Source: Thermoplasmata archaeon
Lineage (GTDB): Archaea; Thermoplasmatota; Thermoplasmata; Lutacidiplasmatales; UBA184
DNA: 64,000 bases
Direction: 5' to 3'
Assembly (NCBI GenBank): GCA_049585415.1
Contig: JBAUZT010000005.1
Location: 3,480-67,479 of the forward strand
Below the pieces are notes generated by a model that made no database searches, was not told where the DNA came from, and was given only the letters and a program-made list of their open reading frames with translations. The translations under genes were made by a program, and so were the position numbers. Shown piece after piece: positions 1 through 64,000 of this stretch (the first letter of the stretch is position 1; each line of letters opens with the position of its first letter).

Positions 1-1
1 C

Positions 2-520
2 CTCGGACGGGAGGGGAAGGGGTTCGAGTGTGCGATGGAGGGGTTCTCCATCGCGCGCACGTTCGTCAGCGCGGCGTGCATCGGCGCGGCCGAGCGGGCG
101 CTCGAGACCGGAATGGCGTACATCCGGGAGCGGCAGGCGTTCGGTCAGCCGCTCGGAAAGTTCGAAGGCATCCAATTCGAGCTGGTCGACCTGTGGACCC
201 AGGTCGAGGCGGTCAAGTGGCAATGTCGTCGCGCCGCCTGGCTGCTCGACACCTACACGCTGAAAGGGGACGATTCCCACCGCTCGGAAGTCGACCGGGC
301 GGTCGCGAGCGTCAAGCTCACCGCCCCCCCGATCGCGTTCGAGTGCGTGAAGCGCGTCATGATGTGGTTCGGGGCCGCGGGGTACACCAAGGAGGTCGGG
401 CTCGAGCTCGGCCTCCGCGGGATCATGTCCTACCTCGTCGGCGCGGAGGGCGGGCTCAACATCATGCGGATCATCCTCGGTCGCGAGCTCCTCGGCAAGG
501 AGTTCCTCCCGTACAAGTGA
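2..520 (+). CDS. Acyl-CoA dehydrogenase, C-terminal domain; 5' end lies outside the window
   Basis: Reading frame is open from the window edge. The translation is the characteristic C-terminal helical domain of acyl-CoA dehydrogenases (…FGQPLGKFEGIQFELVDLWTQVEA…GAAGYTKE…LNIMRIILGRELLG). Confidence 0.8.
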   Translation, partial: LGREGKGFECAMEGFSIARTFVSAACIGAAERALETGMAYIRERQAFGQPLGKFEGIQFELVDLWTQVEAVKWQCRRAAWLLDTYTLKGDDSHRSEVDRAVASVKLTAPPIAFECVKRVMMWFGAAGYTKEVGLELGLRGIMSYLVGAEGGLNIMRIILGRELLGKEFLPYK

Positions 521-527
521 GCCGGCG

Positions 528-1523
528 ATGACGGGTCGGACCCGGTCGAAGCGCCACGTCGTCCGGGAACGCGATTTTCACCGGTGGCTCTCGCGGAACC
601 TCCCCGCGGGCCGCACGGGCCTCCTCCCGATCGGTGACGATGCGGCGGCCCTTCGACCGCTCCCCCGGCACGTCGCGGTGATCTCCACCGATACCCTCGT
701 CGAGGGCTCGCACTTCCTCCCGGACTCCCCGCCGGAGAAGGTCGGGGCCGCCGCAGCGGGGGTCAGCCTGTCCGATGTCGCCGCGAAGGGCGCGACCCCC
801 GATGCGATTCTGCTCGCGCTCGTGCTGCCCGTCGGGAGCGACCAGGGGTGGGCCGAGTCGGTGCTCCGCGGCGCCGAGCGGATGGGCGCGAAGTTCGGCG
901 CCCACGTCGTCGGCGGGGACACGAAACCCGGGCGAGTGCGGGCCGTGATCAGCACCGTGCTCGGCTGGGGCGACGCGGCCCACCTCGCGCCCCGGACCGG
1001 GGCGCGTCCGGGAGACCTCCTCGCGGTCACCGGCGACGTCGGCCGAGGCGGATTGGCGGCGTTCCGAATTCGCGCGGGAGGGGCGACGGCCCGCCGAGCC
1101 CGACTCGAGATGCTCGAGGTACGTCCGCGGGTCCGGGAAGGGATCGCGCTCGCGCCGTTCGCGCACTCGCTCATCGACACCTCGGACGGGATCGCCGACT
1201 CCGCTCACCTCATCGCCCGGGCGAGCGGGGTGCGCCTCGTCATCGAGGAGGAGCGGCTCCCTCTGATCCGCGGTGCGCGCACGGCCGCCCGGTCGCGGGC
1301 CGCACTCCGTGCGCTCGCGTTCTTCGGAGGCGACTACGAACTGTTCGCCGCGATCGCGCGGAAGGATTGGGCCCGCGCCGAACAGGCGGTCCGGCGGAGC
1401 GGCGGGCGCCTTACGCCCGTCGGGCGGGTCGAGCGGGGCCGCGGGGCCTGGCTCGAATCGCGCGGTATCCGCGCGCCCATGCCGGCGGCCGGTTGGCAGC
1501 CGTTCGGGGCCGCGTCCCGGTGA
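528..1523 (+). CDS. thiL: Thiamine-monophosphate kinase (AIR synthase-related family)
   Basis: N-terminal IGDDAA…ISTDTLVEGSHF motif and GGDT motif typical of ThiL/PurM-like proteins; 331 aa. Confidence 0.8.
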   Translation: MTGRTRSKRHVVRERDFHRWLSRNLPAGRTGLLPIGDDAAALRPLPRHVAVISTDTLVEGSHFLPDSPPEKVGAAAAGVSLSDVAAKGATPDAILLALVLPVGSDQGWAESVLRGAERMGAKFGAHVVGGDTKPGRVRAVISTVLGWGDAAHLAPRTGARPGDLLAVTGDVGRGGLAAFRIRAGGATARRARLEMLEVRPRVREGIALAPFAHSLIDTSDGIADSAHLIARASGVRLVIEEERLPLIRGARTAARSRAALRALAFFGGDYELFAAIARKDWARAEQAVRRSGGRLTPVGRVERGRGAWLESRGIRAPMPAAGWQPFGAASR

Positions 1524-1632
1524 GCGGGGGCCTCTTTTCGCCCTCCGGAATCCCGTGTTGAACTGTCGCAGGGTTCTCGCTACGCTCAAGTAGGGGCCAC
1601 CGGGTTCCGCGGTACCCGCGAGGGGAAGAGAT

Positions 1633-2892
1633 ATGGCGAACACCTCCACCATTAATCCGTTCGAAACGGCGAAGCAGCAAGTCGACATCGTCGCGGACCT
1701 GATCGGCCTCGACCAAGGCGTTCGAGAGGTCCTGAAGCATCCGAAACGCGAGCTGACGGTCAACTTCCCGGTGCGGATGGATGACGGCTCCTACCGGGTC
1801 TACACCGGCTACCGCGTCCAGTACAACATGGCCCGCGGTCCCACGAAGGGCGGGATCCGCTACCACCCGCAGGTGACGCTGGACGAGGTCCGCGCGCTCG
1901 CCGCGTGGATGACGTGGAAGTGCGCGGTCGTCAACATCCCCTACGGCGGAGCGAAGGGCGGCGTCGTCTGCGACCCGAAGCACATGTCCCAGGGCGAGCT
2001 CGAACGGTTGACCCGCCGCTACGCGAGCGAGATCGCCCTGATCATCGGTCCCGAGATGGACATTCCCGCGCCCGACGTCTACACCGACAGCCAGACGATG
2101 GCGTGGATCATGGACACGTACTCGATGCTGAAGGGCTACTCGGTCCCGGGCGTCGTCACGGGAAAGCCGATCAGCCTGGGCGGCAGCGAAGGGCGGGGCG
2201 AAGCGACGGGACGCGGCTGCGCCTACGTCATCCGCGAGGCCGCGAAGGACCTCGGCGTGAAGGTCCGGGGCGGCACGGTCGCGGTCCAGGGATTCGGGAA
2301 CGCGGGCAGTGTCGCCGCGAACATCCTCGCGGACGAGCAGGGCGCGAAGATCGTCGCCGTTTCCGACTCGAAGGGCGGAATCTACAAGGCGGACGGGTTC
2401 AACCCGCACGCGGTCGAGGAGCACAAGAAGAAGACCGGTTCGGTCGTCGGCTTCCCCGGCGCGAAGTCGGTCTCGAACGAGGAGATCCTCGAGACGAAGG
2501 CCGACGTCCTGATCCCCGCCGCGCTCGAGAACCAGATCACGAAGAAGAACGCCGACAAGATCCAAGCGAAGATCGTCGCCGAGGCGGCGAACGGCCCGAC
2601 CCTCCCCGAGGCGGACAAGGTCCTCTTCGAGAAGAAGATCACCGTGCTCCCGGACGTCCTCGCGAACGCGGGGGGCGTCACGGTCAGCTACTTCGAGTGG
2701 GCGCAGGACATCCAGGGATACTACTGGGCCCTCGACGAGGTCAACACCCGTCTCGAGCGCGTCATGGTCCGCTCCTACAGCGACGTACACAAGATCGCGA
2801 CCGACCGGCACATCCACAACCGGACGGCCGCCTACGTCCTCGCGATCCAGCGGGTCGTCGACGCGATCAAGATCCGCGGGATCTACCCGTAG
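1633..2892 (+). CDS. gdhA: Glutamate dehydrogenase (Glu/Leu/Phe/Val dehydrogenase family)
   Basis: 419 aa. Motifs GGIRYHP…PYGGAKGG and GFGNAGS (NAD(P)-binding). A GAGGGG Shine-Dalgarno-like sequence sits 8 nt upstream of the ATG. Confidence 0.93.
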   Translation: MANTSTINPFETAKQQVDIVADLIGLDQGVREVLKHPKRELTVNFPVRMDDGSYRVYTGYRVQYNMARGPTKGGIRYHPQVTLDEVRALAAWMTWKCAVVNIPYGGAKGGVVCDPKHMSQGELERLTRRYASEIALIIGPEMDIPAPDVYTDSQTMAWIMDTYSMLKGYSVPGVVTGKPISLGGSEGRGEATGRGCAYVIREAAKDLGVKVRGGTVAVQGFGNAGSVAANILADEQGAKIVAVSDSKGGIYKADGFNPHAVEEHKKKTGSVVGFPGAKSVSNEEILETKADVLIPAALENQITKKNADKIQAKIVAEAANGPTLPEADKVLFEKKITVLPDVLANAGGVTVSYFEWAQDIQGYYWALDEVNTRLERVMVRSYSDVHKIATDRHIHNRTAAYVLAIQRVVDAIKIRGIYP

Positions 2893-2916
2893 GTCGGCTC
2901 GGGGCAACATCGGTCG

Positions 2917-3534
2917 ATGGCGGAGCTGCCGCGCTGCCGTCTCGCCACCTGGGCGGACGTCGACGGCTGGGCCGACCGGCTCGCCGCCCAGATCCGAGAG
3001 AAGGCGAAGGTCCCGGGGACGATCGTCGGGCTCACGCGCGGGGGCTGGGTCCCCGCGCGCCTGGTGGCCGACCGCCTCGGGGTGAAGCGGATGATCTCGC
3101 TCCGCGCGCAGCACTGGGGCGTGACCGCGGTGCCCACCGGGGCCGCGGAGGTCACGGAAGGGCTGAGCGGCCCCGTGAACGGCCACACCGTGCTCGTCGT
3201 GGACGACATCACCGACACCGGAGAGAGCCTCTCCCTCGCGATGGCCCACGTCCGCGCCGAGGGACCGGACCGCGTCGAGAGCGCGACGCTCCTGCACATC
3301 GCGCATTCGAAGTACGTCCCGACGTACTTCGGCGAAGCGATCCCCGCGGACGCCTGGGTGTGGGTCGTCTTTCCGTGGAACTACTGGGAGGATATCGCCG
3401 CCCTCGCCCAACGGGCGGCCGAGCGCGGCGGCCCGGGGATCGACCGGGTCCGGGCCTCGCTCCACGAATGGTGCGGCCTGGACGTGCCGCGAGAGGACCT
3501 CGAACGGGTCGCGAAGTGGGTCGCGATCGAGTAG
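2917..3534 (+). CDS. Purine phosphoribosyltransferase (hypoxanthine/guanine PRTase-like)
   Basis: PRPP-binding motif VLVVDDITDTGESL; 205 aa; type I PRTase fold. Confidence 0.75.
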   Translation: MAELPRCRLATWADVDGWADRLAAQIREKAKVPGTIVGLTRGGWVPARLVADRLGVKRMISLRAQHWGVTAVPTGAAEVTEGLSGPVNGHTVLVVDDITDTGESLSLAMAHVRAEGPDRVESATLLHIAHSKYVPTYFGEAIPADAWVWVVFPWNYWEDIAALAQRAAERGGPGIDRVRASLHEWCGLDVPREDLERVAKWVAIE

Positions 3535-3546
3535 GGCGTTCGGCGC

Positions 3547-4635
3547 TCAGCTTGATGACGCCGGTTCGGGGACCGCCCGGGCCGCGAGCATCTTGAAGTA
3601 CTGCTGGAGGACGCCGGCCCCGACCACAAGGCCGAACCCGCCGAACAACAGCACGAAGAGGATCGGGAGGGTCGCTACTCCGCTGATCCCCTGAAGGTAC
3701 CGCACGAGCAGCACGATCCCGAAGCTGACGAACCCGATCCCGACGATCGAGGTCGTCGCGACCGCGAAGGATCGGGGGAAGCGTCCCCGCGAGAGCATCC
3801 GCCGGATCGCGCGTCCCGTCTCCCAGACGACCGCGCCGATGAGCCACCAAAGGAGCGCCGCCGTGAGGAAGAAAAGGACGCGGTCGAGGGTCCCACCGGA
3901 GCCGTTCACGTAGCTATTGTACCCGGAAAGAAAGCCGACCCCGACGAGCGCGATCGAGAAAAGCCCGAAGCCGAACGCCACCGACCCCTGGCGGATGTCG
4001 GTCGACGCCCCCCGGACCGAATCGATGATCGCCTCGTCGATGTCGAACGTCCAGAAGATCAGATAGACCCCGAGGACGATCGCGAGGCCGATGACGCCCC
4101 AGAGGATGACCCCGCTCGCCGCCGCGACCCCGAGGATGAGCAGGACGAGGGCGAACGGGAGGACGGTCTTCGCCCGAAGTTTCGGGTCTTTGAGCGCCCG
4201 GACCACGGTGTAGTACGTCGACTCGATGCTCGCGTTCTGCCGAACGTAGACCCGACGGACGCCGTCGACCTTCACGCGGGAGGCCAGGATCGGGAACAGG
4301 TACTCGTCCTCCGCGCCGTCGCTGACGAGGTAGGCCGACTTCGCGCCCGTGCGCCCCAACACATCGTCGAACTGGTCCGCGACGCGGCGGTCCGAGAGGA
4401 CGCCGACCTTGCCCGAGCCGGTGAGGATACAGACCTCGCACTCTTCGCCGGCGCCGCGCAGCTCGTCGAGCAGGCTCACCGACGCGAACAGCGCGTTCGT
4501 GTCGGAGTCCTCGGGGTCGACCGTGCCGAGCTTGACTGCCGCCTCGAGCACGCTGGCACGACCGACGACCGGTCCCGAGACCGAGGCCTTTCGACCGAGG
4601 TCGTCGTCGCGGTCGATGCAGACGACGAGGCGCAT
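3547..4635 (-). CDS. DUF373-family archaeal integral membrane protein
   Basis: N-terminus MRLVVCIDRDDDLGRK followed by several predicted transmembrane helices; matches the archaeal DUF373 pattern as I recall it. Confidence 0.7.
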   Translation of the reverse strand: MRLVVCIDRDDDLGRKASVSGPVVGRASVLEAAVKLGTVDPEDSDTNALFASVSLLDELRGAGEECEVCILTGSGKVGVLSDRRVADQFDDVLGRTGAKSAYLVSDGAEDEYLFPILASRVKVDGVRRVYVRQNASIESTYYTVVRALKDPKLRAKTVLPFALVLLILGVAAASGVILWGVIGLAIVLGVYLIFWTFDIDEAIIDSVRGASTDIRQGSVAFGFGLFSIALVGVGFLSGYNSYVNGSGGTLDRVLFFLTAALLWWLIGAVVWETGRAIRRMLSRGRFPRSFAVATTSIVGIGFVSFGIVLLVRYLQGISGVATLPILFVLLFGGFGLVVGAGVLQQYFKMLAARAVPEPASSS

Positions 4636-4764
4636 GGCCCACGCACTATGGCCGGTGGGGACGATAATGGATTCGTCGTGGAGTATACGACGAGATACCC
4701 TGCGGGGGCGGGCGCGCGTCCGCCGCCCACCCTTTTACGTACCCGACCCCCCTTGGGCGCTCGG

Positions 4765-6192
4765 ATGGCCGAGCTCCCCGACAAGCGCGCCGCGTTCATC
4801 GACTGGTACCTCGCGGTCGTCGAGGGGGCCGGGCTCACGGACAAGCGCTACCCGGTGAAGGGGATGAACGTCTGGACCCCCTACGGGTTCCGGGCGCGAC
4901 GGAACCTGGATGCGGTGCTGATCCGGGAGATCGAGGCGACCGGCTCCGCGGCGGTCGAGTTCCCCGCGCTGATCCCCGAGACCGAGTTCGCGAAGGAGAA
5001 GGAGCACATCAAGGGGTTCGACGCGCAGGTCTACTGGGTCACCCGGGGCGGGCTCTCGCCGCTCGACATTCCCCTCGCGCTCCGCCCCACCAGCGAGACC
5101 GCGATCTACCCCGTCTTCGCGCTCTGGGTGCGGTCGCATCGCGACCTTCCGCTCAACGTCTACCAGATCGTGAACGTGTTCCGGTATGAGACGAAGACGA
5201 CACGACCGTTCCTGCGGATCCGGGAGATCCACTTCTTCGAGGAGCACACCTGCCAGGCGAACGAGGAGCACGCGGACGCCCGGGTGCGGTCGAACCTCGG
5301 CGCGTTCCGAAAGATGGCAGAGGCGTTCGCCCTTCCCTACCTCGCGATCCGACGCCCGGACTGGGACAAGTTCCCCGGGGCGTTCTACTCCATCGCGTTC
5401 GACACCCCTGTCGGGGACGCGCGGACCCTGCAGATCGGCACCGTCCACCACTACCGGGAGAACTTCTCCCGGCCGTACGAGATCCGGTACGAGGCGGCGG
5501 ACGGGAGCCAGCAGTACGTTCACCAGACGACGTTCGGGCTCTCCGAGCGCCTCCTCGGCGCCATCGTCGCCGTCCACGGCGATGCGAAAGGCGCGGTGTT
5601 CCCGACCGCGGTCGCCCCCTACCAGGTCGTCGTGATCCCAATCCTCGGGACGGACGCCGGCGAGGGCCCGGTCCAGACCGCGACGGAGGTCGCCGAACGA
5701 CTTCGTCGTCACGGTCTCCGCGTCCACCTGGACGATGGCGACGAGCGCCCGGGGGCGAAGTACTATCACTGGGAGCTGGCCGGGGTCCCGCTCCGCCTGG
5801 ACGTCGGCCGGCGGGAGGCGGAGTCCCGGTCGGCGACCGCGGTCGACCGGCTCGGTCGGAAGAGCCGGGTCGGCCTCGACCAACTCGAACACGAGGTCGC
5901 GGAACGTCTCCGGGAGTTCGACCGGGCGCTCGCACAGCGGGCGCACGAGGCGTTCGTCGCCTCGTTCTCGGTCGCTCGCTCCCTCGACGAGCTCACCGGT
6001 TCGACGACCGTCCGGCTGGTCGGTTGGTGCGGCGCGGAAGAGTGCGGCCATCGGATCGAGACCGCGATGGACGGCGCCCTTCTCGGGACGCCGGAGGAAC
6101 CGCTTCCCGTCGCGCCCGGCGAGGCCGTTCAGTGCATCGCCTGCGGCGAGGCGGAGAACGTCCGCTGGGCGGTCGCGGCGCGACCCCTCTAG
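4765..6192 (+). CDS. proS: Proline--tRNA ligase, archaeal/eukaryotic type
   Basis: Class II aaRS motifs with an archaeal-type C-terminal zinc-binding extension (…GWCGAEECGHRIE…CIACGE). Start chosen at MAELPDKR (4765), 25–30 nt downstream of a TTTTACGTA TATA-like box; the ORF-track start at 4648 is rejected. Confidence 0.9.
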   Translation: MAELPDKRAAFIDWYLAVVEGAGLTDKRYPVKGMNVWTPYGFRARRNLDAVLIREIEATGSAAVEFPALIPETEFAKEKEHIKGFDAQVYWVTRGGLSPLDIPLALRPTSETAIYPVFALWVRSHRDLPLNVYQIVNVFRYETKTTRPFLRIREIHFFEEHTCQANEEHADARVRSNLGAFRKMAEAFALPYLAIRRPDWDKFPGAFYSIAFDTPVGDARTLQIGTVHHYRENFSRPYEIRYEAADGSQQYVHQTTFGLSERLLGAIVAVHGDAKGAVFPTAVAPYQVVVIPILGTDAGEGPVQTATEVAERLRRHGLRVHLDDGDERPGAKYYHWELAGVPLRLDVGRREAESRSATAVDRLGRKSRVGLDQLEHEVAERLREFDRALAQRAHEAFVASFSVARSLDELTGSTTVRLVGWCGAEECGHRIETAMDGALLGTPEEPLPVAPGEAVQCIACGEAENVRWAVAARPL

Positions 6193-6208
6193 GGCCGCGG
6201 ACTCTCGC

Positions 6209-6469
6209 CTAGGTGCTGGGCGGCGCCGGGGCCGGCGGATTGGGAAGGACGAGCCACATGCCGGCGAGCCCGAAGAGCAGCAGGGTGATGACGACGGCGT
6301 ACACTCCGTTGTCGATCCACACGCCGAAGGAGACTCCCCACCAGACGTAGAACGCGACCGCCAGGACGACGAGCGAAGCGAACCCCCAGAACGAAACCTG
6401 GCGGGTGAACGACATCTGGCGGAACCGGGCCGACTCCGGTTCCCCGGGGGGAAGCTCCGCGTCCGCCAT
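6209..6469 (-). CDS. Small hypothetical membrane protein with two predicted TM helices
   Basis: 86 aa with two hydrophobic helices (FWGFASLVVLAVAFYVWW and AVVITLLLFGLAGMWLVL). No recognisable family. Confidence 0.45.
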   Translation of the reverse strand: MADAELPPGEPESARFRQMSFTRQVSFWGFASLVVLAVAFYVWWGVSFGVWIDNGVYAVVITLLLFGLAGMWLVLPNPPAPAPPST

Positions 6470-6568
6470 CGGTGGTCATCGACCCGGCCCTCGTTAGATA
6501 ACCCTTACGGGGCGGCCGTCGACTCGGACGCGAGAAACCCTCGGGGGGCCCAACCACAGTTTTAACCG

Positions 6569-8176
6569 ATGTCCCGGACTAGAACGGTTCCGATGGCCGA
6601 AGCGCCGGAGGGGAGGGCCGGGCTCCCCGACGAGGCGACCGAGTTCGAGCGCCTCACCCCCGAGCAGCACCGGATCCTCGCCTACGCGAGTTCGATCGGC
6701 TCCGAGTTCGACTTCGGCCTCCTGGTCGCGGCGATGGGCCTCGGGGAGGAGCCGCTCGCGGAGCAGCTCGAGCACCTCGTCCACCTCGGGATCCTCCGGG
6801 AACGGACCGGCGGCGACCGGTTCAGTTTCGCGGAAGAAGAGTTCCGCGCCCGGGTCTATCGGTCCTTGACGGAGAGCCGCCTCCGGGTCCTCCATCGGAA
6901 GATCGCGGAGGCGATGGAGCGAAAATATCCGGAGCCGTCCCCCCAGCTCGTCGCCGAGCTCGGGCGGCACTTCTTTCTCGGGAAGCTCCCCGAAAAATCG
7001 CGGACGTACAACCGGAGGGCCGCCGAACGGGCCCGGGGCGCGGACGACCCCGAGACCGCCGCCGAGCACCTCGAGCGGGTCCGCGTCGACCTCGAAGCGG
7101 TGCGCTCGAGCCAACCCCACGACCTCGCGGAGGTGGACGAGGCCCTGGGAGAGCTGTACTACTCCGTCGGCAACTTCGGCGCCGCGGACCGATACTTCAC
7201 GGAGGCGCTCGGACTGCTCGGGAGCGACCAGCCCCGGATCCGGGCACGGCTGCTGCTCGCCCGCGCCGAGATCGCGCGAGAGAACCTCGACGTCGAGACC
7301 GCCACCCGGCTCGCGCTCGATGCCCAGAAGATGTTCGAGGCCGTCGACGACCGGCTCGGAAGCGCCCAGACGTACCGCCTGCTCGGCCGGGTCGCCTTCC
7401 ACCGGGGCGCGTACCGTGAGGCGCTCGACGAGAGCATGCGCGCGCTCGAGGCGGTCGGCGAGCGACGGGACCCGCGCCTCATCGGCGAGTTGTCGATCGA
7501 TATCGGGAACTCGTTCGCGCTCTTGGGGCCCGACGTGCGCTCGGAGGCGCTCCACTGGTACGACCGGGCGATCGAGCGCCTCACCCCGGTTCGCGACTGG
7601 GTCGAGCTCTCGCGCGCCTACCACAACCTCGGCGTGGCCGTCGGCGAGAGCCATCCTCAGGATGGGCTCGACCAGCTCGAACGGGCCCGGGAGATGGGCG
7701 ACCGGGCCCACGACCCTCGGTCCGTCGGGCGGTCGCTGCTCTCGGGCGTCGAGCTCCGCCTCGCGCTCGGGCAGCTCGAAGAGGCCGCGCGCGACAACGA
7801 ACAGGCCGGCCGACTGTTGGAACGGCTCGCCGACGAGCTCGGACTCGAGCAGGTCGAGGTCAATCGGGGCCTGATCGCCGAGAAGCTGGGACAGTGGGAG
7901 GACGCCGAACGGGCGTTCGAGAAGGCGATCGAGATCAGCCGACGGTTCCGGCTCCGGGCGGACGAGTCCGAGGTGTACTTCTATCTCGCCCGTTTGCGAT
8001 TCAAGACCCGCGACCTCGAGGGGGCGCGCCACGCCTTCCGCGCCGCGACGACACTCGGAGTGACGGAGCTGCGCCCGAACCTCGCCGCGGGCGTCGCCGA
8101 GCTGGCGCGTCAGCTGGAGAGCGCGGGAGAGCCGGCCCCCGCGACCGAGCCCGAGGGCACTCCCCGGACCTCGTGA
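6569..8176 (+). CDS. Winged-helix plus TPR-repeat protein; paralog of the C-terminal two thirds of the downstream STAND NTPase, with no NTPase domain
   Basis: N-terminal segment ILAYASSIGSEFDFGLLVAAM…LEHLVHLGILRE…FSFAEEEFRARVYRSL…RLRVLHRKIAEAME parallels the post-ATPase winged-helix segment of the next gene. Remainder is TPR-like helical repeats. Confidence 0.7.
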   Translation: MSRTRTVPMAEAPEGRAGLPDEATEFERLTPEQHRILAYASSIGSEFDFGLLVAAMGLGEEPLAEQLEHLVHLGILRERTGGDRFSFAEEEFRARVYRSLTESRLRVLHRKIAEAMERKYPEPSPQLVAELGRHFFLGKLPEKSRTYNRRAAERARGADDPETAAEHLERVRVDLEAVRSSQPHDLAEVDEALGELYYSVGNFGAADRYFTEALGLLGSDQPRIRARLLLARAEIARENLDVETATRLALDAQKMFEAVDDRLGSAQTYRLLGRVAFHRGAYREALDESMRALEAVGERRDPRLIGELSIDIGNSFALLGPDVRSEALHWYDRAIERLTPVRDWVELSRAYHNLGVAVGESHPQDGLDQLERAREMGDRAHDPRSVGRSLLSGVELRLALGQLEEAARDNEQAGRLLERLADELGLEQVEVNRGLIAEKLGQWEDAERAFEKAIEISRRFRLRADESEVYFYLARLRFKTRDLEGARHAFRAATTLGVTELRPNLAAGVAELARQLESAGEPAPATEPEGTPRTS

Positions 8177-8218
8177 ACGCCGACCAATCGATTATCTACC
8201 CGGGGCGCGTCAAAAACG

Positions 8219-10639
8219 TTGGTGTCGGCCTCCGAGACGTCGAGGGCGTCCTCGGTCCCTCCGATCTTTGGTCGCTCGGACGCGGTCGCCGAGATCGACC
8301 GGACGCTCGAGCACGCCGCCTCGGGGAAGGGCGAGGGCCTGCTGCTCTCGGGCGACGACGGTTCGGGAAAGAGCCACTTCCTCCGCTCCGCCGTCGTTCG
8401 CGCCCGGCACCGCCGATTCACCGTCCTCGAGGGCCGCGCACTGCCCGAAGATATCCCGCAACCGTTCTCGCTCGTGCGCGACCTCGTCCGCGCCGTCGCG
8501 CCCCCGGCTCGGGCCGACCCCGCGGCGACCGACCCCTCGTCCGCGTTGCCGACCTTTCTCGCCCCGTTCTCGGGCCGACCGGACGCTGCCGACGCCCCGC
8601 TCTCCGACCGGGGGGTGACGACGCTCGAGCCGGAGGCACACGGGACCCCCCGCACTCCGTTCGACGTCCCGGGCGAATGGATCGGGACCAGCCGGGAGGA
8701 GCTCTACGGAAACCTCACGCGGTACCTCCTCGACCTCGCGGGCGAGGGCCCCCTGCTCCTCGCGATCGACGACCTCCACTTCGCCGACCGGTCGTCGATC
8801 GAGTTCCTCGGTCGATTGGCGCCGAAGATCGGCGACCGGCCGATAGCGATCGTCGCGACCGTCGCGGTCGGGAGCCGGATCCCGGACCGAGTCCGCGAGA
8901 TGCTCGAATCGCTCGCGCGGTCGACGACGATGCGCACCGTGCCACTGCGCCCCCTCTCCTCGGCCGAGGTCGCGGAATTCGCGAGCTGGATCCGGCGCGG
9001 TCTCCCGCCCGACCCGGCGGACGTCCTGCGATGGCACGCGCAGACCGAGGGGAATCCCCTGTTCGTCGAGCAGCTCGTCCGATCCTCCACCGGGGCGGGC
9101 GTCCGGCCCTCGCCGCTCTCCGGTAGCGGGGGCCTTCGGGAGATCCTCCTCGGCCGCGTTCAGGAACTGAACGAGGTCGAGGCCCGGGTCCTCACCTATG
9201 CGGCACTGCTCGGGAAGGAGTTCGCCCTCTCGAACCTGGTCGCGATATCGGAGATGAGCGAGGAGCGGGTGACGGAGAGCCTGGACCGCCTGGTCGCGCT
9301 CGGCCTCCTGCGCGAAAAGGGCGACGGGGTCGTCGAATTCGTCACCGAAGGGGTGCGCGCCGGCGTCTACGCGAAGCTGACCGAGACCCGGCGCCGGATC
9401 CTGCATCGCCGCATCGGCCGTTCGCTCGAGGAGCACGGACGCGCGAGCGAATTCGAGCTCGCGCGGCAGTTCTACCTCGGTCGGGACGACCCCAAAGCGT
9501 CCGAGTACAACCTGCGCGCCGCGCAGACCGCCATGCGGGCGTTCGCGTTCGAGACCGCGGTCGCGCACCTCGACCGGGCGCTTGAGGCCGAGCGGCGTCG
9601 CGGCGACCGCGACTCGGCTCGCGAGTTGCGGATCCTGAACGAGCTCGGCCGCGCGCTGGACGAGCTCGGAGACCTCCGCCGTTCCGAGGTCGTCCTCTCC
9701 GAAGCCGTCCAACTCGCGCGGACCCGGCCGGACCTCGAGGCCGAGCTCGGACGGGCCCTCTTGAACCTCGCCCAGACCCGACAGGACCAGAGCGAGTACC
9801 CCTCCGCCGAGGCGCTCGCGCGCGAGGCGTACCGATGGCTCGAGCGGAAGGGCACCCCCCGCGAGATCATGATGGCCAACCGCGTCCTCGGGGTCGTCAA
9901 CTGGCGCCTCGGCAAGCTCGCGGAGGCGGAGACCCAGTTGCGGCTCGTGCTCGACATCGCCTCCCACGAGGGGACGTCGATCGAGCGCGGTCACGCGCTC
10001 GTCGACGTGGCGAACGTGATGCTCCAGCGCGACGACCGCGGATTCTCCCAGGCGCTCGAGCTCTACGAACAGGCCGCGGAACTGTTCGGCAGTGGACAGG
10101 ACCTCGGAGCGCGCGCCCGGGTGCTCATGAACCGCGCCGTGCTCCTCTACTCCGCCGGACGTCGCGAAGAGGCGATCGCCGGCCTCGACCAGGCGATCGA
10201 GGCCGCGGAACGCTCCCGCTCGCCGATTTGGATCGGCTACTGCTATCTCAACCGCGCCCTCATGGAGGCGGAGCTCGGGCACTCCGAGCCCGCGCGACCG
10301 GCCCTCGAACGGGCGTCCGCCTTCCTCCTGCCGCTCGGCGATCGGCTCGCCCCCGAGCAGATCTCGCTCGCCCGGGGGCTCCTCGCGGAGGCCGAGAAGG
10401 AGTACGACGCCGCCGAGGCGCACTTCGAGGACGCGTTGCGGCAGGCGCGCGCTCTCAACGCCGAGCCCGAGGTCTGCGAGATGCTCTTCCGGCTCGCCCA
10501 CGTCGCGTTCTCCCGGGGGGACCTTCCCCTCGCCCGAGAGCGGCTCGCCGGCGCGCGCGCGGCCGGGCTCGAGCGCCTCCGCGGGGACCTGGGGGGACGA
10601 GTCGCGGCTTTGGACACGGCCCTCGCTGCGTCGAACTAG
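8219..10639 (+). CDS. STAND-type P-loop NTPase with winged helix and TPR array (MalT/AfsR-like architecture) and no effector domain
   Basis: Walker A LLSGDDGSGKSHF; Walker B PLLLAIDDLHFAD; GNPLF motif (GxP of ARC/HETHS); winged-helix segment (LLGKEFALSNLV…VVEFVTEGVRAGVYAKL…RRRILHRRIGRSLEE); long TPR region. TTG/GTG start about 20–30 nt downstream of an ATTATCTACC TATA-like box. Confidence 0.8.
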   Translation: MVSASETSRASSVPPIFGRSDAVAEIDRTLEHAASGKGEGLLLSGDDGSGKSHFLRSAVVRARHRRFTVLEGRALPEDIPQPFSLVRDLVRAVAPPARADPAATDPSSALPTFLAPFSGRPDAADAPLSDRGVTTLEPEAHGTPRTPFDVPGEWIGTSREELYGNLTRYLLDLAGEGPLLLAIDDLHFADRSSIEFLGRLAPKIGDRPIAIVATVAVGSRIPDRVREMLESLARSTTMRTVPLRPLSSAEVAEFASWIRRGLPPDPADVLRWHAQTEGNPLFVEQLVRSSTGAGVRPSPLSGSGGLREILLGRVQELNEVEARVLTYAALLGKEFALSNLVAISEMSEERVTESLDRLVALGLLREKGDGVVEFVTEGVRAGVYAKLTETRRRILHRRIGRSLEEHGRASEFELARQFYLGRDDPKASEYNLRAAQTAMRAFAFETAVAHLDRALEAERRRGDRDSARELRILNELGRALDELGDLRRSEVVLSEAVQLARTRPDLEAELGRALLNLAQTRQDQSEYPSAEALAREAYRWLERKGTPREIMMANRVLGVVNWRLGKLAEAETQLRLVLDIASHEGTSIERGHALVDVANVMLQRDDRGFSQALELYEQAAELFGSGQDLGARARVLMNRAVLLYSAGRREEAIAGLDQAIEAAERSRSPIWIGYCYLNRALMEAELGHSEPARPALERASAFLLPLGDRLAPEQISLARGLLAEAEKEYDAAEAHFEDALRQARALNAEPEVCEMLFRLAHVAFSRGDLPLARERLAGARAAGLERLRGDLGGRVAALDTALAASN

Positions 10640-10650
10640 CCTCTACGGTT

Positions 10651-11445
10651 ATGGTGACCGGACCGCTCGCCGCCCCGATCGCGATGGTCGACGATGGCTC
10701 GCCGCACCCCGACCGCCGGGACCCGACGTTCGAGCGGGACGTGCGTCGGATGTTCACTCACATCGCCCAGCGATACGAGTGGTTCGACCATGTCGCGTCC
10801 ATGGGCAATGACCTCCTGTGGCGACCTCGCGCCCTCTGGGACCTCGACCGGTTCCGCTCCCCGGGACCAGTCGAGCGGATCCTCGACCTGGGATGCGGCA
10901 CCGGCGAGCTGACGCGGCTCGCCGCTCGGCATTTTCCGAGCGCGCGGGTCTTCGGCGTGGACTTCACGGCCGCGATGCTGTCGGTCGCCCGTCGGCGCAC
11001 CGACGGACTCGCTCCGGCGGGACGGATCTCCTACGGCCGCGCGACCGCGATGCGCCTCCCGTTCCCCGACGGGACGTTCGACCTCGCCACGAACGCGTTC
11101 CTGGCGCGGAACCTGGTCGACCTCGACGCGGCGCTCGCGGAGATGCATCGCGTCCTCCGTCCGGGCGGCGTCCTCCTCGTCCTCGAGATCACCGAGCCGG
11201 TCTCTCCCGCGTTCGGCGCGATCTTCCACGCGTACTTCGACCACGTCGTTCCGTGGCTCGGGGCCGCGGTCGACAGTGCGGGGCCGTACCGCTACCTTCC
11301 CGAATCGCTCCGACGGCTCCCCCCGCGCCCGAAGTTCCTCGACGCGCTCCGGGGGGCCGGGTTCTCCCGTGCCGAGGCGTTCCCGCAGTCGATGGGGATC
11401 GTCACGACGTTCCTCGCGGACGCGGGGCCCCGGCGAAGCCGTTAA
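10651..11445 (+). CDS. Class I SAM-dependent methyltransferase (UbiE/MenG-like)
   Basis: Motif I ILDLGCGTGELT and post-I GVDFTAAML. Start at MVTGPLAAP (10651), immediately after the stop of the preceding gene (10639). Confidence 0.8.
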   Translation: MVTGPLAAPIAMVDDGSPHPDRRDPTFERDVRRMFTHIAQRYEWFDHVASMGNDLLWRPRALWDLDRFRSPGPVERILDLGCGTGELTRLAARHFPSARVFGVDFTAAMLSVARRRTDGLAPAGRISYGRATAMRLPFPDGTFDLATNAFLARNLVDLDAALAEMHRVLRPGGVLLVLEITEPVSPAFGAIFHAYFDHVVPWLGAAVDSAGPYRYLPESLRRLPPRPKFLDALRGAGFSRAEAFPQSMGIVTTFLADAGPRRSR

Positions 11446-11482
11446 GTCGGCGCGGGACCGCTTGGCTGGGAAGGGGGTCGGC

Positions 11483-12598
11483 ATGGCGTTCGACGCATTC
11501 CGATACGCCCACGCGCACCGCGCCGCGGTGGCGTGGATGAGCCAGAACACGAACCACCTCGTGCCGCCCGAGGTGATCCGGGGCGCGCTCGAGGCCGCGA
11601 TCCACGAGCGACGCTACGAGGGGTACCCGTACGGTCCCGGGGACCCCGAGCTCCTCGACCTCGTCGCGCGCGACCTGGCGCTTCCCGGCGCGGTCCCGTT
11701 CCTTACCGCCGGCGGCACCGAATCGCTCTACATGACCATGCGCGCGCTGCTCGGACCGGGCGACGAGGTCGTCGCCTCCGACCCGAGCTACCTCATCATC
11801 CACAAGTTCATCGACCTCTCCGGCGCCCGGACCCAGAACCTCGACATCTACGCGCCGCCGTTCCGGCTCACCGCCGACCGCGTTCGCGAGGCGGTCGGGC
11901 CGAAGACCCGGATGATCCTGCTCATCGACCCGTTGAACCCGCTCGGTTCGGGGTACCCGCGCGACGAGGTGCGGGCAATCGCCGAGGTCGCGCACGACCA
12001 CCACCTCTGGCTGCTCAATGACGTCACGTACCGGGACTTCGCGGACCATCCGACCCTCGCCGGAGAGTTCGCGCCCGAGGAGACGCTCACGATCTGGTCG
12101 GTCTCGAAGAACTGCGGCCTCGCGGGGCTCCGGATCGGAGGGTTCCTCGGTCCGCCCGAGCTCGTGAAAAAGATCGGCCGATTCAACACCAACGACCTCG
12201 GTGTCAACATCCTCGCGCAGGTCGGAGCGCTCGCTGCCTTGCGCACCAAATCCGAGTGGATCGGCGGCGTGCGGCGCCAGACCCGAGAGAACGGTGCCCG
12301 GATCCGCGCGGTCGTGGAGGGCCTGCCGGGGGCGACGCTGCCGGTCTACCCCTCGCAGGCGAACATGATGGTGATCGACCTCGCCGCGCTCGGCATCTCG
12401 CCGGAGGCGATCCAGGAGGAGCTCCTCGTGAAGCACGGTGTCTTCGTCCGCGCCGGCAACTACCTCTCCCCGACCCACGGCCAGCGGTTCGTGCGAGTGT
12501 CGTTCTCGAACCCCGCCAGCGACATCGACCGGTTCGTCGACGCCTTCCCCGACGCGGTCCGCGCGCTCGCGCCCCGGGCGAGCGCTCCGTCCGCTTAG
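11483..12598 (+). CDS. Pyridoxal-phosphate-dependent aminotransferase, class I/II
   Basis: PLP-lysine motif SVSKNCGLAGLRIGG. Start at MAFDAFRY (11483); the longer ORF-track start at 11276 overlaps the upstream gene and is rejected. Confidence 0.85.
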   Translation: MAFDAFRYAHAHRAAVAWMSQNTNHLVPPEVIRGALEAAIHERRYEGYPYGPGDPELLDLVARDLALPGAVPFLTAGGTESLYMTMRALLGPGDEVVASDPSYLIIHKFIDLSGARTQNLDIYAPPFRLTADRVREAVGPKTRMILLIDPLNPLGSGYPRDEVRAIAEVAHDHHLWLLNDVTYRDFADHPTLAGEFAPEETLTIWSVSKNCGLAGLRIGGFLGPPELVKKIGRFNTNDLGVNILAQVGALAALRTKSEWIGGVRRQTRENGARIRAVVEGLPGATLPVYPSQANMMVIDLAALGISPEAIQEELLVKHGVFVRAGNYLSPTHGQRFVRVSFSNPASDIDRFVDAFPDAVRALAPRASAPSA

Positions 12599-13479
12599 GC
12601 CGCCGGCTTCAGCCGGGCGTCCACCACGACGTGCGTGCGGCCGGGACCATACGGTTTGACCTCGCGCACCCCGGGGGGCTCGACGACAGTGGCGCCGACC
12701 TCGGCCGCGGCGACCTCGAGCTGGCGAGCGGCCTCTCGCCGGGATCCGCGCGCATCCACGACGAGGTGGACATGCACCCAACCCCCCTCGTTCCGGAGGA
12801 GCTCGACCGCTCGCGGGAGCCAGGGAAGCGCATCGGGCAGGTAGCCGAGGAACACGCGGTCCGCGCCGTGCGGGGAGAGCGGGATCGACCGGTTCTCTCC
12901 GAGGAAGCACCGGACGCGGTCCTCGACCCCGTTGCGCCGGACGTTCTCCTCGAGGTACCGGTACGCGATCGGGTTCTTCTCCACCGCCACGACCCGCGTC
13001 GCGGGGCCGCTCCGGGCGGCCGGGATCGTGAAGTACCCGATGCCGGCGAACAGGTCGACCACCGACTCGCCCGGGCGGACGAGCGCGCCGGCCCGTCGGC
13101 GTTCCGATTGGTTGCCCGCGGCGAACATCACGCGCGCGGCGTCGAACCGCCAGCGCACGCCGTGCTCGACGACCTCCGTCTCGGTCTCGGTCCCGACCCA
13201 TCGCTCGACCCGGGGTTCTCGGAACTCTCCCTCGACCGGTCCGAGTCGGTTCATCACGGTCTCGACCCCCAGCTCCTCCTGCCAGGCGCGCCCGATCACG
13301 TCGCCGAGCGGCCGATAGCGCGCGGGGAGCCGCAACAGGAGCACGCGCCCCATCCGCTGGTAGCCGTCGGGGATCCCGAGGGCCCATCGTTCGCCGGCCG
13401 TCGCGCGGACCCGGTCGCGAACCCGGTCCGCCGGCGATCGACGCGGACCTCGCGACGGGCGCAGCGGGGCGGTCGGCAT
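12595..13479 (-). CDS. trm5: tRNA (guanine37-N1)-methyltransferase Trm5 / Taw2-like class I methyltransferase
   Basis: SAM motif VVDLFAGIGYFTIPAA and overall archaeal Trm5/TYW2 pattern. 4-nt convergent overlap with the aminotransferase. Confidence 0.8.
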   Translation of the reverse strand: MPTAPLRPSRGPRRSPADRVRDRVRATAGERWALGIPDGYQRMGRVLLLRLPARYRPLGDVIGRAWQEELGVETVMNRLGPVEGEFREPRVERWVGTETETEVVEHGVRWRFDAARVMFAAGNQSERRRAGALVRPGESVVDLFAGIGYFTIPAARSGPATRVVAVEKNPIAYRYLEENVRRNGVEDRVRCFLGENRSIPLSPHGADRVFLGYLPDALPWLPRAVELLRNEGGWVHVHLVVDARGSRREAARQLEVAAAEVGATVVEPPGVREVKPYGPGRTHVVVDARLKPAA

Positions 13480-13488
13480 CCGGGCCGC

Positions 13489-14244
13489 CTAGGAGGACGG
13501 ACGCTCCGCGCCGGCCTCGAGGATCACTTCGAGGAACTGCTTCAGATGGGCCGTGAGGATCGGGTTGTCGGTGAACCCGCACGCCTCGAGCCCCGGGGCC
13601 GCGAGGAGCGCGTGGGCGCCGTCCGCGAGCACCTCGGTCGCGAGCAGGTTCTCGCGCGCCAGGTACTCGACCCCCTCGGGCATCCGCTGCCGAGGCGAGG
13701 TGACGAACGTGACCCGGACCCCGCGCTTGACCGCGTGCTGGATCTTCTTCATCAGCTCGTCGCGGACGTCCGCGACCCCGGGCGTCGTCAGGATGAACGT
13801 CTGGGTCGACTGGTCGAGCAGCTCGCCGATCTTCGCGACCACCTTGTCGTGGCCCGAGAGCAGGTAGACGAGCTGGGGCTCGCCGTGCTCGGCGACCGTC
13901 CGGTGGAGCGCCGCGAGCTTCTCGAAGACCTCCTGGATCGCCTCCTTGAGCTGGTCGGCGACCTCGAGCGGCGCCGTGGGACGGAAGAGGATCGGCTTGC
14001 CGCCCGTCGGTTGGGCGTACCCCTTCTCCGCGAGCGATTCCAGGACCTTGTAGGCGCTGGTGCGCGGGATGCCGGCCGCGGTGGCGAGGGTCGCCGCGTC
14101 GCCGACGCCGCGCGCGACCAGCGCGATGTAGGCGCGGGCCTCGTACTGGGTCAGCCCGACCTTCCCGAGGACACCCGCCGCGCGTCGGAACTCCTCGCTC
14201 GTCTGGTTTCCGAGGGCGACCGCCGCCTCTTCGATCGTCGCCAT
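13489..14244 (-). CDS. TrmB-family transcriptional regulator
   Basis: N-terminal winged HTH GLTQYEARAYIALV…GIPRTSAYKVLESLAEKG is typical of the TrmB family; C-terminal sensor-like domain. Confidence 0.8.
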   Translation of the reverse strand: MATIEEAAVALGNQTSEEFRRAAGVLGKVGLTQYEARAYIALVARGVGDAATLATAAGIPRTSAYKVLESLAEKGYAQPTGGKPILFRPTAPLEVADQLKEAIQEVFEKLAALHRTVAEHGEPQLVYLLSGHDKVVAKIGELLDQSTQTFILTTPGVADVRDELMKKIQHAVKRGVRVTFVTSPRQRMPEGVEYLARENLLATEVLADGAHALLAAPGLEACGFTDNPILTAHLKQFLEVILEAGAERPSS

Positions 14245-14303
14245 GGAGGTCCGGTCGGCGGACGGAACGGGGCCGTCTTAACGGTGCGCCCGTCCCCTCG
14301 GGC

Positions 14304-15704
14304 TCACGGCACGGGGTCGGCGAGCTTCAAGAGCGCCTTCGGGCCGAGCAGTTCGTCCACCTCCACTCGGGTGAGGAGCCCCTGCTCGACGAGCAGCTCC
14401 TTGACCGGCCGACCGCTCTGTTCGGACTCGTGGAGGAGTTCCGCGACCTTGAGGTACCCGAGCCGCGGCGTGAGGACGGTCGCGATCGCGTGCGATTCGA
14501 CCAGGTACTTCTCGAGCCGCGTCGGGTTCGCGACGATCCCGTCGACGCAGCTCCGGGCGAAGACGGGGAGATAGCGCGTCAGGATCTCGCTGGAGAACAG
14601 GACCTCGTATGCCGCGAGGGGCATCATCACGTTGATCTCGAGCTGCCCGGCCTGGACGGCGTACGCGGTCGCGGCGTCCGCGCCGATCACATGGAAGGCG
14701 ACCATCGTGAGGCACTCGGCCGCGGAGGGATTCACCTTCGCCGGCATGATCGACGACCCGGGCTGGATCTCGGGCAGTCGGATCTCGTCGAACCCGGTCG
14801 CGGGGCCGCTCGAGAGCAACCTGAGGTCGCCCGAGAGCCGGACCAGCTCGAGGGCGAGCGTTCGAAGCCAAGCGGACGCCGCGCCCAGGGACCAGCGGCT
14901 CTGCATCGTCTCGAACGGGTCGCGAGCGGCGGTGAGCGGGAGCCCGGTCAGTCGGGCGTACTCCGCGACCGCGGCGGCGCGGAAGCCGGGGACGGAGTTG
15001 ACGCCGCTCCCGACCGCGCTCCCCCCGAGCGGCAGCTCGGCGAGCCCCCGCTCGATCGGCGGGAGCGTCTCGCGAACATGCTCGAGCGCCGACGCGTACG
15101 CCCGGAGCTCGGCGCCGAGCGTCACGGGCATCGCGTCCTTCAAGTGCGTACGTCCCGCCTTGGGAAGCCGGGCGAACTCCTCGCCCTTCCGTCGGAGGCT
15201 CTCCGTCAGCGTCGTGAGGGACGTCACGAGCTCGCGCAGCGCGAGGAGCGTCGCGACCTGCGCCGCCGAAGGGAAGGTGTCGTTCGTCGACTGCCCCCGG
15301 TTCACATGGTCGTTGGGGCTCAGCTCCGCGTAGTCCCCGCGGGGGCGCCCGAGGATCTCGAGCGCCCGGTTGGTGAGGACCTCGTTGACGTTCATGTGGA
15401 AGGACGTCCCGGCACCCGCCTGGAAGACGTCCACGACGAACTCGCGGTCGAACCGGCCCGCGGCCATCTCCTCCGCGGCCTGCCCGAGCGCCTTGGCACG
15501 ACGCTCGTCGAGGCCGCCCTTCGCGAGGTTCGCCCGCACGCACGCGAGCTTGAGGAGCGCGTACGCTCGGATCAGGTGGGGCGACTCGGTGAGGCCGCTC
15601 ACGGGGAAGTTCTCTCGCGCTCGGAGGGTCTGGATCCCCCAGTAGACGTCGTCGGGCACCTCCCGCGGGCCGAGGGAATCCTTCTCCGTACGGGGAGGAA
15701 CCAT
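14304..15704 (-). CDS. Fumarate-lyase superfamily enzyme (class II fumarate hydratase / aspartate ammonia-lyase)
   Basis: Signature GSSIMPAKVNP; N-terminus TEKDSLGPREVP…YWG; 466 aa. I cannot separate FumC from AspA by eye. Confidence 0.88.
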   Translation of the reverse strand: MVPPRTEKDSLGPREVPDDVYWGIQTLRARENFPVSGLTESPHLIRAYALLKLACVRANLAKGGLDERRAKALGQAAEEMAAGRFDREFVVDVFQAGAGTSFHMNVNEVLTNRALEILGRPRGDYAELSPNDHVNRGQSTNDTFPSAAQVATLLALRELVTSLTTLTESLRRKGEEFARLPKAGRTHLKDAMPVTLGAELRAYASALEHVRETLPPIERGLAELPLGGSAVGSGVNSVPGFRAAAVAEYARLTGLPLTAARDPFETMQSRWSLGAASAWLRTLALELVRLSGDLRLLSSGPATGFDEIRLPEIQPGSSIMPAKVNPSAAECLTMVAFHVIGADAATAYAVQAGQLEINVMMPLAAYEVLFSSEILTRYLPVFARSCVDGIVANPTRLEKYLVESHAIATVLTPRLGYLKVAELLHESEQSGRPVKELLVEQGLLTRVEVDELLGPKALLKLADPVP

Positions 15705-15790
15705 GGCGAACGGAGGGGGGTCGGCGACAAAACCCTTTACTCCGTGCCGGCTGACGGAGCCGCCACCCGGCCGGGCGCCGGCGCTTCCCT

Positions 15791-17632
15791 GTGATCGATT
15801 CGGTCCAGCTCGCGAACGACATCGCCGGCAATGTCGCGGCGCTCTCCCTCCCCGCGCTCCTGTGGGCGCTGCTCTACCTGGTCGCCTGGGAGCACGGACC
15901 GTTCGCCGCGAGCATCGGGTTCGGACGCCGCACCTTCTGGTTGCTGTTGCCGGGCGCCCTCCTCGCGAGCCTCGCGCTGTTTCCGGTCGCGCCGATCACG
16001 AACGACTGGCTCGCGATCAGCCTTGCCGGGGCACTGTTCCCGATGCTCGTCGCCCTGCTCGCCGTGGCCCGACTCGCCCCGCCCGGGCGGTCGAGCGTCC
16101 CCCTCTTCCTCGCCGTGCTCGCCGTGGAGTCCACAGCCCTGCTGTTGATCGTCGTCGAGGTCCACTCCTCGCTGGTTCAGCTCGCGAGCGTGGTCGTCGT
16201 CGCCACCGCCGTGCCCGCCGCGGTCGGTCTCTCCGCGACGGGCGCCCACCGCGCCGCGTATGGGCGGGTCGCGGCATTGCTCGGCCTCACTTCGGGGGTC
16301 CTGGTCGCCACGTTCGCCGCCGCCACCGCGATCCCCGGGGTTGGGATCGAGGAGCTGTTCCCCGTCTACCTCCTTCCTCCGCTCGGCGCCGGCGCGGTGG
16401 TGGCGGTCGTGGCGGAGTGGGTGTTCCCGGGCGAGGAGGGGTTCGCCCTGCCGGCCGCGTTCGCGGCGGGAACGTTCGGGGTGTTGATCGGCGCCGATGT
16501 GCTCCGCCAGCCCCCGCTCTACGTCGCCGGAACGCCCCCGGGGCTCTACGCGATCGGGGGTGCGGGCGTGTTCGACCTGGTCTATCTTTCCGGGTTGCTG
16601 GCGTTCGCGGGGGCCTGGCTCGTCCACCGGGTGCTCGGACGCGGTTACGCTCCGGTCGGCCCACCGCTCGCCGAACCCGCGCCGACCCCGATCGGCCGGC
16701 TCGGGCGCTCGTTCCTCGCGGGGGTCGACGGGCACCTCGACGAATCGGTGTTCGCCTCCGCAAACGCCGGACGTGCGGCGGCGGCCCAGGCGCATCTCCT
16801 TCTCGGGGTCCCCGAGGGTGCTCCCGACCGTCCGTGGCAGGGACTGCCGGTGCCGGGGTGGGTCGTCGCCGACCAGGCGAACCTCGACTCTGTCGCCCGC
16901 TCGAGTTCGGTCGATGGGCGGGAAGGTTTCCGCGCCTTCCTGACGGCGCGGTGGCTCGTGCTGCTCGGCCGGGAGCTCGGAGCCCGGCGGTTCGCGTCGA
17001 TCGGCGCGCGGACGGCGGCGTTCTCGATCGACCTCGCGACCGTCACCGCCCCCGCGGTCCTCCTGTGGTGGTACCTGATCCAGTCGAACCCCGGGTCGAT
17101 CGATGCCGTCGCCGGGAACATTCCGTTCAACACGTCGATCTACGGGTTCGCCGCGTTCGCGTTCTTCTACTTCGTCCTCGCCGAAACGTTCGCGGGCGGC
17201 ACGCTCGGAAAACGGCTCCTCGGGCTCTCGGTGCGGAACCGGGAGATGCAGGCGCCGAAGTTCTCCGCCGCGCTCGTCCGGAACGCGTCGAAGCTCCCCA
17301 CCCTGTCGATCGTGGGGGTCGGGTTCGCGATCGCCCTCCTACTCCTCTTGAAGACGAGCGGGAGCGGGACGTACTCCCCGGGCGTAGGGAGCCCGGTGCC
17401 TCCGGGGGTGCTGGATTTCCTCGGCGCGCTCACGTTCATCATCGTGGGCATCGGACTGCTCGGCGCGATCGCGGTACTCGTCATCCTCCTGACGTCCGAG
17501 CGTCAGCGCTGGGGCGACCTCGTCGCCGGCACGTGGGTGGTCCGGACTACGCTACCGGCGGTGCCGGGGTGGAGCCCGCCGGTCCCTCCGGCGCCGGCGC
17601 CGGTCCCGTCGGGAGGGGGCCCGTCCGGGTGA
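15791..17632 (+). CDS. Polytopic membrane protein: DUF1614-like N-terminal region fused to a C-terminal RDD-family domain
   Basis: More than 10 predicted TM helices. C-terminal segment FAAFAFFYFVLAETFAGGTLGKRLLGLSV matches the RDD-family pattern. The N-terminal family assignment is from memory and uncertain. Confidence 0.6.
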   Translation: MIDSVQLANDIAGNVAALSLPALLWALLYLVAWEHGPFAASIGFGRRTFWLLLPGALLASLALFPVAPITNDWLAISLAGALFPMLVALLAVARLAPPGRSSVPLFLAVLAVESTALLLIVVEVHSSLVQLASVVVVATAVPAAVGLSATGAHRAAYGRVAALLGLTSGVLVATFAAATAIPGVGIEELFPVYLLPPLGAGAVVAVVAEWVFPGEEGFALPAAFAAGTFGVLIGADVLRQPPLYVAGTPPGLYAIGGAGVFDLVYLSGLLAFAGAWLVHRVLGRGYAPVGPPLAEPAPTPIGRLGRSFLAGVDGHLDESVFASANAGRAAAAQAHLLLGVPEGAPDRPWQGLPVPGWVVADQANLDSVARSSSVDGREGFRAFLTARWLVLLGRELGARRFASIGARTAAFSIDLATVTAPAVLLWWYLIQSNPGSIDAVAGNIPFNTSIYGFAAFAFFYFVLAETFAGGTLGKRLLGLSVRNREMQAPKFSAALVRNASKLPTLSIVGVGFAIALLLLLKTSGSGTYSPGVGSPVPPGVLDFLGALTFIIVGIGLLGAIAVLVILLTSERQRWGDLVAGTWVVRTTLPAVPGWSPPVPPAPAPVPSGGGPSG

Positions 17633-17924
17633 GGGGGATCGCGATCGACGACACGTTCGCCTCGCGTCCGTCGCGGTTGACGAGGCGCTCGGTGCCGATC
17701 GCGATCGCGCCGAGCTCGACCTGACCTTCGAGGAAGCGACGTCGCACGACCTCGACCACGTCGACGGCTTTCGCGATCGCGTTGCCGCGCGCCTTCACGA
17801 TGACGGGGCCCGCGCCGCTATTGAGCTGGGTGACCACCTGGAAGACGTACGTCATCGTCGGCTTCAGTCCGATGAAGACCGTGGCGCTCATCCCCGCGGA
17901 GGACCGACGCTTCTCTTCCGCCAT
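17547..17924 (-). CDS. albA: Chromatin protein Alba (DNA/RNA-binding)
   Basis: MAEEKRR…TVFIGLKPTMTYVFQVVTQLNSGAGPVIVKARGNAIAKAVDVVEVVRRRF…ANVSSIAIPLTR aligns well to Alba. Start placed at the internal Met (17924); the 64-codon N-terminal extension of the ORF-track entry is rejected. The 3' end overlaps the convergent membrane-protein gene by 86 nt. Confidence 0.88.
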   Translation of the reverse strand: MAEEKRRSSAGMSATVFIGLKPTMTYVFQVVTQLNSGAGPVIVKARGNAIAKAVDVVEVVRRRFLEGQVELGAIAIGTERLVNRDGREANVSSIAIPLTRTGPLPTGPAPAPEGPAGSTPAPPVA

Positions 17925-18046
17925 GGGCCGGCGTCCCACCGCGCCTCCGTACAAGGCTTTTTGCGCGCGAGAGTCCCTCGGACGGACCGGTGGGCGGACG
18001 CGTTCGCAAAGGTTATCGCTCGGGCCTCGTACGCGCGACCGGTCGT

Positions 18047-18131
18047 GCAGGGGTGGCCCAGCTTGGTCAAAGGCGCCAGGTTGAGGTCCTGGTCTCGTAG
18101 GAGTTCGTGAGTTCAAATCTCACCCCCTGCA
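18047..18131 (+). tRNA. tRNA-Leu (anticodon GAG)
   Basis: Manually folded. Acceptor stem GCAGGGG/CCCCTGC, anticodon stem-loop CCAGG-TTGAGGT-CCTGG, long variable arm TCTCGTAGGAGTTC, T-arm GTGAG-TTCAAAT-CTCAC, discriminator A. 85 nt. Confidence 0.85.
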
Positions 18132-18149
18132 TACCTTTCGGAAGATCCG

Positions 18150-19256
18150 ATGGCCGACCCCTCCCCTGTTTGCCCGCACTGCGGCGCCCCGGTCCCGGAG
18201 TACGCCTTCGTCTGCCCGACGTGCCACACCCCGCTCGACGAACCGGCGCCCCAGCCCGCTCCGCCCGTCGCCGAGGCCGCGCCGACCCCGGCCCCGCATC
18301 CGACGCCCTCCTCCGACCCGCCGTCCGAGACGAAGGACGAGACGCCGCCCGCGGAGACGGCGGAACCTCCGGCCGTTGCCCCGGACGTGACCTCGGACAT
18401 CCCTCTGCCGCGGGAGCGCCCGAGCACGAAGTCCCCGGCCCGCCGAAGCTCGACGCCCCCCGCCAACCCGTTCGCCGCAGAACTCGCGCGCCGCCTGGCC
18501 CGGGTCGCCCAATGGGCGGAAGGCGCGGCGCCGCTCGGAGTCCAGATCCCGAAGCTCCCCGAATGGGCCGAGGAGGCCGCTCGGACGTCGTGGAACCCCG
18601 AGCCGTGGGCCGAGGCCGTGCGCGGGATCGAACGGATCGCCCAGAAGCGGATCGTCGCCGGGTTCGAGGAGTGGCAGAAGCGCACGCGCGCCCGACTGAC
18701 CCGCCTCGAGGCGTACGCCGTCGATAGCCGGCTCGAACGCGACCAGATCGAGGACACGCTCCACGCCGCGCGGACCGGGGACATCGCGCAGGCGCTCTCG
18801 ACGTTCCAGCAGGTCGACCGCGTCGTCGCCCTCAAAGAGCGGCACCTCGACCAGGCGCGCGAGGAGCTCGAACGCGTCGTCGCGCTCCTCCGCGATATGC
18901 AGGCCCTCGGCGTCGACCCCCCGTCGGACCCGACCACGGTCGAGGAGGACCTCGAGAGCGAGCTGCGCGCGGGAAAGCTCGCCCCGCTGAAGCAGCAGAT
19001 CCGCACGCTCCGCCTGCAGGCCGTCAACCGGCTCAAGGCCGGACTCCCCCGGTACATCTCCGAGTACGGCGACTACCTGCTCGACGAGCGGGCCCACGGG
19101 GTCGCGACCGAGCTCGAGGCGATCGAGCTCGCCCGCGGCGCGCGCGAATTCTTCCGCGGGCATCCCGAGGAGGGGCTGCGCCGCCTCCGGGCGCTCCAGC
19201 AGACCCACGGCCTGCCGCCGAGCCGCGCCGCCCGCTCGACCACCGGTCGACGTTAG
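18150..19256 (+). CDS. Hypothetical protein: N-terminal zinc ribbon, Pro/Ala-rich linker, C-terminal helical (coiled-coil-like) region
   Basis: CPHCGAPVPEYAFVCPTCHTPL zinc ribbon, then a roughly 90-aa Pro-rich low-complexity linker, then an Arg/Glu/Leu-rich helical domain. The antisense ORFs in this region are Arg/Gly-rich shadows. Confidence 0.5.
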   Translation: MADPSPVCPHCGAPVPEYAFVCPTCHTPLDEPAPQPAPPVAEAAPTPAPHPTPSSDPPSETKDETPPAETAEPPAVAPDVTSDIPLPRERPSTKSPARRSSTPPANPFAAELARRLARVAQWAEGAAPLGVQIPKLPEWAEEAARTSWNPEPWAEAVRGIERIAQKRIVAGFEEWQKRTRARLTRLEAYAVDSRLERDQIEDTLHAARTGDIAQALSTFQQVDRVVALKERHLDQAREELERVVALLRDMQALGVDPPSDPTTVEEDLESELRAGKLAPLKQQIRTLRLQAVNRLKAGLPRYISEYGDYLLDERAHGVATELEAIELARGAREFFRGHPEEGLRRLRALQQTHGLPPSRAARSTTGRR

Positions 19257-19828
19257 AGGATCCGCTCGAAGAGCCGGACGTCCTCGCTCCACTCGTGCTT
19301 GTGGAGGACCCCGCACTCGTTGAACCCGAGGTGCTTCAACAGGGCGGAGACCGCGGTGAGACGCGCGAGGCCGTCCGCCCAGACCTCGGTCGCGTTGGCG
19401 TGGCGCGCCCACTCGACTCCGGCGGACACGAGCGCGCTCCCGATCCCCTGGCGCCGGGCCATCGGGTCGACCGCGAGGCTGACCAGATGGCAGTTGCCGC
19501 GCTCGACCTCGCAGCCGATGACTCCGACGAGCCGCCCGTCCCGGCGCGCGGCGAAGTAGGTGACGCCCTCCATCCAGCTCGTGAACTCGAGCGGCGTGGG
19601 CTGCCAGGATTTCACGAGGTCGGTCGGGAGCCCCGTCGCGGGAGGGGATTCCCAGACCCGTCGGTAGAGCGAGCAGATCTCGGGGACGTCCTGGTGGGTG
19701 ATCCGCTCGACGACGAGAGCGGTGGGGAGGGGCTTCTCGGCCGGCGGTGGCGGTCGCTCTCCTCCCCGGTCGGACCCGTGCAACGCGGCCAAGCTAGGAA
19801 CTCCGGTGAGGTGCGGTACCGGTGCCAC
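19253..19828 (-). CDS. GNAT-family N-acetyltransferase
   Basis: Acetyl-CoA binding motif LAVDPMARRQGIGSALV; true start may be an internal Met. Confidence 0.7.
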   Translation of the reverse strand: MAPVPHLTGVPSLAALHGSDRGGERPPPPAEKPLPTALVVERITHQDVPEICSLYRRVWESPPATGLPTDLVKSWQPTPLEFTSWMEGVTYFAARRDGRLVGVIGCEVERGNCHLVSLAVDPMARRQGIGSALVSAGVEWARHANATEVWADGLARLTAVSALLKHLGFNECGVLHKHEWSEDVRLFERIL

Positions 19829-19881
19829 GCTCGCCCGCGCTATTGAACCTTACCCCTCGACGGGTCGTCCGGCGCGTCGGA

Positions 19882-21186
19882 CTACGGTGTGTGGCGCGAC
19901 GGAGTGCGCGGAAATGGCGTCGCGTCGCGAATATGCTCGAGCCGGAGCATCCAGCGCAGGATCCGTTCGACCCCGAGGCCGAAGCCGGCGTGCGGGATGT
20001 TCCCGTGACGTCGCAGGTCGAGATACCACTCGTACTCTTCGGGGTTCGCGCCGATCTCCTCGATCCGCTCGCGCAATCGCGGGAGGTTCGTCTCGCGGCA
20101 CGACGCGCCGACGATCTCGCCGTACCCTTCCGGCGCGAGCAGGTCGGCCGCTTCGACCGTCCGCGGGTCGGCGGGCGTGCGCTCCATGTAGAACGCCTTC
20201 AGTTCCCGGGGATAGCGGGTGACGAAGATCGGGAGTCGCTCCTCGAGGGTCAGCACCCGCTCCTCGGCCGTAGCGAGGTCGCTGCCCCACCGGACCGGGA
20301 GCCCCTGTGCGGCGAGCTTCGCGATGGCGTCCGCGTACGAGAGTCGGGGGAACGGCGCTTGGATCCGGAGCATCTCCTCGGGGGCTCGACCGAGCGTCCG
20401 GAGCTCCGTGGGGCGTCGCTCGGCGACGGAGTGGCAGATCTGGACGACCATCCGCTCGATGAAATCCATGAGGCCCTCGAGGTCGCACCACGCGAGCTCG
20501 ACCTCGAGGTGCTGGAACTCGGTGATGTGCCGGGGCGTCCGCGACTTCTCCGCACGGAACGACGGCGTGAGCGAGTAGACCCGTTCGTGCGGGGCGAGCA
20601 TCGCCTCGAGGTAGAGCTGGGCGGTCTGGGAGAGGTACCCCGGACGTCCGAAGTAGTCGATCTGGAACGCCTCGGCGCCGCCTTCGGCGGGGTTCCCGGT
20701 GAGCACGGGCGGGGTCACTTCGAGGACGTCCTCGGTCGTGAGGAACTCCCGCGTCGCCCGGAGTACCTCGGCCTTGATCCGGAACGTCGCGACGTGCTCC
20801 GGCGAACGGATCACGAGGTGCCGTTTATCGAGGCGGAACTCCTCGGTCTGTTCCTGGAAGATCGGGAACGGAAGTCCGGCGTCGTGGATCGTGATCGTGC
20901 TCGCCCTCACTTCGCGGCCGCCCGGCGCCCTCGGGTCGTTCGCCACCGTGCCCTCGACCTCGATCGCTCCCTCGACCTGGACGTGCTCGGCCGCATCGAA
21001 CGCCTCGGCGCCGAGCGTGTCCTTCTTGCCGGTGACCTGGACCGTCCCCGAGCGGTCCCGGAGGAGGAGGAAGAGGATCCCTCCCGACGAGCGGGAGTTC
21101 CGGACCCATCCCCGGACCCGCACCGTCGTGCCGACCGCCTCCGGAGCGAAGACGCGGGAGATCGAGGCGATCTCGGGCGCGGTCAC
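19882..21186 (-). CDS. aspS: Aspartate--tRNA ligase, archaeal type (class IIb Asp/Asn-RS)
   Basis: N-terminal OB anticodon-binding domain plus class II motifs (…FRAEKSRTPRHITEFQHLEVE…GFGLGVERI). 434 aa, typical of archaeal AspRS. Confidence 0.88.
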   Translation of the reverse strand: MTAPEIASISRVFAPEAVGTTVRVRGWVRNSRSSGGILFLLLRDRSGTVQVTGKKDTLGAEAFDAAEHVQVEGAIEVEGTVANDPRAPGGREVRASTITIHDAGLPFPIFQEQTEEFRLDKRHLVIRSPEHVATFRIKAEVLRATREFLTTEDVLEVTPPVLTGNPAEGGAEAFQIDYFGRPGYLSQTAQLYLEAMLAPHERVYSLTPSFRAEKSRTPRHITEFQHLEVELAWCDLEGLMDFIERMVVQICHSVAERRPTELRTLGRAPEEMLRIQAPFPRLSYADAIAKLAAQGLPVRWGSDLATAEERVLTLEERLPIFVTRYPRELKAFYMERTPADPRTVEAADLLAPEGYGEIVGASCRETNLPRLRERIEEIGANPEEYEWYLDLRRHGNIPHAGFGLGVERILRWMLRLEHIRDATPFPRTPSRHTP

Positions 21187-21491
21187 TGATACTCACGCCA
21201 CTTGTATCCGCACTTCGTGCACTCGAAGATCCGGGTCTCGGGCTCGTCAGAGCCGCGCGTCTGGCGCAGCACCCAATAGGCCTTCGAGTTGCCGCACTTC
21301 GCGCAGAGCTCGTCGGCGGTCGGGAGCGTCACCGTCTTCGTGTCGACAACGGCCATCTCCCGCCCTTCCGGCGTCGAGCGGCCGACCTCGACGCCTCGGC
21401 CGAGCGGCACCTTCCGGCCGCACGAGGAGCACTTCCAGACCCCGGCGGCGCGGTCCGGACGCATGAGGCGCTTGCAATGGGGACAGAACAT
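21183..21491 (-). CDS. tfs: Transcription factor S (TFS; RPB9/TFIIS-like zinc-ribbon protein)
   Basis: N-terminal CPHC…CSSC ribbon and C-terminal TFIIS-type ribbon RGSDEPETRIFECTKCGYKW. Stop overlaps the aspS start (ATGA-type coupling). Confidence 0.85.
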   Translation of the reverse strand: MFCPHCKRLMRPDRAAGVWKCSSCGRKVPLGRGVEVGRSTPEGREMAVVDTKTVTLPTADELCAKCGNSKAYWVLRQTRGSDEPETRIFECTKCGYKWREYQ

Positions 21492-21539
21492 GGAGGCCGA
21501 TATCACCGGGAGGACCGTATTTAAGGATGGGCGGCCGGA

Positions 21540-22946
21540 TCAGCCGATCAACTGGTCGGCGGTGCCCGCGCTCGAGGGGGGCGAGGCCGCCGGAGCGACG
21601 CTCAGGGGGAGCGGCGACGATTTCGCTCCCGGTGACACGAGCTGGCGCACATGCTCGACGCGCCGCGAGAGGTCCTCCTTCGTCCCGATGTCGTGACGCA
21701 CGTAGTACTCCCCGCGGACGTGCCGGAGCGCGGCCTCGACCCGCGTACCCGCTTCGTGGATCGCGCTCGCCTCGCCGACCAGCGCAACCCCGCGAGAGGA
21801 GCCGAGACGCACCGCGCCGGGGCCCGCGGCCTCGACCGAGCCGTAGAAGACGTGCACCCCCTCGTCCTCGATCGCGGTGGTGTCGAGCTCGAGCATCCCG
21901 CCCGGTTTCGGTCGGTCCCCGTAGCCCGGAGGTACGAGGTACTTGACGACGGTCGACCGGAGTCGGAAGCGCACGAGGTTCGGGTCGACCCGTCCCGTCG
22001 CGACGCCGTGGAGGAACTCCGCGAAGTTCCCCTCCTCGTACAGCGTGAGCGCGTTGATCCCTTCCGGGTCCCCGAGCCGGGCGTTGTACTCGACGAGGCG
22101 CGGGCCCCGCGCCGTGAGCATGAATCCCCCGTAGAGGATCCCGCGGTACGAGACTCCGTCCGCCCGCAGTCCCTCGGCGGTGCGCTTGAGGATGTCGACC
22201 GCGGCGTCCCGGTCCGCCTTGGGGAGGAACGGCAGGAGGTGGTCGCGCTGGGAGTACGAGCCCATCCCGCCGGTGTTCCGGCCGCGGTCGCCCTCGAGCG
22301 CCCGCTTAAAATCCTGGACCGCGGGCATCGGGTAGATTCCGCTGTCGGTGACGAACGCCATCTGGCTGAACTCCTCGCCCTCGAGCTTCTCCTCGATCAG
22401 GACCTGTCCGCCCTGCAGGAGGAGCGATTTCGCGTACGTCGCTCCCTCCTTCGGTTCCGCGAAATCGGCGCCCTGCACCCAGACGCCCTTGCCCGCGGTG
22501 AGGCCATCCGGCTTCACGACGAACGCTCCGCCGATCTCGGCGACCGCTCGATCGACCTCGTCGACCGTCGCGGCACCGATGACCTTCGGCGAGGCGTCGA
22601 TCCCGTGCCGAGCGAGGAATTCTCGGGTGTAGAGCTTGGACGTCTCGAGCCGGGCGCCGTCCCTCGAGGGGCCGACGGTCGGGATCTCGGCGGCCCGCAG
22701 CGCATCGGCGACTCCCGCGGCGAGCGGCGCCTCCGGGCCGATGACCGCGACCGCCGCGCGCTCCTGGCGAGCGAACGCGACGACCCGGGGCCCGTCGTTC
22801 GGGTCCACGCGGAGCGCGGCGACCGCGATCCGGTCGATCCCGGGGTTCGCGTTCGTGCTCGCGGCGAGGATCTCCGCGCCCGCGCGTTCGAGCGTCGCGG
22901 CGATCGCGTGCTCTCGCGCTCCACCGCCGACGACCAGGAATCGCAT
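21540..22946 (-). CDS. purD: Phosphoribosylamine--glycine ligase
   Basis: MRFLVVGGGAREHA N-terminus, ATP-grasp core, 468 aa. Confidence 0.9.
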   Translation of the reverse strand: MRFLVVGGGAREHAIAATLERAGAEILAASTNANPGIDRIAVAALRVDPNDGPRVVAFARQERAAVAVIGPEAPLAAGVADALRAAEIPTVGPSRDGARLETSKLYTREFLARHGIDASPKVIGAATVDEVDRAVAEIGGAFVVKPDGLTAGKGVWVQGADFAEPKEGATYAKSLLLQGGQVLIEEKLEGEEFSQMAFVTDSGIYPMPAVQDFKRALEGDRGRNTGGMGSYSQRDHLLPFLPKADRDAAVDILKRTAEGLRADGVSYRGILYGGFMLTARGPRLVEYNARLGDPEGINALTLYEEGNFAEFLHGVATGRVDPNLVRFRLRSTVVKYLVPPGYGDRPKPGGMLELDTTAIEDEGVHVFYGSVEAAGPGAVRLGSSRGVALVGEASAIHEAGTRVEAALRHVRGEYYVRHDIGTKEDLSRRVEHVRQLVSPGAKSSPLPLSVAPAASPPSSAGTADQLIG

Positions 22947-23069
22947 ACGGGTCGCCTCCCCGGAGGTGGCGAGAGTTAAATGGGCGTCGGGCCGCCCGAC
23001 CGCCGGCGAGCGTTCGCTCCCGCCACCCTTAAGAACCGAGCGAAGGTGGCCCGACCCCCGGAGCCTTCG

Positions 23070-23357
23070 ATGGAGCTACGCGTCGTCGAGAAATCCAACG
23101 AGCTGTTGCGCGTGGAGCTTCCGCGGGGCGAAGAGACGCTCCTGATCCCGCTGGTCGAAGCGCTCCAGAAGGAAGAGAAGGTCGTCGAGGCGCGGTACTA
23201 TCTCGGCCATCCGTATCTCGAGCGGCCGACGCTCGTCGTGAAGACCAAGGGAGAGAAGCCCCAGCAGGTCCTGAAGCGGGTCTTGAAGGACCTCGCCGAC
23301 CTCTACGGCGACCTCCTGACCGACTTCGAGAAGAAGGCGGACAAGGTCAAGGCGTAG
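23070..23357 (+). CDS. rpoL: DNA-directed RNA polymerase subunit L (Rpo11)
   Basis: MELRVVEKSNELLRVELPRGEETLLIPLVEALQ… matches archaeal RpoL/Rpb11. Start at MELRV; the upstream extension of the ORF-track entry is rejected. Confidence 0.85.
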   Translation: MELRVVEKSNELLRVELPRGEETLLIPLVEALQKEEKVVEARYYLGHPYLERPTLVVKTKGEKPQQVLKRVLKDLADLYGDLLTDFEKKADKVKA

Positions 23358-23373
23358 CGAGGGCGCCCACGCG

Positions 23374-24048
23374 ATGCTGAAGGAGTGCGCCCAACACGGG
23401 TACTTCCGCGCGGAGACGTGCCCGGTCTGCGGGCAGCCCGGTCGGTTCCTCATGAACGACCGCGAGCTCGACCACCTCGGCCGGATCCTCACGGGGATCC
23501 TCCGCCACTTCCCGGACCGCTACCAGCTCACGGTGGACGAGCGGGGGTGGATCTCCCTGCCGCAGATTGTCCGCGCGATCTCCCAGAAGCATCCCCCCTA
23601 TCACTGGCTCCGCACCCAGCACCTGGTCGCGATCGCCGAGACCGACCCGAAGGGACGGTACGAGGTCCGGGACGACCGGATCCGCGCGACGTACGCCCAC
23701 ACGATCGAGGTCGAGCTCGACCTGCCGACCGAGAACATCCCGGACCAGCTGTTCTATCCGGTCACCGAGGAGGAGTCCGCGATCGTCCTCGAGGTCGGTC
23801 TGAAGCCGTCGGACCGGAAGAAGGTCCACCTTTCGAAGACCGCGCGCGACGCGCACTCCGCGGGCTCGGTACGGACTCCCCAGCCGGTGATCCTCGAGGT
23901 CGATGCCCACCGCGCCCGCGCGGACGGGATCGTGATCATGCAAGCCGGAAAGACCGTCTTCCTCGTCGACCGGGTCCCCCCCGAGTACCTCCACCGCATC
24001 GAGTTCACTCCCCCGGCGGACGAAGCGCCCGCCGCGGGCAACGACTAG
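23374..24048 (+). CDS. kptA: RNA 2'-phosphotransferase KptA/Tpt1-like, with N-terminal zinc ribbon
   Basis: LGRILTGILRHFPDRYQLTVDERGWISLPQIV and …KKVHLSKT… motifs resemble KptA. The TAG stop is formed at the IS630 insertion junction. Confidence 0.65.
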   Translation: MLKECAQHGYFRAETCPVCGQPGRFLMNDRELDHLGRILTGILRHFPDRYQLTVDERGWISLPQIVRAISQKHPPYHWLRTQHLVAIAETDPKGRYEVRDDRIRATYAHTIEVELDLPTENIPDQLFYPVTEEESAIVLEVGLKPSDRKKVHLSKTARDAHSAGSVRTPQPVILEVDAHRARADGIVIMQAGKTVFLVDRVPPEYLHRIEFTPPADEAPAAGND

Positions 24049-25103
24049 TGCCGCACCCACAAACATCGTTTGACCTTGTGGACGGGCGCTGAGTGTTTGG
24101 CGTTGAGCTCGCGCATCGCCATCTGAATGGCGGCTCCCAAGGGCCGCCACTCTCGGAAGTCCGACCCCGTCAGGGCCATCTGACGGATCGAGCGGAAGTG
24201 GGTCTCGATCGGGTTCATGTGCGAGGAGTTCGTCGGGATCGGCACGAGGGAGATCTTCAGCCGTCGGGCCTCTCTCAGCGCCTCCGGGGTCGTGTGCGTG
24301 GAGAGGTTGTCCTGGATCAGGAAGATCCGTTCGTCCGGGGGATACCACCGCCGCACGTAGCGCAGGAACCTCACCCAGTTCGTTCCGCTCTTCCTCGGCG
24401 AGAGATACCCTCGCAGGACCTTGTGGAAGTAGTCGTACATCCCCATCAGGTGGCGGACTCCCATCGTCCGCTTGTAGGTCGCACGGACTCGGTCGGGGTG
24501 CCCCGACCGAGCCCACGTGCGACCTCCGTACGGCTTGAGGGAGATCGGACCCATCTCGTCGACCGCCACCACGATCGGAGGGTTGTGCTCGCGGTTCATG
24601 AGGGCCCTCAGCCGCTTCACTTTCTCTCGGAACTTGGGGTCCTTGCTCTGCTTCCAGGTCTTCACGGCCTGGAAGGAGACCGCTTCCTCGTGGAGGATCT
24701 CTCGCAACCGCTCCTTCGAGATTGACTCGACGATCCCGAACATCACCGCCGAGCTCTGCAGCCGCTCGAGCGTCCACGGGCCGAAGGCGTACCCGTGGTC
24801 CTTCGGAGGGGAGAGCGCGAGGTCCACCAGGGCTTGGCGAATGGGCCGAGTGAAGGTGGGTGGGCGGCCGCCCGCCCGATTCGGGTAGAGGGCGTCCCGT
24901 CCTATTCGATCGAAGTCCTTGATGACCCGACGGACCCACGCCTCGCTCCAGAAGACCATGGCCGCGATCTTCGGCGGAGAGAACCCTTGGTTGGAGTGCA
25001 GCACCACCTGAGCCCGTCGCATGACGGTCGGGTCCCGGGTGCGGTTCATCAGGCGGTTGATCGACTCTCCTTCCTCCGCCGGGAGGTCACGGACGCGCAG
25101 CAT
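24045..25103 (-). CDS. IS630/Tc1-mariner family DDE transposase
   Basis: N-terminal HTH, catalytic motifs VVAVDEMG, IFLIQDNLSTH and SHMNPIE (DD…E with NPIE). The ORF runs to the very end of the element; its stop TAG is completed by the target-derived TA plus the flanking base. Confidence 0.9.
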   Translation of the reverse strand: MLRVRDLPAEEGESINRLMNRTRDPTVMRRAQVVLHSNQGFSPPKIAAMVFWSEAWVRRVIKDFDRIGRDALYPNRAGGRPPTFTRPIRQALVDLALSPPKDHGYAFGPWTLERLQSSAVMFGIVESISKERLREILHEEAVSFQAVKTWKQSKDPKFREKVKRLRALMNREHNPPIVVAVDEMGPISLKPYGGRTWARSGHPDRVRATYKRTMGVRHLMGMYDYFHKVLRGYLSPRKSGTNWVRFLRYVRRWYPPDERIFLIQDNLSTHTTPEALREARRLKISLVPIPTNSSHMNPIETHFRSIRQMALTGSDFREWRPLGAAIQMAMRELNAKHSAPVHKVKRCLWVRH

Positions 25104-25187
25104 CGAGGAAGGGGTGAACCCCTTCCCCGGGAAAGTACTTTCGTCGGACGCTCAGGAATTCCTACAGTCGGTTTCCGGTCGCGGCAC
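24048..25187 (-). mobile_element. IS630-family insertion sequence (about 1140 bp) with imperfect terminal inverted repeats, flanked by a duplicated TA from a CTAG target
   Basis: Left end TA|GTGCCGCACCCACAAAC…; right end …GTTTCCGGTCGCGGCAC|TA. The terminal 9 nt are perfectly inverted (GTGCCGC…/…GCGGCAC), then degenerate to about 19 nt. Flanking bases reconstruct C-TA-G. Confidence 0.85.
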
Positions 25188-25816
25188 TAGACTCCGCCGT
25201 CCTCCGCGACGTCCGACTCGTACTCGGTCGAGACGTAGATCTCGATCGTCACGTGGCTGGACGCCGGCAGCGGGTTCGAGAACACGAAGTAGTACATGTC
25301 GGTGTATTCCGCGGCGAAGACGATCGGCCCCGCCCAGTTCGGGGTGTTGTTCCACTGGGTACCCGGGTTCCCCGTGCCGTTGGTGAACCACGACCACTCA
25401 CTCGAGTTGTAGATCGCGACCGCGATGTTCATCCCGGGAGGGGTCACCGCGCTGTAGTTGCCCTGGATGTAGTCCCCGCCCGTGATGTTCCCCGAGAGGA
25501 CCGTGTAGTTCCCGGGGCCGAGGACGTACGTCCCGGAGGTCGTGAGCGGGTCCGTTACCACCGGAGCCCCCGAGAGCGCGGCGGAGATGAGGGCGTAGGC
25601 GAGCAGGACGACGACCGCGATCACGATCAACGAACGGAACGTCGAAGTGAGCGCGATCCGGCGGCGCACGCGCTTCGGCGCCCGCTCGATCTCGCCGGCC
25701 CGTACGGGTCGGTCGGCGCCGCAGATCGGGCAGACCTTGGCCTCCGGTGGGAAGGCGCCGCCGCAGAAGCTGCACGAGCCCCACGTCACGGAGGAAGGCG
25801 GCTCGAGGTTCGGCAC
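25187..25816 (-). CDS. Hypothetical membrane-anchored protein: cytoplasmic zinc ribbon, one TM helix, extracellular domain rich in N-glycosylation sequons
   Basis: CSFCGG…CPICG ribbon, TM helix LIVIAVVVLLAYALISAAL, then NYT/NIT/NYS/NSS/NGT/NNT sequons. Confidence 0.55.
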   Translation of the reverse strand: MPNLEPPSSVTWGSCSFCGGAFPPEAKVCPICGADRPVRAGEIERAPKRVRRRIALTSTFRSLIVIAVVVLLAYALISAALSGAPVVTDPLTTSGTYVLGPGNYTVLSGNITGGDYIQGNYSAVTPPGMNIAVAIYNSSEWSWFTNGTGNPGTQWNNTPNWAGPIVFAAEYTDMYYFVFSNPLPASSHVTIEIYVSTEYESDVAEDGGV

Positions 25817-25892
25817 GTCGAGGCGACGACCCGGAGGGTATCTTTTCTGCTTTCGTACGAACCCGGGAGGCCCCGAGGGTCCCGCGGGCGGG

Positions 25893-27371
25893 CTAGCCCT
25901 TTCTCTTGCCCGTTCCGAGGTTGAGGAGCACGTTCTTACGTCGCGTGAACGGCTCGAGCGCGCGCTGTCCCTGTTCGAAACCGAGCCCGCTGCCCTTCAC
26001 GCCGGCGAACGGGGACTGGGGGAACGTCATCGGCGCCTCGTTCACGACGACCATGCCCGCCTCGATCCGGCGGGCGAGGGTGTGGGCGGTCGAAAGGTCG
26101 CGCGTCCAGAGCGCCGCCAACAGTCCGTAGGAAGTGTCGTTCGCCATCCGTACCGCCTCGTCGACGTCGGAGAACGACGCGACGGAGAGGACGGGGCCGA
26201 AGACCTCCTCTCGGGCCGCCTTGGCCGAGTCCGGCAGGTCCGCGAGGATGGTCGGGCGCACGAAGTTTCCTGCCCCGAGACGGCCCTCGGTCACCTTCGA
26301 GCCGCCGGTGACGACCGTGCCGCCGTTCGCGCGCGCGTCGTCCACGAACCCGAGAACATGCTCGGCGTGCTCCTTCGAGACGAGCGGCCCCATCTCCACG
26401 CCGTCCTCGAGCCCCGGACCGAGCCGGAGCGCTTCCGCGATCCCGCGAACCTTCTCGAGGAGCGGGACGCGGAGGCTCTCGTGCACGATCAGGCGGGACG
26501 CTGCCCAGCACATCTGACCGGCGTTCCCGAAGATCCCGTAGCCGATCGATTTCGCGGCGCGATCGACATCCGCATCGCCCAGGACGACCACCGGACCCTT
26601 TCCGCCCAGCTCCATCGTGGCCGGAACAAGGCGGCGCGCGGCGAGCTCCGCGATCCGAACCCCGACCTCGCCGCTCCCGGTGAACGTGACGGAACGGCAT
26701 CGGGGGTCGTCGACGAGCGCTTCGCCGACTTCCCCGCCGCTCCCGCTTAGGACGTTGAGGATCCCGTCGGGGATCCCGGCCTCCTTCGCCAGCCGGGCGA
26801 AAGCGAGGGCGGTGAGCGGCGTCAAGCTGGCCGGTTTCAGGACCGCCGCATTGCCGGCAGCGAGCGCCGGCGCGAGCGAACGGACCGAAAGGACGAGCGG
26901 GTAGTTCCACGGAGCGATATGGACCGTGACCCCGAGCGGCTCGCGAAGGGTGTAATCGAGCCGCGGACCCGGGACGGGGATCGTTTCGCCCTCGACCTTG
27001 TCCGCGAGGCCCGCGAAGTACTCGAGGGTGCGGACCACGTAGCCGAGGTCCCCACGCGACTCCCGGAGCGGCTTACCGACGTTCAATGTCTCGAGGCGCG
27101 CGAGCGATTCCGCCTGCGCTTCCACGAGGCCGGCCAGCTTCTGCAGCGCGCGGCCCCGCCGCGCGCCGTCGTCGCCCGCCCAACCGGACTCCCGGAACGC
27201 TCGGTCGGCCGCTTCCATCGCCGCGTGGGCGTCGTCGCGGGAGGCGACCGCGGTGATCGCCACGGGCGAGTTGGTCGCGGGGTCGAGGATCTCGCGGCGG
27301 GTCCCCTTCGTGCCCGGGGTCTCGCGTCCGCCGATGAACAGTTCGAACGAGCACGGGGTCGCCGCCGACAT
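25893..27371 (-). CDS. NAD(P)+-dependent aldehyde dehydrogenase
   Basis: Catalytic Glu ELGGKGP and Cys FGNAGQMCWAASR; 492 aa. Confidence 0.9.
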   Translation of the reverse strand: MSAATPCSFELFIGGRETPGTKGTRREILDPATNSPVAITAVASRDDAHAAMEAADRAFRESGWAGDDGARRGRALQKLAGLVEAQAESLARLETLNVGKPLRESRGDLGYVVRTLEYFAGLADKVEGETIPVPGPRLDYTLREPLGVTVHIAPWNYPLVLSVRSLAPALAAGNAAVLKPASLTPLTALAFARLAKEAGIPDGILNVLSGSGGEVGEALVDDPRCRSVTFTGSGEVGVRIAELAARRLVPATMELGGKGPVVVLGDADVDRAAKSIGYGIFGNAGQMCWAASRLIVHESLRVPLLEKVRGIAEALRLGPGLEDGVEMGPLVSKEHAEHVLGFVDDARANGGTVVTGGSKVTEGRLGAGNFVRPTILADLPDSAKAAREEVFGPVLSVASFSDVDEAVRMANDTSYGLLAALWTRDLSTAHTLARRIEAGMVVVNEAPMTFPQSPFAGVKGSGLGFEQGQRALEPFTRRKNVLLNLGTGKRKG

Positions 27372-27417
27372 GCTTCGGTCGGTCAGGCCCGGACGCCCAC
27401 TTAGCGGTTCGGAGGGG

Positions 27418-28560
27418 CTACCGGTCGAGCGCGTACGACCGGCCCTTCCAGGTGACGGGCCGGTCGCGCAGCCCCCGGCCGAGCGAGGTGGCCGTCAGGA
27501 CGATGTACCACGCGACGGCGACCGGATAGAGGAGACCGTAGACCGCCGGCGCACCGACGGCGCGGGAGAACGCGACGTGTTTGCCGAACAACGCGACGTA
27601 GAGGACCGCCCCGACGCCCGCAAGGAGCCCGCTCCCGACCGCGACCCCGAGGGGCAGAAGACCGAGGGGCAAGAGAAAGAATCCCACCATGATTGCGATG
27701 TTACCCGTCTGGCGTGCGGCGGAGAATTCGACGCCGTGCGAATTTTTGAGGAGCCCCTCGAACATCTCGTGCCGGTCACGATACATCCGGGTTCGACCGA
27801 GCGCCGGTGTCCACGCGAACCGGAGGCGAAGCCCCGCATCGCGGTACCGGCGGGCGATCGCGACGTCCTCCACCAATCGTTCCCGAACGGCGGCGTGGCC
27901 CCCGGTCGCCTCGTACGCCTTCCTCGGGGTGAGCCAGAACTGTCCGTTCGCCATCGGGGCCCGCGGACGGGCCCGCTTCATGTGCGGCGGCCGGTAGGAC
28001 ATCAGCACTCGCTGGATGAACATCGGGAGGATGAGCCGCTCCCAGAATCCGACCATCTCGACCTGGACCCCCACGCTCCCGAGGTCGAGCCGCTCCCGGT
28101 TCGCCCACGTCAGGACCGTCCGCACGGCCGCGGGGTGCGTCCGCACGTCCGCGTCGAGGAACAGCAACCAAGGCCCGTCGGTCGCGCGGGCGCCGGTCCA
28201 GCACGCCCAACTCTTCCCGACCCAGCCGGGAGGGAGCGGCGGCTCGTCCAGTCGACGAACTCGCGGCGCGCGCGCGTCGATCACCGCGCGCGTGCCGTCG
28301 GTCGAACCCCCCTCCACGACCACGATCTCGAGGTCGGGGTAATCCTGCGCGAGCAGGGCGTCCAGCGTGGGGCCGAGGTCGTCGGCCTCGTTCCGGGCGG
28401 CGATGACGACGCTCACCTTCCCGAACGACGTCGTCGCGGGGTCCGGGGCGTCGGGTCCGAACCGGGTCAGCTGGTACGCGAGAACGATCGCCACGCCCTG
28501 GTAGAGCAGGACCGCGACCGCTCCGAGCAGGAGGAGCAGCGTGATCCCGAGGGCCAGCAT
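27418..28560 (-). CDS. Family 2 glycosyltransferase, membrane-associated
   Basis: VSVVIAARNEADDLGPTLDALLAQDYPDLEIVVVEGGSTDGT and LFLDAD (DxD); N- and C-terminal TM helices. Confidence 0.85.
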   Translation of the reverse strand: MLALGITLLLLLGAVAVLLYQGVAIVLAYQLTRFGPDAPDPATTSFGKVSVVIAARNEADDLGPTLDALLAQDYPDLEIVVVEGGSTDGTRAVIDARAPRVRRLDEPPLPPGWVGKSWACWTGARATDGPWLLFLDADVRTHPAAVRTVLTWANRERLDLGSVGVQVEMVGFWERLILPMFIQRVLMSYRPPHMKRARPRAPMANGQFWLTPRKAYEATGGHAAVRERLVEDVAIARRYRDAGLRLRFAWTPALGRTRMYRDRHEMFEGLLKNSHGVEFSAARQTGNIAIMVGFFLLPLGLLPLGVAVGSGLLAGVGAVLYVALFGKHVAFSRAVGAPAVYGLLYPVAVAWYIVLTATSLGRGLRDRPVTWKGRSYALDR

Positions 28561-28621
28561 CGATTTCGCTAGACGGTCGTTTATAAAGCCCTCCCCGCTC
28601 CCGGCCCCGAGCGGGCCGGCG

Positions 28622-30214
28622 ATGGAGACCGTCGAGCATCCGAGGGTCCGGCCGGGGGTACTCGAGGACCGGGTCTACCAGGAACGCATCGCCGCGACCG
28701 CGGTCGCCCACAACACGCTCGTCGTGCTCCCCACCGGGCTCGGCAAGACGGCGATCGCCCTTCGCGTCATCGCGGAGTTCCTGCTCCGCGAACCGACGAA
28801 GTCGATCCTCTTCCTCGCCCCGACGCGACCGCTCGTGGTCCAGCACGCCAAGAGCGTCTCGACCTCCCTCTTCGCGCCGGAACCGCTCACGCTCACCGGG
28901 GCGATCGCCCCCGAGCGGAGGGGCGACCTCTTGCGACCTCCGCAGGTCGTCGTCGCGACGCCCCAGGTCATCGCGAACGACCTCGCCGAGGGAGCGTTTC
29001 CCCTCGAGACGTTCTCTCTCCTCGTGTTCGACGAAGCCCACCGGGCCGTCGGGGACTACCCTTACGTGGCGATCGGACAGGCGAACCGCGACGGCCCGAA
29101 CTCCCGCGTCCTCGCGATGACGGCGTCGCCCGGCGGCAGCCTCCCACGGATCCGCGAGGTGTGGAACCACCTCGGAATCGACCGGTTCGAATACCGCACG
29201 GACCGGTCGCCGGACGTCCTGCCGTACATCCACGGGATCGGGGTCGAGACGGTTCCGATCGCGATGCCCGCGGAGGTCCAAGACCTCGCGATCCGGCTCC
29301 GGGCCGCCGTCCAGCGGCCGCTGGATACCCTGCGCCAGCTCGACCTGGTCCCGCCCGGCGAGGTCGGCCGCCGAACCCTCCTGGACGTCGGCGCCGTTCT
29401 CCACCGCGCGATCGAGGGCGAGCGCACGAGTGGCAGCTCGACCCCGAACCTCTGGAAGGCGGTCACCGCCCAGGCGACGGCGATGAAGGCGCTGCACGCG
29501 CTCGAACTGATCGAGAGCCAGGGCGTCGACTCGTTACGGGAGTTCTTGAAACGCCAGACTCCGCTCGCCGGAAAACGGATGACCCCGGCGCAGCGGGCCT
29601 TCCTATCGGACCCGGATGTGGTGGAGGTGCAACGCCGGTTGGCGAGCCTCACGCTCGAGCACCCGAAGATCCAGAAGACCGTGGAGATCGTCGCGGGGGA
29701 GCTCCGGGGAAAGCCGTCGGCTCGGGTCATCGTCTTCGGGCAGTACCGCGACACGGTCGACCGCCTGGTCACCGCGCTCGAATCGCTCGGCGACCCCGGC
29801 GTCCGCCCGGCGCGCTTCGTGGGCCAGGCGACCCACGGGGACGACGTCGGGCTGAACCAGCGCGAGCAGGTCCGGATCCTGGACGCGTTCCGGTTGGGCA
29901 CCGTGAACTGCTTGGTCGCGACCTCGGTCGCCGAAGAGGGCCTCGACATTCCGGCGACGGACCTCGTCGTCTTCTACGAACCGATCCCCGACGTGATCCG
30001 CACGATCCAGCGCCGAGGAAGAACGGGTCGCGCTCGCACGGGCCGCGTCCTCGTGCTGGTCGCCGAGGGGACGCGCGATGAGGGCCTCAACCGGGCGTCG
30101 TCCGCCCGAGAGAAACGGATGCACCGCATGCTCGAGCAGGTGGAAGCGGACGCGCTGGCGGGGCGAGGCCTTGCCCCTCCTCGCCCGAAGACCGTGCAAC
30201 AGACCCTCGGGTGA
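28622..30214 (+). CDS. Hef/FANCM/ERCC4-family DEAH-box helicase, helicase domains only (no nuclease domain)
   Basis: Motif I VLPTGLGKT, motif II FDEAHRAV, motif VI QRRGRTGR. Start placed at METVEHPRV (28622). No ERCC4 nuclease or HhH region follows. Confidence 0.8.
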   Translation: METVEHPRVRPGVLEDRVYQERIAATAVAHNTLVVLPTGLGKTAIALRVIAEFLLREPTKSILFLAPTRPLVVQHAKSVSTSLFAPEPLTLTGAIAPERRGDLLRPPQVVVATPQVIANDLAEGAFPLETFSLLVFDEAHRAVGDYPYVAIGQANRDGPNSRVLAMTASPGGSLPRIREVWNHLGIDRFEYRTDRSPDVLPYIHGIGVETVPIAMPAEVQDLAIRLRAAVQRPLDTLRQLDLVPPGEVGRRTLLDVGAVLHRAIEGERTSGSSTPNLWKAVTAQATAMKALHALELIESQGVDSLREFLKRQTPLAGKRMTPAQRAFLSDPDVVEVQRRLASLTLEHPKIQKTVEIVAGELRGKPSARVIVFGQYRDTVDRLVTALESLGDPGVRPARFVGQATHGDDVGLNQREQVRILDAFRLGTVNCLVATSVAEEGLDIPATDLVVFYEPIPDVIRTIQRRGRTGRARTGRVLVLVAEGTRDEGLNRASSAREKRMHRMLEQVEADALAGRGLAPPRPKTVQQTLG

Positions 30215-30219
30215 AGGGC

Positions 30220-30627
30220 CTAACGACCCGTGCTCCCGAAACCGCCCGAGCGGCCGGGGACCGCGCGCACCTTGCCGGCACGGAGGCGCGTCGGAAGGTC
30301 CTCGACGAGACGGACCTGGCCGATCCGGTCCCCCGCATGGACCGCGTAGCTGCCGTCGAACAGGTACGTCATCGGCACGCGAACTTCCCCCGAGTAGTCC
30401 CGGTCGATCGTGCCGGGCGCGTTCACCATCAGCACGCCCCGAGAGCTGAGCCCGCTCCGCGGACGGACCTCGAGGAACGTCCCCGGAGGGCACCGGACCC
30501 GAAGGCCGGTGCGGACGAGCATGACGCGACCCCGGACGAGCTCGACCGCCTCCGCGGCCTCGAGGTCGAAGCACGCCGAGCCCGGGGTCGCGCGGGCCGG
30601 GATCCGGGTGCTCGAGGACCCGTCCAT
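30220..30627 (-). CDS. dut: dUTP diphosphatase (trimeric dUTPase)
   Basis: Motifs PGTIDRDYSGEV and RSGGFGSTG. Start chosen at the internal Met (MDGSSST…) because the longer ORF would overlap the upstream gene; start is uncertain. Confidence 0.75.
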   Translation of the reverse strand: MDGSSSTRIPARATPGSACFDLEAAEAVELVRGRVMLVRTGLRVRCPPGTFLEVRPRSGLSSRGVLMVNAPGTIDRDYSGEVRVPMTYLFDGSYAVHAGDRIGQVRLVEDLPTRLRAGKVRAVPGRSGGFGSTGR

Positions 30628-30688
30628 CGCTTCCACGACGACCGTGCGGGCCGCGCGCGCCACGGCGGCCGGGAGCCGGGCACTCACT

Positions 30689-31426
30689 TTAGTTTGCTTC
30701 CCGGGAGGACGTCGGGAGCGCGGCACCCTCGTCCGTCACGGCGCCTTCGGTCGACAGCCAGCGGGCGACCAGCCGGCCTTCGGCCCGGCGGAGGACCTTC
30801 CCCAGGCCGGGCGGGCTACGGCCGGTCTGCCGGGCGAGGCGGCTCAAGGTGATCCGACGGGGGACCGCGAAGTAGCCGAGCACCCACGCCCGCGCGAGGA
30901 GCTTCCCCTGGAGGGGGGTCAACACGGCCGGCGCGCCCTCCGCCGCGAACGGCCGGCCCGATGCTCGAAGGATCTTGTACGGGAACTCCTCGCGGTCGAG
31001 CCGTTTCAGCACGCGGCGGAGCGCGCGCTCCTCACCCCGGAACGACGCGACGACCTTCTCGGCGTTGAGGCGGAACGGCGCGGTCGGGGAGATCTCCCCG
31101 CCCGCGAGGGAGAGGAGACGACGGAGGCGCTCCGGATTCCGCTGCCGCACGAGGAGGATGTAGTCGCGCGTGCGCGGGCGTCGTTCGACCAGCTCGAAGC
31201 TCTCGAGCCCATACATCGACCGGATCCGGCGGGACTCGCGCTCGAGCTCGCTCGCGGTCCGCAGCGGTCCGCGCCGTCGCACCCGCAGCAGCTGCAGCCG
31301 CCAGCCCTGCTCGAGGCGCAACGTCTCGAGCAGCTCGATCTCCTCGTACCGGCCAAAGAGTCCCGGCGGGAGGATCCCGAGGAGCTCGAGGTCCTCGGAA
31401 CGAAACTCGAGCGTGATCGATTGCAT
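30689..31426 (-). CDS. HTH_10 (bacterio-opsin-activator-like) helix-turn-helix domain protein
   Basis: C-terminal LTPLQGKLLARAWVLGYFAVPRRITLSRLARQTGRSPPGLGKVLRRAEGRLV matches the archaeal HTH_10 pattern. Start at MQSITLEF (31426); the remainder of the 448-aa ORF-track entry is antisense to ubiD and rejected. Confidence 0.65.
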   Translation of the reverse strand: MQSITLEFRSEDLELLGILPPGLFGRYEEIELLETLRLEQGWRLQLLRVRRRGPLRTASELERESRRIRSMYGLESFELVERRPRTRDYILLVRQRNPERLRRLLSLAGGEISPTAPFRLNAEKVVASFRGEERALRRVLKRLDREEFPYKILRASGRPFAAEGAPAVLTPLQGKLLARAWVLGYFAVPRRITLSRLARQTGRSPPGLGKVLRRAEGRLVARWLSTEGAVTDEGAALPTSSREAN

Positions 31427-31484
31427 CGTCCGGCGGGCGAAGCGGGGGTTCCCATATGAACCCAAGCCTCGGGCGCTCGGTGGG

Positions 31485-31491
31485 TTAAATA
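31485..31491 (+). promoter_or_regulatory. TATA box (TTAAATA) 24 nt upstream of the ubiD GTG start, in a divergent intergenic region
   Basis: Only AT-rich motif in the 88-nt divergent region between the HTH_10 gene and ubiD. Confidence 0.45.
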
Positions 31492-31514
31492 CGGCGGGCG
31501 GCTCGCTCGCCGCC

Positions 31515-32996
31515 GTGACGTTCCAGAACCTCGGGGAGTTCCTCTCCCGGCTCGAGGAGAGCGGCGACCTCGCGCGGGTCACGCGACCGGTCTCCCGGGA
31601 CCTCGAGATCACCGAGATCACCCAGCGGACGCTCCGAGCGGACGGGCCGGCGCTCCTCTTCGAGAATGTCCAGGGCGCGACCATGCCCGTCGTGACGAAC
31701 CTGCTCGGCTCGCCCCGGCGCATCGCGCTCGCGCTCGACGCCCCGGACGTCGAGGCGGTCGCCCTGCGGATCGGGCGCCTCGTGCATCTCCGTCCGCCGG
31801 CCGGCATCCTCGGTGCGGTGCGCGACCTCTCGGGGACGATCGAGACGCTCTCGACGCTCCGGTCGCTCGCGCCGAAGCGCGTGCGCTCGGGTCCGTGCCA
31901 GGAGGTCGAGGAGACGACCGTCAACCTGGACCGGATCCCGGTGCTGAAATGCTGGCCGAAGGACGGGGGCCGCACGATCACGTTCCCGGTCGTCATCACG
32001 TCGGACCCCGAAACGAAGGAGCCGCACACCGGCATCTACCGGCTCCAACAGTACGGCCCCGACACGCTCGGGATGCACGTCCAGACCCACCGGGTCGGCG
32101 CGAACAACTATCGCAAGTGGGCCGCCCGCGGCGAAAAGATGCCCGTCGCGGCCGTGATCGGGATCGACCCGGCGACGATCTTCGCCGGGCTCGCGCCGGT
32201 CCCCGAGGGCGTTTCCAACTTTGTCTTCGCGAGCTTCCTTCGGTCCGAGCCGCTCGAGCTCGTGCCGGCGAAAACGGTCGACCTCGAGGTTCCCGCGCAG
32301 GCGGAGATCGTGCTCGAAGGGTACGTCGACCCGACGGAGCGGAAGGTCGAGGGCCCGTTCGGGGACCACACCGGTTACTACTCGGCTCCCGAGCCGTTCC
32401 CCGTGTTCCACGTGACGCGCATCACCCACCGCGCGTCGCCCGTCTACCTCACGACCGTCACGGGGAAGCACCCGACCGAGGATGCGGTCCTCGGAAAGGC
32501 GGTCGAGCGGGTCTTCCTGCCCGTGCTCCGGATGGTGCTGCCCGAGCTCGTCGACATGAACCTTCCCGTCCCGGGCCTGTTCATCAACGTCGGGATCGTT
32601 TCGATTCACAAGTCCTTCCCGGACCACCCGCGAAAGGTGATGCATGCCCTGTGGGGGCTCGGTCAGATGATGTTCGTCCGCTACCTCATCGTCGTGGATG
32701 AGGACGTGAACGTCCACGACCTCTCGGAGGTGTTGTACCGCGTCGGTCTCCAGGCGGACCCGGCCCACGACCTCGAGCTCGCGCAGGGCCCGGTCGACCA
32801 GCTCTCGATCTCGAACCCGGTCCCGAACCTGGGCGGGAAGGTCGGGATCGACGCCACGCGCAAACGAGCTGAGGACGGCTTCCCGCGCCCGTGGCCCGAG
32901 GAGATCCACTCCGACCCCGAGGCCCTCCGTGCCGCGGAACAGACGATGCGGGAGGATCCGGCGCTCGCGCGACTGTGGGGCCGGCCGCCCCGGTGA
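31515..32996 (+). CDS. ubiD: UbiD-family (prenylated-FMN-dependent) decarboxylase
   Basis: About 493 aa with UbiD-family conservation throughout. GTG start at 31515, 24 nt downstream of a TTAAATA TATA box; no in-frame ATG closer. Confidence 0.85.
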   Translation: MTFQNLGEFLSRLEESGDLARVTRPVSRDLEITEITQRTLRADGPALLFENVQGATMPVVTNLLGSPRRIALALDAPDVEAVALRIGRLVHLRPPAGILGAVRDLSGTIETLSTLRSLAPKRVRSGPCQEVEETTVNLDRIPVLKCWPKDGGRTITFPVVITSDPETKEPHTGIYRLQQYGPDTLGMHVQTHRVGANNYRKWAARGEKMPVAAVIGIDPATIFAGLAPVPEGVSNFVFASFLRSEPLELVPAKTVDLEVPAQAEIVLEGYVDPTERKVEGPFGDHTGYYSAPEPFPVFHVTRITHRASPVYLTTVTGKHPTEDAVLGKAVERVFLPVLRMVLPELVDMNLPVPGLFINVGIVSIHKSFPDHPRKVMHALWGLGQMMFVRYLIVVDEDVNVHDLSEVLYRVGLQADPAHDLELAQGPVDQLSISNPVPNLGGKVGIDATRKRAEDGFPRPWPEEIHSDPEALRAAEQTMREDPALARLWGRPPR

Positions 32997-33895
32997 ACGC
33001 CGCCCCTTCGGCGCCCCGGTCACCCGCCCGCGAGCTCGGCCGGTTCCTCGAGATCCAGAATCTCGGGCTCAATCTCCCGTTCGCGCTCGCCTTCCTCTTC
33101 CTGGCGGCCAACGGTTGGCCGTCGCTCCCGACGGTCGTCCTCGTCGTGATCGCGTTCGTCGCGGCGCGGAACGCGGGCCACAGCTTCAATCGCTGGGCGG
33201 ACCGGGAGATCGATGCGAGGAACCCGCGCACGCAAGGCCGTCTCCTCGCCGCGGGCCGAGCCTCCCCCGCGTTCGCCCTCGCGTTCTGTGCTACGAACGC
33301 GGCGATCCTGATCGTCGCGGCCTACTTCCTGAACCCCCTCGCGTTCATCCTCGCGCCGGTCGCCCTCGCGCTAATCTTCGGTTACAGCTACACGAAACGC
33401 GTCACCTCGTTCACGACCGCGTTCCTCGGGCTGGTCGAGGCGATCACGCCCGCAGCGGTCTACATCGCGGTCCGCGGGACCCTACCGTTCCCCGTGCTGC
33501 TCGCGGTCGGCGGGCTCCTCTGTTGGGGCACCGCGTTCGAGACGGTGCACAGCCTCGGCGACCTCGCGAGCGACCGGGAGCTCGGGCTCTACTCCCTGCC
33601 GGTCCGCATCGGCCCCGAGCGTTCGGCCCGACTCGTTCCCGTACTCCACGCGCTCGCGCTCGCGTTGCTCGCCCTCTTCGGCCTCGCGATCGGACTCACC
33701 CCCGCCTACTTCGTCGGACTCCTCGTCATGGCGCTCCTCGCGGCGGCGAGCGACCGGGCCCTCGTGCACCGGCCGACCGAGACCCGGATGCCGTTCTACC
33801 GGCACGCGTTGTTGGGGGCGATCTACCTCGTCGGGGTCGTGCTGGCCGTATTCTTGCCCCTCGGCCCGGTATGGATCGTGCACGGTATTCCCTAG
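32993..33895 (+). CDS. ubiA: UbiA-family aromatic prenyltransferase
   Basis: Eight or nine TM helices; Asp-rich motifs ARNAGHSFNRWADREID and …DLASDRELGLYSLP. GTG start overlaps the ubiD stop (GTGA). Confidence 0.85.
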   Translation: MNAAPSAPRSPARELGRFLEIQNLGLNLPFALAFLFLAANGWPSLPTVVLVVIAFVAARNAGHSFNRWADREIDARNPRTQGRLLAAGRASPAFALAFCATNAAILIVAAYFLNPLAFILAPVALALIFGYSYTKRVTSFTTAFLGLVEAITPAAVYIAVRGTLPFPVLLAVGGLLCWGTAFETVHSLGDLASDRELGLYSLPVRIGPERSARLVPVLHALALALLALFGLAIGLTPAYFVGLLVMALLAAASDRALVHRPTETRMPFYRHALLGAIYLVGVVLAVFLPLGPVWIVHGIP

Positions 33896-33951
33896 TTCTC
33901 GGGGGCGAACGAGCTAAAGAGACGGCTCCGGTCACCCGATTCGGGTCCCAT

Positions 33952-34305
33952 ATGCCCCAAGTAATGATCGGCCTCTCGGCCCGCGACCACCGCACGACGA
34001 ACGAGGTGTGGCGTCTCGCGAAGCGCCATCTCAACCCGGCGGTGCGTCGACGGATCGGCTGGCGGGGCCAGTCGAGCTTCCTGCGCCAATTGATCCTCTA
34101 CGGATTCGAGAAGGCGAGCGAGAACCCCGCGGAGTTCCTCCGCGAAGTGCGGGATACGCACGACCCCTTGTTCGGGCGGCGCGGCCGCTCCGAGGCCGGC
34201 GCGGAACGACGCGAGGCCCTGCTCGTGAAATGGGAAGCGTTCTTCCCGCCGTCGGCGTCGAGTCGATCACGGAAGAAGGTCGCCCAGTCCGGCGCGGCGG
34301 ACTGA
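33952..34305 (+). CDS. Hypothetical small basic protein (possibly ribbon-helix-helix-like)
   Basis: 117 aa, MPQVMIGLSARDHRTTNEVWRLAKRHL…; no confident family assignment. Confidence 0.4.
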   Translation: MPQVMIGLSARDHRTTNEVWRLAKRHLNPAVRRRIGWRGQSSFLRQLILYGFEKASENPAEFLREVRDTHDPLFGRRGRSEAGAERREALLVKWEAFFPPSASSRSRKKVAQSGAAD

Positions 34306-34324
34306 AGGATACGGTCGAACGTCC

Positions 34325-36190
34325 GTGGCTCGCACGGTCGACCATCTGGTCGGACTCGCTCTGGTCGGGAAGGCCCGAGTGGGGCCGCTCGCGTTCCCCA
34401 CTCCCGGATTGATCTCGAGTCCGGTTCCGGGGATCGAAACGACCGAGCTGGGCTTGCGCAGCGAGCCGTCGCCCGCCGGAACGCGCCACTTGACGCTCTT
34501 CGATACCCGGGCGAGCCTCGAGCTACACTTCCCGATCCTCGCCCCCGAGGTGATGGGGGCCCCCGGCGCGGCCGTTCCCGTCGGGGACGGCGCCGCCGTC
34601 GTGCACCCGCCGCTCTCGCCCGAGACCGCCGCGACCCCGCCCTCGATGCGGCCCGAGCTCCTCGTGCTCGGGAATGCCCGAGCGCTGTGGGCGGACGGCC
34701 GGGCGTTCATCACGTCGTTGCGCGACGTCCGCGAGGTCTACGGAGGCAACGCGGTGCTCTGGGCACCGCGCGTCGCGCTCCCCCATCGGGTGCCGCTTCT
34801 CGTCTACCTGGGCGTGGACCTCGTCGATACCACCGAGGGGTTGTTCGCCGCGACGCGAGGCGAGTATCTCGACCCGGTGTTCGGTCCGTTCGACCGAGCG
34901 GCGGCCATCGCCGAGACGCTGTGCGCCTGCCCCGCGTGCGCCTCCGGTGGGACCGGAGACCTTGCGGTCCATACCGTCCACGCGTATCGACGGGCGCTCA
35001 TCGAGACACGCGCCGCGGCGCGGGCGGACCGCCTTCGGGAACTCGTGGAGGCGCGCCTGCCCGCGGAGCCCGCCCTCGCGGAGATGCTCCGTTACGCGGA
35101 CCACGACCTCGGTTCGCTCCTCGACGAACGGACCCCGGTGACCCGGACCGGCTCGCACGACTACGTGATCCTCGAATCGCAACGGCGGCCCGAGATGGCG
35201 AGGTTCCGGCGGCGCCTCCTCGAGCGGTATCGCCCTCCCGCGTCGAAGACCGTGCTGTTGCTCGTCCCGTGCTCCCGGACCAAACCGTACCGCCACTCCC
35301 GCTCCCACCGTCGGTTCGCCTCCGCCTGGGAGGGGATGCGCGCGACGGAGCGACTGCACGTCGTATCGGTGAGCTCTCCGATCGGCCTGGTCCCGCGAGA
35401 GCTCGAGGACCTCCCGCCGGCGCGACACTACGACATTCCGGTAACGGGAGACTGGGTGGGCCCGGAGCGCGAGGCCGTCCTCGCCGGGCTTCGACACCTC
35501 CTCGCGAACGGTCAGTACCGGGCCGTGGTGGTCCATCTCGATCCGGAGGAGTACTCGTTCCTCCAACCTGCGCTACCGACCACGATCCCGGTCGCGTGGA
35601 CGCTCGCGGACGACCGAACGACCTCGCCCGAGGCGATCCGCGAGCTTCGGGGAGCGCTCGCTACGGCGCTGGACGGCGAGGCCGCGGTCCCCGGCGGACC
35701 CCTCGCGGTCGTTCGAGAAGAGCTCCGGGAGGTCGCGAGTGTACAATTCGGCCGGGCGGCGGCGGATCGCCTGTTCGTTCCTCCCGTGCGGCTGGCCGGA
35801 CGTCCGTGGTTCCAGCGACTGACGGATGGCCGGGCCGACCTCGCGACGTTGCGCGAAGAGCGAGGGCTCTTCCATCTCACGGTCGCGGGCGCCCGACGCC
35901 TCGTGCCCCATCCCCCGTTCGCGGTCGAGGTCGACCCCGCGCTCTCCCTCGAGGGGGACCTCTTCACGCCGGGGGTCCGGTCTGCGAACCGGGAGATCCG
36001 GGTGGGCGACAGCGTAGTGCTGCTCCGGAACGGCGCGCTCGCCGGGGTCGGGGAGGCCGCGTTGCCGGGGCGACTGATGACCGAGTTGAGCCACGGGCTC
36101 GCTGTGCGGGTCCGTCACCGCGAGCACGCGACGACCGACACCCCCATGACGGGGAAGGGACCTGACCCCGACCCGGGGCCGGTAGTCTAG
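34325..36190 (+). CDS. arcS: Archaeosine synthase ArcS (TGT-like N-terminal domain, PC-X3-KPY motif, C-terminal PUA domain)
   Basis: Diagnostic motif VPCSRTKPYRHSRSH (PC-X3-KPY-X2-S-X2-H as described for ArcS). TGT-like LLVYLGVDLVD; C-terminal PUA-like IRVGDSVVLL. The last 15 nt overlap tRNA-Val. Confidence 0.75.
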   Translation: MARTVDHLVGLALVGKARVGPLAFPTPGLISSPVPGIETTELGLRSEPSPAGTRHLTLFDTRASLELHFPILAPEVMGAPGAAVPVGDGAAVVHPPLSPETAATPPSMRPELLVLGNARALWADGRAFITSLRDVREVYGGNAVLWAPRVALPHRVPLLVYLGVDLVDTTEGLFAATRGEYLDPVFGPFDRAAAIAETLCACPACASGGTGDLAVHTVHAYRRALIETRAAARADRLRELVEARLPAEPALAEMLRYADHDLGSLLDERTPVTRTGSHDYVILESQRRPEMARFRRRLLERYRPPASKTVLLLVPCSRTKPYRHSRSHRRFASAWEGMRATERLHVVSVSSPIGLVPRELEDLPPARHYDIPVTGDWVGPEREAVLAGLRHLLANGQYRAVVVHLDPEEYSFLQPALPTTIPVAWTLADDRTTSPEAIRELRGALATALDGEAAVPGGPLAVVREELREVASVQFGRAAADRLFVPPVRLAGRPWFQRLTDGRADLATLREERGLFHLTVAGARRLVPHPPFAVEVDPALSLEGDLFTPGVRSANREIRVGDSVVLLRNGALAGVGEAALPGRLMTELSHGLAVRVRHREHATTDTPMTGKGPDPDPGPVV

Positions 36191-36248
36191 CGGTGATGAC
36201 GTCGCGCTTACAACGCGGAGATCGACGGTTCGAATCCGTCCCGGCCCA
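36176..36248 (+). tRNA. tRNA-Val (anticodon TAC)
   Basis: Manually folded. Acceptor GGGCCGG/CCGGCCC, D-arm GTC-TAGCGGTGAT-GAC, anticodon loop CTTACAA, T-arm GACGG-TTCGAAT-CCGTC, discriminator A. 73 nt. Confidence 0.85.
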
Positions 36249-36409
36249 CGGCCCGAACGTCGATGGCCAAGGGTTCGGTGCCCCTCGGCTCCGAGCCTCC
36301 GAACCTTAGTCACACGATCGTCGCGGTCGCATCGCTCTCACCAAAAATGACGGCGAGTTGAGGGGTCTTCAGAACGGATCGGGTCGCTATGTCTCCTTTC
36401 AGAATCCAG

Positions 36410-36417
36410 TATAAGTA
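36410..36417 (+). promoter_or_regulatory. TATA box (TATAAGTA) about 25 nt upstream of the surface-protein ATG; leaderless promoter
   Basis: AT-rich motif in an otherwise GC-rich intergenic region, at the spacing expected for an archaeal TATA box relative to a start codon that coincides with the transcription start. Confidence 0.5.
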
Positions 36418-36441
36418 TCGTCACAGCTATCGAGGAAACGG

Positions 36442-39400
36442 GTGGGATCGCCGGATTTGATCGCCCCCGAAGGGACGCGGGCCGGTGCTGCGAGCGGACC
36501 CGTTCCGCATCGCACGCGTCGACGTCCGCGCTCGAATCGGCGAACCGTCGCGGTGCTGGCGGTCATAGCGTTGGTGTTCGGTGGGATGGTTCTCAACTTC
36601 GGCGTCACAGCCCCGGCGCTGACCCGGCCACAGGGTCCTGAGAACACCCCGCTCCTGGGATGCGGTTCGGCTTCGATCGGTTGTGACAATGCCGATTCAG
36701 CGACCGTTGCCTCCGCGATAACCCCCGACCTCACGGTGACCTCCAGCAACACGACCAACTTTGCCGGGTCTCCCACGCCTTTCCAGGCAGCCCTTCCGTT
36801 CGGGTTCACGGCTACGGGTTACACATGGTGGTGGGGAGATGGAAGTGTCAGCACCACCTCGACGGGAACCACATCGCACACGTACTCCTCGGCCGGAGTA
36901 TACCTGGTGTATGCCCAGGCGACCGACTCCTCTGGCCTACTGCACGACAACCTTCGGGCGATCCTCCGTCACGTCGAAGTCTCTTCGGCGACCGGGGACG
37001 CTCTCGGAAACTACCCGGAAGTCGCCGGAGCGATCGTTGCGAACAGCTCTACGAACGTGAATGCGACAGCGACCATTCCAGCCGGAGGCGCGGTAACCGT
37101 AGAGAACTGGATCGCCTCGGGGCCGTCCAACCCGGACTGGTCGCTGGGAACGCCGGACTACTTTCTCTCGGCCAACGCCGGCCCATATGCTACCCCCTCT
37201 TCCTCCATCCTGAACTCTAGCGGAATCGATGGAGTTACGGTCTCCTTCTCTCCGACCACTCCCAACGGGAGCTACGCCCTGTCGTTCTCTGCTCCCAGTC
37301 TCGGCAAGGTGAACGGGACCAGCGCAACGGTTTGGGCGAACTTCACGTTCACGGTCTTCGTCTCGTCCGGGGCGGTGACCCCCCTCCCATCCATCCCCAC
37401 TTCCCCTCACCCGGGTTCGTTGGCGGTGTATTACCAGTCGACTTTCAGCACGTGGGATTCGCAACTGGTCTACGACTCCATCGATGGGGGAATACTACAG
37501 AACGTTGTACAGAGCCTGCTCTTCCGAAACGTTTCTCACGACGGCTCAAGCCCGCAAGACCTCGTCCCGGATCTCGCGACGTGCGTACCCGGCTCCGTTC
37601 AGTGCTTCGACCTCTATGGGAACTACTTGGAAGACGCTCAGGGAGACTATACGTTCGTACTGAACCCCAACGCGACCTTCTACAATCCGACGACCGGAGG
37701 TCACGAGACGGTGTACCCCAACGACGTAGCGTTCTCGATCACTCGGGACTGCCTCCTTTCGAATTTTCTTACGGGAACCCAGGTCTTCAGCGCAGGGTAC
37801 GACCTGTGCCAGTCTCTACTTCCGGGACCTTCCTCCTTGTCGAATCCATCAAACCAGAGCTGGGACGGCGGGGTTCACTATCCGTACAACAACACACCGG
37901 CGAACATCCTCTCCGCAATCGAGGTGAACAGTAGCTCCTTTTGTCCGCCTTCCAGCCCTATGCGAGACGGCATTCACGGTAACGGATGCGTCACCCTATT
38001 GACCTCTGGCTCCGGGTCCGAATGGCCGAACTTCCTCGATTTCGTTTCGACGGCATGGGGCTCGTCGGTCGTGAACTGTGACTTGGTCTCGGCGGCAGGA
38101 TACGGCTTGCCGGGATGGGAAAACGGAATGACTTGCCTCGGCGCTCCGCCGGGGTCTGCCGGTAATTTGAACGGTGTACCCCCCAACAACGCGTGGGATG
38201 CCTCGATCACGTATCTCGCGAACACGGCGTACGACTCTCCTCTTCAGTGGGCTCTCAACGGCAGCGGCCCGTACTATGTTTCCCAGGTGATTCAAGGAGG
38301 GTCTGGCCCGACAACGGTGACTCTCGAGGCGAACCCGTACTGGGGGGGCACAACCTGCGAAGGAGGTCGACTGGCCGGTTGCTTGCCACCCGGAGACTTG
38401 GGTGGCCCTCCCCCGACGTTCATTCCCAAGGTCATCATCTATGCGAATGTCTCATCGGCGGTCGGCCTCGCCGCAGTTCGCGCAGGAAGCGCCGACCTAG
38501 TGGACCTCAACGCCTCGGAGATCCCGGCCCTCGACAACGCGCTGGAGAGCGGCCAAATCCAGGCGGCCGTCGTCCCGGGGATTGGCGTCGAGCCGCTGGG
38601 GATGAACCTCAACTACTCCACCACCGAAGCCGCAATGATCCTGGGCGCTCCGTCCACGTTGCCGTCGGACCTTCTCCAGGACATCAACCTCCGTCAATTC
38701 CTGATCAACGCGTACCCTTGGCAGACAGCGGAGACCGACTCGTGCATCGTCGGCGGAATCCAGCTCTGCCTGCAGTACGCTGGAGCGTTGCCGGCCTACA
38801 TGACCGGTTTCATCCCCACGAACCTTAGTTGGCCGATGCCCAATCCAAGCTCCAACCCGAACGTCGTCGGTGGAGCCGCATGGTGGTGGGCGCTCGCGGA
38901 CTCCGACGGCATCGTGAACGCGGCCTGTTCGGCCTCCCTGCCGTGCACTTTTCCGGTGCCTTCCGAGCAAGGAAATCCGACCTTGAGCGGTCCCCTAGCG
39001 GCGTGGGCGGCGAACGTGAAGACCCTCTCGGGCGGTGCCATCGTCCCAGAGCCCGTTCTGGTGCCGTTCTATCCTACCATCTACCTGAACGATACCGCCC
39101 CGCCCGGTCAAAGTGGTTTCGCGACCCAGTCGGATGGTTGGGCCCCCGACTTCTTCGATCCGTCCAATTACCTCAATCCGTTCTACGAGCCGGACCTCTC
39201 TTGGGGCTACTCGAACTCCTTCGCACCGGGACTGCTGCAGGCGAAGTACGAGAGTGCTTGTGCGGGGCCCGCAGCGTACCCCCAGGTCACCGAGAGCTGC
39301 CAAGGCACCGCCTACCGGGAGCTGCTCAGCCTCGCGAACGCCTCCGCGACCTGTGCCCCGCCCAGCTGCACTCTGAGCAGCCGCGAGCTTCTCTACCACG

Positions 39401-40311
39401 AAGCCGACCAACTCACCTACGGTCTCAGCCTCTATCTGCCGGTCGAACAGACCGCGGACGTGATTGGCGTCGCCCCGTGGATCGAGCTCTCGTCCCTCGC
39501 GTACGATCCGCTTTCGGGCAGCTTCGGGCTCATCGGCCAACCCTTCTTCGACATTCGCTATGCTTCGGTCGTACCGCCGGTCTATCCGCTCGAGGTAGGC
39601 GCCCTCGGAGGGTTTACTCCGGTGGGCCAGGTCCTTTCCAGCCAAGGAAGTCAGATCTCGGCAAGCGTCGCAACTCCTACCATTGAGACCGGTGAGAGCC
39701 TCCTCGTTCTCGTGAGCGTGGCCGGGGGCACGGGTGTCTATTTCTATGCTTGGCAGGGACTCCCCACGGGTTGTACCTCGGTGAACACCGGGGCCCTCGT
39801 CTGTCGACCGAACGGCACCGGCTCTTTCACCGTGTCGGTAACGGTCACGGATTCGGCCGGCGATCGGGGGACGAGCCCCCCCGAGAACGTGGAGGTGGTC
39901 GAAGGTCCCACGATATCGCGCTTCACCGTCTCCCCGGCCGCCATTCAACTCGGTGAGTCCGCCGAATTCTCGCTCGCGGCTACCGGAGGCATCGGAGGAC
40001 TGCTCCTTTCGTACTCCGGATTGCCTCTCGGATGCGCTAGCGCGAATCGGTCGTCCTTGAGCTGCACACCAATGGCAGTGGGCACATTCACCGTCGTCGC
40101 GTTCGCGCGTGACTCCCTGGGCGTGGTGGCGATCGACAACACATCGCTAACGGTATCCTCTCCTGCTTCCGGCGCTATACCATCAAGCTCGAACAACCTC
40201 CTCTATCTCGCGATCGGGGTGAGCGTCGGCGGCATCGGAGGCGCCATCGGCTCGATCACGGTGGCATGGTGGCAATGGAAGCGGAAACCTCCTCCGAAGC
40301 CAGGGCCGTGA
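36442..40311 (+). CDS. Large cell-surface glycoprotein (S-layer-like) with N-terminal signal/anchor, PKD domain, He_PIG-type Ig-like repeats and C-terminal TM anchor
   Basis: PKD signature WWWGDGS…HTYSSAGVYLVYAQATDSSG; more than 30 N-x-S/T sequons; two C-terminal repeats (…GLPTGCTS…GSFTVSVTVTDSAGDRG / …GLPLGCAS…GTFTVVAFARDSLG); terminal TM helix LLYLAIGVSVGGIGGAIGSITVAWW followed by KRKPPPKPGP. GC visibly lower than flanks. Confidence 0.8.
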   Translation: MGSPDLIAPEGTRAGAASGPVPHRTRRRPRSNRRTVAVLAVIALVFGGMVLNFGVTAPALTRPQGPENTPLLGCGSASIGCDNADSATVASAITPDLTVTSSNTTNFAGSPTPFQAALPFGFTATGYTWWWGDGSVSTTSTGTTSHTYSSAGVYLVYAQATDSSGLLHDNLRAILRHVEVSSATGDALGNYPEVAGAIVANSSTNVNATATIPAGGAVTVENWIASGPSNPDWSLGTPDYFLSANAGPYATPSSSILNSSGIDGVTVSFSPTTPNGSYALSFSAPSLGKVNGTSATVWANFTFTVFVSSGAVTPLPSIPTSPHPGSLAVYYQSTFSTWDSQLVYDSIDGGILQNVVQSLLFRNVSHDGSSPQDLVPDLATCVPGSVQCFDLYGNYLEDAQGDYTFVLNPNATFYNPTTGGHETVYPNDVAFSITRDCLLSNFLTGTQVFSAGYDLCQSLLPGPSSLSNPSNQSWDGGVHYPYNNTPANILSAIEVNSSSFCPPSSPMRDGIHGNGCVTLLTSGSGSEWPNFLDFVSTAWGSSVVNCDLVSAAGYGLPGWENGMTCLGAPPGSAGNLNGVPPNNAWDASITYLANTAYDSPLQWALNGSGPYYVSQVIQGGSGPTTVTLEANPYWGGTTCEGGRLAGCLPPGDLGGPPPTFIPKVIIYANVSSAVGLAAVRAGSADLVDLNASEIPALDNALESGQIQAAVVPGIGVEPLGMNLNYSTTEAAMILGAPSTLPSDLLQDINLRQFLINAYPWQTAETDSCIVGGIQLCLQYAGALPAYMTGFIPTNLSWPMPNPSSNPNVVGGAAWWWALADSDGIVNAACSASLPCTFPVPSEQGNPTLSGPLAAWAANVKTLSGGAIVPEPVLVPFYPTIYLNDTAPPGQSGFATQSDGWAPDFFDPSNYLNPFYEPDLSWGYSNSFAPGLLQAKYESACAGPAAYPQVTESCQGTAYRELLSLANASATCAPPSCTLSSRELLYHEADQLTYGLSLYLPVEQTADVIGVAPWIELSSLAYDPLSGSFGLIGQPFFDIRYASVVPPVYPLEVGALGGFTPVGQVLSSQGSQISASVATPTIETGESLLVLVSVAGGTGVYFYAWQGLPTGCTSVNTGALVCRPNGTGSFTVSVTVTDSAGDRGTSPPENVEVVEGPTISRFTVSPAAIQLGESAEFSLAATGGIGGLLLSYSGLPLGCASANRSSLSCTPMAVGTFTVVAFARDSLGVVAIDNTSLTVSSPASGAIPSSSNNLLYLAIGVSVGGIGGAIGSITVAWWQWKRKPPPKPGP

Positions 40312-40403
40312 TAGCTCGGCGCGGAATGTTTCCCCGTGCTGCGGTTGGAACCCGCTCTGGCATCGGTCGCTCCGGTCCCACCATCTCGACACTCGATCCG
40401 CCG

Positions 40404-40428
40404 GGCGGTTCGAACCCGTCCCGGCCCA
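40404..40428 (+). repeat. Direct repeat of the 3' end of tRNA-Val (T-arm plus acceptor 3' strand; 23/25 identical to 36224–36248); putative att remnant
   Basis: GGCGGTTCGAACCCGTCCCGGCCCA versus GACGGTTCGAATCCGTCCCGGCCCA. No matching 5' acceptor strand upstream, so it is a fragment and not a second tRNA. Confidence 0.7.
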
Positions 40429-40504
40429 TCCCTCTCCCCCGCGCCCGGACCCACCCCTCGGTGACCGGGAGTTTAATCGAGAGAACACCCCTGACCCCCC
40501 CCGC

Positions 40505-40681
40505 ATGTCCGCTGCATCCGAAGCGAGAGACGAGGCAAGGAAGGCGTTCGAGGAGGCGAGGGCCGGGATCCACAGAGGGTTCCGCGAGGCGGTGACCGCC
40601 GCACGGAAGGCCCGCCAAGCGGCGCTCGCGGCCGCGCGAGCGGCACACCGCAAAGCGCTCGCGGCCGCGCGAAAACTCTAG
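40505..40681 (+). CDS. Possible tiny ORF (58 aa) encoding an Ala/Arg-rich helical peptide with an internal repeat
   Basis: MSAASEARDEARKAFEEARAGIHRGFREAVTAARKARQAALAAARAAHRKALAAARKL. The DNA contains an 18-nt direct repeat GCGCTCGCGGCCGCGCGA. Could be non-coding. Confidence 0.25.
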   Translation: MSAASEARDEARKAFEEARAGIHRGFREAVTAARKARQAALAAARAAHRKALAAARKL

Positions 40682-40739
40682 CGCCGTTCCCCGGGATCGT
40701 TCCAGAGCCTCCGGCTCCCTCAGTCGATCGGATTCGGGA

Positions 40740-40994
40740 ATGACCGGTATCCCTCCCGGGATGGTGGACGAGGTGATTGCGGTGCTCCGAGGCTCCTCGG
40801 GACCCGTACGGAGACGGCCGCTCCTCGAGGAGCTCGAGCGGCGCGGCCATCGGATCTCCCTCGCGGGCCTCAACCGCACGCTCGAGCAGTGTCGGGCGGC
40901 CGGACTGACGATGGAGGGACCCGACGGGGTGCGCCTCAACCCGACCCCAGGGGTGCGTTCCTCGGGAAATACCGGTCATCTATCATACCTATAG
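40740..40994 (+). CDS. Possible small winged-helix-like protein (84 aa)
   Basis: MTGIPPGMVDEVIAVLRGSSGPVRRRPLLEELERRGHRISLAGLNRTLEQCRAAGLTMEG… has plausible wHTH spacing; weak evidence. Confidence 0.35.
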   Translation: MTGIPPGMVDEVIAVLRGSSGPVRRRPLLEELERRGHRISLAGLNRTLEQCRAAGLTMEGPDGVRLNPTPGVRSSGNTGHLSYL

Positions 40995-41022
40995 AAGTTT
41001 GTATAGTCTAAATTGAAATTCT

Positions 41023-41029
41023 ATATATG
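41023..41029 (+). promoter_or_regulatory. TATA box (TATATAT) in a sharply AT-rich 60-nt patch, 24 nt upstream of the phoU-like ATG
   Basis: 40981–41052 is about 70% AT within a roughly 70% GC genome. Spacing fits a leaderless transcript. Confidence 0.5.
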
Positions 41030-41052
41030 TCGCTCGCGCCCTTTTTCACTCG

Positions 41053-42120
41053 ATGAGCGAAGAGAACCTCCCGGAGGAACCGGCGTCGCGCCGGGCGCCC
41101 TCCCGACCCCGCCGGGCGCGGGAACCGACCCCGTCCGATACCCCCTTGCGAGCCACGAGCGACACCCGTCCCCCCCGTCGCCTACTTCGGCGCGGGGACG
41201 ATAACGCCTCTCGGGCTGCACCACCGTTCTCGGGCGTGCTCCTGGGTCGCCCTTCGGTAGCGACCGTGACCGTCGGCCCGCGAGAATCGTCCGAACATCT
41301 GTTCCGTCGGCTCCTCGGGGCGTACCTCGGCGGCGCCCGAGAGTTCATCGTGATCGAGCGACCCGAGGTGACGATCGGCACGCGCGAGGTCGTTCGCACG
41401 TTCTGCCGCCGCACGCGACAGCCCGAGGTGGTCTTCGAGGAGGGCGGGGTGATCCGGCTCCGCGACCTCGCGTACGAGACCCCGGTCCCGCTGCCCGAGC
41501 GCCTAACGCGGATGGGGCGGATCGTGCTCGCCTTTCACCGCGAGGCGGTCGAGAGCTGGTCGGAGCTGCCCCTCGGCGAGGACGACTACTGGGAGCGACG
41601 GGACGACGAGATCGACCGCGAGGCCTGGTACGTCCAGCGGCTCGCGGCGCTGCGTCTCCAGCTCGACCCGACCGGAGTGACGCTGCTCGGTCCCTGGACG
41701 ATCGCCCGCAGCCTCGAGCGGATCGCCGACCACGCCACGGTCATCGGCGAGACGGGCCGCCGGATCGTCGAACTGCCCCGGGGCGGCGCGGCGCTCACGT
41801 CCCTCCAGCAGTTCCACCACCAGGCGATGGACCATCTCGAGGGCGTGCTCAACGCGCGGGACGACGCGGCAGCGAACGACCTCCTCGACATGGGCGAGGC
41901 GCTGCTCGTCTCGGGCCGCGCGCTCTCCGACCGGCTCCTCCCCGCGGTCGGTGGGGGCACGATGCCTCCCGCGACCGCCGCCGCCGTGACACGGATCCTC
42001 GAGTCCATCGGCCGGACGGTCGCCTACGCGCAGGATATCGCGCAGGTCGTGCTCGACCGCGCGATCCCGGTGACGTTCTCGGAGTCTCCCGCGGACGCGG
42101 ACGAGCCGATCGCCTCGTGA
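41053..42120 (+). CDS. PhoU-domain protein (phosphate uptake regulator-like, two PhoU repeats)
   Basis: PhoU-like helical repeats including LERIADHATVIGE and ILESIGRTVAYAQDIAQ. The N-terminal roughly 60 aa are low-complexity and Arg/Pro-rich. Confidence 0.6.
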   Translation: MSEENLPEEPASRRAPSRPRRAREPTPSDTPLRATSDTRPPRRLLRRGDDNASRAAPPFSGVLLGRPSVATVTVGPRESSEHLFRRLLGAYLGGAREFIVIERPEVTIGTREVVRTFCRRTRQPEVVFEEGGVIRLRDLAYETPVPLPERLTRMGRIVLAFHREAVESWSELPLGEDDYWERRDDEIDREAWYVQRLAALRLQLDPTGVTLLGPWTIARSLERIADHATVIGETGRRIVELPRGGAALTSLQQFHHQAMDHLEGVLNARDDAAANDLLDMGEALLVSGRALSDRLLPAVGGGTMPPATAAAVTRILESIGRTVAYAQDIAQVVLDRAIPVTFSESPADADEPIAS

Positions 42121-42199
42121 ACGACCGCGCACGGGGCCGGGCGAGCGGAACGGCTTAGAGCCCCGGCGGTTCGAGGGGACTTCCGCTGAACGGTCGGTC

Positions 42200-42727
42200 A
42201 TGGCCGAACCCACTCCGAGCGCGCGCGTCGTGCTCTTCCGCCACGGTCCCGCGGAGCGCCGGGACCCGGCCCGCTGGCCGGACGACGCGCTGCGACCCTT
42301 GAGCCGTAAGGGCGTCCAACAGACCCGGCGGGCCGCTCGGGGACTCGCCCGTCAGGTCGAGCACGTGACCCGGGTCGCGTCGAGCCCCGCGGTGCGCGCC
42401 CGCCGGTCGGCCGAGATCCTCGGGGAGACCCTCGAGCCCCCGGTGCGGCCGCAGCTCTGGGCCGAGCTCGACCTCGGGACGACCGCGGCGGCGATCCTGC
42501 CGCGGCTGCGGCACGAGACCGGCGCCGGCCGCACGGTCGTGCTCGTCGGGCATGACCCGACCCTTTCCGAATTCCTCGGCCTCGCCCTCGCGGCCGAGAG
42601 CGTCGCGGTCGCGCGGCTCACGAAGGCGGGCGCCGCGTGCGTCGAGTTCCCGCGGTCCGTTCGACCGGGGTCGGGACGACTGGTCTGGCTGCTCACGCGG
42701 AGGCAGCTGGCCGTCGGGAGCGACTGA
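42200..42727 (+). CDS. sixA: Histidine-phosphatase-superfamily protein (SixA-like phosphohistidine phosphatase)
   Basis: VVLFRHGPAE (RHG catalytic motif) and VLVGHDP second His motif; 175 aa. Confidence 0.75.
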   Translation: MAEPTPSARVVLFRHGPAERRDPARWPDDALRPLSRKGVQQTRRAARGLARQVEHVTRVASSPAVRARRSAEILGETLEPPVRPQLWAELDLGTTAAAILPRLRHETGAGRTVVLVGHDPTLSEFLGLALAAESVAVARLTKAGAACVEFPRSVRPGSGRLVWLLTRRQLAVGSD

Positions 42728-43448
42728 CCGGCGGTCGAGCCGACAGGAGCGCGCGGCGCGGGGGAGCCGCGTAGAGCGGCGCGACCAGGCCGCGAACGTC
42801 CTCGTGGACTTTGTCCGGCATCCGGTTCGCGTCGACGCGGTGGAATCCGTACTCGGCGCCGACCCAGGCGAACTCCTTCGAGAGGCGGTCCTGGTAGGCG
42901 AAGAAGCTCTCGAAGAGGTCGCGGGAGAGCGAGAGGTCCATCCCCGACTCCCAGTAGTCGAGCGACCCGTACTTCGCGATCGCGCGGTGGAGCAGGATCT
43001 CGGGGCGTGCCTCGAGGAAGACCACCAGGTCCGGCTTCAAGGCGAACCCGTACAGCTGGCGGGCCCAGTCCCGCGACGCCCCCCGGACGACCGCGCGCGC
43101 CATGAGCGTGTAGATGTACCGGTCGGCGAGCACCGTGCTGCCGGCGGAGAGGGCGGGAACGATCTTGTTCTCGAGCTGGTCGGCGAAATCCACGGCGTAG
43201 AGCAGCGCCATCGTGGTCGTGCCGAGGGTGTGGCCCTGCTTCGCCTGGTCGATCTCTCCGGCGACCAGGTCGGAGCGACGGAGGCCGGTGTCGACGACCG
43301 CGTGGCCCTCCACCTCGAGCCACTCACGGAGGAGCGCCACCTCGGTCGTCCGGCCGGACCCGTCCGCGCCCTCGATGACGATCAGCTTCCCCGAGAGCGA
43401 ATGCTCGGGGAGCCCGGGGAGACGGGTGCCGTACGTCCTATCCGTCAT
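42693..43448 (-). CDS. Thymidylate-kinase-family protein A (P-loop variant GSGRTT)
   Basis: IVIEGADGSGRTT (Arg in place of the usual P-loop Lys), DRY motif LADRYIYT, LID-region arginines. Overlaps the upstream paralog by 11 nt. Confidence 0.8.
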   Translation of the reverse strand: MTDRTYGTRLPGLPEHSLSGKLIVIEGADGSGRTTEVALLREWLEVEGHAVVDTGLRRSDLVAGEIDQAKQGHTLGTTTMALLYAVDFADQLENKIVPALSAGSTVLADRYIYTLMARAVVRGASRDWARQLYGFALKPDLVVFLEARPEILLHRAIAKYGSLDYWESGMDLSLSRDLFESFFAYQDRLSKEFAWVGAEYGFHRVDANRMPDKVHEDVRGLVAPLYAAPPRRALLSARPPVSRSRRPAASA

Positions 43449-44139
43449 GCATCAGCCTCTCGGCCATGGGGAAGTTCTGGAGGATCGGCCGGACGAAGCC
43501 GCGCAGTTGTGCCTGGATCGACTCGACCGACCGGCTCGAGTCGATGACCGTGAACTCGTCCGTTCGGGCCATCCGCTCGTACTCCTGCTTCAGGCGCGTC
43601 TGGAACCGCTCGTAGCTGTCGTGCAGGTCGTCCGAGAGCCCGAGGTCCATCCCGGCCTCGTAGTAGTTGATCTTGAGACGCGAGGCGATCTTCCGCTGGA
43701 GCGTCACGGAGACCGGGACGCGGAAGTAGAAGACGCAGTCCGGTCGCGGGGCGAACGAGTAGATGTTCCGGACCCAGGCGGGGTCGCACCCCCGGGCCGC
43801 GTCCCGAACGAAGGCGGTGTAGGCGTAGCGGTCGCAGACGACCACGTACCCCGCGCGGAGCGGTGGGAGGATCTTCCGCTCGAACCGGTCGGCGAAGTCG
43901 GTAGCGTGGAGGAGCGAGAACGTCGTCGGGGTGAGGAGGTTCTTCTTCTTGCCGCGGCGGATCGTCGCCGACGTGAGCTCCGACGAGTTCCATTCGGTGA
44001 AAAAGACCCGATACCCTTGGGCCTGGAGCCACTTGCCGAGGAGCGCGGCCTGGGTCGATTTTCCGCTGCCGTCGAGCCCCTCGAAGACGAAGAGGCGTCC
44101 CGGGAACCCGTGGGTCGGGCTCGGCAGTTCAGGCATCAC
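43438..44139 (-). CDS. Thymidylate-kinase-family protein B (canonical P-loop GSGKST)
   Basis: FVFEGLDGSGKSTQA, DRY motif VCDRYAYT. Overlaps the ppx 3' end by 11 nt and the downstream paralog by 11 nt. Confidence 0.8.
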   Translation of the reverse strand: MMPELPSPTHGFPGRLFVFEGLDGSGKSTQAALLGKWLQAQGYRVFFTEWNSSELTSATIRRGKKKNLLTPTTFSLLHATDFADRFERKILPPLRAGYVVVCDRYAYTAFVRDAARGCDPAWVRNIYSFAPRPDCVFYFRVPVSVTLQRKIASRLKINYYEAGMDLGLSDDLHDSYERFQTRLKQEYERMARTDEFTVIDSSRSVESIQAQLRGFVRPILQNFPMAERLMHDG

Positions 44140-45691
44140 GGAAACGGACCTGCCGCTCGAACGTGCGCTCCATCGACCGGCGAACCCTATCCTCCCAGTG
44201 AGCGGGCAGGGTCGTAGCCGCCGGGGCGGAAAAGGCCACCGTGAGCGTTTTACCGCCGCCCCCGAGAGAGAAGCGAGGCCGCGCCGCGGAGGTCAGCTCG
44301 GCGATCTCGAGCACCGACCCGAGCCGACGGGCCGTTTCGAGGTCGGGGGCCCGGATGATCGGGAGGAACCCCTTCTTCCAGGCGGACGGGAGACCCTCGC
44401 CCTCGTGCATCCGCGCGGCCATCGAGGCGAGCAGCACTTCCCGCTGGTCGAGGCCCCAGATCGGGTAGTTCTGGATCAGGTAGGCGGAATGGTGGGCGTG
44501 TCGCCAGAGGTCGATGGAGGCGCCGCTGTCGTGCATCCACGCGGCCACCCGGAGGGCGAGCCCTTCGCTCCGTCCCCATTCGTACTCGGCCGCGAGCACG
44601 TCGAAGAGACCGAGGGCGGTATCCGCGACCTCGCGCCCGTGGTCGAGGTGGAACGAGAACGACTCCGCGGCCGCCCCCGCGGACCGTTCCGCGAGCTGCT
44701 CCGCCGGCACCGGCAGCTTGGCCCCGATCGCCTCGAGGGCGAGCCCTTCACGGATCCCCGTTCCGGCGACCACGATCCGGCCCGCGCCGGTGGCGCGGAT
44801 CAGCTCCCCGAGCACGACGATCCCCGCGACGACCACGTCCGCGCGGTCCGTGCCGATCCCGGGGATCGCGCGACGTTTCTCGGCCGGCATCTCGCCGAGG
44901 AGCTCGCCCAGCGCGTCGAGGTCGTGATCCCAGAGCGGGTAGCCGTGGACGCGCTCGATCGGATAGTCCCGGAACTCGATCGCGGCGCGCGCAAGGGACC
45001 GTAGGGTTCCTCCGACGCCGAAGACCCGGTACTTCCGGCCACCAAACGCGTCGAGGACCGAGCCCAGGGTGTCCCGGACGTGCTCCCGAAGCTCGTCGAT
45101 CTCCCGTCGTTTCGGGGGGTCGTGGTCGAGGAATCGCTGCGAGAGTCGCAGCACGCCGAGCGGGACGCTGACCGAGTTCCGCAGCTGACCCGCGCGGACC
45201 TCCGCGATCTGCATCGAACCCCCTCCGAGGTCGCAGACCAGGTCGTTCTCGAGCTCCCACGCTCCGGCGACCCCGAGGTACGCGTAGCGAGCCTCCTCCG
45301 CACCCGAAATGATCCGTAACAGGATGCCGGTCGAGCGCTCGACCTGGCGGACGAACTCGGCGCCGTTCGGCGCGTCCCGGACCGCGCTCGTCGCGACCGC
45401 GATCGTTCGGGAGAGCTCGAGGGAGCGGATCGAGAGCGCGAACCGCTCGACCGCGGCGATCCCTCGCTGGATCGCGGCGGCGCTCAAACGACCGTCCGGT
45501 CCGGTGCCGAGCCCGAGCCGGGGCGACTCCTTGGTCTCGTAGATCGCCCGTACGCTCCCCGACCCCGACGCCGCGAAGGCGACGAACCGCGCGGTGTTGG
45601 ACCCGACGTCGATCACCCCGATCGACCGACCCGGCCGGGGTCGCGTCGACTCGGTCGGCCGGTGGATTTCGACCGATCGGGAGCGGTCCAC
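44129..45691 (-). CDS. ppx: Exopolyphosphatase / guanosine pentaphosphate phosphohydrolase family (Ppx/GppA) with C-terminal HD-like domain
   Basis: ASKHA motifs IGVIDVGSNTARFV and DLGGGSMQIAEV; C-terminal helical domain with WMHDSG…HHSAY; 520 aa (true start may be internal). Confidence 0.85.
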   Translation of the reverse strand: MDRSRSVEIHRPTESTRPRPGRSIGVIDVGSNTARFVAFAASGSGSVRAIYETKESPRLGLGTGPDGRLSAAAIQRGIAAVERFALSIRSLELSRTIAVATSAVRDAPNGAEFVRQVERSTGILLRIISGAEEARYAYLGVAGAWELENDLVCDLGGGSMQIAEVRAGQLRNSVSVPLGVLRLSQRFLDHDPPKRREIDELREHVRDTLGSVLDAFGGRKYRVFGVGGTLRSLARAAIEFRDYPIERVHGYPLWDHDLDALGELLGEMPAEKRRAIPGIGTDRADVVVAGIVVLGELIRATGAGRIVVAGTGIREGLALEAIGAKLPVPAEQLAERSAGAAAESFSFHLDHGREVADTALGLFDVLAAEYEWGRSEGLALRVAAWMHDSGASIDLWRHAHHSAYLIQNYPIWGLDQREVLLASMAARMHEGEGLPSAWKKGFLPIIRAPDLETARRLGSVLEIAELTSAARPRFSLGGGGKTLTVAFSAPAATTLPAHWEDRVRRSMERTFERQVRFRDA

Positions 45692-45791
45692 GGCCCCCCA
45701 GACGGGGCGGCCCTAATAGAAGTGCGCGCGTGCGAGACCGCCCGAACCGAGGACTTACTAAGCTCGGGGGGTCCCGGACCCGGGAGAGCCG

Positions 45792-46694
45792 ATGGGGGTC
45801 GCGGCGGGCGGACGCACACGGCTCCGACCGTCGACCCTGGCCAACGAGCTCGACCGACTCCTCTCGGAGGTCGCCGGCTCCGTCGACGACGTGGTGGCCC
45901 ACTCCCATCCCTCCGCCGAGAGCCTCCACCAGCTCCACCGGGAGATGCGCCGTCTCCGGCACGCCCTCGGGATCTGGGAGCGGTTGCTCACGAGCCGCGA
46001 CCGGACGCTGGTCGCCCCGCTCGACCTCCGACTGAAGCGCCTCGCACGGTTGGTCGGTCGGGTCCGCGACCGGGACGTGATGATCGAGCTCATCGAGGGG
46101 GGGACGCTACCGCGCCCGTCCCGCCGGGACGCGTGGGCGATCGCGCGGTTGCGCGCGCGCCTTCGCGACGATGCCCGCACCGGGCGCGAGTTGCTCCGGG
46201 TCTACTTGCGGAGCGAGCGGGACGCGCACCTGTTCGAGGGGCTCCGGGAGAGCGTCGAGTTCGTCCCTCGCGCCGACGCCGGCCCCCAGCTGAGCGCGGT
46301 CCTCGAGCGAGAACAGACGCGGCGACGCTCGGACGTGCGGGCCGCCCACCGTCGGGCGCGCAAGCGACCGAGTTCGAATCGTCTCCACCAGCTGCGCATC
46401 CAGGTCCGTAGGCTCCGACACCTGGGGGAAGTGCGCCGCCGCCTCAATCCGGCACTTCGGGAACCGTTCCCGACGCCGGCGCGCCGTCTCCAAACGCGGC
46501 TCGGACGGTTGCACGACCTCGACCTCGTCCTCGCCGGCCTCGACGACGACCTCCGCTCGACCGAGTGGGGACGAGCGCTCAAGAAGGAGCGTCGCCGCGT
46601 CCGCTCCTCGGTCCGGCGTGCGCTCTATGCCTATCGGTGGCCGAAGCCCAGCGCGCCCCACGTCGCTCCCCCCGCCCGAGTGGCAGGCTCTTAG
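45792..46694 (+). CDS. CHAD-domain protein (conserved histidine alpha-helical domain; polyphosphate-associated)
   Basis: Arg/His-rich helical repeats LHQLHREMRRLRHAL and LHQLRIQVRRLRHLGE typical of CHAD. GGGAGAG Shine-Dalgarno-like sequence upstream. Divergent from ppx. Confidence 0.75.
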   Translation: MGVAAGGRTRLRPSTLANELDRLLSEVAGSVDDVVAHSHPSAESLHQLHREMRRLRHALGIWERLLTSRDRTLVAPLDLRLKRLARLVGRVRDRDVMIELIEGGTLPRPSRRDAWAIARLRARLRDDARTGRELLRVYLRSERDAHLFEGLRESVEFVPRADAGPQLSAVLEREQTRRRSDVRAAHRRARKRPSSNRLHQLRIQVRRLRHLGEVRRRLNPALREPFPTPARRLQTRLGRLHDLDLVLAGLDDDLRSTEWGRALKKERRRVRSSVRRALYAYRWPKPSAPHVAPPARVAGS

Positions 46695-46716
46695 GTGGAG
46701 CGAAGCTACCCGCGCC

Positions 46717-48228
46717 GTGCCGTTCACGGCCCGAAACGATCTTGCCGGGGGACTGCGCGTCGCGCTCGGGGAGTCCGGCGCGGTCGGCGCCACGGTGCGC
46801 CAGCTCGCGGCGCGACTGGACGACCGCCCCGAGAGGGTCGAACGGGCGCTGACCGGACTCGAAGAGCGCGGCGACGTGTTGCGGATGGGCCGGGGCCTCT
46901 ACGTCCTGCGTGATTTCGAGCGGCTCGAGGAGCGGACCGACTTCGTCGACCCGCGCGCGTTCGTGGAACGGTTCGTCCGCGAGAACGGACTCGAGCTCGG
47001 CCGCTACGGGGGACCGATCACGTTCCGGTCCAACGAGACGCTCCCCATCCACCGATGGTGGCCGTACGTCCAAGGGTACTCGGCGGAGTTCGTCCACGGA
47101 GTGCTGGTCGCCGCCGACCTTCCCCCGGACGCGACGGTGCTCGACCCGTTCGCCGGTAGCGGCACCACCCTCGTCGAAACGCGTCGGGTCGGCGCGCAAG
47201 CGCTCGGGAGCGAGCTGCTCGCTCCGGCCGTGCTCGCGGCCCGGGTGAAGACCCACTTCGAGCTGTCCCCCCGGAGACTTCGCTCGGGCGCTCGTCGGCT
47301 CCTCGACCGGGCGCGTCGGCGGCGGGACGGCCCCCTGCCGTTCCTCCGCGAAACGCGCCGCCAGTTCGACCGCGAGGCGCTCTCCCAGCTGAGCCGGTTG
47401 CGTGACGCACTCCCTACTGCGGACGGCCCGCTCGAGGACGCGCTACGGCTCGCGTTCGGGCGGATCCTGATCCCGTCGAGCCGGCTCCATCGGTCCCCCT
47501 GCCTCGGCTACGATCGTCGCCCGCACCCGGAGGGCCCGGAACCGTTCGAACGTTACCTCTCGGCGGTCGAAGAGATGGCGGACGACCTCGAGGGCCTTCG
47601 AAAGGAGCGGGCCTCCTGGGGACCGCGGGCTCGGGTCGTGGAAGGGGACGCTCGAACGGTGGCGTGGCCCCGGGGCTCGGTCGACCTCGCGGTGACGAGC
47701 CCGCCGTACGTCAACGGCATGGACTACGTCATGAACTACAAGGTCGACCTCGCCTGGCTCGGCTACGCGCATTCGTACGCGGACCTCGCACGGCTGCGCA
47801 GCGCCGAGGTCGCCTGCGACAACCTCCCGCGCACCGAGACGACCGCGTACCAGAGCGTCGTGCACACTCCGGATCCTTGGCTCGCGGAGATTCTCCCTCG
47901 GATCCGGGAAAACGTCGAGCGAAAAGGTTCCTACCGTAGGGCGGACGTGCACGCGGTCGTGCACCGGTACTTCGCGGACCTCGTTCCGGTGCTCACGCGC
48001 GTGCGGGAAGCGCTCGCCCCGGGGGGACGGTTCGTGCTCGTCGTCGGGGACTCGCTGCTCGCGGGCACGTACGTGCCCGGCGACCTCCTGACCGCGCGCA
48101 TCGGCGCGTCCCTCGGGTATCGGATCGTCTCCGTAGAGGTGGCGCGCGCCCGGCGCAGCGGACAGCGCCGATCGTTCGTCCTCCGAGAGTCGGTCGTGAC
48201 CCTCGAGCGGCCGCGCTCCGCGGGTTGA
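46717..48228 (+). CDS. DNA methyltransferase (amino-MTase; motif I FxGxG precedes motif IV SPPY) with N-terminal winged-helix domain
   Basis: VLDPFAGSGTTLVE (motif I) and DLAVTSPPYVNGMDY (motif IV); N-terminal RQLAARLDDRPERVERALTGLEERGDVLRMGRGLYVL resembles a wHTH. Start is uncertain: the ORF is open from 46618, but that would overlap the CHAD gene by 77 nt, so a GTG at 46717 is proposed. Confidence 0.75.
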   Translation: MPFTARNDLAGGLRVALGESGAVGATVRQLAARLDDRPERVERALTGLEERGDVLRMGRGLYVLRDFERLEERTDFVDPRAFVERFVRENGLELGRYGGPITFRSNETLPIHRWWPYVQGYSAEFVHGVLVAADLPPDATVLDPFAGSGTTLVETRRVGAQALGSELLAPAVLAARVKTHFELSPRRLRSGARRLLDRARRRRDGPLPFLRETRRQFDREALSQLSRLRDALPTADGPLEDALRLAFGRILIPSSRLHRSPCLGYDRRPHPEGPEPFERYLSAVEEMADDLEGLRKERASWGPRARVVEGDARTVAWPRGSVDLAVTSPPYVNGMDYVMNYKVDLAWLGYAHSYADLARLRSAEVACDNLPRTETTAYQSVVHTPDPWLAEILPRIRENVERKGSYRRADVHAVVHRYFADLVPVLTRVREALAPGGRFVLVVGDSLLAGTYVPGDLLTARIGASLGYRIVSVEVARARRSGQRRSFVLRESVVTLERPRSAG

Positions 48229-48275
48229 GCACCGAGCGGCAGATACTTCGCGCTCCGCGTGCGTACCTTCCCGGG

Positions 48276-48572
48276 ATGTACTGTCCGGTCTGCGGCCGCT
48301 CGATGACGGGCCCGACGAGCCCCACCGTGCCGTATCCGATGTTCCTCTGTGGCTACCACGGCGTCGTCTACGACCAGCGACGCGACACCTGGCACGGCCT
48401 TCCGCCGGTCGAATCGAAACTCTGCTGTCCGATCTGCGGGAGCTCGATGGAGTTCGAGCCGAAGGACTCCCCGGCGCGGATCTTCTTCTGCTACCAGTGT
48501 GGCACGACCTTTGACAAGGACCGCTCGACGTGGTACGGCCTCGCCTTCCACCAGGGGCCCGCGTCCCGGTAA
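48276..48572 (+). CDS. Hypothetical protein made of two tandem zinc-ribbon modules
   Basis: Internal duplication: MYCPVCGRSM…MFLCGYHGVVYDQRRDTWHGLP and LCCPICGSSM…IFFCYQCGTTFDKDRSTWYGLA. Start at MYCPV (48276), 45 nt after the methyltransferase stop. Confidence 0.55.
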   Translation: MYCPVCGRSMTGPTSPTVPYPMFLCGYHGVVYDQRRDTWHGLPPVESKLCCPICGSSMEFEPKDSPARIFFCYQCGTTFDKDRSTWYGLAFHQGPASR

Positions 48573-48638
48573 CCCCTCGGATGCTCTTGGAGGCAAACCC
48601 TTACCTGCCCCGACGCGCCGTTTCGAGGTGAACGGGAG

Positions 48639-49391
48639 ATGCCGCCCCGAGACGCCGAGCCGCACTTCCTCGAGCCGTTGCTCGGGGTCGTCTTCGACCT
48701 GGACGGCACGCTCGTACTCTCGCACCACGACTTCGGCCGGATGCGCGCGGAGGTGATCCGCGTCGCCGAAAAGTACGGCGTCGTCCCCGGTCACCTCTCC
48801 GTTCAGGACCCGATCCACCGCATCGTCGAGACGGCGCGCCAGGAGCTCGCCGAATCCGGCGCCCCCGAGGGGAACCTCTTCCGGTTCGAGGCCGAGTATC
48901 CGAAGCGGATCGATGCGATCGAAGCCGAGGCGTTGCCGAGAACGGTCGCCCGTTCGGGCGCCGCGGAACTGTTGCGGACGCTCTCGGAGCGGGGGTACCG
49001 GTTGGGAATCCTCACGCGCAGCTCGGAGTTCTTCGCCCGCGGCGCGCTGAAGCGGACGGAGCTCGAGTCGTTCTTCCCTTACCTGCGTTCGCGGAGCGCC
49101 CCCGGTCCGGCGAAGCCGTCCCCCGAGGCGCTCCAACTGCTCCTCAAGGAGATGGAGATCCCGAGTGAACGCGCCCTGTTCGTCGGGGACCATCTGATCG
49201 ATGCCGAGTGCGCGACGCGCGCCCGGGTGCGCTTCTACGGTGTGCTCCCGGACCCCTCGGAAGGGGGACCCGAACCGATGACCGAGGAGCGGTTCCTCGC
49301 TGGCGGCGCGTCCGCGGTCGCGAAGGACCTTCCCGAGCTCGGCCGGCACCTCGGGGTGCTCGGCGCGGCGCGTCCCACCCCGGCGGAGTGA
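48639..49391 (+). CDS. HAD-superfamily hydrolase
   Basis: Motif I VVFDLDGTLV, motif III/IV GDHLIDAE; 250 aa. Confidence 0.85.
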   Translation: MPPRDAEPHFLEPLLGVVFDLDGTLVLSHHDFGRMRAEVIRVAEKYGVVPGHLSVQDPIHRIVETARQELAESGAPEGNLFRFEAEYPKRIDAIEAEALPRTVARSGAAELLRTLSERGYRLGILTRSSEFFARGALKRTELESFFPYLRSRSAPGPAKPSPEALQLLLKEMEIPSERALFVGDHLIDAECATRARVRFYGVLPDPSEGGPEPMTEERFLAGGASAVAKDLPELGRHLGVLGAARPTPAE

Positions 49392-49404
49392 CCCGCGCGC
49401 CCGA

Positions 49405-50409
49405 TCAGAGATAGCTCGCGTGCGCGTGGATGACCGCCCGCTCGGCGGTCGCCCACGCCTCGGGGATCTGGTTCCAGCCGTTCCGCTGGTCGCCGACGCA
49501 GTAGAGTCCGGGGATCGGGGCGCCGTCCGTCGCGCGGAGCGCGCGACAATCCTCGTCCGTCACGACGTAGCCGTCCGCGTCGAACCGGCAGCCGAGCGCG
49601 GTGGAGAATTCGTGGTGCATGTCGTACCAGCCGAGGGCGCTGAACCCGCGGTCGTAGCTGCGGTGACTACCGTCCGCGAACTTCACCCCGAATCGCTGCT
49701 CGCGGATCTCGTCGAACCCCACGACCTCGAGGTCGGTGTGCCCGATCCCGTGCTCCTGGAGCTCCTTCGTGAGGGTCGCGCGCTCCTCCTCGGGGGCGCC
49801 CGAGAGCAACGGATGCCCGAGCGTGAGCATCTCGACCGACGTCGGTCGGAAGTGGAGGACGTCGAGCGCGGTCCGCGCCGCGAACGGGTCGTGGCCGAGG
49901 ACTGCGACCGATTTCCCGGTGAGCTCGTGACCGTCGCACAGGATGCAGAAATCGACGAGCGCCTGGTTCGCCCACGGGAAGATCGTGTCGATCTTGCCCC
50001 CGACCTCGGGGATCCGGTCGACGACGCCTTGCGCGAGGACGAGCGCTCGACCCCGGGCGACGTGCGTCTGCTTCAGCCAGTCGAACGTGACGGAGTAACC
50101 GGTCTCGGTGCGCTCGACCGCGACCGCGCGCGCCGGGGTGAAGTAGCCGACCGCCTCCGAGCTCCGCACCGCCGCGACCTGCGCGTCGAGGAGCTTGTGC
50201 CCCGAGATCCCCGCCGGAAAGCCGGGGATGTTGTCCATCTTCGGCGCGTAGTACGACCGGGAGTACTTCGGCCCGCGATCGATGATCGCCGCGGAGTATC
50301 CGAGGAGGGCCGCCTTGTATCCGGCCTGGAGCCCGGCGTGTCCTCCACCGACGACGACGAAATCGTACGACGCTCGCAGGCGCGGTAGCCCCGGCACTTC
50401 CGAGCCCAC
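49405..50409 (-). CDS. Thioredoxin-reductase-like FAD/NAD(P)-dependent disulfide oxidoreductase
   Basis: FAD motif FVVVGGGHAGLQAG, redox CxxC CILCDGH, second dinucleotide motif VAVLGHDPFA. Confidence 0.8.
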   Translation of the reverse strand: MGSEVPGLPRLRASYDFVVVGGGHAGLQAGYKAALLGYSAAIIDRGPKYSRSYYAPKMDNIPGFPAGISGHKLLDAQVAAVRSSEAVGYFTPARAVAVERTETGYSVTFDWLKQTHVARGRALVLAQGVVDRIPEVGGKIDTIFPWANQALVDFCILCDGHELTGKSVAVLGHDPFAARTALDVLHFRPTSVEMLTLGHPLLSGAPEEERATLTKELQEHGIGHTDLEVVGFDEIREQRFGVKFADGSHRSYDRGFSALGWYDMHHEFSTALGCRFDADGYVVTDEDCRALRATDGAPIPGLYCVGDQRNGWNQIPEAWATAERAVIHAHASYL

Positions 50410-50468
50410 TCGGCGGGGGAATTTCAGCCCTCCTTCGTCCGCGCGGCGCGTCGCGCATCGAAAAATCC

Positions 50469-51686
50469 GTGGCGCGTGCGCTCGGACGACGGCAAATGTT
50501 AAGGACGCACCGCCTCCTCCTTCCCTTCGGGTTCCTGACGGCTGTGCCGGCCCGCGCCGCGAAGAGCGCGCTCGGGGGGACGCTCTTTCTCGAGGACGGA
50601 ACTCGTTTCGACGGCGCCGGGCTCGGCGCCGAGGGTCGGCGGGTCGGGGAGGTCGTCTTCACGACCGGAATGGTCGGGTATCCCGAATCGCTCACCGACC
50701 CGTCGTTCCGCGGGCAGATCCTCACGTTCACCTATCCCCTGCTCGGGAACTACGGCGTTCCGAGGAACGGCCGGGACGCGGACGGTCTCCCGGCGCTCGA
50801 GAGCGCCGAGGTCCAGCCCCGCGGGGTCATCGTGCGCGGCACGACCACCCCGAACCACTGGGAGAGCGAGCGCGCGCTCGACGACTGGTTATCGGCCGAA
50901 CGCGTCCCCGGGGTCCAGGGCGTCGATACCCGGCGGCTCACGGAGCATCTTCGCTCGAAGGGCGTCGTTCGGGGGGTGGTCGACGTCGGGTCGGCGGACG
51001 ACCGACCCACCGACGACGAGCTCCGCCGGGCGATCCGCGCCGCGCCGCAGTATGCGGAAGAGCAGTTCATGGACGAGGTGGCGCCCCGCAAGCCGACCCT
51101 CCTCGTCCGACGCGGGGGCGCCGTCGTCGCGGTGCTCGACTGCGGCATCAAGACGAGCATCCTCCGAAACCTCCTCGTGCGCGGCGTTTCGGTGCTGCGC
51201 CTGCCGTACGACCACGAGGTCCCGACGAAGTGGGAGGGCCGCCGCGTCGCCGGACTCCTGGTCGGGAACGGTCCGGGAGATCCCGCCGAGCTCGCGGCGA
51301 CGATCGAAGAGCTCGGCCGACCGTCGAACCGTGCCCTCCCGACGCTCGGGATCTGCCTCGGCCAGCAGCTGATCGCGCTCTCGCGTGGCGCGACGACCTT
51401 CAAACTGAAGTACGGCCACCGGGGCCAGAACAAGACGATCTGCTTCGCGGACGGACGCGCGCTGATCGTCAGCGAGAACCACGGCTACGCGGTCGACCCC
51501 GCGTCGATGAAGGAGAGCGGGCTCGAGGTCTGGGCGACGAACCCCGACGACGGCACGCTCGAAGGAGTGCGCGACGGTCCCGGGCGCGTCCTCGCGCTCC
51601 AGGGACACCCCGAGGGCCACCCGGGGCCGCAGGAGGCCGGGTTCGTCTTCGACCGGTTCGTGGGGAAGGTGAAGCGGCGCGCATGA
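50469..51686 (+). CDS. carA: Carbamoyl-phosphate synthase small (glutaminase) subunit
   Basis: N-terminal LFLEDGTRFDGAGLGAEGRRVGEVVFTTGMVGYPESLTDPS; GATase catalytic Cys ICLGQQL and His HGYAV. True start may be a few codons downstream of 50469. Confidence 0.92.
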   Translation: MARALGRRQMLRTHRLLLPFGFLTAVPARAAKSALGGTLFLEDGTRFDGAGLGAEGRRVGEVVFTTGMVGYPESLTDPSFRGQILTFTYPLLGNYGVPRNGRDADGLPALESAEVQPRGVIVRGTTTPNHWESERALDDWLSAERVPGVQGVDTRRLTEHLRSKGVVRGVVDVGSADDRPTDDELRRAIRAAPQYAEEQFMDEVAPRKPTLLVRRGGAVVAVLDCGIKTSILRNLLVRGVSVLRLPYDHEVPTKWEGRRVAGLLVGNGPGDPAELAATIEELGRPSNRALPTLGICLGQQLIALSRGATTFKLKYGHRGQNKTICFADGRALIVSENHGYAVDPASMKESGLEVWATNPDDGTLEGVRDGPGRVLALQGHPEGHPGPQEAGFVFDRFVGKVKRRA

Positions 51687-54600
51687 CCGTCTCGCTCCCG
51701 TCGAAGGTGATGCTCCTCGGCAGCGGCGCCCTCAAGATCGGCGAAGCCGGGGAGTTCGACTACTCGGGGAGCCAATGCTTGAAGGCGCTCTCGGAAGAGG
51801 GCGTCTACGCGATCGTCGTCAACCCGAACATCGCGACCCTGCAGACCGACCCTCCCGAGTGCGGTCGGGTCTACTTCCAGCCCCTCGTCCCCGAGTTCGT
51901 CGCCCCGATCCTCGAGGCGGAGCGCCCGGAGGGGATCCTCCTCTCGTTCGGCGGCCAGACCGCGCTCAACTGCGGCGTCCAGCTCTCGGATTCCGGGGCG
52001 CTCAAGCGGTCCGGCACCCGCGTGCTCGGCACGCCCCTGCTCGGGATCAAGGCGACCGAGGACCGCGCGAAGTTCGTCCGCATCATGGCCCGAGCGCGGG
52101 TGCCGACCCTGCCGAGCCGCGCGGTGTACAGCTACGAGGAGGCGGTGGAAGCGGCGACGACGCTCGGCTACCCCGTGATGGTCCGGGTCGCCTACACCCT
52201 CGGGGGAAAGGGCGGCGGCGTCGCGCGGGACGCGGAGGAGCTCCGCGAGGTCGCCGCCCGCGGCCTCCGCGCGAGTCCCGTCGGCCAGATCCTCCTCGAG
52301 CGGTACGTCGGCACGTTCAAGCAGCTCGAGTACGAGGTCGTCCGCGACGCGAAGGCGAACACGCTCACCGTCTGCAACATGGAGAACGTCCTCAACATGC
52401 GCGTCCATACCGGGGACAACATCGTCGTCGCGCCGAGCCAGACGCTCACCGACCACGAGTACCAGATGCTGCGACAGGCGGCGCTCCGCGCCGCGGACGC
52501 GGTCGGGATCGTCGGCGAGTGCAACATCCAGTTCTGTCTCGACCCGGTGAGCGAGGAGTACTACGCGATCGAGATCAACGCGCGCCTCTCGCGTTCGAGC
52601 GCGCTCGCGAGCAAGGCGACGGGCTACCCGCTCGCCTACGTCGCGGCGAAGCTCGCGCTGGGGTATACCCTCCCCGAACTCAAGAACCGCGTCACGGGCG
52701 TGACGACCGCGTGCTTCGAGCCGGCGCTCGACTACGTCGTCGTGAAGCTCCCCCGCTGGGACCTCGACAAGTTCGAGCGCGCCGACCGTCGGCTCGGTCC
52801 CGCGATGAAGTCGGTCGGCGAGGTGATGGGGATCGGCGCCTCCTTCCCCGAGGCGATCTCGAAGGCCGTCCGGATGGGCGACCCCCGCGCGGACCTACTG
52901 CCGCCCGCGGAGATCCGGGACCGCGAAGCGATCCTCGCCGACCTCGCCCAGCCGACCCCGGAGATCCTCCACCGGGTCCTCGAGGCCCTGCGCGCGGGCA
53001 TCGACACCGAGACGATCGCGCAGCGGTCGTGGATCGACCGGTGGTTCGTCGACTGCCTCGGCGAGATCGACGTGGCGCACCGGGCCCTCGAAGCGGTCGA
53101 GGGGCGGAACGTTTCCCCGGCGCTGATGCGCCGCGCGAAGGAGCTCGGGCTCTCCGACCGCGCGATCGGGCGCGCCGCGCGGCTCGACGAGGAGGAGGTC
53201 CGGCGTCGCCGCCTCGCCGACGGGATCCGCCCGCGGGTGCGGATGATCGACACGCTCGCGGGCGAGTGGCCCGCGAAGACGAACTACCTCTACCTCACCT
53301 ACCGGGCCGACGCGGACGACGTACGGCCGATGCCCAAGGGCTCGGTCCTCGTCGTCGGGGCCGGGCCCTACCGCATCGGCTCGAGCGTCGAGTTCGACTG
53401 GTCGACGATGAACCTCGTCGACGGGCTGAAGGCGGAGGGGGTGCCGGGCGTCTCCGTCCTGAACTCGAACCCCGAGACGGTCTCCACCGACTACGACCGC
53501 TCCGACCGGCTCTACTTCGAGGAGATCACGCTCGAGCGGGTGCGCGACCTGGTCGATTTCGAGTCGTTCACGGGCGTCGTCACGTGCGTCGGCAGCCAGC
53601 TCGCGCAAAATCTCACGCCCCTCCTCCAGATGTGCGGGATCCCCATCCTCGGGACGGCCTCGAAGTCGATCGACACCGCGGAGGACCGCGCCCAGTTCGC
53701 GCGCCTCTTGGAGAAGCTCAAGATCCCGCAACCGGCCTGGCGCGCCTTCACGACGGTCGACGAGGCGGGGGCCTTCGCGGACGAGGTCGGCTACCCCGTG
53801 CTCGTCCGTCCGTCCTACGTCCTGAGCGGACAGGCGATGCGGGTCATCTCGGGCCGCGCCGACCTCGCCCGGTTCCTCTCCGAGGCGGCGCGGGTCTCCC
53901 CGCAGCACCCGGTCGTCCTCACGAAGTTCGTCGAAGGGGCCGACGAGGTCGAGCTCGACGGGATCTCCGACGGCCACCGGGTCCTCGTCGGCGGGATCTT
54001 GGAGCACGTCGAACGGGCCGGGGTCCACTCGGGGGATGCGATCTTCTGCCTACCGCCACGCCATACCTCCACCGAGGTCCAGTCGAAGCTCCTCGAGGCG
54101 GCGGGCCGCCTCGCGCGCACGCTCGAGATCCGGGGCCCCTTCAACGTTCAGTTCCTGGTCAAGGACGAGGCGTACCAGATCATCGAGCTCAACCTCCGCG
54201 CGAGCCGTTCGCTCCCGTTCCTCGCGAAGGCGACCGGGGTCCCGCTGCTCCGGGAGGCCGCGCGGGCGATGCTCGGGAAGCCGATCTCTCGCGAGGGGGT
54301 CGCTCCGCTCCCGCCGGGTCGATGGGGCGTGAAGGTTCCCCAGTTCTCGTTCCTCCAACTTACCGGCTCGGACCCGCTCCTCGGCGTCGAGATGCAGTCG
54401 ACCGGCGAGGTTGCCTGCTTCGGACCGACGTTCTCGGACGCCCTCGTGAAGGCGCTCGTCGCCACCGGGGTTCGTCTGGTCCCGCGTCGCGGTACCGCGT
54501 TCCTTTCGGTCGGGGGTCCTGCGCTCAAGGAACAGCTCCTGCCCGTGGCGCAGCATCTCCGCACCCTGGGCCTCGGGGTCTCGGCGACCGAGGACACCGG

Positions 54601-54988
54601 GGCGTTCCTTGCCGCGCGTGGGGTCCGCGGCGTCCGGATCCTCCACAAGGTGAGCGAGCCGGACCGGCACCCGAACGTCCTCGAGGCGCTCGACCGCGGC
54701 GAGGTCGACCTGCTCCTCAACGTGCCGCTCTCGCTCACCCAGGAGAAGTTCGAGCAGATGCTCGAGGACGAGTACATCCTTCGGCGCCGGGCGGTCGAGC
54801 TCGGCATCCCGCTCTTCACGAGCCTCGAGGCGTTCGCGGCGTACGTGGACGGGGTCGCCTGGCTCGAGGACCACCCGCTCGTCGTGGAACCGCTCTACGG
54901 CTCGCCCGAACCCGGGGCCGTCCCGGGGGCGAAGTCCCACCAGCTCCCCGTCGTTCCCCGGCGTCGTCGCCGGGGGCGCCGCCACTAG
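51683..54988 (+). CDS. carB: Carbamoyl-phosphate synthase large subunit
   Basis: 1101 aa, duplicated ATP-grasp halves (KVMLLGSGALKIGEAGEFDYSGSQ… and …VLVVGAGPYRIGSSVEFDW…), MGS-like C-terminus. ATG overlaps the carA stop (ATGA). Confidence 0.95.
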   Translation: MTVSLPSKVMLLGSGALKIGEAGEFDYSGSQCLKALSEEGVYAIVVNPNIATLQTDPPECGRVYFQPLVPEFVAPILEAERPEGILLSFGGQTALNCGVQLSDSGALKRSGTRVLGTPLLGIKATEDRAKFVRIMARARVPTLPSRAVYSYEEAVEAATTLGYPVMVRVAYTLGGKGGGVARDAEELREVAARGLRASPVGQILLERYVGTFKQLEYEVVRDAKANTLTVCNMENVLNMRVHTGDNIVVAPSQTLTDHEYQMLRQAALRAADAVGIVGECNIQFCLDPVSEEYYAIEINARLSRSSALASKATGYPLAYVAAKLALGYTLPELKNRVTGVTTACFEPALDYVVVKLPRWDLDKFERADRRLGPAMKSVGEVMGIGASFPEAISKAVRMGDPRADLLPPAEIRDREAILADLAQPTPEILHRVLEALRAGIDTETIAQRSWIDRWFVDCLGEIDVAHRALEAVEGRNVSPALMRRAKELGLSDRAIGRAARLDEEEVRRRRLADGIRPRVRMIDTLAGEWPAKTNYLYLTYRADADDVRPMPKGSVLVVGAGPYRIGSSVEFDWSTMNLVDGLKAEGVPGVSVLNSNPETVSTDYDRSDRLYFEEITLERVRDLVDFESFTGVVTCVGSQLAQNLTPLLQMCGIPILGTASKSIDTAEDRAQFARLLEKLKIPQPAWRAFTTVDEAGAFADEVGYPVLVRPSYVLSGQAMRVISGRADLARFLSEAARVSPQHPVVLTKFVEGADEVELDGISDGHRVLVGGILEHVERAGVHSGDAIFCLPPRHTSTEVQSKLLEAAGRLARTLEIRGPFNVQFLVKDEAYQIIELNLRASRSLPFLAKATGVPLLREAARAMLGKPISREGVAPLPPGRWGVKVPQFSFLQLTGSDPLLGVEMQSTGEVACFGPTFSDALVKALVATGVRLVPRRGTAFLSVGGPALKEQLLPVAQHLRTLGLGVSATEDTGAFLAARGVRGVRILHKVSEPDRHPNVLEALDRGEVDLLLNVPLSLTQEKFEQMLEDEYILRRRAVELGIPLFTSLEAFAAYVDGVAWLEDHPLVVEPLYGSPEPGAVPGAKSHQLPVVPRRRRRGRRH

Positions 54989-55060
54989 GCGTGAGCGGGC
55001 CGGACCGGATCGAATGACGCGACCCGACTTTCCGCCGGCGTGACCGGAATCCCGGAGGGT

Positions 55061-55735
55061 CTACTCGATCGGGAACTTCGTCACCGAGAACTCGGGGACG
55101 ACGGTCGAGGTGTCGAGCACCTCGGGGATCCCGCGGATGCGGTCGGTCACGAAATCGAGGACCGCCCGCTTGTTCGCCGAAGACGGGAAGTCGAGCACCG
55201 CGAGCACGTCCCAGTCGCCCGTGAGGAGGTGGAGCTCCTTGACCTCGGAGAACGTCTCCAAAAGGTTGCGGATACGGTCGAGGTCGCCGCCCTTGACCTT
55301 GATGTAGCTGAACGCACGCTGGTGGCGGAGCTCGGTCGGCATCAGCTCGGAGAGGCGCTCCTCCGTGAACATCTCCACTCCCTCGAGCCGGGGCCCGCGC
55401 GGCGAGGTGAGGACCGGGAACGTCTGGACGTTCCGAAGGTGCTCCGCGATGAGCCGCTCGACCCGTCCCACCTTCTCGATGTCGACGACCTTGACGTGAT
55501 AGCCGCGGCGGCTCGCGACCTCCTCCGTCAGCGCGACGCAGCGGGCCTGGTCGTCCGAGAGGAAGTAGAGCCCCTCCTCCCCGCGGGTGTCGGTCGAACC
55601 TTCTCCCGTCACCGCGGAGGCGCTGGTCGCGCGAGCGCCCGCCACGTTCCCCTCGGTCGTCGGGGGGCGATAGAACGTCGAGATCGCTCGTTTGGACTGC
55701 ACATAAAGGCTCAGTTCCCGGGACGCTTCGGCCAT
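55061..55735 (-). CDS. Protein with C-terminal Lrp/AsnC-type RAM (ligand-binding) domain and a non-HTH, thioredoxin/glutaredoxin-like N-terminal region
   Basis: C-terminal FSYIKVKGGDLDRIRNLLETFSEVKELHLLTGDWDVLAVLDF matches the AsnC RAM fold. The N-terminal 130 aa have no AsnC-type HTH and carry beta-alpha-beta-like segments with a single Cys (YFLSDDQARCVAL…). TTAAATA TATA box 28 nt upstream. Confidence 0.6.
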   Translation of the reverse strand: MAEASRELSLYVQSKRAISTFYRPPTTEGNVAGARATSASAVTGEGSTDTRGEEGLYFLSDDQARCVALTEEVASRRGYHVKVVDIEKVGRVERLIAEHLRNVQTFPVLTSPRGPRLEGVEMFTEERLSELMPTELRHQRAFSYIKVKGGDLDRIRNLLETFSEVKELHLLTGDWDVLAVLDFPSSANKRAVLDFVTDRIRGIPEVLDTSTVVPEFSVTKFPIE

Positions 55736-55762
55736 GGGCGGGTCGGCGAAGCGGGCCGCTCT

Positions 55763-55769
55763 ATTTAAT
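55763..55769 (-). promoter_or_regulatory. TATA box (TTAAATA on the minus strand) 28 nt upstream of the RAM-domain gene start
   Basis: Only AT-rich heptamer in the intergenic region; spacing consistent with a leaderless mRNA. Confidence 0.45.
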
Positions 55770-55842
55770 CCAAGGGGCCGCCGCCCCCGCCCGGTAGGGC
55801 GGGGGAATGGGTTGGGGGGAGGTCTACGGTCGCGCGCTGCGA

Positions 55843-56370
55843 TTAGTAGCGCTTGTAGCTGTCGGAGCGGTCTCGGCCGCCACCGCCGCCACCACCGCCG
55901 CCGCCGCCACCGCTGCCGCCGCCACCGGAGTACCGGCCGCCACCGCCGCCGCCGTAGCCACCGCTGCCGCGGTCACGGAAGCCGCCGCCGCCGAACGAGC
56001 GTCGCTCGCTCTCGAACTCCTGCTGGCTCATGTCGAGCGTCTGGTTGACCTCGGCGATCGCCTCGGTCGACTTCGAGAGGTTCCCGTACCGGCCGACGTT
56101 GAGTCGCATGTGTCCGCGGACGAGGGAGACGTACCCGTTGTCCACGAGGATGACCTCGTCCTTCGCGATCGAGCCGATCTGCTCGTTCCAGAGGGACAGG
56201 GTGATCACGGCCGTGTCGTCCCCGACGACGGCTTCGCAGACCTTCCGGGGGTCACCGAACTTGCCCATGACCTCCTTGGGTTCGCCCACGCTCAGTACTT
56301 TCGCGAGGACGTTCACTTGCTTCGAGTTCGGCGTTAGGTCTCGCACTTTGGTCAGGGGTTTGTCCACCAT
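55843..56370 (-). CDS. ssb: Single-stranded DNA-binding protein (OB fold) with Gly-rich, acidic-tipped C-terminal tail
   Basis: MVDKPLTKVRDLTPNSKQVNVLAKVL…AVVGDDTAVITLSLWNEQ…ILVDNGYVSL matches crenarchaeal-type SSB. The C-terminal (G)n tail is encoded by GGC/GCC repeats. Confidence 0.85.
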   Translation of the reverse strand: MVDKPLTKVRDLTPNSKQVNVLAKVLSVGEPKEVMGKFGDPRKVCEAVVGDDTAVITLSLWNEQIGSIAKDEVILVDNGYVSLVRGHMRLNVGRYGNLSKSTEAIAEVNQTLDMSQQEFESERRSFGGGGFRDRGSGGYGGGGGGRYSGGGGSGGGGGGGGGGGGRDRSDSYKRY

Positions 56371-56635
56371 CTCTTGTCGCCTTCTTGGTTCGCGTTCTGC
56401 GTCGGGGAATCGAGGAGCGACCCCCTTCGTGCGAACACTCGTCGAAAACAGGACGGGCGGGACGCTCGATTCGGGCTGGGCTCTCGGGATTCCTCTGCTC
56501 GGTCATGACCGAGCGGCGAATATAAAGCCGCGCTTCCCGAGTGAGGGCGACGCACGGGAACCCCCTCGGGGGAGCGTGCTCGTGCGGCGGCAGGCTTTTC
56601 CGCGAGTTCCGGCGTCCTCCGCGCGGTAGCGGTCC

Positions 56636-57397
56636 GTGAGCCAGCGTTTCGACCTCGGCGTGCACCACTTTCTTCGTCAGGAATACGACCTCGCGCAGCG
56701 GGCGTTCCGGGACGTGGTCCGGGAGCAGCCGACCGACGCGGGCGCCTGGGCGTACTACGGGATCTGCCTCACGCACCTCGGTCAGGCTCGAGAGGCCGAG
56801 GAGGCCCTCTCGCGCGCCGTCGGCCTCGCCCCGCGGAACAGCGAGGCGTGGTTCCATCTCGGGATCGCCCGGTCGCTCCGCGAGGAGTGGGGGACCGCGG
56901 CCGTCGCTTACCGACGGACGGTCGCGCTCACGCCCGACGACATGGTCGCCTGGCACCGGCTCGGGGTCGCCCTCGCCGAATCGGGGGACGAGACCGGCGC
57001 CGCGGCGGCGTTCGAACGCGCCCTCGTCCTCTCGCGCGACGGTACTCCCGGAGAGGGAGGGGGCCGCGCGTTCTCCCGCCCGACGGGCGACGATCATGTC
57101 GAGGAGACCGGGGAGCGCGAGGGCACCCGGGAGGCGAAGAGCTGGCTCGAGCTCGCGCTCTCCCTCCTGACCCTCGGGGAGGAGGAGGAAGCGGTCGCCG
57201 CCTACGACCGCGCCTACACCCTCGACCCCGAGCGCGCCTCCCGTTCGCTCTTCCGTCCGATGCTGAAGCTCCTGACCGCGGTCGAGGGGGCGGGCACCCC
57301 GGTCGCGGGGGGCATCGCGGTCGACCTGCCCGGACGTCCGACCGCCCCGTCGATGCGGCGGCCGGCGCCCGGGGTCGGTCGTCCCGAGATCCAGTGA
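56636..57397 (+). CDS. TPR-repeat protein
   Basis: Canonical 34-aa repeats (AWAYYGICLTHLGQAREAEEALSRAVGLAP; AWFHLGIARSLREEWGTAAVAYRRTVALTP; AWHRLGVALAESGDETGAAAAFERAL). GTG start immediately after an in-frame TAG. Confidence 0.7.
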   Translation: MSQRFDLGVHHFLRQEYDLAQRAFRDVVREQPTDAGAWAYYGICLTHLGQAREAEEALSRAVGLAPRNSEAWFHLGIARSLREEWGTAAVAYRRTVALTPDDMVAWHRLGVALAESGDETGAAAAFERALVLSRDGTPGEGGGRAFSRPTGDDHVEETGEREGTREAKSWLELALSLLTLGEEEEAVAAYDRAYTLDPERASRSLFRPMLKLLTAVEGAGTPVAGGIAVDLPGRPTAPSMRRPAPGVGRPEIQ

Positions 57398-57413
57398 ACC
57401 CGTCGGGCGCGCC

Positions 57414-58562
57414 CTAGAGCGGCTTGGGCGGCACGGTCACGATCGTCGACTCGGCCCAGTCCTTGACCTTCTCCCGCGCCTCGGCGTGGCGTTCGTAGAA
57501 CTGCTGGACCCGCTCGATCAGCTGCCCCTTGCAGTCCCCGCAGAGGAGCTCGCCCGACCGGCACGTCCGCGTGATCTCGGCGAACTTCGCGTCCGACTCT
57601 GCGAACCGGGTCCTCCAGAGCGCCCACACCGAGCAGATCTCGGGGGTCGCGCCGAGGCGCCGCTGCTCCTCGACCGTCGCCCGTCCGCCGGTGAACGCGG
57701 CGCGGAGCTTCCGCTCGACGACCCACGGCTCGTCGTTCAGGAAGAGCGCGTCGTCCGCGCGGTTCCCGCTCGTCGACATCGACCCCTCGCCGAGGAGCCC
57801 CGGGACCATCTGGGAGTGTAGGAGCGAGGGCTTCGGGTAGCCGAGGCCCTCCGCGATGTCCCGCGTCAATCGGAAGTGCGGGTCCTGGTCGATCCCGCAC
57901 GGGATCAGGCACGGGACCGACCGGTTCTCTGCCCACGACGGGAAGAAGCACGGGACGCTCTGGAGCGCCGTGTAGAAGACGAGCCCGATGTTGGTGCTCG
58001 GTTCGAAGCCGAAGACCGCCTTCACGTTCGAGTAGGGGATCTTGCGGGCGACCCGGATCGCGAGCGGGTAGAGCGCGGCGATCGAGCGGGAGTCGAAGAA
58101 CGTATGCGTCCGCTTGGGGTCGAAGCCGAGCGCGAGGATGTCGTAGAGGTTCTCGAGACCCCAGTGCGCGGTCTCCTCGCGGGTGAGCCCGCCCCGGGCC
58201 CAGTACTTCTCGTCGTCGGTGATCTGGATGTACATCGGGACCCCGAGGCGGCGCTGCAGCCACAGGCAGAGGTCGAACTGCACGAGGTGCGAGGTGTGGA
58301 GCGGGCCGGACGGTCCGCGGCCCGAGTAGACGAAGAACGGCTTCCCGTGGGCGTAGTCGTCGAGGAGGGTCGCGAGGTCGCGGTGGGAGTAGTAGATCCC
58401 CCGCGAGAGCAGAGGGTGGAGCTCTCCGCCCGCGAGGTGATGGATCTTGGCGAGGAGCTCCGCGGTGAGTTCCTGCGTCCCGAACATCTCGCGGAGGCGA
58501 GCGTAGTCGATCTTTCCCTTGACCTCGTACGGCGTAACGGAGAACTCGTCCGGCGCCGGCAT
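57414..58562 (-). CDS. trpS: Tryptophan--tRNA ligase, archaeal type (class Ic aaRS)
   Basis: HIGH-region GPSGPLHTSHL and KMSKS-like SMSTSG; C-terminal Cys cluster; 382 aa. Confidence 0.85.
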   Translation of the reverse strand: MPAPDEFSVTPYEVKGKIDYARLREMFGTQELTAELLAKIHHLAGGELHPLLSRGIYYSHRDLATLLDDYAHGKPFFVYSGRGPSGPLHTSHLVQFDLCLWLQRRLGVPMYIQITDDEKYWARGGLTREETAHWGLENLYDILALGFDPKRTHTFFDSRSIAALYPLAIRVARKIPYSNVKAVFGFEPSTNIGLVFYTALQSVPCFFPSWAENRSVPCLIPCGIDQDPHFRLTRDIAEGLGYPKPSLLHSQMVPGLLGEGSMSTSGNRADDALFLNDEPWVVERKLRAAFTGGRATVEEQRRLGATPEICSVWALWRTRFAESDAKFAEITRTCRSGELLCGDCKGQLIERVQQFYERHAEAREKVKDWAESTIVTVPPKPL

Positions 58563-58575
58563 CGTCCTCGGCCCG

Positions 58576-58884
58576 TCAGGTTTCGGGGAAGGAGATCTTG
58601 GAGAGGATCGACTCGCGTTCTCCGAGCGGCACGCCCGCGCTGCTGAGCGCCTCGGCGACGCACGAGCGAGAGTGCTCGAAATGGATCGAGTGCCCGCACG
58701 CCGGGCACGACCCCCAGCCCTCGATGAGCCGACGGAGCCCTTCGCGCGACGTCGACGAATCCCGCCGCGCGAACCGGTCGACGAGGATCGCCCCCCCCGC
58801 CTGGTTCTCGAGGTTCGACAGCGGAACCCGAACGGGAGTGTTGCAGATCGGGCAACGCGCGGGATTTCGGCAAGTGCAGGTCAT
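58576..58884 (-). CDS. Hypothetical small zinc-ribbon protein
   Basis: CTC…CPIC and CPACGH Cys pairs; 102 aa; lies 13 nt upstream of trpS on the same strand. A competing plus-strand ORF exists, so confidence is low. Confidence 0.4.
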   Translation of the reverse strand: MTCTCRNPARCPICNTPVRVPLSNLENQAGGAILVDRFARRDSSTSREGLRRLIEGWGSCPACGHSIHFEHSRSCVAEALSSAGVPLGERESILSKISFPET

Positions 58885-58988
58885 GTGCGAGAGGTACCGG
58901 TCGACCCGACCTAAAAGACCGCCGGGCCCGTCCCGTGGGCGTCCGGTGGACGGATAGACTCAAGAATGAGGACGGACGGTGACGGAGC

Positions 58989-59324
58989 GTGCTCGACACG
59001 CCCGAAGGCCAAGCGCGCGAAATGCACCTCGAGATGCTCGAGGTGCTGAAACTGTTGAACCGGGTCGAAGAGGAGCACGGATCGGTCGACGGTCTCGAGC
59101 GGGAGGAGGTCGTCCACCTCCTCGGGAAGGTCGGCTTTCCCGCCGCGACGATCGAGGACGCGAGCCGCACCCTCAGCCTCCTGATGGCGAACCAGCTCGC
59201 GAGAGTGCTCACCGACTCGGAGTACGCCTGGGACCGCGGGCGGGTCGTCGGCGAGCGTTTCGCGATCACCCTCGAAGGGAAGCGTCTCCTCCTGAAAGAG
59301 CTCGAAAAGGTCGGCCGGGTCTAG
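58989..59324 (+). CDS. Hypothetical small winged-helix-like protein (paralog 1)
   Basis: LEVLKLLNRVEEEHG…LSLLMANQLARVL…ERFAITLEGKRLLLKEL; shares a conserved LNRVE…H motif and a C-terminal ITxxGKxxL hairpin with 60378–60731. Confidence 0.55.
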   Translation: MLDTPEGQAREMHLEMLEVLKLLNRVEEEHGSVDGLEREEVVHLLGKVGFPAATIEDASRTLSLLMANQLARVLTDSEYAWDRGRVVGERFAITLEGKRLLLKELEKVGRV

Positions 59325-59366
59325 CGACCCCCGCTCCGCTATCTCTCTTCGCACTTCCCCCTCTGC

Positions 59367-60311
59367 GTGGGGCGATCGACCCGGAGTCGACATTTCACCG
59401 TCGAACGGCTCGCGCCGGGGGTCCATGCTGCGATCGCCACTCCAACCGGTGCCGGTCTCTGCAACTCGGGGATCGTCGACCTCGGGGGTGCCTCGGTGGT
59501 CTTCGACACCATGCTGACCCCAGCCGCGGGGGCCGCGCTCGCTCGGGTCGCCGAGCGGACCACGGGTCATAAACCGACGTGGATCGTCAACAGCCACTAT
59601 CACGGCGACCACATCTGGGGGAACGCGTCGTTCCCGGAAGGCCACGTCGTCTCCTCGCGGCGGGTCCGGGACGCCGTGCTCCAACGGAGCCAGCTCCAGC
59701 TCGACGCCTGCCGGCGGGAGTTCCCGAAGGAGCTCGCGAGAATGTCGAGGGCGGATTCCCCGGTCCCGCCGGTCGACCGACCCGAGGTCCGCGCGTGGTA
59801 CCGGTCGACCCTCGCCGCCGCGCCCACGCTTCGGATCGTGCCCCCGGAGCTGACGTTCCGTGAGGAGGTCGTCCTCCAAGGCCGTCGCCGCTCGATCCAC
59901 CTGATCACGTACGGGGGTGGTCACTCCCCCAGCGACGTCTTCGCCTACCTGCCCGAGGAGCGCATCGTCTTCACCGGGGACCTCGTAATGGTCGGCTACC
60001 ACCCTTCGGTGGGGGACGGATACCCCGACGAGTTCATTCGGATCCTCCGCGAGATGCGGCGGCATCGCGCCGACGTCCTCCTCCCCGGTCACGGACCGGT
60101 CGGGACCGGGCGGTCGCTCGAGCGGAATCTCGGGTACTGGCTCAACCTCCGGAAGGCCGTGTCGACGGCGATCCGCCACGGGGCCGGCCCGGGGGCGGTG
60201 GCGCAGCTCCCGATACCGCGCGCCTACCGCGATTGGCGTTTTTCGTTCATGTTCCCGGAGAACGCCCTGCGAATCTACCGGCATCTCCGAAAGCGAGCGC
60301 CACCGAGGTGA
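59367..60311 (+). CDS. MBL-fold metallo-hydrolase
   Basis: HxHxDH motif NSHYHGDHIWG, downstream His (ITYGGGHSPSD, LPGHGP); 314 aa. Confidence 0.85.
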   Translation: MGRSTRSRHFTVERLAPGVHAAIATPTGAGLCNSGIVDLGGASVVFDTMLTPAAGAALARVAERTTGHKPTWIVNSHYHGDHIWGNASFPEGHVVSSRRVRDAVLQRSQLQLDACRREFPKELARMSRADSPVPPVDRPEVRAWYRSTLAAAPTLRIVPPELTFREEVVLQGRRRSIHLITYGGGHSPSDVFAYLPEERIVFTGDLVMVGYHPSVGDGYPDEFIRILREMRRHRADVLLPGHGPVGTGRSLERNLGYWLNLRKAVSTAIRHGAGPGAVAQLPIPRAYRDWRFSFMFPENALRIYRHLRKRAPPR

Positions 60312-60377
60312 TTCCGCTCTGCCGGCGGGTGGAACCAAGGGTGCTTTAAGTAGGTGGACGCCGCGTAGTAGTCGAGC

Positions 60378-60731
60378 ATGGCTACCGGAGACGCCCCGCC
60401 GGACCCGGTCCGGGCGACGCTCGTTGCGATCCTCCAGCAGCTGAATCGTGTGGAGTCGATGCACGAGGGTCAAGCGCGCGACCAGGCGCTCGCGCTCGCG
60501 GACCTCGAACGGATGCTGGGGAAGTTCTGGGCCATCGAGCAGGAGCTCGTGAAGGTGCCGCTCGCGCTCGGGCTCCTCGTCCGGAACGGGATGGTCGAGG
60601 TGCAATCCGGCGGGAACTATCCGAGCTCGAACAAGGGGGTCCGGACGACGCCCAAGGCGCACTACCGCATCACGGCCGGTGGGAAGCAGTTCCTCGTCGA
60701 CAACCTCCAGAAGAGCGAGCGGATCGCCTGA
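60378..60731 (+). CDS. Hypothetical small winged-helix-like protein (paralog 2)
   Basis: VAILQQLNRVESMHEG…LGLLVRNGMVEV…AHYRITAGGKQFLVDNL; paralogous to 58989–59324. Confidence 0.55.
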   Translation: MATGDAPPDPVRATLVAILQQLNRVESMHEGQARDQALALADLERMLGKFWAIEQELVKVPLALGLLVRNGMVEVQSGGNYPSSNKGVRTTPKAHYRITAGGKQFLVDNLQKSERIA

Positions 60732-60806
60732 AATCCACCGCCGGTGGCGACCCCGATTTCCCCTCGGTAGAACCGTTAAGTAGACCCCGTGGGTGGGCGT
60801 GCCCCC

Positions 60807-61262
60807 ATGTCCAGGATCCACTCCGGCCACAAGGGTCGTGCGGGCTCGCACCGGCCCTATCCACTGACGAAGCCGGAGTGGGTGACCGCGTCCTCCGAAG
60901 AGGTCACGGCCCAGGCCGTCCAGCTCGCGAAGGGCGGGATGGGCCAAGCGCTCGTCGGCCAGACCCTGCGCGACTCCTACGCGATCCCGCTCTCCCGGGC
61001 GATCACCGGCAAGCGGCTCGGCGTGCTCCTCAGCGAGAACGGAGTGAAGCCCGAGATCCCGGACGACCTCCAGGCGCTCCTGAAGCGCGTCGTCCACCTG
61101 CAGCGCCACCTCCAAACCCATCCGAAGGACCTTTCCAATCGCCGCGGGCTGAGCCTGATGGAATCGCGGATCCGACGTCTCGCCCGCTACTACCGCCGAC
61201 GGCGCAAGCTTCCGGAGAGCTGGCGCTATTCTGCCGCGGGCGCCGCGCTCCAGGTGGAGTGA
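60807..61262 (+). CDS. rps15: 30S ribosomal protein S15 (S15P/S13e)
   Basis: [18 protein letters not shown]… N-terminus and C-terminal S15 fold (…[32 protein letters not shown]…). Confidence 0.85.
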
Positions 61263-62650
61263 TGCCCTCGGGCCCCGACGGCTACGTCGCCGACCCGAAG
61301 TATCGCGCCGAGTTCGAAAAGGCCCGCGCCCTCGTGCTCAGTCACCCGCGCCGCTGGCGCGTGATCTACCATTACGACGCGGACGGCATCGCGAGCGCTT
61401 CGTCGGCGCTGCGCGCGCTCGCTCGGCTCGGCTACCCCGCACAAGCGACCGCGCTCGCGGGCGTCGAACGGGAACGGATGGAGGAACTGTTGCGGAGCAC
61501 TCCGAGCCCGGTCCTCATCGTCGATACCGGAGCGACCTGGCTCGACCTCTACGGCGCCCATCCCCATCCGGTCGTGGTCCTCGACCACCACAAGTACGCC
61601 GGCGCCCCGAACCCGCCGCCGCTACCGGAGCACGTCGCGTTCGTGGACCCGCTCGACTGGGGGGTCGACGGGATGATCGAGATGTGCGCGGCGACCCTCA
61701 CTTGGCTCTTCACGGTCTTTCTCGACCCGCTCAACTGGGACAACGCACCGTGGGGCCTTTCGGGGGCGATCGGGGATCGCCAGCACGTCGGCGGTTTCCA
61801 GGGGCTGAACGCGCGGCTCGTGGACGAGGCGATCGCCCGCTCCCAGGTGATCCGACGCGCCGGCGTCGCGCTCTTCGGACCCACGATGGGTTCGGCGATC
61901 ACCGGCAGCATCGACCCCTACCTCCGGGGACTCTCGGGCCGGCCCGAGGCGGTGGGAAAGTTCCTCGAGCGGATCGGGATCGACCCCGGGCGTCCGCCGT
62001 CGAGCCTGAAGCCGGAGGAGACCCGAACGCTCGTCGCGGCGCTCCGCGAGATCCTGACGCAACGGCGCATTCCGCCCGAGGCGCTCAAGGTCTTCGACCA
62101 GGAGCGCTGGTTCGTCCCGTCCCTGGGCCTCGACGCGGAGGAGATCTCGAACCTCCAGAGCGCCGCGGGTCGCGCGCGGGCGAGCGGGGTCGGGGTCGCC
62201 TATGCCCTGGGCGACCCGACCGCGGCCCAGCGGTGCCGGGAGGCGGAAGCGGTCTGGAGGAACGGCATCCTCCGTGGCCTCTTGCGACTCGAAGACGAGG
62301 GTGTAAATTCGATGAGATACTTGCAGTGGTTCGAGAGCCCGGAGCTCACGCTCGCGGGAACTCAGGCCGGGATGGCGATCCTCTACCTCCTCGATGCGAG
62401 CTCCCCGGTGTTCGTCTTCTCGGCCGCCCCCGGACCGACCAAGGTGAGCGGCCGGGGCACGTTCGAACTGATCGACCGGGGGCTCGACCTCTCCGCGGTC
62501 TGCCGCATCGCCGCGCTCGCCGTCGGCGGCGAAGGCGGGGGCCACCGCATCGCGGCGGGGGCGACGATCCCCCACGACGCGCGCGACCGCTTCCTCGCCG
62601 AGGCGGACCGCCTCGTCGGCGAGCAGATCGGCGTGCGGGCGGAGGCGTAG
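61262..62650 (+). CDS. DHH/DHHA1 phosphoesterase (archaeal RecJ-like/GAN-type nuclease)
   Basis: DHH motif [18 protein letters not shown]1 motif [13 protein letters not shown] overlaps the rps15 stop (TGATG). Confidence 0.8.
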
Positions 62651-64000
62651 TGAGCGGAGCTCCGGAGGCGGCGCCGCCGCCCGAACCCGAGCGGCTCCAC
62701 GACCGGCCGCTCGAACGCGAGATGCATCAGTCGTACCTCGACTACGCGATGAGCGTCATCGTCGGGCGCGCCCTGCCCGACGGTCGCAACGGCTTGAAAC
62801 CGGTGCAGCGCCGCATCCTGTGGTCGATGTGGGAGTCCGGCGCGACCCACGACCGGCCCTACCGAAAGTCGGCGCGCACGGTCGGCGACGTCCTCGGCAA
62901 GTACCATCCGCACGGCGACCTCGCGGTCTACGACGCGCTCGTGCGGATGGCCCAGCCGTTCAGCCTCCGCTACCCGCTCATTGACGGCCAGGGGAACTTC
63001 GGCTCGATCGACGGCGACTCCCCGGCGGCGATGCGGTACACCGAGGCGCGGCTCAGCGTGATCGCCGAGGAGCTCCTCCTCGACATCGAGAAGGAGACGG
63101 TCGACTGGACCGACAACTTCGACGGGACGCTCAAGGAGCCGCTCGACGTTCCGTCCAAGATCCCGAACCTCCTGGTGAACGGCTCCGCCGGGATCGCGGT
63201 CGGCATGGCGACCAACATGCCGCCGCACAACCTGAACGAGGTCGCGGACGCGCTCCTGCTCTTGATCGCGAACCCCGACGTCGGGCTCGACGAGCTCTCG
63301 AAGGTCGTCCCCGGTCCGGACTTCCCGACGGGCGGATACCTCTCCGCGGAAGGGATCCGCGAGGCGTACGCCACCGGCCGCGGCACGCTCCACCTCCGCG
63401 GGACCGCCGAGATCCGCGAGCGGGACGGGCGCGACGAGATCGTGATCACCGAGATCCCGTACGAGGTCAACAAGACCGCGCTCCTCGAACTGATCGCGGA
63501 GCTCGTGAAGAGCAAGCGGATCGACGGGATCACCGACCTTCGGGACGAGTCGGACCGCCACGGCACGAGCGTGGTCCTCGAGCTGCGCCGGGACGCTCCC
63601 GCCGAGATCGTGCTCAACCGTCTCTACGAGCACACCCCGCTCGAGACGAGCTTCGGTGTGATCAACCTCTGCCTGGTCGGCGGGCGTCCCCAGGTCCTGC
63701 CGCTCAAGGAGCTCCTCCAGATCCACCTCGACCACCGCCGGCTCGTCCTCACCCGCCGGACGACGTTCGACCTGCGGAAGACCGAAGAGCGGCTCCACCT
63801 CCTCGAAGGATTCCTCACAGCGATCGACCACATCGACGAGGTGATCAAGATCATCCGCCGATCGCGCGACGTCGCTTCCGCCGAGGCGAGCCTCATGGGA
63901 AAGTTCCTCCTCTCGAGCGAGCAGGCGAAGGCGATCCTCGACATGCGGCTCGCCCGGCTCACGGCCCTCGAGCGCGAGGCGGTCGAGCAGGAGAAGAACG
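62650..64000 (+). CDS. gyrA: DNA gyrase subunit A; 3' end lies outside the window
   Basis: GyrA N-terminal motifs [32 protein letters not shown], catalytic Tyr region [10 protein letters not shown], GyrA-box-free N-terminal domain. GTG start overlaps the previous stop (TAGTG). Not in the ORF track because no stop falls in the window. Confidence 0.9.

Follow-up and report, generated by a model that had tools for sequence, protein, structure and literature searches.

The family-3 polyphosphate kinase, PPK3, was reported in 2026 (Hofmann et al., JBC 2026; PMC12995831). It filled the place of a missing polyphosphate kinase in Sulfolobaceae and Nitrososphaeraceae, and a few cases in bacteria were also noted. 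In the S. acidocaldarius enzyme (SaPPK3), the closest known system to the locus discussed here and the only PPK3 with published biochemistry, two Tmk-like proteins act as catalytic subunit (cPPK3, Saci_2019) and partner (rPPK3, Saci_2020), accompanied by Saci_2018 (PPX) and Saci_2017 (SixA); CHAD and SixA are named among the PPK3-associated or operon genes (PMC12995831). SaPPK3 strongly favours polyphosphate (polyP)-driven ATP formation, and prefers ADP with some activity on GDP; the only rPPK3 assayed is inactive, which the authors explain by loss of its DRX arginine (PMC12995831). Neither Saci_2019 nor Saci_2020 has dTMPK activity, while Saci_0893, encoded at another locus, does (PMC12995831). 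This is the report to which the initial annotation of the present locus had referred, as a two-subunit Tmk-like PPK3 encoded beside ppx in Sulfolobales.

Layout of the ppx-B-A locus

Three minus-strand genes, ppx, B and A, are chained by short overlaps, and the open reading frame list and the junctions agree on this arrangement. The features, within a window of 64 kb (the whole stretch of DNA analysed), are:

41053..42120, plus strand: PhoU-domain protein (phosphate-regulation family; Pfam PF01895, E 3e-9)
42200..42727, plus strand: SixA-like histidine phosphatase (Pfam His_Phos_1, E 4e-10), convergent with A
42693..43448, minus strand: protein A (Tmk-like A), 251 aa, predicted rPPK3-type partner subunit
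43438..43448, minus strand: B/A overlap, ATGACGGATAG, 11 nt
43438..44139, minus strand: protein B (Tmk-like B), 233 aa, predicted cPPK3-type catalytic subunit; alternative start ATG 44136
44129..44139, minus strand: ppx/B overlap, GTGATGCCTGA, 11 or 8 nt by start codon
44129..45691, minus strand: ppx, 520 aa, Ppx/GppA-family exopolyphosphatase, the operon's first gene
45714..45721, minus strand: TATA-box-like element TTCTATTA, centred about 26 nt upstream of the ppx start codon
45754..45761, plus strand: second AT-rich element CTTACTAA, about 34 nt upstream of the CHAD start
45792..46694, plus strand: CHAD-domain protein (polyP-granule-associated family; PF05235, E 9e-24), divergent from ppx

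Base composition by codon position marks all three operon genes as strongly coding (GC3 0.88-0.92 vs. GC2 0.45-0.52). Plus-strand ORFs lying across them (42552..43547, 43213..44217, and 43931..45004) failed the GC3/GC2 coding test and were set aside as high-GC antisense artefacts. Rfam gave no RNA elements at the locus, and only two tRNAs in the whole window. Both overlaps had been given as 11 nt; this holds for B/A, where an 11-nt overlap (6653/6663) also occurs in most Thermoplasmata loci and likely serves translational coupling, but for ppx/B only if B starts at GTG 44139. From ATG 44136 it is 8 nt, and both forms occur among relatives. Since the same order and overlaps are found in at least 30 species-level Thermoplasmata genomes (all MAGs) and in Sulfolobaceae, the arrangement is not a chance one. 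All of the closest homologs come from MAGs labelled “Thermoplasmata archaeon,” and archaeal marker genes occur in the window, bearing out the Thermoplasmatota-like host first proposed. Judging by their names, the related MAGs derive from soil, peat, and permafrost.

The ppx product matches PF02541 (Ppx-GppA, E 2e-54) and PF21447 (domain III), is 27% identical to Saci_2018 (E 3e-32), and shows the ASKHA-type motifs DVGSNT, DLGGGS, and GVGGT; against TIGR03706 it scores 269 bits, under the 307-bit cutoff. A CHAD gene beside ppx is conserved across the Thermoplasmata loci, as is the position of the SixA-like gene, which shares a 35-nt 3′ overlap with A and whose product is 29% identical to Saci_2017 (E 9e-16). 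PPX upstream in the same operon, with flanking SixA-like and CHAD genes, is the association expected of PPK3; the PhoU gene, which adjoins SixA in most of the Thermoplasmata loci whose sequence reaches that far, is additional.

On the ppx side, TTCTATTA is the sole AT-rich element of an intergenic region of 70% GC, and its position is kept in 13 Thermoplasmata upstream regions that do not otherwise align, suggesting it as the promoter of a leaderless ppx-B-A transcript. CTTACTAA may be a divergent promoter; TTAGTAAG or TTGTAAG recurs in loci L008, L011, L012, and L018.

Probable assignment of B and A to PPK3

Both Tmk-like proteins match PF02223 (B, E 4e-28; A, E 1e-19), and both have the P-loop and DRY motifs initially read in them: EGLDGSGKST and VCDRYAYT in B, EGADGSGRTT and LADRYIYT in A. 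In neighbour-joining trees (simple distances only, 200 bootstraps) both fall in a PPK3 clade distinct from canonical dTMP kinases, which separate in 195-196 of 200 replicates.

B is orthologous to cPPK3, the catalytic subunit. Alignment gives 49% identity to Saci_2019 (E 1e-72), and the best PDB match is 2plr/5h70, a cPPK3 homolog from S. tokodaii (E 1.8e-59, vs. about 1e-16 for true Tmks). B has the motifs GSGKST, TEWNSS, KKKNLLTP, HATDFADR, DRY, and EAGMD; its Walker-A Lys and DRX Arg are intact, and the conserved positively charged cleft residues are present, with all 22 of the basic positions conserved in the c clade basic here (pI 9.27). It groups with c-type proteins including Saci_2019, although an exclusive c clade is weakly supported (57-59/200).

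Protein A lies inside the rPPK3 clade with Saci_2020 (187/200 and 194/200), with which it shares a Y..D.ADQ.EN motif; raw BLAST places it slightly nearer Saci_2019 (34%) than Saci_2020 (31%). Its best PDB match is the STK_15430 structure (E 5e-35), and for A as for B this cPPK3 homolog outscores true Tmks by 20-40 orders of magnitude. At ten of the c-clade basic positions A has D, Q, G, Q, N, S, E, Y, S, and A (pI 6.61), and in the r clade generally only 6 of the 22 are basic, a c/r pattern that matches the description of the polyP cleft in PMC12995831. A ends in an Arg/Pro-rich tail of about 28 aa. The proposal that A and B are paralogous but not equivalent agrees with their separation into r and c clades, and with retention of the basic cleft only in B.

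The locus has two adjacent, overlapping PF02223 paralogs, one c-type and one r-type, in the PPX-c-r order of saci_2018-2020 (reference locus L081). Natural fusion proteins with the c domain followed by the r domain (P0121, P0122, P0136, L040, and L041) and the conserved gene overlaps together lend indirect support to a heteromeric complex; elsewhere, cPPK3-type domains are fused to SPX, MFS, and pyrophosphatase-like domains. Given the homology, orthology, motif patterns, synteny, and c+r fusions observed, A and B are very likely the two subunits of a PPK3, much as the candidate heteromeric polyphosphate kinase module of the initial annotation had it, and it is probable that ppx-B-A is a PPK3-type polyphosphate operon with B catalytic, A its partner, and the following mode of action.

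The TATA-like element would probably give a leaderless ppx-B-A message, with translation coupled by the overlaps. B would have the dTMP-kinase fold with the dTMP pocket replaced by a basic cleft for polyP, and would transfer phosphate reversibly between polyP and ADP/ATP. If it behaves like SaPPK3, it would mainly regenerate ATP from polyP at a falling ATP/ADP ratio, synthesising polyP only at a high one. A, as a non-equivalent partner, would assemble with B (probably as α2β2) and stimulate it, while PPX would degrade polyP; the CHAD, SixA-like, and PhoU-like neighbours would connect it with polyP granules and the regulation of phosphate. The suggestion that such a pair supplies a missing polyP-synthesis enzyme is thus half right, as SaPPK3 runs preferentially toward ATP.

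Thermoplasmata are not named in the main text of PMC12995831. The locus very likely extends PPK3 to a further archaeal phylum, rather than representing a new kind of system; of the extension beyond Crenarchaeota first envisaged, the Thermoplasmata part stands, but it would not be the first, some bacteria having already been reported. The module recurs stably and in synteny across a widespread, high-GC lineage of Thermoplasmata. For this uncultured archaeal group it is now possible to propose that polyP buffers energy and phosphate.

Role of the partner subunit and alternative functions

The replacement of the DRX arginine expected of an r subunit is not seen in A (LADRY). Among Thermoplasmata homologs of A, GSGR is found in 120/120 and DR[YF] in 119/120, and bacterial partner subunits keep DR[YF] in 5/5. 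Of 43 Sulfolobaceae rPPK3s, 42 have D[G/S]Y (the remaining one was unmatched by the search pattern), and the Walker-A residue is Arg in 28 and Lys in 15, including Saci_2020 (GIMSSGKTT). Loss of the DRX arginine thus appears to be specific to Sulfolobaceae rather than family-defining, and its retention in A makes inactivity of A less certain without weakening the case for A as an rPPK3 ortholog. With this Arg kept, and a Walker-A Arg where Saci_2020 has Lys, we can only infer inactivity for A. The GSGRTT P-loop, initially singled out as unusual, does have Arg for Lys, but this is normal for rPPK3s outside the S. acidocaldarius group. Acidianus-type loci suggest that GSGR marks every rPPK3, but Saci_2020 and the other Lys-bearing Sulfolobaceae proteins rule this out.

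In r subunits from 41 Thermoplasmata, 2 deep-branching, and 5 bacterial sources, R33 (P-loop), R57, R58, R110 (DRY), R118, R122, R155 (LID), and E167 are nearly invariant, while those of Sulfolobaceae have Q/M at 57/58, G/S at 110, W/Y at 118, and S at 167. The cPPK3 residue aligned with R118 is an invariant, PPK3-specific Arg that canonical Tmks lack. The characterised Saci_2020 is thus atypical of its family, making R33, R57/R58, R110, and R118 mutational targets for learning how the partner activates catalysis.

This conservation outside Sulfolobaceae, and the match of R118 to the cPPK3 arginine, raise the possibility, which we hold to be a minority one, that A is a PPK3 subunit without being a dead scaffold, the Thermoplasmata/bacterial partner binding a nucleotide or phosphate ligand through a conserved Arg-rich pocket. 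A might then be an allosteric energy-charge sensor, or perform a second phosphotransfer step. In P-loop NTPases, replacement of the Walker-A Lys by Arg usually spares nucleotide binding and cripples phosphotransfer, which favours this reading. Against it, no P-loop kinase activity is expected of A with Arg at that position. Most of the proposed polyP-binding basic cleft is missing from A as well, the conserved residues could reflect interface or stability constraints, and the sole rPPK3 assayed is inactive (PMC12995831). On this minority reading, the Thermoplasmata/bacterial partner might be a distinct, probably ancestral rPPK3 subtype acting as a ligand-binding regulator. Its invariant Walker-A Arg, intact DRX Arg, and LID Arg, with two further invariant arginines (in GLRRS, where the NMP site used to be), could, on the same tentative footing, detect ATP/ADP or the end of a polyP chain and thereby gate the catalytic subunit. 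If so, the Sulfolobaceae enzyme studied so far would be a degenerate exception, and what has been published to explain rPPK3 inactivity would not generalise.

A second alternative, which we regard as improbable, is that the pair uses an acceptor or donor other than ADP/ATP, for instance as a polyP-dependent GDP or NMP kinase or in nucleotide salvage, PPX then being a nucleotide phosphatase of the GppA type and not acting on polyP. Hydrolysis of pppGpp is within the range of Ppx/GppA enzymes, the PPX score lies below a cutoff set for exopolyphosphatases only, and SaPPK3 has its GDP activity; against this, SaPPK3 prefers ADP (PMC12995831), B keeps every cPPK3-specific basic residue, and the CHAD, SixA, and PhoU neighbours are polyP- or phosphate-associated.

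The last takes up a suggestion of the initial annotation, that one copy is a bona fide dTMP kinase and the other a pseudokinase partner; B would be the more plausible kinase, and the link to ppx would be incidental or regulatory. Standard annotation calls both proteins Tmk because they score at or above the cutoff (83.25) of the NCBIfam dTMP kinase equivalog model TIGR00041 (B, 102.6; A, 83.3); every database name is “dTMP kinase,” and STK_15430 was deposited as a “probable thymidylate kinase.” A genome with PPK3 would be expected to encode a canonical dTMPK as well, and usually neither PPK1 nor PPK2. The window contains no third Tmk-like ORF, but is a small fraction of the genome; among the genes scanned in it there were likewise no PP_kinase or PPK2 Pfam matches. 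The dTMP-binding residues are, however, all replaced: the Arg of “DR” (33/33 canonical Tmks) is Phe in both proteins, the stacking Phe (30/33) is His in B and Tyr in A, and [R/K]-E-P (30-33/33) is E-W-N in B and G-L-R in A, while the ATP-site side (P-loop, D of DRY, LID Arg) is kept in both. With both proteins well apart from canonical Tmks in the PPK3 clade, and dTMPK activity found in Saci_0893 rather than Saci_2019 or Saci_2020 (PMC12995831), a dTMP kinase here is very unlikely. We therefore consider A- and B-type proteins to be mis-annotated at present, the equivalog model passing them.

Comparison with known systems

The closest known system is SaPPK3, with which the locus shares the PPX-c-r order, overlapping genes, both paralog clades, a c subunit with every signature motif, an r subunit without the basic cleft, a SixA gene, and a downstream or adjacent CHAD-type gene (PMC12995831). 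It differs in that A has Arg at the Walker-A position (Lys in Saci_2020) and in DRX (Gly in Saci_2020), keeps R57/R58/R118/E167, and adds the C-terminal tail; in that PPX is 520 aa with domain III, vs. 411 aa for Saci_2018; and in that SixA and CHAD are on the opposite strand, with a PhoU-domain gene besides.

STK_15430 of Sulfurisphaera tokodaii (PDB 2plr, 4nzy, 4rzx, 5h70) is the closest solved structure to both B (46-47% identity) and A, and is of the catalytic type only. To our knowledge there is no solved structure of an r subunit or a PPK3 complex.

Predicted bacterial PPK3 pairs (Myxococcota, Desulfobacterota-type, NPL-UPA2, and Sumerlaeota MAGs) have the r subtype found here, with a GxGR P-loop and DRY, and are about 50% identical to both A and B. 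Their neighbourhoods are laid out differently, CHAD or PPX often being downstream or absent within 6-kb flanks; they are consistent with the horizontal spread of PPK3 proposed in PMC12995831.

Canonical dTMP kinases (COG0125/PF02223/TIGR00041) share the fold, P-loop, DRY, and LID arginine with A and B, but form a separate clade; A and B have replaced the dTMP-site residues and have the PPK3-specific DRYxxT, E[AS]GMD, and extra basic residues. A more distant analogy, drawn in PMC12995831, is with two-domain class II PPK2 (such as P. aeruginosa PA3455), which likewise pairs an active P-loop kinase unit with a degenerate paralogous oligomerisation unit, though in another P-loop kinase family, in a single fused polypeptide, and with AMP as acceptor.

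The ppx–B–A locus as a candidate polyphosphate kinase operon

The three minus-strand genes ppx, B and A very likely form an operon for a family-3 polyphosphate kinase (PPK3), with activity predicted from sequence. In Sulfolobus acidocaldarius, Saci_2019 (the catalytic subunit, cPPK3) and Saci_2020 (the regulatory subunit, rPPK3, inactive by itself) make up an alpha2-beta2 polyphosphate kinase, whose reaction is reversible with a ~50-fold bias to polyP + ADP -> ATP (Hofmann et al., J Biol Chem 2026, PMC12995831; preprint 10.1101/2024.08.28.610084). In the published model of SaPPK3, rPPK3 forms a dimer core through its lid. This is the report of a two-Tmk-like-subunit enzyme beside ppx to which the initial annotation had referred. 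The same paper places the real dTMP kinase of S. acidocaldarius (Saci_0893) at a different genome location, lists PPX, SixA, CHAD, and Pst genes as the usual neighbours, and gives the range of PPK3 as two archaeal families, Sulfolobaceae and Nitrososphaeraceae, together with scattered cases in a few bacteria (PMC12995831); Thermoplasmata are not mentioned in the main text of the paper or of the preprint. The present locus would be a new phylum-level occurrence of this family, published in 2026.

Genes of the locus and its flanks
41053..42120 (+), PhoU-domain protein
42200..42727 (+), SixA-like histidine phosphatase
42693..43448 (-), Tmk-like A, 251 aa; GSGRTT, DRY; thymidylate kinase PF02223, TIGR00041
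43438..44139 (-), Tmk-like B, 233 aa; GSGKST, DRY; thymidylate kinase PF02223, TIGR00041
44129..45691 (-), ppx, 520 aa; Ppx-GppA and domain III (Pfam/NCBIfam)
45792..46694 (+), CHAD protein

The reading frames, P-loops and DRY motifs all lie where they had been placed. Of the two 11-nt overlaps claimed, that at the B/A junction (ATGACGGATAG) stands, while that at the ppx/B junction (GTGATGCCTGA) is 11 nt with a GTG start and 8 nt with the adjacent ATG. All three genes have a coding signature (GC3 ~0.9 vs. GC2 ~0.5), in a window of 70% GC with many spurious ORFs; long antisense ORFs over them lack this signature and were rejected as coding. The closest homologs of A (76–92% identity) all come from "Thermoplasmata archaeon" MAGs, where they are labelled dTMP kinase, and the window encodes the archaeal markers TFS/RpoM, Rpo11, an archaeosine-TGT-type protein, Trm5/Tyw2, an archaeal-type S15, and TrmB regulators, in agreement with the high-GC Thermoplasmatota-like genome originally proposed.

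When one genome from each GTDB species was scanned, the module was found in at least 30 loci labelled Thermoplasmata and one labelled "bacterium." Essentially all contigs of sufficient length have the layout CHAD(-)/PPX-B-A(+)/SixA(-)/PhoU(-) with the same overlaps. In the Sulfolobaceae and in two deep-branching Thermoplasmata, the same set of components is ordered SixA-PPX-c-r instead. The "bacterium" locus (L020, DAIDCO010000074.1) has the full Thermoplasmata layout, with c and r proteins nested in Thermoplasmata clades, and is probably a mislabelled MAG. Natural single-chain fusions, c then r, occur in the proteins P0121 (460 aa), P0122, and P0136 and at the loci L040 and L041; with the kept overlaps, they support a physical coupling of A and B.

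The ppx–CHAD intergenic region cannot be aligned between species, save for an AT-rich octamer, TTCTATTA (45721..45714, minus strand), whose position ~26 nt before the ppx start codon is fixed in 13 loci. An archaeal TATA box for a leaderless mRNA would be expected at this distance, and we infer that the octamer is a putative promoter element; a second AT-rich element, a candidate promoter too, faces CHAD. Beyond CHAD lie a DNA methyltransferase-like (N6/N4) gene that includes an HTH (46618–48228, +; kept beside CHAD in 20 related loci) and a small zinc-ribbon protein gene (48225–48572, +; kept in 11). As called, the methyltransferase gene begins 77 nt inside the 3′ end of CHAD, so its start is probably overcalled.

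Identity of the two Tmk-like proteins

B matches the S. tokodaii cPPK3 homolog structure (2plr/5h70) with E 1.8e-59, vs. ~1e-16 for genuine Tmks. Aligned with Saci_2019, as the initial annotation had suggested, it is 49% identical (E 1e-72), and it has all the motifs common to Sulfolobaceae cPPK3s (GSGKS[TS], TEWNSS, KKKxLLTP, HATDFADR, DRYxxT, YYEAGMD). The 22 positions that are Lys or Arg in at least 85% of cPPK3 sequences are all basic in B, vs. just 3 in canonical Tmks. At 50% clustering, B matches 373 protein clusters (E <= 1e-30).

An alternative reading was that one copy is the bona fide dTMP kinase. The dTMP-site residues, compared among 33 canonical Tmks from the same scan, 41 cPPK3-clade, and 38 rPPK3-clade sequences, are replaced in both clades:

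Residues at the dTMP site
[R/K]-E-P motif: canonical Tmks, Pro 33/33; cPPK3 clade, E-W-N; rPPK3 clade, G-L-R
Thymine-stacking Phe: canonical Tmks, Phe 30/33; cPPK3 clade, His 40/41; rPPK3 clade, Tyr 38/38
Arg of the "DR" pair: canonical Tmks, Arg 33/33; cPPK3 clade, Phe 41/41; rPPK3 clade, Phe 34, Leu 4

The PPK3-specific DRYxxT and E[AS]GMD are present in both clades. Neither A nor B is predicted to be a dTMP kinase. A profile search found no third Tmk-like ORF within the 64-kb window, and no PPK1 or PPK2 domains were found among its scanned genes.

A, too, has 2plr as its best structure match (E 5e-35), and by raw BLAST it is closer to Saci_2019 (34%) than to the fast-evolving Saci_2020 (31%). 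In bootstrapped, distance-based NJ trees it groups with the second subunits found in bacteria and in Sulfolobaceae, Saci_2020 among them (194/200 without the Saci sequences, 187/200 with them), canonical Tmks forming a separate clade (195–196/200). This placement, the derived motif Y..D.ADQ.EN common to A and Saci_2020, and the loss from A of 10 basic residues of cPPK3 (pI 6.6, vs. 9.3 for B) identify A, at the sequence level, as an rPPK3 ortholog; the c/r duplication would then be older than the Thermoplasmata/Sulfolobaceae/bacterial spread.

Related domains and other features of the window

Full-signature cPPK3-type domains (GSGKS, T-WNSS, AKK..LTP, DR[YW], YYEAGLD, acidic LID insertion) also occur inside six proteins of 770–2575 aa. 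In P0155, from the protist Ancoracysta twista (EukProt), the domain is fused to an SPX phosphate-sensing domain and a DUF2252/APH-like region; in P0164 and P0192, to an MFS transporter and DUF2252; and in P0187, P0169, and P0220, to inorganic-pyrophosphatase-like InPase domains, with ART-PolyVal as well in P0169. PPK3-like enzymes may thus exist in eukaryotes; SPX together with Tmk-like polyP kinases is not mentioned in PMC12995831 or the other literature searched. Six loci from Peribacteria, Gracilibacteria, and Altarchaeum (L042–L047) have adjacent Tmk-like pairs, both members GSGK and nearer B than A, the second member in the CPR pairs lacking the LID/EAGMD region; these may be independent or more divergent c/r-like pairs.

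Elsewhere in the window, a gene for a 1289-aa PKD/solute-binding-like surface protein (36176–40311) lies directly after tRNA-Val in a GC dip (0.62–0.64 vs. 0.70). In relatives including L011, L015, and L018, an archaeosine-TGT gene is within ~250 bp of PhoU, so that the window has ~4.8 kb of extra, lineage-specific sequence beside the tRNA. A DDE_3/HTH transposase gene (24045–25103, -), where GC falls locally to 0.655, probably marks an insertion sequence. First-start calls are too long for two plus-strand ORFs: 50282–54988 (1568 aa; carbamoyl-phosphate synthase large-subunit domains start near residue 474) and 60878–62650 (DHH/DHHA1 phosphoesterase, overlapping the S15 gene).

The partner subunit compared with the studied rPPK3

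The C-terminus of A is a tail of ~28 aa rich in Arg and Pro (42693–42780; ...PPRRALLSARPPVSRSRRPAASA), and 35 nt of its coding region are shared with the convergent SixA-like gene. The ending ...SR.RR.AAS[AG] and the basic character are kept across Thermoplasmata homologs (mean 6.6 Lys/Arg per last 30 aa); Sulfolobaceae rPPK3s (205–212 aa) lack this tail.

The GSGR P-loop of A had been considered unusual. It is found in 120/120 of the Thermoplasmata homologs among the matches listed, DR[YF] in 119/120, and the bacterial partner subunits have the same state at both sites; with Arg also in 28 of 43 Sulfolobaceae rPPK3s (Lys in the other 15), this is instead the common r state. In P-loop NTPases, a Walker-A Lys-to-Arg change is expected to cripple phosphotransfer while still allowing nucleotide binding. 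With Walker-A Arg and the DRX arginine kept, the role of A could, we infer, include ligand sensing.

rPPK3 is reported to have neither the DRX arginine nor the basic cleft (PMC12995831), and 42 of the 43 Sulfolobaceae rPPK3s have D[G/S]Y, the search pattern giving no DRX match in the other. The published reason for rPPK3 inactivity, loss of this arginine, does not apply to A: Saci_2020 has a Walker-A Lys (GIMSSGKTT) and DGY, while A has a Walker-A Arg and DRY. The Thermoplasmata/bacterial r subtype also retains R57/R58 (GLRRS, the former NMP site), E167, and R118, a PPK3-specific Arg invariant in cPPK3, all of them lost in Sulfolobaceae. The partner subunit of Thermoplasmata is in these respects a subtype informatively different from the rPPK3 studied to date.
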